Shown piece by piece: positions 1 through 44,924 of a stretch of DNA of 44,924 bases. Source of the DNA: Nemertoderma westbladi (lineage: Eukaryota; Animalia; Xenacoelomorpha); the NCBI GenBank assembly GCA_032718475.1, contig JAUCBJ010004307.1, positions 1-44,924 of the forward strand, in the 5' to 3' direction. The notes below the pieces were generated by a model, which had not been told where the DNA came from, searched no databases, and saw only the letters and a list, made by a program, of their open reading frames with translations. The position numbers were made by a program, and so were the translations under genes. The stretch's first letter is position 1. Each line of letters begins with the position of its first letter.

Positions 1-58
1 CTGTGTTCTCCTGGTTCGTCCTGGGGGGTGGACAACGCTCCTACATAATAATCAGCTG

Positions 59-3000
59 TTATTGTAGATTTCCAACTTGCATAATGCCTGACATGTTGAG
101 CTTAGTTTGGAACTTGGGTTGTCCAGCAAATATATCTTCGGCTAGCTCTTTGTCGATGAATGTTCCTGTACTACCGGAGTCAAGGAGGGCGTTCACTACA
201 TAACTCCTCTCAGGTCCGTGAACTCTTACTTGCACCACAGGAAACTCTCGGATCCCTACATTGGAAGATGGCTCTTTCCAAGATGGTTGTCGCTCAGAAG
301 TAGTTAGAGTAAAGTCGTTGTCTGGATCCTTTTCATAGGTGAGTGCTCGATACACTGCGGTATTTATCATGTAACAGGATTCGTTTTCGTCGGAGAACTC
401 GTCTGTATAGAATCCTTCCATCTCAGATTGATCAGTGTCGTTCACATCACTGAATTGGACATGTAGCTCGGAATCACTTACCTGATTCGGACTATTTCGA
501 TCGAATTCAGCGTGCAACAAGATATGATGTTTCGCACCACACTTTGCACACCTTATGTCAGAGAAACAGGTTCGCCGTTGGTGTCCTTGTCTGAGGCAAT
601 TATAACATAACCGCTTATCCCACATGACTTCGCGTCTCTCCGTTAATGATTTCTTTAGAAATTCATCACACCTATTCAAATGGTGGATCCCGTCACACAG
701 CGCACATTTTGGTTTGATGTTACTTACCTTATTCTGAGTCACATTGTGTACACTGGCCTTTTCTTCGGGCTTTCTCACCTGAATTCTCTTGGGAGACGTG
801 GGAGGAGTTTTTCTTACCTGTTCTCTCCTGTCATTTGCTCGAGACTTGAATTTACTTACCTGATCTTTAGGCATTTTATTGACATAATAAGATCTATCAG
901 TGTCTTTCCCGCTATCTTCTCCTTGAGAAGTCTGGCTTTCGCCGTCGTCTGTATAACACACTGGTGTTACCTTTCTCCTAGAGAAGGGTTTTTCACTTAC
1001 CTTGTTTTCCGGTGTCTTCTCTCGGGATTGCTTGAGGAGTTGCAATTTCACTTCTCCATCCAAGAATGACATGAGATCAGTCATGGTAGGGTCTCGTCGT
1101 TGTTGTTCCATCATATATAGTACTTTCTTATCCCAGCGTGTGCCTACCCCACCTTTCGGTAAAGTAGAAGCCACAGCTCCAATGACCATAGAACTTTGGT
1201 ATTCATGAGACTTACCTAACCAATCTAATTGTCTACAGATCTCTTGAATCTCATCGGAAAACTCTATTATCCCACTGCTGATGAACTTTCTGGGCGCTAC
1301 CAATTTTGCATATAAATACTTAGCGATATTATTCCTATTACCATACCTGATGTTTAGTGTGTCCCAAACTTGTCTTAATCCGTCTGGATGTCCAATAAAC
1401 TTTAACGCCATTAACTTGGGAGATCCTTCCAAGCACTCGATGAGGTATCTAAGTTTTTCTCCATTAGATAGTACAGAGTTCTGTATGTTATCTTTGTAAT
1501 ATTCATTAAAAGGTAACCATTTCATCTCATCTCCATTGAATTTGACTATCTCTCCCACCTTCACCGCTTGCCGGGCTTCGGTTCTAGCCATTTGACGCGT
1601 AAAACTTTCTTGGGCCATCGTGTTATTTAATATCGAATTATCGGTATATAAATTTCTCGGATTATGATCAGTTCTATAGGGAATATCATTATCAACAGGT
1701 CTATAATTACCCTTAATAGGGTTCACTATAGGAGTTTCTACTTCGCTAGCAGTATATATGCGTGTAGGCTCCACACCTTGCGCATGCGATACTTCAGACC
1801 TAACAGGTTGACACATTGTTACAGAGGGTGGTGGTATACCTCTTTGAGTATTTACTAATTTATCGCGTTCTAACGCGATACTTTGCTGCACTTCTTGCAA
1901 CTCTAGCCTACTTTCCCTTACTGTGCCCTTGAACTGCTGGACAGTCTCCTGCATCTGTCCGAGCAGGATATCCATCCCCCGCCGTCCCTCGTCCACCCAT
2001 TCGACCGCCGAAGCGGGAGTCGCCAACGTTGTAGCGGGCGGACGATGGACAACGGGCGACAAATTAGGAATATTTCGCTCGGGACCCAGGACCTGAACTG
2101 TCTCTGGGGCAGTTCTAAGGGGCACAGGTAGCTTAGTGCTATGCAGAGGGAATTTAGAGGTAGTTTCAGGGAGCACAGGTGTGTCTATCACCGAAGGGGT
2201 GATTTCAAGAACAGGCCTAATTATTTCAGGCTCATCTACTATAGTAGGGAGTCTTTCTATTTTAATTATTTGGTCTGTGGGCTCTGTACTACCTAAGTTG
2301 GTGTTATTTAGTTGCCTTCTAACAGCTGGAGGCAAATCAGGCAATTTCTGACGGTGGAATGTTCTTTTACGTCTACTTAGACGAGATCTATTTCCCTTGC
2401 CTTCAGTATCGGTGGTATCGCCTTCCTCAGATGATGTATATCCCTGTCTTTTGGGAGTAGATCGATTCATCATCTGCATATTACTAGCTGTTAACTGTTT
2501 ATTTATGCAGTCTTGATTCTCCTGAATGTTTTCCAATTCTAATTGGGTGGTTTCTTCAGTCGCTCTCCGTTCGGCTTCTGCCACTGCCTCCGCCGCTTTT
2601 CTTTCCACTTCGGCCACTGCCTCTGCTGCCGCTACTGCCGCTTTTGCCTCTGCCGCTGCCACTGCCGCTGCCGCTTTTGTTTCTGCTTCGGCCGCTGCCT
2701 TTGCTGCTGCTACTGCCGCTTTTGCCTCTGCCGCTGCCACTGCCGCTGCCGCTATTGTTTCTGCTTCGGCCGCTGCCTTTGCTGCTGCTACTGCCGCTTT
2801 TGCCTCTGCCGCTGCCACTGCCGCTGCCGCTTTTGTTTCTACTTCTGCAGCTGCTACTGCTGCTGCTACTGCCGTTGCCTTTCTGTCTTCTATACGTTTT
2901 TTCTTTATTTGTTCTTCCTGGACTCGTGTGATGCGGAGTTGTTCATCAAATTTAGCCTGATTCGCAGCCCTCATTTCCACATCGATGGCATCCAACACAA

Positions 3001-4054
3001 GCTTGGTTCCTTCACTATTAGGGCTAAGTCCCTCTAACCTTCTCCTCAACTCGTCATCACCTAAAAAACGTTGATAGTCTGACAGATAAATGTCAATGGC
3101 ATCCCTCTTATGCGGTTTCTCTGCCGTCGCTTCACTTTCCACTTGGGAAAAAGTCGCGTCTGTTGATTCTCCATGGGTTGATCGCTCCTCCAGCTGAGCC
3201 TTCCACTGAGCTGTTCCTTGAACCTGGAGACTCACCCGTTGAAACCAAGTCTTTACGGCAACTTGCAACGACGTGTCTTGTCTTCGTTTAGAAGCCTCCT
3301 CAAAGGCTGATAAGATTAGCCTGATTCGTAGAATTCTTTCTCTAACTTGATAAAGCAGCAATCCCTGCTCTTGAGGTCCTTGAGGTTGTTGAAACAGTTG
3401 TTCTTTTAATCGCTCTATAGAGCTGAAGAATCCCTGTGCGTATCCGGCTGCGGACCTCTTCCACACAGCTGGATCGATGGTTTCCTTGGCTACTCCCATC
3501 CGGTGTATGTCTTCCCAGGCAGCTTCTGATAAATCAAACGGGACTCCGGGTCCGGGGAAGTTCCATTGCGACTCGACCATGGACTTCAGTTCTTCCCTTG
3601 TGTATCCAGCATAACTATCTCTAGTTGAACGCTGGCTTCTCGCCCAATCGATCTGGTGTTCTTCCACAGCGATCAATAACCTAGTGAGTACGGCTGCAGG
3701 AAGGATGAGAAGGGGATCCGAATAAACCTCATCCGTCATCCTTGCTCCGCGTTCGGGTGTCAGTTCTACCGTATCTTCACTACTGGAGCTATCGGGCCGT
3801 TGAGAAGTACGTTCTTGGCTCGCGGGTTGTTGCTGTTCCGCTGCTTCTTGGTCCCGTTTGACCTGAGCTCGAGTGCCTATGATAGACCTACGATGTTGAA
3901 CCAGCCTAGGTTCTTTTATTACTACTGGAGGGATGACCTTTCTCACAGTGGGAGGTGAACTGAACTTACGACCAGACGGTTCTATATCTCTATCTGAGTC
4001 GCAGATAGTTACATCTAATAGACTGTCTGACAGGTTCTGCTTAGTATCAGACAT
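59..4054 (-). CDS. gag: BEL/Pao Gag-protease polyprotein N-terminal part (1331 aa), ended by a 1-nt frameshift in the protease region
   Basis: DUF1759-like segment (FNGDEMKWLPF...EKLRYLIECLEG...L..RYG), knuckles CALCDGIHHLNRC, CYNCLRQGHQRRTC and CAKCGAKHHILLH, and aspartic protease ALLDSGSTGTFI. Relative to element B (gtttggaaa), A reads gttggaaa near 73-75, and the homologous sequence (ADYYVGALSTPQDE) continues in another frame to base 1. Confidence 0.93.
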   Translation of the reverse strand: MSDTKQNLSDSLLDVTICDSDRDIEPSGRKFSSPPTVRKVIPPVVIKEPRLVQHRRSIIGTRAQVKRDQEAAEQQQPASQERTSQRPDSSSSEDTVELTPERGARMTDEVYSDPLLILPAAVLTRLLIAVEEHQIDWARSQRSTRDSYAGYTREELKSMVESQWNFPGPGVPFDLSEAAWEDIHRMGVAKETIDPAVWKRSAAGYAQGFFSSIERLKEQLFQQPQGPQEQGLLLYQVRERILRIRLILSAFEEASKRRQDTSLQVAVKTWFQRVSLQVQGTAQWKAQLEERSTHGESTDATFSQVESEATAEKPHKRDAIDIYLSDYQRFLGDDELRRRLEGLSPNSEGTKLVLDAIDVEMRAANQAKFDEQLRITRVQEEQIKKKRIEDRKATAVAAAVAAAEVETKAAAAVAAAEAKAAVAAAKAAAEAETIAAAAVAAAEAKAAVAAAKAAAEAETKAAAAVAAAEAKAAVAAAEAVAEVERKAAEAVAEAERRATEETTQLELENIQENQDCINKQLTASNMQMMNRSTPKRQGYTSSEEGDTTDTEGKGNRSRLSRRKRTFHRQKLPDLPPAVRRQLNNTNLGSTEPTDQIIKIERLPTIVDEPEIIRPVLEITPSVIDTPVLPETTSKFPLHSTKLPVPLRTAPETVQVLGPERNIPNLSPVVHRPPATTLATPASAVEWVDEGRRGMDILLGQMQETVQQFKGTVRESRLELQEVQQSIALERDKLVNTQRGIPPPSVTMCQPVRSEVSHAQGVEPTRIYTASEVETPIVNPIKGNYRPVDNDIPYRTDHNPRNLYTDNSILNNTMAQESFTRQMARTEARQAVKVGEIVKFNGDEMKWLPFNEYYKDNIQNSVLSNGEKLRYLIECLEGSPKLMALKFIGHPDGLRQVWDTLNIRYGNRNNIAKYLYAKLVAPRKFISSGIIEFSDEIQEICRQLDWLGKSHEYQSSMVIGAVASTLPKGGVGTRWDKKVLYMMEQQRRDPTMTDLMSFLDGEVKLQLLKQSREKTPENKVSEKPFSRRKVTPVCYTDDGESQTSQGEDSGKDTDRSYYVNKMPKDQVSKFKSRANDRREQVRKTPPTSPKRIQVRKPEEKASVHNVTQNKVSNIKPKCALCDGIHHLNRCDEFLKKSLTERREVMWDKRLCYNCLRQGHQRRTCFSDIRCAKCGAKHHILLHAEFDRNSPNQVSDSELHVQFSDVNDTDQSEMEGFYTDEFSDENESCYMINTAVYRALTYEKDPDNDFTLTTSERQPSWKEPSSNVGIREFPVVQVRVHGPERSYVVNALLDSGSTGTFIDKELAEDIFAGQPKFQTKLNMSGIMQVGNLQ
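2560..2880 (-). repeat. Coding tandem repeat in gag (63-bp / 21-aa Ala-rich unit, about 3 copies)
   Basis: AAAAVAAAEAKAAVAAAKAAAEAET-type repeats. The homologous stretch in element B is shorter. Confidence 0.85.
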
Positions 4055-4169
4055 GTTTGTGAGTACAGTTGAATGCCTACTGCTATATTACAGTCTAAGC
4101 AAGTCTAGTAATTCAGTATTAACTGCTAGCCTAGTAATTAATTACCGATACTGCTACTCATTGTAGCGT

Positions 4170-4560
4170 GATATATATATAATATATTAAAATACCGGTA
4201 TGCTCATAGTATATATAAGTATTATTACAGACTAAGTTTATCTCAGAATACCGGTATAATTTTAACACAAATATATATAAATATATAATAGGCCTATCGG
4301 GAATACCGGTATACAGCTTACAATTTGTAGTATATATAATTCTGGACTAGAATTAATTACAAGTACCGGTATAATTTCAGCCTAAAGTTATAGAAATAAA
4401 GATAATAGGCCTATCGTAAATACCGGTATGCAGTTTACACTTATAGTATATATATATAAGTATAATTACAAACTAGAATTAATTACAGAATACCGGTATG
4501 ACTTCAACCTAAAATTCATAAAAATAAATATAATAAGCCTATTATAAATACCGGTATATC
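4170..4560. repeat. Degenerate ~57-bp tandem repeat in the 5' UTR of element A, each unit containing the palindrome TACCGGTA
   Basis: Seven TACCGGTA occurrences between about 4193 and 4556. Five occur in the homologous region of element B (about 31766-32015). Confidence 0.8.
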
Positions 4561-4868
4561 AATTATTTTAAATAACTGAATTTCTGAATTTTAAGGGTTA
4601 CTTGGTTACTTTAACTTACTTTATTGCCGTTATTTAAGCAGTAGTCCAACTGATATTGAGACCTAATTGTTGTATGGCAGGCCTACTATTTATAAATCGT
4701 TTGAGTTGATTTATAATATATATATACCCGTTTTAATGGGTTTTGTCAATGTTGAAATAAATGTTATTATTTCTGGGGAGTAATCACTACACAAAGCGGT
4801 GCGCTTTCAGTGAAGTGTTACTTATAGGACACTAAAACAAATAATTCTAATTTACCTAAGTTACTTAA

Positions 4869-5579
4869 GGGGGGGGTACACCATTTTGGTCCAAAATATG
4901 TCGAAATTTTTTTTATGGTCTATTGTAATGCACCATTGAATGGTGTTTCCAAATCTGAAAACCGCTATTTAATAGCTCTTTTAGTTTTAAAGTTATGTAA
5001 ATTTCCATTTACTGAATCCTATTGAAATTACTATTACTATGTATAATGAAAGGTCGATTATCTCCAAATATTTTTTTCATGAAATTGTCAACTTCAAAAC
5101 CCTACTACTTCTACGATTTTTGAGTAATTAGTCTGAAACTTCCTGTGGGTGTCTAGATAGCCACCCTGCATAAAAGTATCAGGCAACTTTTCGAAATTTT
5201 TTGTTAATAAAATTTAATACTATTTATAAAAAACCTAAAAATTTGCATAAATTTGCAGCGCCACCTAGCGGTGCAGAATTATTTTAACAAAATTTCGCCT
5301 GATAGTTATGTTGCCCCATCTTTGATCTATCATATAAAAAAACTTTCATGTGATTAGGTTCAAAACTGTAAAAGCCTTAGGGTTTTAAGCGCAACCAAGT
5401 TTTTTTTGTTGTTAACTAGTATTAACTAATATTAAATAGCGCAAAAAAAAAATTTTCTGACCTGTCATGTAGAATAGCATCTTAGGCACCTATATGCCAA
5501 ATTTTAGCCAAAACCAAACAATGTTGAAACGCTGAGAGTGATAAATCGAAGAGTTGTCCGAAAATGGTGTACCCCCCCC
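4869..5579. mobile_element. Non-autonomous DNA transposon (MITE), Kolobok-like, inserted in the 5' UTR of element A
   Basis: Perfect 19-bp TIRs GGGGGGGGTACACCATTTT and TTAA TSD (4865-4868, 5580-5583). The empty site gttacTTAAtactaca is present in element B near 32325. A TTAA TSD with RR...YY termini fits Kolobok rather than piggyBac (CC...GG). Confidence 0.9.
5241..5272 (-). promoter_or_regulatory. CTCF-consensus-like site plus octamer motif inside the MITE
   Basis: The minus strand of 5255-5272 contains CCGCTAGGTGGCGC, matching the CTCF core consensus CCRSYAGRKGGCRS. ATTTGCAT lies at 5241-5248. Motif match only. Confidence 0.45.
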
Positions 5580-6220
5580 TTAATACTACAAATTACGTAC
5601 AATTCGGGTGAGATTACAATCTCTAAATAAACACAAAAAATTTACAAAAAACACAAAATACGAATTTTTTAGGGTAATTTTACAAGAAGTCTACAAACCA
5701 GCCTAACAAAGGGTTAGAAATCTGGTTATTACAACGGACAGGGTACTACGGTATTTGAAATAATGAGTAGTAGTAAATACACTGCGTTGTCCAGATAGGA
5801 AAATACCACCGCCTGACGACCTATAGCCGTATCGCTATAGGTTCTACGTTATGTATCACGGAGTGTTCCTACCTAGAAGTTAATAGAGCTAATCGAACGT
5901 GCCTATTAACCACTTTACAACACAAATATAATGTCTACACTAATTACTTCGGAAAGTACTGCACACTAAACCCTAAATTAGGTATGAGTACTTGTACAAC
6001 ATATAATCAGTAGTTAAATATACTTGAACAGCTAAAAGAACCACGGCATCTGCTGGAGTGACCGATGCACAAAATCACCAGTCTTTACCTACGCCAAGCA
6101 GCCCGTGTAGTACCGGGGTTAATTTAACTATAGCGGTATGTATAACAGACACAATTACTGTAGGAACAAACTTGGGGAATGAATGTTGCGAATAATCGCA
6201 TAAACTCTGAATAATAAATA

Positions 6221-6800
6221 TTACGCTACGCGTACAAACTACTCAAACAAAATGCAGACCGAACACTGACAGACTACTATCAAGCCTAAACAAACTACGG
6301 GACATGCAGACTCCGAAATGATTAGGGAGTATGCGTTCTAACCCAGTAGTACGACTTATTCTTTAGTTGGGGGTTTACCTTACAGCATTCGCTGCCCCTA
6401 CTTCCTAACCGTACTTAATCGGACAGGTGATCTACACACGCTGCAATCCGCACAGGCCTAATAACAGCCAGACAACTATCCAGCCTACAAATTATCTAAA
6501 TAAAATTATACGCTACCCGTACAGACTTACACAAACAAAGTACAGACTAAACGATGGCAGACTACTCTCAAGCCTAAATAAACTACAGGACATGCAGACT
6601 CCGAAATGATTAGGGAGTATGCGCTCTAACCCAGTAGTGCGACTTATTCTTTAGTTGGGGGTTTACCTTACAGCGTTCGCTGCCCCTACTTCCTAACCGT
6701 ACTTAATCGGACAGATGATCTACACACACTGCAATCCGTTCAGACTTAACAGCAATCAGACAACAGCTCAGCCTATAAATTGTCTGTACAATCTGATCAG
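6221..6800. repeat. ~290-bp tandem duplication in the 5' UTR of element A
   Basis: gacatgcagactccgaaatgattagggagtatgcg...cttaatcggacag occurs near 6301 and near 6590. Element B has a single copy (about 32970-33260). Confidence 0.85.
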
Positions 6801-7143
6801 GCTTACACGCCTTCTGTTCAATACTGGCCTACAAACAAATAAAACTTGACAGAAATAAGTAAAAATCTCAATAAAAAACCAGGGCTGCAGTCCCTGATTA
6901 ATTATTAAGGCCTACCGGTATATAACTATCAAATTCGAATAATACTAATGCACTTATACGGGAAGTACCGGTTAGGACAGTTAGGCCTGCGGACCTACAG
7001 AAGTACCGGTTCTGGCAGTTGGACCTACGGACCTACGGCAGTACCGGTTCTGGCAGTTGGGCCTACTGACCTACAGATGCACCGGTTCAGGTTTACCGGT
7101 TGACCGGTACTTTCAACTTTATTGCTTACTGCAATAAAGAAGC

Positions 7144-7155
7144 TATATCCTTTAA
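7144..7155 (-). promoter_or_regulatory. Primer-binding-site position of element A (TTAAAGGATATA); not tRNA-complementary, complementary to its own LTR
   Basis: Directly follows the LTR end ...GCGAACA on the minus strand and lacks TGG. It is 12/12 complementary to minus-strand LTR sequence at 7902-7913. Confidence 0.7.
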
Positions 7156-8404
7156 TGTTCGCGCTTTCAGACCTTTGGCAGTTTAACCCGCCAAATTAAG
7201 GTGTCTTCTAGATATTAAATCGCTTTTTAGCCTATGACAAGTATTTGATTCACTACACTAGTCGAAACCAATCTGTGCGCGACCATTCACCCGCTGGATA
7301 TTCCCGGGAGATTGGGTTCGACGGTTTAATTTTATTGCTATGTAAGCCTAATGTATTATTCGACTGACAGTATTATATAATCTCTGACAATATTATTCAC
7401 CTTCGGGAATATTAACAGTTCCTTTAGGACGTGGCGCTTTATCTATATAAACAGAGTTATGACTTAAACTACTCACAACGATATGGCTCAATTATAATTC
7501 ACATATATGGCGCATTCTTTAGGAATTGCTTCTTTAACAGACTCACTCATACACAATGCTGCACAATACTGCACACTAATCTGCCAATCTTCACTGATTT
7601 TAGTCACATATAAAAGGAACACAGACTGACTCATGTAGGGTCTATCAAATAACATTAGATTCACTTCAAACCACTTTAACATAAGTCACAATCGTTATTG
7701 GTAACCTTTCTCTCTTACCTTCGGTATATCAAGAATATTGGGTTTTCGGGGTTATTTCTCGTTATTCCAAATATAATAATTCATCAACCATATTATGAAG
7801 AACTGACAGTAAATAGCAGTATAACAATATAAAGTATGCACAGTGTTACACAGTATGCAGTGTATGCAGTACTGCAGTATGCAGTGATTACGAAATTGCA
7901 GTTAAAGGATATATGTCCTTATAATTAAACCTACTAGTGTTGAGCTAAAAAGCAGAAAGCACAAAACACTACAAAGCCGTTCTTTCGTGGCTTTGAAAAA
8001 CTCGTGACTACTGCTCTATACAAGGATACCAACTACCCTTATTCCACGAAGCTCCCGTTCAACACAGAGAAAGAGCAGTGAGATAGGAAAATTTCAGTTC
8101 AGTAGCTCTGTGATAGGTCAAAATCAAAGCTAACTCAAATTCTATTGGGAGATACAGAAAGTTGCAACGTGGCAATATCAGCCGTTAGCCGTCGTCATGG
8201 TAGCGACACTGTTTTCAAGAGTATCGAGCCTTTTACGTCACGAAATTACAGATTATGTCCTCTAAAGTACAAATACAGAAGAAATGGCTTTTATGTCCTC
8301 CAAAACACCAGTACAGCAAGGACACGGCCTTTTTATGCCTGGTAAACCAACCACAGAGTACTTTACGGGGATAATAACCGGCTAATTACGCAAAGGCTTT
8401 TACA
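7156..8404 (-). repeat. LTR of element A (1249 bp), shared: 3' LTR of the right unit and 5' LTR of the left unit
   Basis: TGT...ACA termini, with boundaries matching the TSD-defined LTR ends of element B. On the minus strand it is preceded by the PPT-like GGGAGCGG and followed by 5' UTR and gag. Confidence 0.93.
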
Positions 8405-8412
8405 CCGCTCCC
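8405..8412 (-). promoter_or_regulatory. Short polypurine-tract-like sequence GGGAGCGG
   Basis: Immediately upstream of LTR TGTAAAAG on the minus strand. Identical in element B (22627-22634). Confidence 0.65.
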
Positions 8413-9187
8413 AGAAAATGGGATTTAAGTCTATAAAATATACAAAATCACAATTTCTAATATACATAAATACTCTAAACAGTTAGTCTTTCTTGCGCGG
8501 ACGGCGTTTACGCAGTTTTTTAAAGCTATCAAGAGTCATTTTCTCTTTGGGGGAAGCCACTTTACTAGGAGGGCCATAACTCCTGGGTGAAGGGTGCAAT
8601 ATGATTGCATTAAAAGGTTTGGGTTTACGGTCGGTGTCTCTTCCATTTCGATATGCTTCTCCTCGAGCTGATTTTCCTCCGCTTGTCATGGGATACGTTC
8701 GTCCAAAACTCTCGCAGAGAATAGGGTTTTCTAAGCTTGATATCTTCTTAGAGATTCGAGATTTCCCAATCGAACTGAGATAAGGCCAATTCGTTTATCG
8801 ATTGGACTTACTGTTATAACTTACGTTTATCTGAACAAACGCAGGTTTCTTTTTTGATCTTTATAGAATAGCGTTTAACTCGTTTCGTACAACGCTCTCC
8901 TTCACCTTGATGAAGGGTTGTATCGCGTTAAACGGGACGACCATACGGTTGGATAGTGATATTAGGTGTCTGCGTCATAATCCAGCTAGGTAAGATGGGC
9001 GGCTAGCTAGAAATCACTGTCGGAGTGTTACCGATTAATTGTTAGGGTAGCACTAGATCTTGAACAGTGAATACCGTCCGCGAGGATCCGCGACACCACC
9101 AGGATCGCAGGTCTGAGGTCCAACTAAGGAATGAGGAGGTTTGACCGAGTATTCCGGGATTCTGATCGTAGGTTTACTCTAGGATCG

Positions 9188-9810
9188 TTAGAGCCGAGTG
9201 AACATAGGTGATACGTCAAACAAGTTTCGCTCGAAACTCCAGTAATTATAACGAGCACAACTGTGTTTAACACAACGTTTCCGTGGATGTTTATGTCTTT
9301 CCGTTTATTAATTGGGTCTAGGGCATTTATCGTAATAATACCAAAGACGCACGTCTGGTAGGGGGAAACGCGGGTGATATTTATTTGTTGTTACAATGCT
9401 TCTATCAAGAATTCCAAATATACGTTGGAGTTACCGCGTTTATTTGTTTCTTTAATGTCTTTTCTTTCGAGTCGATTTCGAATAGGATTTTCGCATTAGA
9501 ATTTTGATTTATCGTTTCGACTCCTCTGGGTAGGATATGTTCGACATAGCCCGTATCGTGTAAATCGATAGAATGGCCAATGGTTAAGAAGTCCATATAC
9601 ATACCATTACAATGCGTGTAGCGAGCGGTGAATTTTCCATAGTCCAATTCACGCGTAAGTTACTTCCAGGAAATCGTAGGTTCAATATAACGACCATCAT
9701 CCTTCGTAGTAGTTGGACTAGTATCACCGCGTATCAAGCTATCAACAAACGCTTGAAAGTAGAGTATATCGCTCCCTGATACCAAGACCATCTTCTATCA
9801 ACTCCGTCAT
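9188..9810 (-). pseudogene. Degenerate copy of the retrotransposon 3' extra ORF
   Basis: Starts MTELIEDGLGIRERYTL, homologous to the B ORF MIELIEDDLGIRERYTL, then has a 2-nt deletion. DYGKFTARYTHCNGMYMDFLTIGHSIDLHDT matches B, followed by further indels. Confidence 0.75.
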
Positions 9811-11438
9811 ATCTGCTATATATGAGTTTATCCATATTATAATGAGTTTATATTTAGGCGAGCGGGCGTCGCTGCCTACCCCAATCAACCCCCGGACAGT
9901 ACGAGATCCTCAGCGCCGATGTGTCGTCGCCGCCGTACTTTCGCCAACGACGTAGCCGCACAACGACAACGACAACCGGCACAAGTCACTCGACTGTCCG
10001 TCCCAAAGGCTTAGATGTACTTCAGGTTTTCCTTGGAGAGTTAGGTTACTTTTACGATTGCGACTGGCTACTGTAAACACACCTTAGCAGTAACATTCAC
10101 CTATAAACTCACAAATACCACACACACAACTTGTCACAAATTACACACATTCGGGCCATTTGTCCGTTAGTCAATGCCTTCCAGAATGTCACTGTATTAG
10201 TATGTATCCTTGGATACTAGTAGTGCGCTATTTATTCCCTATGCTATTCAATGGGACAAGCTTTCTATTGTTCTTTTAACTCAATTCTAATTCTAGCGTG
10301 GTTGTTGCTATGGTGACATTATGCAAAGCTAGAGGTAGAATTAGGGTAGTTCCAATGCATACAGATCTGGGATGTTATTTAATAGTATTCTTTAATAGTC
10401 AATGTTCTGTTTTATACATGACTTTATGAATTTTATCGGCTATTGACTATGTTTGGGAGACTTTCACACACTCATACGCATGATAAGATAAATCTCCGCT
10501 CCCTTGATCTATTAATTAATGGAATTTTGGGAACTTTATAAATTGCGTAAAAATGGCAATTTATTAAATTCATTAAAAGGCATGAATTTAAATTTATTCC
10601 CTGAAATTTTATTATTTGATAATTAAATGGACATATTTTGATTCTAGAACATGTCTAGGGACACAAGATCCTTAATTCTATGACAATTGTCTTTTTTAAG
10701 AATATCGGTAAATGCTACGATATCTTAATTGACTAGAATTGTTGAAGGATCTGAATTTTACAAATTTTGATTTATTAGATTTGCAAATATTAAATAATTA
10801 ATATTTGAGATGGGCACCGATTTATTCCAGAACTTGTCTGGGGACGTTAACCACTGATTCTAGAAATTGTCTTTCAAGTATATCGGTGGGTGCCGCGATA
10901 TCTTAATCGACTAGAATTACAGATGGTCAAAGGGTTTAACAGATTTATTTTGCGTTATACGCTACTGTTAAAGGGACATCACGCTACTATATGTATTATT
11001 TAATATACGGTATGAGAGCAATATCGCACGAAGCAATGTCAGTGTGAAGAGGCAAGTCGTTTCCAAGGTCTACCCAGAGCTTGGTTTAGCCGAGACACGA
11101 GGATCTGAACTTTGCATTCCTAATACTCTGCCTACCAATAATACTTAAATATAGTAGTGGCTTTATTGTACTTTAATAAGTACGGCTATTTCATCTTACT
11201 GTAGTTACGTATTTATAATAGAATACGGGCAGTAAGGAAAGAGAAAAAATAATTATTTCTTCGCCGTCTCACTAAATATAATATAAGTGATTACGTACGT
11301 AATAAACACGAACATATGGCACTATTCTACTAAATTAAATAAAACGATTATAATAAAATTACATAGTAATACATACATAAATATAAAAATAATAATATAA
11401 TATAAAATAATCGAGTCACACGCCCACTCCGAACGATA

Positions 11439-12255
11439 TTAAGTTGGGGAGTCCCTAGATGTCGGTTGGATTAGGGAAGTGGTCGTGGGAAGAGTTTCTT
11501 GCCTTCCATAGTTTCCGGAGAGCTCTCTGTCTCTTTCCAGCAAACATAAACGACCCACTGGGCGATTGAGCTGTTGAGTCTCAAAGACTATCCCTGGTTT
11601 CTTAAAGTTCCGCCGCATGACGACGAGCTCTACTGATCGCACCAAACCATCGCTCGAGATATAAGTCTCGATGATACGTCCTGTTTGCCATCGCTTACGT
11701 GGGAGATCGGGGTCCACAATAAGCACCATGTCTCCAGCGCTGACGTTTTCTTGCTGCGCAAACCACTTAGTTCGAAGTTGTAGAGTGGGCAGGTAATGTT
11801 TCTCGAAATGGTCAGCGAAACGACGGGATAGCAACTGCATAAGTTGCCAGGTTCGACGGCAGTACTCGTCTCCGTCTGTGATCTCCGATCGTGGGAGCAT
11901 GGCTACGGGTTTCTTCAGTAGAAAGTGCGCGGGTGTTAGCGCTTCCAGGGAATCCGGACTTGAAGAGACTGGCATAAGCGGTCTTTCGTTGAGATAGGCG
12001 GCGATTTCCTCCATTAACGTCCGCAATAGTTCGTCGGTGAGATAAGCGCGACAAGGTACAATAAAGTGGAACGCAGTCTTCACGCTCCTAATCAATCTCT
12101 CCCAACTTCCTCCCCACCAAGGGGCGTCGGCGGCGTTGAAGGTCCAGCTAGACGCTGTTATCCTTAGCTGATCGTCCACCTGTCTTTTGTTCCAGTCCTT
12201 TACGTAAGCTTGAATTTCGTTGTTGGCGCCAATGAAGTTCGTTCCCTTATCCGAT
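11439..12255 (-). pseudogene. pol: 5'-truncated BEL/Pao integrase (core remainder plus DUF5641-like C-terminus)
   Basis: SDKGTNFIGA (second catalytic D), APWWGGSWERLIRSVK (catalytic E), LNERPL, ALTPAHFL, YLPTLQLRTKW and W..GRI......DGLVRSV. It is fused directly to the truncated LTR at 12256. Confidence 0.92.
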
Positions 12256-13437
12256 CTTTTTAGCCTATGACAAGTATTTGATTCACTACACTAGTCGAAA
12301 CCAATCTGTGCGCGGCCATTCACCCGCTGGATATTCCCGGGAGATTGGGTTCGACGGTTTAATTTTATTGCTATGTAAGCCTAATGTATTATTCGACTGA
12401 CAGTATTATATAATCTCTGACAATATTATTCACCTTCGGGAATATTAACAGTTCCTTTAGGACGTGGCGCTTTATCTATATAAACAGAGTTATGACTTAA
12501 ACTACTCACAACGATATGGCTCAATTATAATTCACATATATGGCGCATTCTTTAGGAATTGCTTCTTTAACAGACTCACTCATACACAATGCTGCACAAT
12601 ACTGCACACTAATCTGCCAATCTTCACTGATTTTAGTCACATATAAAAGGAACACAGACTGACTCATGTAGGGTCTATCAAATAACATTAGATTCACTTC
12701 AAACCACTTTAACATAAGTCACAATCGTTATTGGTAACCTTTCTCTCTTACCTTCGGTATATCAAGAATATTGGGTTTTCGGGGTTATTTCTCGTTATTC
12801 CAAATATAATAATTCATCAACCATATTATGAAGAACTGACAGTAAATAGCAGTATAACAATATAAAGTATGCACAGTGTTACACAGTATGCAGTGTATGC
12901 AGTACTGCAGTATGCAGTGATTACGAAATTGCAGTTAAAGGATATATGTCCTTATAATTAAACCTACTAGTGTTGAGCTAAAAAGCAGAAAGCACAAAAC
13001 ACTACAAAGCCGTTCTTTCGTGGCTTTGAAAAACTCGTGACTACTGCTCTATACAAGGATACCAACTACCCTTATTCCACGAAGCTCCCGTTCAACACAG
13101 AGAAAGAGCAGTGAGATAGGAAAATTTCAGTTCAGTAGCTCTGTGATAGGTCAAAATCAAAGCTAACTCAAATTCTATTGGGAGATACAGAAAGTTGCAA
13201 CGTGGCAATATCAGCCGTTAGCCGTCGTCATGGTAGCGACACTGTTTTCAAGAGTATCGAGCCTTTTACGTCACGAAATTACAGATTATGTCCTCTAAAG
13301 TACAAATACAGAAGAAATGGCTTTTATGTCCTCCAAAACACCAGTACAGCAAGGACACGGCCTTTTTATGCCTGGTAAACCAACCACAGAGTACTTTACG
13401 GGGATAATAACCGGCTAATTACGCAAAGGCTTTTACA
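12256..13437 (-). repeat. Outer 5' LTR of element A, missing the last 67 bp of U5
   Basis: Matches 7223-8404. I noticed only one substitution by eye (gcgAcc vs gcgGcc). Confidence 0.93.
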
Positions 13438-14143
13438 GCTACTCCTATCTGCTACCCGAAGGTAGGGGTGGACGCTACTCCTATCTGCTACCCGAAGGTA
13501 GGGGTGGGTGCTACTCCTATCTGCTACCTGAAGGTAGGGGTGGGCGCTATTCCTATCTGCTACCCGAAGGTAGGGGTGGGTGCTACTCCTATCTGCTACC
13601 TGAAGGTAGGGGTGGGCGCTATTCCTATTTGCTACCCTAAGGTAGGGCTGGGCGCTACTCCTATCTACTACCCTAAGGTAGGGGGGGGGGGGGCTGCTCC
13701 TATCTGCTACCGGAAGGTAGGGGTGGGCGCTACTCCTATCTGCTACCCGAAGGTAGGGGTGGGCGCTACTCCTATCGGATACCCGAAGGTAGGGGTGAGC
13801 GCTACTCCTATCTGCTACCCGAAGGTAGGGGTGGGCGCTACTCCTATCTGATACCCGAAGGTAGGGGTGGGCGCTACTCCTATCTGCTACCCGAAGGTAG
13901 GGGTGGGCGCTACTCCTATCTGATACCCGAAGGTAGGGGTGGGCGCTACTCCTATCTGATACCCGAAGGTAGGGGTGGGCGCTACTCCTATCTGCTACCC
14001 TAAGGTAGGGGTGTGCCGGTGGGCGCTACTCCTATCTGCTACCCTAAGGTAGGGGTGGGCGCTACTCCTATCTGATACCCGAAGGTAGGGGTGGGCGCTA
14101 CTCCTATCTGCTACCCTAAGGTATGCTTTGACGCTACTCCTAT
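13438..14143. repeat. 36-bp minisatellite (gctactcctatctgctacccgaaggtaggggtgggc), about 19 copies
   Basis: Direct periodicity. Element A is inserted at its left edge. Confidence 0.95.
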
Positions 14144-14261
14144 CCCTTTTTTGGCTCACATTTATTCAACTGGACCTCATTTTATCGACCCTACGCGATG
14201 AAAGGCTGCTGAGTGAAATCTGGCGGGGCTCGCGGCTCTCAACCAGCTGAGCTACCCCGCC
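14144..14261 (-). mobile_element. tRNA-derived SINE fragment
   Basis: The minus strand begins GGCGGGGTAGCTCAGCTGGTTGAGAGC (tRNA 5' half, A-box) with remnant GAGCCCCGCCA. It is followed by CAGCCTTTCATCG..GGGTCGATAAAATGAG, resembling the conserved central domain shared by several metazoan SINE families (recalled, not searched). Confidence 0.65.
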
Positions 14262-14318
14262 TTATTCAATAAGGGTAATTTCTAAGCAGTGACGTTATTG
14301 TTATTTACTTTATTTCAG

Positions 14319-14950
14319 AACTTCAAAGACGGGCAAATAGAGCGCATCATTGAGGATGCTTTTGAAGCTTCATTCAATGGAGATATGTCTATTACTGATA
14401 TTCTTGATGAAATCCCCACTATGATAAATTCTAACCTATTCAAGGACCACAAATTAACCTTGTATACGATGTTTACAAGCATATTAAATATGGTTGAATC
14501 AAACACCACTAGTTTAGAAGTTTTCCGTAATTTTATGAACGACAAAATAATTCCAAAATACGGAACCTGGGCAGGGTTACCCAATGGAAATCCATCCGAT
14601 CTGGAGGAATTACTCGGCATTACGGATATACAAAATACAATCGGATTGTTATTTTACAGTATACAGTTTTCATACACCCCTTATGTCGAACCATACAAAT
14701 CCCTTCCGACGACATCTGGTATTCTCAAAGAATTTACTTCCATGCTAAGCAATAATGGGTCCATCACTCAGCAACAATATAAATACATGCTTCTTGGTTG
14801 CTTTGCTTGCAAATTCGACTCCAGCGGTGAAACTTTCCGCAAGATATTAAATTTAGCTACAGATGCTCATTCTGATTCAAATAATACAATTCAAGTGATA
14901 CAGCTGCTAAGAATTCTTGCTTGCACTCAAGATGGGGATCAATTGAACAG
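14319..14950 (+). CDS. Host gene internal exon: M1 aminopeptidase (aminopeptidase N/ERAP1-like C-terminal domain)
   Basis: Acceptor ttatttactttatttcag| and donor AG|gtaaga around an open 210-codon frame. It ends LLRILACTQDGDQLNR, resembling the L..L.C......L.R.L motif of APN C-terminal domains. Confidence 0.75.
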
Positions 14951-14972
14951 GTAAGATAAACTGAGGTGTTCG

Positions 14973-15031
14973 GGTACTGTATTTAAGATTGAGATGCATG
15001 GCCAATGCATCTCAATCTTAACTACAGTACC
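14973..15031. repeat. Near-perfect 59-bp hairpin (27-bp arms, 1 mismatch)
   Basis: ggtactgtatttaagattgagatgcat - ggcca - atgcatctcaatcttaactacagtacc. Confidence 0.9.
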
Positions 15032-15614
15032 AGTAGTACAGTAGTAGATTAGGAACAAGACTAGGCTACAAGAATAATGTGTTGTACGGATATATGTATT
15101 ATTATATTACTGTGTGTTCAACAACAGATATCATCAATTTTATGATGTTTTATTAGGATCTGCTCTCTAGCGATCTTATATATCTTTCTATTGCATGGAA
15201 AAACAAATAGAGCTTTATTTCCCGTCGAGATATATTTGCCGAGCGTAATAGATAAACGGGAGATAAATATATTATAAAGCTGGACTCGACTTACAATGCA
15301 ATATCTTACAGACACTGCGAGATTCGGATAAGACATGAATGTAACTTATGTTCAAACAAGCTTATTAGCTCTGTGTTAGTTCATTTTTGTTTCATCTTCG
15401 CATATTATTTATAGAGGAATCACCAAAAGGTTTTGACAATAGGTTTTGGCAAAAGGCCGTGAGTGCCGTACAGAATCTGCAGTTGTTTTACGACCGTATA
15501 CGGCCACCGTAAGGAATCGGATGCTTACCTTACCAGTGAACGACGAAGATGCCACTAAATGTAACATTATGGTTTTGTTCAGAAGTGGAAAAAATGAGAA
15601 AGCGCGTCACCGGG

Positions 15615-15679
15615 GGTTGAACCAGCGCTATACGTACGTTTCTGGTCAGGCGTCATCAGTAGCGCTAACCAGTTCAACC
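15615..15679 (-). ncRNA. Minimal type-I hammerhead-ribozyme-like motif (stem II degenerate) within a tRNA-box-like repeat
   Basis: Minus strand: agcgcta CTGATGA cgcctgacca GAAA c-gtac-g TA tagcgct. Stem I is 7 bp, extended by ggttgaac/gttcaacc, and loop III is a palindromic GTAC. Confidence 0.6.
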
Positions 15680-15882
15680 ATTAGCCCCTGACACTCACAC
15701 TCCCACCAAATCCACTTCTATTGAGCGGGCATTCTAACAGCGGACCTAACGGCCTCAAGTATGCTAAGAGTGAAACAGGAGGGAAGTACAAATAAATAAA
15801 TATTGAAACTGTAATTAAAGGTGTAATATTATGGTTTTGTTCAGAAGTGGAAAAAATGAGAAAGCGTTGAAAGGGTTGAACC

Positions 15883-16168
15883 GAAATACCAGTGTATAGT
15901 GGCCTATTAGTATCACACAAAAATACAAATTAAATAAAAAATAATAAAATCTAATAAACAAATTTAAATATTTTATTTTTATGAATTTTTTTTATTTTTA
16001 TTATTTTTTCTTCATTATTTTTATATTTAATTAATTAAATAATTTTTTCTTTTTATGAAATATTTGAAATAAATTTTTTACATTTTTTAATTTAATTTTA
16101 TTTGTTTTATAATTTAATTTGTATTTTTGTGTGATACTCATGAGCCACCATACACTGACTAGTATTTC
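15883..16168. mobile_element. Foldback/MITE-like element with ~45-50-bp imperfect inverted arms around an AT-rich core
   Basis: Left arm cagtgtatagtggcctattagtatcacacaaaaatacaaattaaat versus reverse complement of the right arm cagtgtatggtggctcatgagtatcacacaaaaatacaaattaaat. Confidence 0.7.
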
Positions 16169-16399
16169 AGACTGTTATTTTACATAAAGATTATAATTAA
16201 TTATAGGCCTTCACAATGCAAAAAGGTGTAGACAGTGCCGTACGGCAACCGGATCGAATAGAAATGTTTTCTATCTAAGTTTTTTTATCTGAAAAATTCG
16301 AAAAAATTAAATGGGGTGTTATTTTTTGCAGCAACAAAATTTCAAGTAATAAACAATTTTCAGAAAAATTTAAATTTACAATTTTCAGCTAATCTTTTT

Positions 16400-17280
16400 T
16401 CAATATAGGTTTTCTAGGCCACTGATTCGATTGGAAGATATTTAAAATGATCTAATTACTATAAATGGCAGTTTTACTCCTTTACGTAGGCAAAAAAAAA
16501 TGTAAACAGAAAAACAAGTAAGAACCACTTTTCAGTTTGAAGACAAAACTTTAATTGACTTAAACGAAGCTACCTGTATAAGCTATAAAATTAACATTTT
16601 TAGGTTTTCTGGGGCGCTGATAGTAATGGAATACATTTCTAATTTTCTAGAGCTACTCGTATTTTTCGGCGTAATGTGGCACAGTTTGGTCCTAGCTACA
16701 AATTTCGTAACCATCATCAAAAAGTACAAATTTGAGATTGCGATTGGTCATTGGTCATTGGCCATTGGCCATTGGCCATTGGCCATTGATCAGTGCTGTT
16801 TTTATGGATTCCATCCGATTCAGGACCCTAATAAACCCGTATAACGCAAGAAACAAGATGATACTATCTATTGATCAGTTTTCTTATTTTCAAAAATTTA
16901 GTGCTGGCACAAAAAATTTCCACACGCCACCGAAATATACAAGTTTGAGAACTCGTATGCAATTTTTACTTATTCCATTGAATTCAGAACCCTCACAAAC
17001 CCGTATAACACAAGTAACAAGGTGACTCAATCAATTGATATATTTGATGGGTTTCAAAATTACAATTTCGTGCTAGCACCAAATTTTACACCCACTTTCG
17101 TAAAATACAAGTTTGAGATGTCTAGTTATATAATTATTTATCCCATTGAATTCAGAACCGCCATAAACCTCTCAAAATAATTGTCACAATCAATTTAACT
17201 ATTGAATGGATTTTCAAAATTTCGTGCTGGCAGCAAATTCTGCACACAGCACCGAAAAATACAACTTTGAAACGCCTTGT
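16400..17280. repeat. Old ~170-190-bp degenerate repeats in inverted arrangement around a (CATTGGC)n tract
   Basis: ccattgaattcagaacc near 16975 and 17144, with a related unit near 16815. Reverse-oriented taggttttct...ctgat units lie near 16407 and 16601, and the 7-bp repeat is at about 16744-16788. Confidence 0.5.
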
Positions 17281-17294
17281 GCAACTCGTATATC

Positions 17295-20292
17295 CATGAG
17301 ATCTGGGGGCGCTATGTTGCTGGGTCCGTCGGCACTGTGAGTGGCTGACATTGAGGTCTGGGGGCGCTATGTTACTGGGACAGCCGGCACTGTGTGTGGC
17401 TGACATTGAGATCTGGGGGCGCTATGTTGCTGGGACAGCCGGCACTGTGTGTGGCTGACCTTGAGATCTGGGGGCGCTATGTTACTGGGACAGCCGGCAC
17501 TGTGTGTGGCTGATCTTGAGATCTGGGGGTGTTATGTTACTGGGACAGCCGGCACTGTGTGTGGCTGACCTTGAGATCTGGGGGCGCTATGTTACTGGGA
17601 CAGCCGGCACTGTGTGTGGCTGACATTGAGATCTGGGGGCGCTATGTTACTGGGACAGCCGGCACTGTGTGTGGCTGACCTTGAGATCTGGGGGCGCTAT
17701 GTTACTGGGACAGCCGGCACTGTGTGTGGCTGACCTTGAGATCTGGGGGCGCTATGTTACTGGGACAGCCGGCACTGTGTGTGGCTGACATTGAGGTCTG
17801 GGGGCGCTATGTTACTGGGACAGCCGGCACTGTGTGTGGCTGACATTGAGATCTGGGGGCGCTATGTTACTGGGACAGCCGGCACTGTGTGTGGCTGACC
17901 TTGAGATCTGGGGGCGCTATGTTACTGGGACAGCCGGCACTGTGTGTGGCTGACCTTGAGATCTGGGGGCGCTATGTTACTGGGACAGCCGGCACTGTGT
18001 GTGGCTGACCTTGAGATCTGGGGGCGCTATGTTACTGGGACAGCCGGCACTGTGTGTGGCTGACATTGAGATCTGGGGGCGCTATGTTACTGGGACAGCC
18101 GGCACTGTGTGTGGCTGACCTTGAGATCTGGGGGCGCTATGTTACTGGGACAGCCGGCACTGTGTGTGGCTGACATTGAGATCTGGGGGCGCTATGTTAC
18201 TGGGACAGCCGGCACTGTGTGTGGCTGACCTTGAGATCTGGGGGCGCTATGTTACTGGGACAGCCGGCACTGTGTGTGGCTGACATGAGATCTGGGGGCG
18301 CTATGTTACTGGGACAGCCGGCACTGTGTGTGGCTGACCTTGAGATCTGGGGGCGCTTATGTTACTGGGACAGCCGGCACTGTGTGTGGCTGACAGTGAG
18401 ATCTGGGGGCGCTATGTTACTGGGACAGCCGGCACTGTGTGTGGCTGACCTTGAGATCTGGGGGTGCTATGTTACTGGGACAGCCGGCACTGTGTGTGGC
18501 TGACCATTGAGATCTGGGGGCGCTATGTTACTGGGACAGCCGGCACTATGTGTGGCTGACCTTGAGATCTGGGGGCGCTATGTTACTGGGACAGCCGGCA
18601 CTGTGTGTGGCTGACGTGAGATCTGGGGGCGCTATGTTACTGGGACAGCCGGCACTGTGTGTGGCTGACCTTGAGATCTGGGGGCGCTATGTTACTGGGA
18701 CAGCCGGCACTGTGTGTGGCTGACCGCGAGATCTGGAACGCTATGTTGCTGGGCCCGTCGGCACTGTGTGTGGCTGACCGCGAGATCTGGGGCCGCTATT
18801 TTGCTGGGTCCGTCGGCACTGTGTGTGTGTGGCTGACCATGAGATCTGGGTGTGCCATGCTGCTGGGTCCGCCGGCACTGTATGTGTCGCTGACCGTGAG
18901 ATCTGGGGGTGCCATGTTGCTGGGTCCGTCGGCACTGTGTGTGGCTGACAGCGAGATCTGGGGCCGCTATGGTGCTGGGTCCATCGGCACTGTATGTGTG
19001 GCTGACCATGAGATCTGGCGGCGATATGTTACTGGGTCGTCGGCACTGTGTGTGTGTGGCTGTATTATTACGAACTGTAAAATGTTTAACTTATCCAATA
19101 TAATCAATAAACATATAAATGATAAAAATAATAATACAAGCCAAACCCCATCACCCGAACACTGTATATCAATCGCCTCTTGAATAGGATCCAACAGCTG
19201 TTAACCTATAGTATAACCACCACCAGATACATACAGTTAGTAGTTCATTTAGTTCATTTGGCACATAATACCAAACTAGTTAGTATGATACCACAGTGGC
19301 TGACCATGAGATCTCGGGGTGCAATGTTGCTGGGTCCGGCGGCACTGTATGTGTGGCTGACCGTGAGATCTGGGGCCGCTTATGGTGCTGGGTCCATCGG
19401 CACTGTGTGTGGCTGACCGCGAGATCTGGAGTCGCTATGTTACTGGGTCCGTCGGCACTGTGTATGGCTGACCATGAGATCTGGGAGTGCAATGTTGCTG
19501 GGTCCGCCGGCACTGTATGTGTGGCTGACCATGAGATCTGGGGGTGCTATGTTACTGGGTCCGTCGGCAGTATGTATGGCTGAACGTGAGATCTGGAGTC
19601 GCTATGTTACTGGGTCCGTCGGCACTGTGTGTGGCTGAACGTGAGATCTGGAACGCTATGTTGCTGGGTCCGTCGGCACTGTGTGTGGCTGACCATGAGA
19701 TCTGGGGGCGCTATGTTGCTGGGTCCGCCGGCACTGTGTGTGGCTGACCGCGAGATCTGGAACGCTATGTTGCTGGGCCCGTCGGCACTGTGTGTGGCTG
19801 ACCGCGAGATCTGGGGCCGCTATGTTGCTGGGTCCGTCGGCACTGTGTGTGTGTGGCTGACCATGAGATCTGGGTGTGCCATGCTGCTGGGTCCGCCGGC
19901 ACTGTATGTGTCGCTGACCGTGAGATCTGGGGGTGCAATGTTGCTGGGTCCGCCGGCACTGTATGTGTGGCTGACCATGAGATCTGGGGGTGCTATGTTA
20001 CTGGGTCCGTCGGCAGTGTGTATGGCTGAACGTGAGATCTGGAACGCTATGTTGCTGGGTCCGTCGGCACTGTGTGTGGCTGACCGCGAGATCTGGGGCC
20101 GCTATGTTGCTGGGTCCGTCGGCACTGTGTGTGGCTGACCGCGAGATCTGGGGGCGCTATGTTGCTGGGTCCGTCGGCACTGTGTGTGGCTGACCGCGAG
20201 ATCTGGGGCCGCTATGTTGCTGGGTCCGTCGGCACTGTGTTTGGCTGACCGCGAGATCTGATAGCGCTATGTTGCTGGGTCGGCCGGCACTG
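17295..20292. repeat. ~55-bp GC-rich minisatellite (gagatctgggggcgctatgttactgggacagccggcactgtgtgtggctgacctt), about 50 copies, interrupted at 19061-19295
   Basis: Period 55 (e.g. 17408, 17463). Homogeneous to about 18720, with more diverged 53-58-bp units to the right. Confidence 0.95.
19061..19295. mobile_element. Solo LTR (235 bp) of an unrelated LTR retrotransposon
   Basis: Starts TGTATT, ends CCACA, and is flanked by the 5-bp direct repeat GTGGC (19056-19060, 19296-19300). Removing it restores one minisatellite unit. Confidence 0.8.
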
Positions 20293-21224
20293 CACATTAG
20301 TGCAATTCGATCATTATCATCATTATAATTAGTATTATTATAGAAATAATAGTAATATTATAACTATTTAAGTATTATAATCTTTGTTTCAAGTATTTTT
20401 ATCGTAGTGCCATTTATTGGATAGCTATGAAATAAAATAAAATACCGAAATTAAATAAGAAGATCACACCACAAGAAATTGGAACTACTAAAAAGTTGGA
20501 TGCTATACCAAAGAAGGAAACATTAAGATATGATACAGTATTATCTTCACATCAAGATGTCATGGAATCAGTATGATTTCGTTCGTAGCTATACTATCCA
20601 TCAGATTAAAATGTTAAATTGCATAGGAATAAGATCCTGTTGAAAGTCTCTTGCGTGGCAACAAAATTGTGTATTAGGGTTCAGTTCTGTTGAAGATCTC
20701 CGAATTCTAAAGGGGAATAAGGCATGGTCTGCATTAAATAAACTATCACGAATATGGAAATCACAATGAAAAATAACTTCTATGACAGTAAATATATTCC
20801 GGGCAGCAGTATAGCACATGCTCTGATATACGGCAGTAGTCCCAGTTGGGACCCAGTTGGGTCTTAGTGTAGAAGGCACCAAATACATTGAAGGTACTGT
20901 ACGTACGTGCACCAGGATGCTGCAAGGGTTCATGGCTTAAAATACATTGCACACGTATTATCTCGGTCCAGTGCCACTAAAGGCACCGTATTATATCGGT
21001 GATAACTGGTTGGTGAGTTGTGGTGAGCCGGTGAAAATCTACAACCTGTGGCAATAGATGGGTTTTAGGCTGCAATGACTCATTGCGAACACTGGATGTG
21101 ATGCGTTGAAGACGCTACATCTAAGACTAAGAGTTGCGAACTCATATTGAGTAGTGGGAGTAAGTTGATACAAGACTTGGTCGGTCTGGAATTAATCTAA
21201 CTAATTGGTTTATTTTTGTCATAG

Positions 21225-21386
21225 AGTGTTGGCGATGATGTTTAAAATCACATTTTCAATAACAAACACCGAAATTATGAATCCCGACTTCGTTCAATCG
21301 TTGCTACAAATATCTTTCTTTGACAATACTCAAATGCTGAGAAAGGGGCTGCTTAGATATTGGGAAGACATAGAAAAAACAACTAG
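21225..21386 (+). CDS. Host aminopeptidase gene, penultimate coding exon
   Basis: Acceptor tttatttttgtcatag| and donor AG|gttagt. Phase 2/2 joins in frame: ...QLNR-VLAMMFK...GLLRYWEDIEKTT. Confidence 0.7.
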
Positions 21387-21520
21387 GTTAGTTAAATATC
21401 CATAAATGTATGCAAAGTGGATAAAAAGTGGGGGCATGTTTGCAGTCAGGTGTACCCTACACCAGCCATATCCATACGCCCTTATCGAGACTTTCAACCA
21501 TACAGTAAGTAAGTGGTATC

Positions 21521-22626
21521 TGTTCGCGCTTTTAAGACCTTTGGCAGTTTAACCCGCCAAATCTATATGTCTTCTAGGTTATAAATCGACTTTAGCCTAT
21601 GACAAGTATTTGATACAAATAAATCCAACATTAGCCGAAGCCAGTCTATGCGCGACCATTCACCCGCTGGATATACCCGGGAGACTGGATTCGGATGCTT
21701 TAATTTGATTGCGGTGCAGGCCTACCGTACTATTCGATTGATCGTTAATATATAATCTCTGACAAATATTATTCACTTTCGGGAAATATTAGCAGTTCCT
21801 TTAGGACGTGGCGCTCTATCCATATAAACAGAGTTATGACTTACACTATACACAACGGGATGGCTTATAGATCACAAAAGGTGCATTCTTTAGGAAATGC
21901 TTTGTTACTCGGTCAAGCACATACAGACTATTGCACACCACTGCACACTGAATTGCCGATATTCAGTGATTTTAATCATGTATAAAGAGAACAACAACCG
22001 ACATTTGTAGGGCCTATTAAGTAGCATTGCATTCACTACAAACCACGATAATGTATGTCGCAATTGCTATATGTAACCGGTCTCTCTAACCTTAGTGTAT
22101 CAAGAAGATTGGGGTTTCTGATCGTTTATCAATATTCTCCAAATAACAATATGCAAACGAATGATACATTTAATAACAAACCGTAAATAGCAGTAAATAA
22201 TGCGGTGAAAAGCAGTTTGAGTTTACAGCACGTAGTATGCAGTACCGTGCCAGACCAGGTAGGTAGTGTGCCAAGTTAACCAAGATAACAGTTTTGTGAT
22301 CTTATAATTAAAGACGTTCTAATGTTGGAAAATTCAGAAACATTCCACAGCCGATGATGTTCCAAGCTGGGAAAAACGTCATTACTGAATCATGTGATTC
22401 GTGGTATACATTTTACAGACAAAGAGGTAATCTATCACTGTGATTGGTCAACTGTTGTTCTGATTGGTTGATCGAACGGAACAAAGAGGCTACACAAGTA
22501 CAGCAAATCAGCCAACCAGCGGGCGGATTGTGCCACTAGAAGATACAGTTTAGAGGATTTGAGCGAATGGGGGAAAACTGGATTACGAATGGAAAAGGCC
22601 AGTTATATCCCCCAAAAGCTTTTACA
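21521..22626 (-). repeat. 3' LTR of element B (1106 bp)
   Basis: Direct repeat of 33598-34695 with a few substitutions and an 8-bp indel (gggatggc). Preceded on the minus strand by GGGAGCGG. Confidence 0.95.
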
Positions 22627-23223
22627 CCGCTCCCAGAAAATGGGATTTAATTATATAAAATATAAAAAATCACAGTTTCTAAAATATAAAAATACTCTAA
22701 ACAGTTAGTCTTTCTTGCGCGGACGGCGTTTACGCAGTTTCTTGAGGCTAGCAAGAGTCCTTTTCTCTTTGGGGCGAGCCACTTTACTAGGAGGGCTATA
22801 ACTCCTGGGTGAAGGGTGCAATACAATTGCATCAGAAGGTTTAAGGTTACGGTCGGTGTCTCGTCCATTTCGATATGCTTCTCCTCGAGCTGATTTTCCT
22901 CCGCTTGTCGTTGGATACGTTAAAACTCTCGCAGAGAATAGGGTTGTCTAAGTTCGATATCTTCTTAGAGATTTTGGATTTCCCAATCGAACTGAGATAA
23001 AGCCAATTCGTTTATCGCTTGGACTTGCTGTTACAACTTACGTTTATCTGAACAAACGCAGGTTTCCTTTCTGATCTTTGTAGAATAGCGTTTAACTCGT
23101 TTCGTACAACGCTCTCCTCCACCTTGATGAAGGGTTGTATCGCGTTAAACTGGGACGACTATAGGGTTGAATGGCGATATTAGGTGTCCGCGTCCCAATA
23201 CGGAATTATTTTATACGGTATTA

Positions 23224-24000
23224 TTATCGCTCGAAACTCCAGTAAATATAATGAGTACAACTGTGTTTAGCATAACGTCTCCGCGGATGTTTATGTCTTT
23301 CCGTTTGCTGATTGGGTCTAGGGCATTCATCGCAGTAATACCAAAGACGCACGTCCTGCATGGGAAACGCGAGTGATCGTTCGCCGGTTTTACAATATTC
23401 CTCCATCGGTTCGAAGCTATCCGGTACAACAGGTAGCGGTCGATCGGCGGTAAGATACATCATAGTGAAATAGAGTCGTTTGAGTTCTATCATAGGGTCA
23501 TGATGTATACCTTGAGGATATCGAGTTTCTAGATTTTGTTGACTGGCTATATTGAGATATGTTTCTCTCAAGAATTCCAGATATTCTTTGAAGTCGCTGC
23601 GTTTATCCGGTTCTTCAACATCTTCACTTTCGAGTCGGTTTCGAATAGAATTTTCGTGTTCGAATCTCAGTTTATCGTTCCGCTTCCGCTGGGTATGATA
23701 TTTAAATAAAACCATTTCCCTTTCGGTGTCTATATCGTTCGTATCGTGTAGGTCGATAGGATGACCAGTAGTTAAGAAGTCCATATACGTACCATTACGA
23801 TGCGTATAGCGAGCGGTGAATTTTCTATAGTCCAATTCACGCGTAAGTTGTTCCTGGGACATTGGCGGTTCGATATAACGACCATCGTCCTCCATAGTAG
23901 TTGGACCAGCGTCGCCGCGTATCAAGCTATCAACAAACGCTTGTAAAGGTAGAGTATATCGCTCCCTGATACCAAGATCATCTTCTATCAACTCAATCAT
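23224..24000 (-). CDS. Retrotransposon extra ORF (258 aa) of unknown function, downstream of pol
   Basis: Open ATG-to-stop frame on the element's sense strand. It is charged and hydrophilic with a C-terminal CDEC...H.H.....H.C.H cluster. A decayed homolog occupies the same position in element A. Confidence 0.6.
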   Translation of the reverse strand: MIELIEDDLGIRERYTLPLQAFVDSLIRGDAGPTTMEDDGRYIEPPMSQEQLTRELDYRKFTARYTHRNGTYMDFLTTGHPIDLHDTNDIDTEREMVLFKYHTQRKRNDKLRFEHENSIRNRLESEDVEEPDKRSDFKEYLEFLRETYLNIASQQNLETRYPQGIHHDPMIELKRLYFTMMYLTADRPLPVVPDSFEPMEEYCKTGERSLAFPMQDVRLWYYCDECPRPNQQTERHKHPRRRYAKHSCTHYIYWSFER

Positions 24001-25645
24001 ATCTGCTATATAAGTTTATCCATATTATAATGAGTTTATATTTAGGCGAGCGGGCATCGCTGCCTACCCCTCTCTGCCCCCGGACAGTGCGAGATCCTCA
24101 GCGCTGGTGTACTTTCGCCGATGTGCCTATCGCCAACGTCGTAGCTGCACAACGACTACAACAACCAGCACGAGTCACTCCACCGTCCGTCCCAAAGGCT
24201 TAGATATACTTCAGGTTCTTACTGGAGAGTTAGGGCTACTTTCACAATTGCGACTCGCTACTGTAAACACACCTTAGTAGTAACATTCACCTACAAACGC
24301 ACAAATTCCACGTAACTGTCACAAATGGTACACATTCTATCACACATTCGGGTCATTTGTCCGTTAGTCAAGTGCCTTCCAGAATGTCACGTTGTTATTA
24401 TGTATCCTTGGATACTAGCGGTGTGCTATTTATTCCGTATGTTATTCAATGAGCAAGCTTTTTATTGTTCTGTTAACTCGCTTCTAATTCTAGCGTGGTT
24501 GTTCCTATGGTGACATTATGGAAAGCTAGCGGTAGAATTAGGGTAATTCCCATGCATACAGATCTGGGATGCTATTTAATAGTAAGTCTTTAATGGTCAA
24601 TATCATCTCTATACATGATTTTATGAATTTTATCGGCTATTGACTCTATATTGGAGATTCTCGCACACTAATACACTTAATAGGTGAATCTCCGCTCCCA
24701 TGATCTATTAATTAATGGAATTTTGGGAATATTATAAATTGTATAAAATAACAATTTATCAAATTCATTAAAACATGAATTTAAATTTATTCCCGTAAAT
24801 TTTATTATTTAATATTAAATGGACACAATTTTATTCCAGAACATGTCTGGGGACTAGGATCCTTGATTCTAGGAAATTGGTCTTTTTAAGAATATCGGTA
24901 AGTGCTACGATATCTTAATCGACTAGAATGTTAAAGGATCTGAAATTTGACAGATTTTATAAATATTAATAGTTAATATTTAGGATGGGCACCAGTTTAT
25001 TCCAGAACTTGTCTGGGGACGTTAACCACTGATTCTAGAATTTTGTCTTTCAAGTATATCGGTGGGTGCCGCGATATCTTAATCGACTAGAATTGCAGAT
25101 GGTCAAAGGGTTTAACAGATTTATTTTGCGTTATACGCTACTGTTAAAGGGACATCACGCTACTATATGTATTATTTAATATACGGTATGAGAGCAATAT
25201 CGCACGAAGCAATGTCAGTGTGAAGAGGCAAGTCGTTTCCAAGGTCTACCCAGAGCTTGGTTTAGCCGAGACACGAGGATCTGAACTTTGCATTCCTAAT
25301 ACTCTGCTTACCAATAATACTTGAATATAGTAGGAGCTTTATTGTACTTTAATAAGTACGGATATTTCATCTTACTGTAGTCACGTATTTATAATGTAAT
25401 ACGGACAGTAAGGAAAGAGAAAAAGAATTATTTCTCGCCGTAGCACTAAATATATAATATATAAGTAATTAAGTAATAAACGCGAATATATATTGCACTA
25501 ATCTACTAAATAATCGCTAAAATAACATTCTACTAAATAAAATTAAAGAAAACGATTATAATAAAATTACATAATAATACATACATAATATAAAATAATA
25601 AAATAAATATAAAATAATATAGTCACACACCCACTCCGTATGTTG

Positions 25646-26674
25646 TTACGTTATGGAGTCCCTAGATATTTGTTGGATTAGGGAGGTGGTCGTGGGAAGA
25701 GTATCTTGCCTTCCATAGTTTCCGGACAGTTTTCGGTCTCTTTCCAGTAAACATAAATGACCAGCTGGGCGATTGAGTGGTTGTGTTACTTTCTCCGCTC
25801 CCTTGGCCTGTCTAATCTCAGCCGGGTTAAGGTGGGGAGGCCATTCATCTTCTTTACTTAGGAAGTCGGGTTCACCTAACCAGTCTGGAGTATCTGTCAG
25901 TTCTTGAGGAGTTGCTCCTCTGGAGGCGATGTCGGCTAGATTAATCGTCTCGGGGCAATGTCTCCATTGATCTACATTGGAGTTGATGTCGTCATTATCT
26001 GAGGAGTATGGTCTTCCCTCAGTTGGATCGTCTAACTCACTGCTCTCATCTTCCCATTCTCTTACTTGATATACCTGATCTTTCGGTAATCTTTCCATGA
26101 GAGTTCTACGGGAAGGGCCAGTAAAGTACCAACCCACTCTAGTTCTTCCCGCATAAGCTTGTAGTGGTTGCGGTTGAGCAGGCCGTTTCTCCAATGTCTC
26201 GAGCGCTTCATGCGCATTTTGACCGATGAGTATTTGGACTCCAGGATAATCGGTGTTGAATCTAGGTATTTCAAGCTGCTGGGTGAAATCGTCCTCATCC
26301 CAGATATAAGGTTCCACTTGGCTGGTAGCGAAGTTCTTTATCGCGACCATTTTTACTGACCTTATGCTGTGTTCTCCTAGTTCATCCTGGGGGGTGGACA
26401 ACGCGCCTACATAATAATCCGCTATTACGGTAGATTTCCAAACCTGCATAATTCCTGACATGTTTAGCTTAGTTCGGAACTTGGGTTGTCCAGCAAAGAT
26501 GTCTTCGGCTAGTTCTTTGTCGATGAATGTTCCTGTGCTACCGGAGTCAAGGAGGGCGTTCACTATATAACTCCTTTTAGGTCCGTGGACCCTTAACTGT
26601 ACTACAGGAAATTCTCGGATTCCTACATTGGAAGTTGGCGCTTTCCAAGATGGTTGTCGATCAGAAGTAGTTAG
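25646..26674 (-). pseudogene. pol: Internally deleted pol: protease fused in frame to the RNase H tail and the extreme integrase C-terminus
   Basis: ALLDSGSTGTFI...ILIG protease, then Pao RNase H end QWRHCPETINLADIASRG...WLGEPDFL...WP. It ends QPLNRPAGHLCLLERD...SRDSIT, matching the end of A's integrase. Confidence 0.88.
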
Positions 26675-26675
26675 G

Positions 26676-27979
26676 GGGAGCTCCGCTTACGTCCTTCTGG
26701 GCTCCTCCCCGAGGCGCACCCACGAGGCGGACGCTTTTCCACCACCCTTGGGGCCAGTCCGACTGATGTTTTTATCAGACCGGGCCGGAGGGTAGCCCGA
26801 TGCTTCCCGGGTTCAATTTTCAATCCCCCGATCACACCGGCACAGCTCGTCAGTGTAGCCAGATGGTCGGCTACTGTCAACTTACTGTGGCCTGACTGTA
26901 CATTGAGCCAACTCAGAGAGTCAACCGGCGGGTGGACCAGTCGATAGCGATCGAGCATCAAGGTCGCCCTTGAGCCAAACCGACGGTCTTGTCCCAAGTG
27001 GGCTTGCGCTACCCAACATGGAATATTGACACGTTTTCACCCGCCTCGCCGGCAGTATTGAGGGGAAGTCGGTTCGGCAAACAATACTGACTAGCTCGAA
27101 AGCTAGGAACAAGTAACCACTTACCAGTCACTGTACACGTGTACTCAACAGATGCTCACGAAATCAAGTACACAACGGTAAACACAAAATCTGACACATA
27201 CCATGCACACACAGAGGACATAATCGGGAAAGACAAATCGGTGACAAAATCAGAGGGGACAAAATTGTATCGACTGATAAAATAGTCGAGAGTACCTTAT
27301 TTTGCCGTCAGGGCAAAATAACTTTGTGTGCACAAAGCATGCTGGGGCGCAGTAAAGATATGGTCCTACTAATACCAGCGGCGTCTAGACCAACCGGCAA
27401 GGGTTCCCATACTCACTCGCAGTGGCCATACATACACTCACGTATACCACGTACCCACAGCAACAGAAAGCTCAAGCAAACTGCCACTGATCGTCCACAC
27501 ACAAACCACAAATTCCAGAGTATCATTCACTCGGACCACACTACCACCATCCCCTCCTTGCAGCAGATATTCTGGGTGCTACCTCCATTCCAATAGTAGC
27601 ACCAACAGAATCATCAGAATCCTGCCCATTCCGATGCAACACCTCCATTCCAATAGTGCTACCCTGGGAAAAGACACGTTTCGGCGGCCGATCGGAGACA
27701 GCAAAGAGTCTGGTCAACTCATACATACCAAACATAGACCTACCACATAGACCACATAAACCACAGATCACACTAAGCCACCACCCCTACTGTGTACAGG
27801 ACTGGCAGTACGGCAACAGGCCGACTAGACGGTACCACGGCACCATGTTGATTCATGGTTCGCTAGACACGAGGGCCTTCAGTAACTCCCTTGCACTATA
27901 GAAACGATTTAACGTGCCCCCAGACCCTCACGAGTCCGCCGCCGCCTGTTGACAGCACCCCTATAGAGACCTCACCTCC
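26676..27979. mobile_element. Unclassified ~1.3-kb non-coding insertion at the gag/protease junction of element B
   Basis: Absent from element A, where the flanks are contiguous near 305-325. Flanked by TTAGG at 26671-26675 and 27980-27984. GC-richer than its context, with many short perfect hairpins. Confidence 0.7.
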
Positions 27980-30900
27980 TTAGGCACTGTCGGTTTCCTT
28001 CTCATACGTAAGTGCTCGATACACTGCGGTATTTATTAAGTAACAGGATTCGTTTTCGTCTGAGAATTCGTCCGTATAGAATCCTTCCATCTCAGAACTT
28101 TGGTCAGTGTCGTTCACATCACTGAATTGGACATGTAGTTCGGACTCACTTACCTGACTCGAGCTGTTTTGTTCGAATTCAGTGTGCAACAAGATATGAT
28201 GTTTTGCGCCGCACTTTGCACACCTTGCGTCGGAGTAACAGGTTCGCCGTTGGTGTCCTCGTCTGAGGCAATTATAACACAACCGCTTATCCCACATGAC
28301 TTCCCGTCTATCGTTTAGTGATTTCCTTAGGAATTCATCACACACACTTAAACGGTGGGGCCCGTCACACAGCACACATTTTGGTTTGATGTTACTTACC
28401 TTACTTTGGGTAACGTTGTGCACACTCGTTCTTTCCTCGGGCTTTCTTACATGAATTCTCTTAGGAGACGTAGGAGGAGTTTTTCTTACTTGTTCTCTCC
28501 TGTCATTGGTTCGAGACTTGAATTTACTTACGTCCTTTAGCGCTTTGTTGTCATAGTAAGATCTTTCAGTGTCTTTCCCGCTGTCTTCCTCTTGAGAAGC
28601 CTGGCTTTCGTCGTCGTCTGTATAACACACTGGTATTACCTTTCTCCTAGAAACGGGTTTCTCACTTACCTTGTTTTCCGGTGTCTTCTCTCTGGACTGC
28701 TTTAGGAGCTGCAATTTCACTTCTCCATCTAAGAATGACATGAGATCAGCCATGGTAGGATCTCTTCGTTGTTGTTCCATCATGTATAACACTGTCTTGT
28801 CCCAGCGTGTACCTACTCCGCCCTTGGGCAAATTAGATACTAAGGCTCCTACAACCATAGAATTCTGGTATTCATGAGACTTACCTAACCAATCTAGTTG
28901 TCTACAGATCTCCTGAATCTCGTCGGAAATCTCTATAATCCCGCTGCTAAGAAACTTTCGGGGCGCCATTAATTTCGCATATAAATACCTAGCTATGTTA
29001 GTCCTATTACCATACCTGATGTTCAGTGTATCCCAAACTTGTCTTAATCCATCTGGATGTCCAATAAACTTTAACGCCATTAACTTGGGAGATCCTTCCA
29101 AGCACTCGATGAGGAATCTAAGTTTCTCTCCATTAGATAGCACAGAGTTATGTATGTTATCTTTGTAATATTCATTAAAAGGTAACCATTTCATCTCATC
29201 TCCATTGAACTTGACGATCTCTCCCACCTTTACCGCTTGACGGGCTTCGGTTCTAGCCATTTGACGCGTAAAACTTTCTTGGGCCATCGTGTTATTTAAT
29301 ATCGAATTATCGGTATATAAATTTCTCGGATTATTATCAAGTCTATATGGGATATCATTGTCAACAGGTTTATAATTACCCTTAATATGGTTTACTATGG
29401 GAGTTTCTACTTCGCTAGCAGTATAGATGCGTGTAGGCTCCACACCTTGCGCATGAAATACTTCAGACATAACAGGTTGACACATTGTTACAGGGGGTGG
29501 TGGTATACCCTTTTGTGTATTTACTAATTTATCGCGTTCTAACGCTATACTTTGCTGCACTTCTTGCAACTCTAACCTACTCTCTCTAATTGTTCCCTTT
29601 AACTGCTGCACAGTTCCCTCCATCTCCTGGGCCTGCTGAGAGGAGCGAGAATGTTGTTCCCTCAGCTGTCCGAGCAGGAGACCCATCTCCCGTCGTCCCT
29701 CATCTACCCACTCGAAACGGGAGGCGCCAACGTTGTAGCGGGCGGACGAGGGACAACGGGCGACAAGTCATGAATATTTCGCTCGGAGTCCAGGACATGA
29801 ACAATTTCAGGGGTGGTTCTGTGGGGCACAGGTAGCTTCGTGCTGTGCAGAGGGAATTTAGAGGTAGGTTCAGGGAGTACAGGTGTCTCTATCACCGAAG
29901 GGGTGGCTTCGAGAACAGGCCTAATTATTTCAGGCTCATCTACTATAGTAGGGAGTCTTTCTATGTTAATTATTTGGTCTGTGGGTTCTGTACTACCTAA
30001 GTCTGTGCTAGCTAGTTGCCTTCTAACAGCTGGGGGCAAATCAGGCAATTTCTGACGGTGGGACATTCTTTTACGTCTGCTTAGGCGAGATCGATTTCCT
30101 CCGCCTTCAGGATCGGTGGTATCGCCTTCCTCAGATGATGTATATCCCTGTCTTTTGGGAGTTGATCGACTCATCATCTGCATATTACTACCTGTTAACT
30201 GTTTATTGAAGTTGTCTTGCCTCTCTTGAAGATTTTCCAACTCTAGTTGGGTTGTCTCTTCAGATGCCCTCCGTTCTGCTTCTGCCACTGCCACTGCCGC
30301 TTTTCTTTCCACTTCGGCTGCTTTTCTTTCCGCTTCTGCCTCTGCCGCTGCCGCTTTTCTTTCCACCTCTACCGCCTTTCTTTCCGCTTCTGCCGCTGCC
30401 ACTGCTGCTGCCACTGCCACTGTCTTTCTGTCTTCTATACGTTTTTTCCTTACTTGTTCTTCTTGAACCTTAGCGATGCGGATGCTTTCATTGAATTTAG
30501 CTTGGTTCGCAGCTAACCTATCCACATCGATTGCGTCCAACACAAGCTTGGCTCCTTCACTATTAGGGCTAAGTCCATCTAGCCTTCTCCTCAACTCTTC
30601 ATCACCTAAAAAACGTTGATAGTCTGACAGATAGATGTCAATGGCATCCCTCTTATGCGGTTTCTCTGCCGTCGCTTCACTTTCCACTTGGGAAAAAGTA
30701 GCGTCTGTTGATTCTCCATGGGTTGAGCGCTCATCCAGCTGGGCTTTCCACTGAGCCGTTCCTTGAACCTGGAGACTCACCCTTTGAAACCAAGTCTTTA
30801 CGGCAACTTGCAACGACGTGTCTTGTCTTCTTTTAGAAGCCTCCTCAAAGGCCGATAAGATTAGCCTGATTCGTTGAATTCTTTCTCTAACTTGATAAAG

Positions 30901-31629
30901 CAGCTGTCCCTGCTCTTGAGGTCCTTGGGGTTGTTGAAACAGTTGTTCTTTTAATCGCTCCATGGAGCTGAAGAATCCCTGTACGTATCCGGCTGCGGAC
31001 CTCTTCCACACAGCTGGATCGATGGTTTCCTTGGTTACTCCCATCCTGTGTATGTCTTCCCAGGCAGCTTCTGATAAGTCAAACGGTAGTCCGGGTCCGG
31101 GGAAGTTCCATTGCGACTCGACAATAGACTTCAGTTCTTCCCTTGTGTATCCCGCATAACTATCTTTAGTCGACCGCTTACTTCTCGCCCAATCGATCTG
31201 GTGTTCTTCCACCGCAGTCAATAACCTAGTGAGTACGGCTGCAGGAAGGCTGAGAAGGGGATCCGAATAAACCGCATCCGTCATCTTTGCTCCGTGCTCG
31301 GGTGTCAGCTCTTCAGTATCCGCACTACTGGAGCTGTCGGGCCGCTGAGAAATAAGTTCTCGGCTCGCGGGTAGTTGCTGTTCTGCTGCTTCTTGGTCCC
31401 GCTTGACCTGAGCTCGAGTGCCTATGATAGACCTATGGTGCTCTACTAGCCTAGGGTCTGACACTACTACTGTAGGGATGACCTTGCTTACAGTAGGAGG
31501 GGACTTGGTCTTTGGTCTCAGACGCTCTATACTCTTAGCTGAGTCCCAGATCTTTTTAAGACCCTGTCTAACACTCATTCTAGCACTTTCTAAGAGACTA
31601 TCTGACAGTGTTTGTTTTGTGTCAGACAT
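27980..31629 (-). pseudogene. gag: gag of element B, split by a 7-bp deletion frameshift near 29713 (ORFs 29704-31629 and 27980-29686)
   Basis: Colinear and highly similar to A gag. A reads tcg gcg gtc gaa tgg where B reads tcg agt ggg tag. The three Cys/His knuckles are retained. Confidence 0.92.
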
Positions 31630-33586
31630 GTTTGATTGTACAGTTGAATGCCTACTGCTATATTACAGTTAAAGCAAGTCTAGTAATTCAGTATCACTGT
31701 TAGCCTAGTAATTAATTACCGATACTGCTACTCAGTGTAGCGTAATATATATATAATATATTAGAATACCGGTATGCTTATAGTATATATATATAAGTAT
31801 TATCACAGACTAGATTTGTCACAGAATACCGGTATGTAATTTCAGCACAAGTATATATAAATATATAATAGGCCTATCGTGAATACCGGTATACAGCTTA
31901 CACTTATAATATATATAAGTATAATTATGAACTAGAATTAATTACAGAATACCGGTATATAATTTAGCCTAAATTTATAGAAATAAATATAATAAGCCTA
32001 TCGCGAATACCGGTATGTCAATTATTTTAAATAATTGAATTTCTGAATTTTTAGGGGTTACTTGGTTACTTTACTTACTTTATTACCGTTATTTGAGCAG
32101 TAGTCCAACTGATATTGAGACCTAATTGTTGTATGACAGGCCTACTATTTATAAATCGTTTGAGTTGATTTATAATATATATATACCCGTATAATGGGTT
32201 TTGTCAATATTTGAAATAAATGTTATTATTTCTGGGAAGGAGTCACTACACAGAAGCTGTGCGCTCTCAGTGAAGTGCTACTTGTTGGACACTAAAACAA
32301 ATAATTCTAATTTACCTAAGTTACTTAATACTACAAATTACGTACAATTCGGGGTGAGATTACAATCTCTAAATAAACACAAAAATTACACGTACGAATT
32401 TTTAGGGTAATTTTACAAGAAGTCTACAAACCAGCCTAACAAAGGGTTAGAATATCTGGTTATTACAAACGGACAGGGTACTACGGTATTTGAAAATAAT
32501 AAGTAGTAGTAAATATACTGCATTGTCCAGATAGGAAAAATACCACCATCTGACGACTTATAGCCGTATCGCTATAAGTACTACGTTATGTATCACGGAG
32601 TGTTCCTACCTAGAAGTTAATTACCGCGGTCTACCAGAACCAACGTGCCTATTAACCACTTTACAACACAAATATACTGCCTACACACTAATTACCTTCG
32701 GAAAGCACTGTACACTAAACCCTAAATTAGATACAAGTACTTATACAACAAATAATCAGTAGTTAAAATACTTGAACAGCTAAAAGAACCACGGTATCTG
32801 CTGGAGTGACCGGGGCACAAAATCACCAGTCTTTACCTACGCCAAGCAGCCCTGATGTAGTACCGGGGTTAATTTAACTATAACGGTATATATAACAAGC
32901 ACAATTACTGTAGGAATAAACTTGGGGTATGAATGTTGCGAATAATCGCATAAACTCTGAATAATAAATATTACGCTACCCGTACAAACTACTCAAACAA
33001 AATACAAACCAAACGCTGGCAGACTACTATCAAGCCTAAATAAACTACAGGACATGCAGACTCCGAAATGGTTAGTTAGTATGCGTTCTAACCTAGTAGT
33101 ACGACTTATTCTTTTGGTGGGGGATTTACCTTACAGCTCTAGCTGCCCCTACGTTCCTAACCGGCACTTTATCGGACATACACTCTACATGCACTGCAAT
33201 CCGTTCAGACCTATCAACAGTCAGACAACAGTCCAGCCTACAAATTATCTGTACGATCTGAGCAGGCTTACACGTCTTCTGCTCAATATTAGCCTACAAA
33301 TAAATAAAACTGACAGAAACAAGTAAACCATACAAAGGAATAAGGGGTGATCAATCCCTAATCCCCTAACAGCCTACAATATACAATATATCACAATCGA
33401 AATAATACTGATGTACCTATACTGCTGTAAGTACCGGTTCCGGTGGTTAGGTAGTTAGGCCTACAGGTTACCGGTCGACCGGTACTTCAGCTTTATTGCT
33501 TGCTGCAATAAAGAAGCAATAACTGTTACTGTTCTTACCAGAACAATATTAAACTGTATTTATTGCCTACACTGCAATCTAGATTA

Positions 33587-33597
33587 AATACTGTTAT
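33587..33597 (-). promoter_or_regulatory. Primer-binding-site position of element B (ATAACAGTATT); not tRNA-complementary, complementary to its own LTR
   Basis: Directly follows the TSD-validated LTR end and lacks TGG. It is 10/11 complementary (first 8 perfect) to minus-strand LTR sequence at 34354-34364. Confidence 0.65.
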
Positions 33598-34695
33598 TGT
33601 TCGCGCTTTTAAGACCTTTGGCAGTTTAACCCGCCAAATCTATATGTCTTCTAGGTTATAAATCGACTTTAGCCTATGACAAGTATTTGATACAAATAAA
33701 TCCAACATTAGCCGAAGCCAGTCTATGCGCGACCATTCACCCGCTGGATATACCCGGGAGACTGGATTCGGATGCTTTAATTTGATTGCGGTGCAGGCCT
33801 ACCGTACTATTCGATTGATCGTTAATATATAATCTCTGACAAATATTATTCACTTTCGGGAAATATTAGCAGTTCCTTTAGGACGTGGCGCTCTATCCAT
33901 ATAAACAGAGTTATGACTTACACTATACACAACTTATAGATCACAAAAGGTGCATTCTTTAGGAAATGCTTTGTTACTCGGTCAAGCACATACAGACTAT
34001 TGCACACCACTGCACACTGAATTGCCGATATTCACTGATTTTAATCATGTATAAAGAGAACAGCAACCGACATTTGTAGGGCCTATTAAGTAGCATTGAA
34101 TTCACTACAAACCACGATAATGTATGTCGCAATTGCTATATGTAACCAGTCTCTCTAACCTTAGTGTATCAAGAAGATTGGGGTTTCTGATCGTTTATCA
34201 ATATTCTCCAAATAACAATATGCAAACGAATGATACATTTAATAACAAACCGTAAATAGCAGTAAATAATGCGGTGAAAAGCAGTTTGAGTTTACAGCAC
34301 GTAGTATGCAGTACTGTGCCAGACCAGGTAGGTAGTGTGCCAAGTTAACCAAGATAACAGTTTTGTGATCTTATAATTAAAGACGTTCTAATGTTGGAAA
34401 ATTCAGAAACATTCCACAGCCGATGATGTTCTAAGCTGGGAAAAACGTCATTACTGAATCATGTGATTCGTGGTATACATTTTACACACAAAGAGGTAAT
34501 CTATCACTGTGATTGGTCAACTGTTGTTCTGATTGGTTGATCGAACGGAACAAAGAGGCTACACAAGTACAGCAAATCAGCCAACCAGCGGGCGGATTGT
34601 GCCACTAGAAGATACAGTTTAGAGGATTTGAGCGAATGGGGGAAAACTGGATTACGAATGGAAAAGGCCAGTTATATCCCCCAAAAGCTTTTACA
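33598..34695 (-). repeat. 5' LTR of element B (1098 bp)
   Basis: Direct repeat of 21521-22626, followed by TSD GTATC. Confidence 0.95.
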
Positions 34696-34737
34696 GTATC
34701 CGATAATCTACGAAATCGATGGAACATTTTAATCGCC

Positions 34738-35540
34738 ACTATTAGAATGCCACCCCAAATTAAATGATTTCACACCAAAAAAAATTATTTTGCACCAAAT
34801 ATATTTTTTTCTAACACCAATTTACATCCCCCAATTTTGAAAATCTCTCTCATCAAAAACAATAATTCATCCACAGAAAACAATAATTCATCCCCAGAAA
34901 ACAATATTTCATCCCCAAAAACAATTATTCACTCCCCCCAAAACAATTATTCATTCCCCAAAAAATTATGTGTACAATACAAAGACCCAATTATAAAGAC
35001 CTTCATAATCTTGAAACATGTCTTAACTTTCGTTTATTGTTTTGGTTTCCCCAATACACCTCAGTAACCTGCTCCTTTAATAAACCTGTTCCTTTAAACG
35101 GCAAGGGGACATAACGCTCTTTGGAACCAAATGCGACTTTACCTCTTTGTTTTGTACAGAACGGGCACTAAAGTCTTGGGACTATGTTTTGTATTCACCC
35201 GACGATCCTGGTACCAATAGTCTGCAACCGAGAGTTTGTAACTAAGAGTCTGTTTATTTTGGTAGAATATATGATTATTTTGGGGGATTATGTATCTATT
35301 TTGGGGGATTATGTATTTATTTTGGGGGAAAATGTATTTTATTTATTCTTAGGAAAATTTTTATTTATTTTGGTGTTTGAATAATTTTATTTGGGGTGAC
35401 TTTATTTTATTTGGTGTTGAATAATTTTTTTGGGGTAACATTATTTAAATTGGTGTAATACTGCATAATTTTTTAATGAAAATGTTCATAAATTTTGGTG
35501 TGACTTAAATTAAATTGGTAGCCCATTTTAAATTAGAGTT
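34738..35540. mobile_element. Old foldback-like element with inverted arms of short subrepeats
   Basis: Left arm rich in ccccaaaa/cacc units and right arm rich in ttttgggg/ggtg units. Degenerate terminal similarity (…tcacaccaaaa vs ttttggtgtga…). Confidence 0.5.
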
Positions 35541-35863
35541 AAGGATTGATTAACCAACAACAAAACCAAAATAATAAACCATTAATTTTTACTTGATGGA
35601 TACGAGTTGTCTGTATACACATTAATTAATGGAATTACAATAATAATTACATAGAAAGACACTGCCTATTATTGTTACTATTATTGGTACTATTGTAATA
35701 ACGGGATGTACGGTACATTAAAGTGCCTAACGGTGGCCCTACTCAACTAGTCTGAGTGTCTGCAGTACTAAACGGAGGGACGGTACATTAAAGTACTACC
35801 CGGACTCAACTACTGTAGTTTGTGTGTCTGCAGTACTAACGAGAATAATTATGATTCTTACAG

Positions 35864-36053
35864 CATCGGAATAGGATTCGCTAAATCATACATTGACCAA
35901 TTTGCAAAAGTTCTCGCCAGCGGAGCATCAAAAGAAATCTACAATGTTTTGAAGACAACAAAGCTAGTAAAACCAAAGAGAATATTGCAGGTACTAAAGA
36001 ATATTGAATGGGCCAAGAACAACTTTGACCATATGGTTACATGGACATTATAG
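35864..36053 (+). CDS. Host aminopeptidase gene, last coding exon
   Basis: Branch point TACTAAC (35834-35840), acceptor ttcttacag|, phase 2 in frame. Ends NIEWAKNNFDHMVTWTL*, typical of the NI.W...N...I..WL end of APN-like proteins. AATAAA lies at 36429-36434. Confidence 0.75.
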
Positions 36054-36819
36054 GTTACATATTATAATCTACATATAGATTATTGGTTACATGGACATTA
36101 TAGACTGATTATTCGATTATTATTTGTAACTTTATAGGTTTATTTATTCGGTGCACTACTGTAGCTTGGTTTTAAAGTTAGAGTCACCAAGATTCAGTCA
36201 CCTCATACATCGGCTGCTAGGTAAGCGAACCTCACTGCACCCCGTCGTGGTGATTCCGTGACTGTTGAGTTCCTACTGGGTGCGGGTAACCGACTGCAGT
36301 CATCTAGGAGTCGCGATCCGATTGGTTCCGCCTCCAATGCCCATCCCGATTGGAGGAATCACGGAGTCCAACATTGTTACCAACCTCTCTGCCAGGCCTA
36401 TAGTTTTGCTCTAGTTACTTGGAGAAAGAATAAACCACTTTAGTTAGTTTACACTTTCCATTAAAACTTAATAATTAATTTAAATCTTCCCGATACGTTA
36501 TTTCCACCCCCAAATAGTTAGTTAATTGGTAATAAACTACAACGCCTTTAAACGAACCTGCCCATCAAACCAGTACCCTGAGTGAGCTGTTCCGGTTCTC
36601 TAAAAATTCGACGAAGCTGAGAGAAAAAAAATGGTCTATTTGATCTCCCAGCCACTATTACTTGGACAGATAACAATGAATTATTATATATTAAGATGGA
36701 AATTTAATAGTCAAAGGGAAGGGACTTACTTTGTTGACGAAGTTAGATTTGTTATATCTATTATTATGATGTTGAATAAAGTGTTTTTAATTTGTTTATT
36801 TTCAAAAGCCTTTAAACAC

Positions 36820-39800
36820 TTTCCCCTGGTATGCAGATAATATCTATTCCCCTGGTGTGGGCGGAACAATGCAGATAATATCTATTCCCCTGGTATGGGC
36901 GGAACAATGCAGACAATGTATATTCCCCTGGTATGGGCGGAACAATGCAGACAATATCTATTCCCCTGGTATGGGCGGAACAATGCAGACAATGTATATT
37001 CCCCTGGTATGGGCGGAACTATGCAGATAATATCTATTCCCCTGGTATGGGCGGCACCATGCAGACAATATATATTCCCCTGATATGGGCGGAACAATGC
37101 AGACAATATCTATTCCCCTGGTATGGGCGGAACAATGCAGACAATGTATATTCCCCTGGTATGGGCGGAACAATGCAGACAATATCGATTCCCCTGGTGT
37201 GGGCGGCACCATGCAGACAATATATATTCCCCTGATGTGGGCGGCACCATGCAGACAATATATATTCCCCTGGTATGGCGGCACAATGCATACAATATCT
37301 ATTCCTCTGGTATGGGCGGAACAATGCAGACAATATCGATTCCCCTGGTGTGGGCGGCACCATGCAGACAATATATATTCCCCTGATGTGGGCGGCACCA
37401 TGCAGACAATATATATTCCCCTGGTATGGCGGCACAATGCATACAATATCTATTCCTCTGGTATGGGCGGAACAATGCAGACAATATCGATTCCCCTGGT
37501 GTGGGCGGCACCATACAGACAATATATATTCCCCTGATATGGGCGGAACAATGCAGACAATATCTATTCCCCTGGTATGGCGGCACAATGCAGACAATAT
37601 CTATTCCCCTGGTATGGGCGGAACAATGCAGACAATATCGATTCCCCTGGTGTGGGCGGCACCATGCAGACAATATATATTCCCCTGATATGGGCGGCAC
37701 AATGCAGACAATATCTATTCCCCTGGTATGGGCGGAACAATGCAGACAATATCGATTCCTCTGGTGTGGGCGGCACCATGCAGACAATATATATTCCCCT
37801 GATATGGGCGGCACAATGCAGACAATATCTATTCCCCTGGTATGGGCGGAACAATGCAGACAATATCTATTCCCCTGGTATGGGCGGCACCATGCAGACA
37901 ATATCTATTCCCCTGGTATGGGCGGAACAATGCGGACAATATATATTCCCCTGGTATGGGCGGAACAATGCAGACAATATATATTCCCCTGGTATGGGCG
38001 GAACAATGCGGACAATATATATTCCCCTGGTATGGGCGGAACAATGCAGACAATATATATTCCCCTGGTATGGGCGGAACAATGCAGACAATATATATTC
38101 CCCTGGTATGGGCGGAACAATGCGGACAATATATATTCCCCTGTTATGGGCGGAACAATGCAGACAATATATATTCCCCTGGTATGGGCGGCACCATGCA
38201 GACAATATATATTCCCCTGGTATGGGCGGAACAATGCAGAAAATATATATTCCCCTGGTATGGGCGGAACAATGCAGACAATATCGATTCCCCTGGTATG
38301 GGCGGAACAATGCAGACAATATCGATTCCCCTGGTGTGGGCGGCACCATGCAGACAATATATATTCCCCTGAAATGGGCGGCACAATGCAGACAATATCT
38401 ATTCCCCTGGTATGGGCGGAACAATGCAGACAATATCGATTCCCCTGGTATGGGCGGTACAATGCAGACAATATCTATTCCCCTGACGTGGGCGGCACCA
38501 TGCAGATAATATCTATTCCCCTGGTATGGGCGGTACAATGCAGACAATATCTATTCCCCTGACGTGGGCGGCACCATGCAGATAATATCTATTCCCCTGG
38601 TATGGGCGGAACAATGCAGACAATATATATTCCCCTGGTATGGGCGGAACAATGCAGACAATATCGATTCCCCTGGTGTGGGCGGCACCATGCAGACAAT
38701 ATATATTCCCCTGAAATGGGCGGCACAATGCAGACAATATCTATTCTCCTGGTGTGGGCGGCACCATGCAGACAATATCTAATCCCCTGGTATGGGCGGA
38801 ACAATGCGGACAATATATATTCCCCTGGTATGGGCGGCAACATGCAGACAATATATATTCCCCTGATATGGGCGGAACAATGCAGACAATATCTATTCCC
38901 TTGGTATGGCGGCACAATGCAGACAATATCTATTCCCCTGGTTTGGGCGGAACAATGCAGACAATATTGATTCCCCTGGTGTGGGCGGCACCATGCAGAC
39001 AATATATATTCCCCTGATGTGGGCGGCACAATGCAGACAATATCTATTCCCCTGATGTGGGCGGCACCATACAGACAATATCTATTCCCCTGGTATGGGC
39101 GGAACAATGCAGAAAATATCTATTCCCCTGGTGTGGGCGGCACCATGCAGACAATATCTATTCCCCTGGTGTGGGCGGCACCATGCAGACAATATCTATT
39201 CCCCTGGTATGGGCGGAACAATGCAGACAATATATATCCCCCTGGTGTGGGCGGCACCATGCAGACAATATCTATTCCCCTGGTATGGGCGGAACAATGC
39301 AGACAATATCTATTCCCCTGGTATGGGCGGCACCATGCAGACAATATCTATTCCCCTGGTATGGGCGGAACAATGCAGACAATATATATCCCCCTGGTGT
39401 GGGCGGCACCATGCAGACAATATCTATTCCCCTGGTATGGGCGGAACAATGCAGACAATATCTATTCCCCTGGTATGGGCGGAACAATGCAGACAATATC
39501 TATTCCCCTGGTATGGGCGGAACAATGCAGACAATATCTATTCCCCTGGTATGGCGGCACAATGCAGACACTATCTATTCTCCTGATATGGGCGGAACAA
39601 TGCAGACAATATCTATTTCCCCTGGTATGGGCGGAACAATGCAGACAATATCTATTCCCATGGTATGGGCGGAACAATGCAGACAATATATATTCCCCTG
39701 GTATGGGCGGGACAATGCAGACAATATCGATTCCCCTGGTGTGGGCGGCACCATGCAGACAATATATATTCCCCTGATATGGGCGGCACAATGCAGACAA

Positions 39801-42800
39801 TATCTATTCCCCTGGTATGGGCGGAACAATGCAGACAATATCTATTCCACTGGTATGGGCGGAACAATGCAGACAATATATATTCCCCTGGTATGGGCGG
39901 CACAATGCAGACAATATCTATTCCCCTGGTATGGGCGGAACAATGCAGACAATATCTATTCCCCTGGTATGGGCGGCCCCATGCAGACAATATATATTCC
40001 CCTGATATGGGCGGCACAATGCAGACAATATCTATTCCCCTGGTGTGGGCGGCACCATGCAGACAATATCTATTCCCCTGGTATGGGCGGAACAATGCAG
40101 ACAATATCTATTCCACTGGTATGGGCGGAACAATGCAGACAATATATATTCCCCTGGTATGGGCGGCACAATGCAGACAATATCTATTCCCCTGGTATGG
40201 GCGGAACAATGCAGACAATATCTATTCCACTGGTATGGGCGGAACAATGCAGACAATATATATTCCCCTGGTATGGGCGGCACAATGCAGACAATATCTA
40301 TTCCCCTGGTATGGGCGGCCCCATGCAGACAATATATATTCCCCTGATATGGGCGGCACAATGCAGACAATATCTATTCCCCTGGTATGGGCGGAACAAT
40401 GCAGACAATATCTATTCCCCTGGTATGGGCGGCCCCATGCAGACAATATATATTCCCCTGATATGGGCGGCACAATGCAGACAATATATATTCCCCTGGT
40501 ATGGGCGGAACAATGCAGACAATATCTATTCCACTGGTATGGGCGGAACAATGCAGACAATATATATTCCCCTGGTATGGGCCGCACAATGCAGACAATA
40601 TATATTCCCCTGGTATGGGCGGCACAATGCAGACAATATCTATTCCCCTGGTATGGGCGGAACAATGCAGACAATATCTATTCCCCTGGTATGGGCGGCA
40701 CAATGCAGACAATATCTATTCCCCTGGTATGGGCGGAACAATGCAGACAATATATATTCCCCTGGTATGGGCGGCACAATGCAGACAATATATATTCCCC
40801 TGGTATGGGCGGCACAATGCAGACAATATCTATTCCCCTGGTATGGGCGGAACAATGCAGACAATATCTATTCCCCTGGTATGGGCGGCACAATGCAGAC
40901 AATATCTATTCCCCTGGTGTGGGCGGCACCATGCAGACAATATCTATCCCCCTGGTATGGGCGGCACAATGCAGACAATATCTATTCCCCTGGTATGGGC
41001 GGAACAATGCAGACAATATCTATTCCCCTGGTATGGGCGGCCCCATGCAGACAATATATATTCCCCTGATATGGGCGGCACAATGCAGACAATATATATT
41101 CCCCTGGTATGGGCGGAACAATGCAGACAATATCTATTCCACTGGTATGGGCGGCCCCATGCAGACAATATATATTCCCCTGGTATGGGCGGAACAATGC
41201 AGACAATATATATTCCCCTGGTATGGGCGGCACAATGCAGACAATATATATTCCCCTGGTATGGGCGGCACAATGCAGACAATATCTATTCCCCTGGTAT
41301 GGGCGGAACAATGCAGACAATATCTATTCCCCTGGTATGGGCGGCCCCATGCAGACAATATATATTCCCCTGATATGGGCGGCACAATGCAGACAATATA
41401 TATTCCCCTGGTATGGGCGGAACAATGCAGACAATATCTATTCCACTGGTATGGGCGGAACAATGCAGACAATATATATTCCCCTGGTATGGGCCGCACA
41501 ATGCAGACAATATATATTCCCCTGGTATGGGCGGCACAATGCAGACAATATCTATTCCCCTGGTATGGGCGGAACAATGCAGACAATATCTATTCCCCTG
41601 GTATGGGCGGCACAATGCAGACAATATCTATTCCCCTGGTATGGGCGGAACAATGCAGACAATATATATTCCCCTGGTATGGGCGGCACAATGCAGACAA
41701 TATATATTCCCCTGGTATGGGCGGCACAATGCAGACAATATCTATTCCCCTGGTATGGGCGGAACAATGCAGACAATATCTATTCCCCTGGTATGGGCGG
41801 CACAATGCAGACAATATCTATTCCCCTGGTGTGGGCGGCACCATGCAGACAATATCTATCCCCCTGGTATGGGCGGCACAATGCAGACAATATCTATTCC
41901 CCTGGTATGGGCGGAACAATGCAGACAATATCTATTCCCCTGGTATGGGCGGCCCCATGCAGACAATATATATTCCCCTGATATGGGCGGCACAATGCAG
42001 ACAATATATATTCCCCTGGTATGGGCGGAACAATGCAGACAATATCTATTCCACTGGTATGGGCGGCCCCATGCAGACAATATATATTCCCCTGGTATGG
42101 GCGGAACAATGCAGACAATATATATTCCCCTGGTATGGGCGGCACAATGCAGACAATATATATTCCCCTGGTATGGGCGGCACAATGCAGACAATATCTA
42201 TTCCCCTGGTATGGGCGGAACAATGCAGACAATATCTATTCCCCTGGTATGGGCGGCCCCATGCAGACAATATATATTCCCCTGATATGGGCGGCACAAT
42301 GCAGACAATATATATTCCCCTGGTATGGGCGGAACAATGCAGACAATATCTATTCCACTGGTATGGGCGGAACAATGCAGACAATATATATTCCCCTGGT
42401 ATGGGCCGCACAATGCAGACAATATATATTCCCCTGGTATGGGCGGCACAATGCAGACAATATCTATTCCCCTGGTATGGGCGGAACAATGCAGACAATA
42501 TCTATTCCCCTGGTATGGGCGGCACAATGCAGACAATATCTATTCCCCTGGTATGGGCGGAACAATGCAGACAATATATATTCCCCTGGTATGGGCGGCA
42601 CAATGCAGACAATATATATTCCCCTGGTATGGGCGGCACAATGCAGACAATATCTATTCCCCTGGTATGGGCGGAACAATGCAGACAATATCTATTCCCC
42701 TGGTATGGGCGGCACAATGCAGACAATATCTATTCCCCTGGTGTGGGCGGCACCATGCAGACAATATCTATCCCCCTGGTATGGGAGGCACAATGCAGAC

Positions 42801-44293
42801 AATATCTATTCCCCTGACGTGGGCGGCACCATGCAGACAATATCGATTCCCCTGGTATGGGCGGAACAATGCAGACAATATCTATTCCCCTGGTATGGGC
42901 GGAACAATGCAGACAATATATATTCCCCTGGTATGGGCGGCACCATGCAGACAATATCTATTCCCCTGGTATGGGCGGCACAATGCAGACAATATCTATT
43001 CCCCTGGTATGGGCGGAACAATGCAGACAATATCTATTCATTCCCCTGGTATGGGCGGAACAATGCAGACAATATCTATTCCCCTGGTGTGGGCGGCACC
43101 ATGCAGACAATATCTATTCCCCTGGTATGGGCGGAACAATGCAGACAATATCTATTCCACTGGTATGGGCGGAACAATGCAGACAATATATATTCCCCTG
43201 GTATGGGCGGCACAATGCAGACAATATCTATTCCCCTGGTATGGGCGGAACAATGCAGAAAATATCTATTCCACTGGTATGGGCGGAACAATGCAGACAA
43301 TATATATTCCCCTGGTATGGGCGGCACAATGCAGACAATATCTATTCCCCTGGTATGGGCGGCCCCATGCAGACAATATATATTCCCCTGATATGGGCGG
43401 CACAATGCAGACAATATCTATTCCCCTGTTATGGCGGCACAATGCAGACACTAAATATTCTCCTGGTATGGGCGGAATAATGCAGACAATATCTATTTCC
43501 CCTGGTATGGGCGGAACAATGCAGACAATATATATTCCCCTGGTGTGGGCGGAACAATGCAGACAATAACGATTCCCCTGGTGTGGGCGGCACCATGCAG
43601 ACAATATCTATTCCCCTGGTATGGGCGGAACAATGCAGACAATATCTATTCCCCTGGTATGGGCGGAACAATGCAGACAATATCTATTCCCCTGGTATGG
43701 GCGGAACAATGCAGACAATATATATTCCCCTGGTATGGGCGGAACAATGCAGACAATATCTATTCCCCTGGTATGGGCGGAACAATGCAGACAATATCTA
43801 TTCCCCTGGTATGGGCGGCACCATGCAGACAATATCTATTCCCCTGGTATGGGCGGAACAATGCAGACAATATCTATTCCCCTGGTATGGGCGGAACAAT
43901 GCAGACAATATCTATTCCCCTGGTATGGGCGGAACAATGCAGACAATATCTATTCCCCTGGTATGGGCGGCACCATGCAGACAATATCTATTCCCCTGGT
44001 ATGGGCGGAACAATGCAGACAATAACGATTCCCCTGGTGTGGGCGGCACCATGCAGACAATATCTATTCCCCTGGTATGGGCGGAACAATGCAGACAATA
44101 TCTATTCCCCTGGTATGGGCGGAACAATGCAGACAATATATATTCCCCTGGTATGGGCGGCACCATGCAGACCTTATCTATTCCCCTGGTATGGGCGGCA
44201 CAATGCAGACAATATATATTCCCCTGGTATGGGCGGAACAATGCAGACAATATCTATTCCCCTGGTATGGGCGGCACCATGCAGACAATATCT
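36820..44293. repeat. 38-bp satellite array (tattcccctggtatgggcggaacaatgcagacaatatc), about 195 copies, with higher-order structure
   Basis: Direct periodicity. The variant gggccgc recurs at 40581, 41493 and 42405 (912 bp = 24 units). Confidence 0.97.
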
Positions 44294-44400
44294 AGGTTCG
44301 CAAGAATTACAGAAAGCCTATTACAAACTCTAATGACCTATCGTACTATCAGCTAGAGCCAATGTCAATGTGCACATACATACTTACTCATGCCTACGTA

Positions 44401-44639
44401 CTCGACTCGATAGGTTCGACTCCGCTCGATCGGTCCAACTCGGCTCGATAGGTTCGACTCCGCTCGATCGGTCCAACTCGGCTCGATAGGTTCGACGCGG
44501 CTCGATCGGTCCAACTCGACTCGATCGGTTCGACTCGACTCGATAGGTTCGACTCCGCTCGATCGGTCCAACTCGGCTCGATAGGTTCGACGCGGCTCGA
44601 TCGGTCCAACTCGGCTCGATAGGTTCGACGCGGCTCGAT
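44401..44639. repeat. 19-bp monomer / 38-bp dimer CpG-rich tandem repeat (ctcgataggttcgactccg / ctcgatcggtccaactcgg)
   Basis: ctcgat recurs at 44406, 44425, 44444 and onward, about 12 monomers. Confidence 0.9.
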
Positions 44640-44924
44640 GGAAAAATATGAAAAAAAGTGAAAAAAGTAAAATAAATTATTTTTGGTGGAATTTTAATTT
44701 TACTTTAAAATTTAAATATAATAATAATAATTTATATAATTACTATAAAAACTTAAATTTATTACATGTGTTGAAAGAACATTGACGTAGAAAAGGTTTG
44801 CACGTAATTTGAGCAAAATACATTCAAACACTTAAAAGTTATTGCAACTTCAGTGTCTGCAAGGTGTACTCCAAAACGGAACTCAATATCCAATATTGGT
44901 TTATGTTGTTGTTAGCTAAGCGAC

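Follow-up and report, generated by a model that had tools for sequence, protein, structure and literature searches.

What primes reverse transcription in the LTR retrotransposons on contig JAUCBJ010004307.1 of the xenacoelomorph Nemertoderma westbladi (assembly GCA_032718475.1)? The window, by which is meant the whole stretch of DNA analysed (44,924 nt, positions 1 to 44,924 of the forward strand), carries two elements, A and B, with BEL/Pao-type proteins. An earlier, sequence-only reading had proposed that both dispense with a tRNA primer-binding site (PBS) and prime from their own LTR transcript. The ICTV profile of the family Belpaoviridae describes tRNA-primed replication from an 18-nt PBS for tRNA-Arg or tRNA-Gly (PMC8742986).

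Window elements and their post-LTR sites

Both elements lie on the minus strand (Table 1). LTR A is common to two tandem copies, an upstream deleted copy and a downstream copy consisting of a leader and the gag-protease ORF, and element A extends beyond the window edge. Element B has lost its reverse transcriptase (RT), most of RNase H and most of the integrase. Pfam searches returned DUF1759 (E 7e-12 and 1e-13) and DUF5641 (E 3e-20). The best 120 of 456 homologs were BEL/Pao-type polyproteins, with no more than 43% identity to the window integrase, and most homologs among the matches listed carry PF05380. Matches between the window and intact relatives were limited to the protease, an RNase H remnant and the integrase end, no RT being present in the window. 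The LTRs of 1.1-1.25 kb with TG...CA ends and the GATAC duplication around B are of BEL/Pao type, as are the Gag and integrase, for which BEL/Pao polyproteins are the nearest proteins. The window copies read as defective BEL/Pao LTR retrotransposons, and no autonomous one was seen.

Table 1. Positions of the LTRs, putative priming sites and coding regions of elements A and B in the window.
Feature	Position	Strand	Remark
LTR A, 1249 nt, TG...CA	7156..8404	-	3' LTR of upstream deleted copy and 5' LTR of downstream copy
Second LTR A copy	12256..13437	-	99.9% identical; 3' end lost via deletion into integrase; holds segment copy 12935-12946
Element A non-tRNA primer-binding position	7144..7155	-	12/12 complementary to 7902-7913
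Predicted self-primer segment, LTR A	7902..7913	-	predicted 3' end 7902, 746 nt from LTR end
Conserved A/B motif, TATA-like on minus strand	7919..7929	-	
Hairpin, 9-bp stem and 5-nt loop, directly after A's PBS	7117..7139	-	same stem after B's second unit
Gag-protease ORF of A (DUF1759, Cys-His boxes, DSG protease motif)	59..4087	-	1342 residues
Integrase C-terminal fragment (DUF5641)	11439..12290	-	query for searches and tree
5' LTR of element B, 1098 nt	33598..34695	-	98.6% identical to B's 3' LTR
3' LTR of element B	21521..22626	-	segment copy at 22285-22295
Element B non-tRNA primer-binding position	33587..33597	-	10/11 complementary to 34354-34364
Predicted self-primer segment, B 5' LTR	34354..34364	-	
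Second PBS-like unit of B, GAACA before it	33518..33529	-	homolog of A's PBS, judged from the sequence downstream
Broken gag-protease region of B, three ORFs	25646..31662	-	

Several other features of the elements and their surroundings were recorded. The gag ORF (59-4087) has a long N-terminal extension with a 39-bp alanine-rich repeat (2570-2866), of which B has a different number of copies. About 3 kb separate the integrase end from the 3' LTR (8405-11500 and 22627-25800) and are 85-91% alike in A and B; in B this region includes an ORF of 263 residues (24015-23224) with no Pfam match, and it is possibly a decayed extra gene. The polypurine tract at 8405-8418 is short and atypical (GGGAGCGG), and echoes the GGGGCCGG tract that precedes the 3' LTR in most relatives. 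Satellite arrays with units of 36 bp (13438-14144), 55 bp (17297-20292), 38 bp (36831-44294) and 19 bp (44400-44639) are also present, the upstream A copy adjoining the first of them. A 52-nt inverted repeat (15890-15941 / 16106-16157, 88% complementary) is possibly a small non-autonomous DNA transposon.

The bases that follow LTR A, TTAAAGGATATA (7155-7144), are the exact reverse complement of the predicted segment within that LTR, and match the second LTR A copy equally. The corresponding bases of element B, ATAACAGTATT (33597-33587), pair at 10 of 11 positions with its own segment, eight of them contiguous before a mismatch. TGG is absent from the first 12 nt past the LTR end in both elements, and the offset from the segment to TTATAATTAAA (7919, 22302, 34371) is 17 nt in every copy. 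Support for the LTR ends comes from the presence of two LTR copies, and from GATAC, a 5-bp target duplication that lies outside both LTRs of element B; because this duplication bounds B, its LTR end is set independently of the pairing. The coordinates of LTRs, sites and segments in the sequence-only reading all hold, as do its observations that neither element begins with TGG, that A pairs at 12/12 positions and B at 10/11 (also with the 3' LTR copy), and that both share the 17-nt offset. Its claim of compensatory change stands in part: the two 12-mers differ at seven positions; at five of these the LTR carries the matching complementary change, and at the other two (positions 9 and 12) B is mismatched.

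Dinucleotide shuffles of LTR A gave a 12/12 match anywhere in 1 of 300 cases, and those of LTR B a 10/11 match anywhere in 11 of 300. These counts accept a match at any place in the LTR; the shared register lies outside the statistic and would lower chance further. The pairing of B is modest when taken alone, and its weight therefore comes only from the register it has in common with A. Folding of the window duplexes predicted loose additional pairs, and 5' extension of the duplex does not exceed shuffles. In Tf1/sushi elements the structure is extended, with the U5 end flanking the duplex.

A second PBS-like unit, not noted in the sequence-only reading, follows 68 nt downstream of the first in element B and forms nine Watson-Crick pairs and one G-U pair out of 11 with the B segment. 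The whole PBS-plus-hairpin unit is tandemly duplicated (33597-33500), and a relative, L058, likewise has a repeated PBS (about 1066-1135); both repeats are possibly by-products of primer copying.

Read depth in two DNA runs indicated that the family is very abundant and subdivided. Contigs aligned to 7118-7185, which cover leaders close to the window sequence and not divergent ones, included no TGG-type variant. A PBS variant, 7151 T>G, made up 26-28% of the depth of these contigs in X1 and X3; the rows listed for the LTR segment do not include its partner position, 7906. The segment variant 7902 T>A accounted for about half of the local depth in two DNA runs; its partner, 7155 A>T, was absent from the contigs aligned to 7118-7185, and the variant may come from B-like leaders outside this alignment.

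Self-pairing, tRNA-type sites and predicted split primers among relatives

A metagenome scan with an integrase alignment gave 528 loci, of which the best 80 were kept, and 32 of these were scored together with A and B. The 48 unscored loci comprise five near-duplicates, three that are tRNA-type by eye (L009, L016, L077), one miss (L014), four without part of the LTR (L022, L031, L044, L049) and 35 in which the 5' LTR end is missing or the locus was not inspected in detail; the exon-1 half of L031 and of L049 shows pairing on inspection by eye. Viral contigs yielded one locus, which was uninformative, and the exact 22-base LTR-end motif had no match in metagenome, genome or viral contigs. Eight of the scored relatives are tRNA-type, with ACA, then 1-6 nt, then TGG.

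An element was counted as self-pairing when at least 10 contiguous Watson-Crick pairs with its own LTR began at an offset of 0-7 nt past the LTR end. This was the case for 22 of the 26 non-TGG elements (relatives among the best 80 of 528 loci, plus A and B) and for none of the eight with a tRNA PBS (0/8), and controls gave 10/858 with the LTRs of other elements and 22/2600 with shuffled sites. The four non-TGG elements below 10 pairs are B (8), L078 (9), L075, which reaches 12 pairs with a better LTR end, and L051, in which the predicted junction crosses a contig break; misses among the relatives are L078 and L014 (7 pairs). Since many LTR ends had been picked after the sequence was viewed, two guard tests were added. 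Seven of eight elements whose ends are set by two LTR copies passed, and when every ACA was taken as a candidate end, 14/17 non-tRNA loci passed, against 8/340 shuffles and 0/6 tRNA loci.

The paired run begins 0-6 nt past the LTR end (25 elements), and the TGG of the tRNA-type relatives lies at 1-6 nt. All 25, the window elements among them, have T as the second paired base; C follows the predicted cut in 16/25, as it does in the window elements. The primer lies 746-756 nt from the LTR end in the window family as against 62-384 nt in relatives. Self-pairing and a tRNA-type PBS are mutually exclusive across the relatives and lie at the same distance from the LTR end, and self-pairing is not peculiar to the window family but a trait of a broad BEL/Pao branch. 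The check on relatives that the sequence-only reading had called for came out in its favour, distant BEL/Pao elements also being complementary to their own LTR.

In 12 relatives the DNA holds only 6-8 pairs per run, and 10-15 are reached once a GT-AG intron in the LTR is removed. The predicted introns measure 71-488 nt in the 11 cases listed; L004 passes only under an eased pyrimidine filter (6 instead of 7 of 12), which was applied to the controls too. PBS and LTR partner change in step in L034 and L064. A complement that spans a GT-AG junction in 12 relatives points to pairing as RNA, and the primer segment is predicted to be put together by LTR intron splicing in about half of the related families. 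That the LTR retains the intron although the PBS corresponds to the spliced sequence would be explained most simply by splicing of the 5' copy, which acts as primer, with the 3' copy remaining unspliced as template. Segments in A and B are contiguous, with no such junction in the window LTRs, and no GT-AG joint was found among the listed rows of run contigs aligned to the window, where run X4 is RNA only by guess. A candidate 77-nt intron was noted by eye in LTR A downstream of the primer segment (7718-7642, minus strand), with a GTAAG donor, CTAAT and a TAG acceptor; aligned sites occur in B, and its removal would shorten the long loop.

An integrase tree of 230 columns, which is unrooted, with support not starred and a long window branch, separates the window protein and 23 self-pairing elements from nine tRNA-type elements and L075 (branch 94/92). 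L075, though self-pairing, groups with the tRNA elements, and is a possible second origin of self-pairing. Its TATA box precedes the primer end by 50 nt, and its LTR end takes part in a 14-bp arm (about 265-291 and 602-639). In a 108-row tree, the product of a quick search only, fish, sea urchin, tunicate, nemertean and snail proteins fall on the self-pairing side and insect proteins group with the tRNA-type loci. Host range, the sole basis for the comparison, suggests that the self-pairing branch is the Sinbad/Sailor lineage (PMC6238403 and PMC8220671, available text). On balance we favour the view that a broad BEL/Pao branch of aquatic animals, the window family included, dropped tRNA priming, and that in about half of it the spliceosome builds the primer, gating reverse transcription and marking the 5' copy, the unspliced 3' copy being the template.

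Possible routes to the primer

The post-LTR bases of A and B are complementary to a stretch of the element's own LTR, and the analysis argues that reverse transcription of both is probably primed by their own RNA in the manner of Tf1. Such tRNA-independent self-priming, as first proposed, is supported by the covariation between A and B and more strongly by the exclusivity among relatives and the split in the integrase tree. Transcription would begin in the 5' LTR, either at the segment itself or some tens of nucleotides ahead of it. The segment would anneal beside the LTR end, the element's RNase H would cut just past it (before 7901 in A, 34353 in B) and RT would extend the resulting 3' end; annealing, cut and extension are modelled on Tf1 as described in the available text of PMC7175516. 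Plus-strand synthesis would copy the primer back into the PBS, and this would hold PBS and segment in step. The predicted intron-split primers of relatives would, by inference, speak for the 5' copy as primer. Against self-priming weigh the spacing of TATAAG described below, the long distance from primer to LTR end, the two mismatches of B, the two family variants without apparent compensation, the misses L014 and L078, and the long window branch and the position of L075 in the integrase tree.

The TATA-like motif lies 10 nt upstream of the window segment, and TATAAG 22 nt upstream of the predicted primer end. If TATAAG is a TATA box, its position implies a start just downstream of the segment, being too close for a start at the segment itself; a transcript start exactly at 7913/34364, near which one of the two variants in the sequence-only reading placed it, fits this spacing poorly and is not supported. 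The spacing bears also on a different source of primer, the U3 copy within the RNA's 3' LTR portion (in cis or on a partner RNA), with TATAAG as TATA box and the start just past the segment. TATAAG is conserved in A and B at that spacing, and pairing extended over it is not significant (shuffles equally low in 98/500 for A and 394/500 for B). However, cutting there would take R off that RNA, and the split primers of relatives would be easier to obtain with a spliced 5' copy and the 3' copy as template. There is also no shared TATA distance among relatives, in which TATA-like matches are scattered in distance or missing. Priming from the 3' LTR copy is accordingly considered unlikely.

The duplex could instead be a structural pairing of the leader, concerned with packaging or translation control, the true primer being something unrecognised. 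Retroviral leaders form U5-leader stems, which gives this idea a precedent, and priming in the window elements is itself a prediction. It seems quite improbable, however, as the duplex sits where a tRNA PBS would be and never occurs together with one (0/8 tRNA elements), no TGG lies within 12 nt in the window elements, and a length of 10-15 bp resembles that of the 11-nt Tf1 primer. A host tRNA fragment or snRNA as primer, the LTR match being secondary, has a parallel in the half-tRNA priming of Ty1/copia elements (PMC6317226, available text) but is very improbable here: the 25 sites are diverse in sequence yet match their own LTRs, with cross-matches at 10/858, and the window has no tRNA gene and, in 1-36700, no Rfam match. 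These last two results also led to the rejection of a self-encoded tRNA-like primer. A chance match in AT-rich DNA, which the shuffle count of B alone would allow, is scarcely credible given the 1/300 of A, the shared register and the cross-pair and shuffle controls of the relatives.

Comparison with known systems and significance

Self-priming through the element's own RNA, the reading preferred here, is described for the Ty3/gypsy chromoviruses Tf1/Tf2 of Schizosaccharomyces pombe, Tf1/sushi and Tcn1, which have no tRNA PBS, and in Tf1 the opening 11 nt of the transcript act as primer (PMC7175516, PMC6317226, available text). As far as that text goes, the Tf1 group and the window elements have in common some 11 nt beside the 5' LTR that complement the element's own LTR transcript. 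The window elements encode BEL/Pao proteins whereas the Tf1/sushi group encodes those of Ty3/gypsy chromoviruses, and they are not members of that group. The Tf1 primer is the RNA start, while the window segment is probably not at the start, and the 750-nt loop of the window family is unlike Tf1. Predicted intron-split primers occur in relatives of the window family, with no mention of them for Tf1 in the text available.

Outside the Tf1 group, self-priming has been predicted from sequence, as it is here, for the TAR lineage of plant Ty1/copia elements (Houba, Osr-1; PMC6317226, available text). Fungal GalEa Copia elements resemble the window elements in having no PBS and a hairpin after the LTR; a conserved hairpin site is described for them, for which no LTR complement was found, at least in the part of PMC5445492 available, and such a complement is present in the window elements. 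With the Belpaoviridae the window elements share LTRs, a DUF1759 gag with Cys-His boxes, protease, a DUF5641 integrase and a 5-bp target duplication, but not the 18-nt PBS for tRNA-Arg or tRNA-Gly (PMC8742986). They are accordingly placed as a BEL/Pao variant by their proteins and not as fitting the profile. The terms PBS and tRNA do not occur in the main text of two BEL/Pao papers (PMC554778, PMC3118150) or of the mollusc survey. No report of self-priming in BEL/Pao was found in the literature, within the available text of the papers; Repbase, GyDB and the supplements of BEL/Pao surveys may already record a missing PBS.

Self-priming is thus known in kind from Tf1-like elements, and would be new for a superfamily described as tRNA-primed, as would the predicted splice-dependent form in relatives. 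The best reading is that the Tf1-like self-priming of the window elements arose outside Ty3/gypsy. The PBS predicts the primer end, the cut site and the splice junction of relatives base for base, and therefore offers a cheap test with existing RNA data. If the reading is true, self-priming arose in all three superfamilies of LTR retrotransposons, BEL/Pao being the third after Ty1/copia and Ty3/gypsy, and would be the rule in a large animal branch, one that would be under-called by LTR finders that depend on a tRNA PBS. Primer formation through splicing, if true, would connect retrotransposon replication to host RNA processing in a new way.
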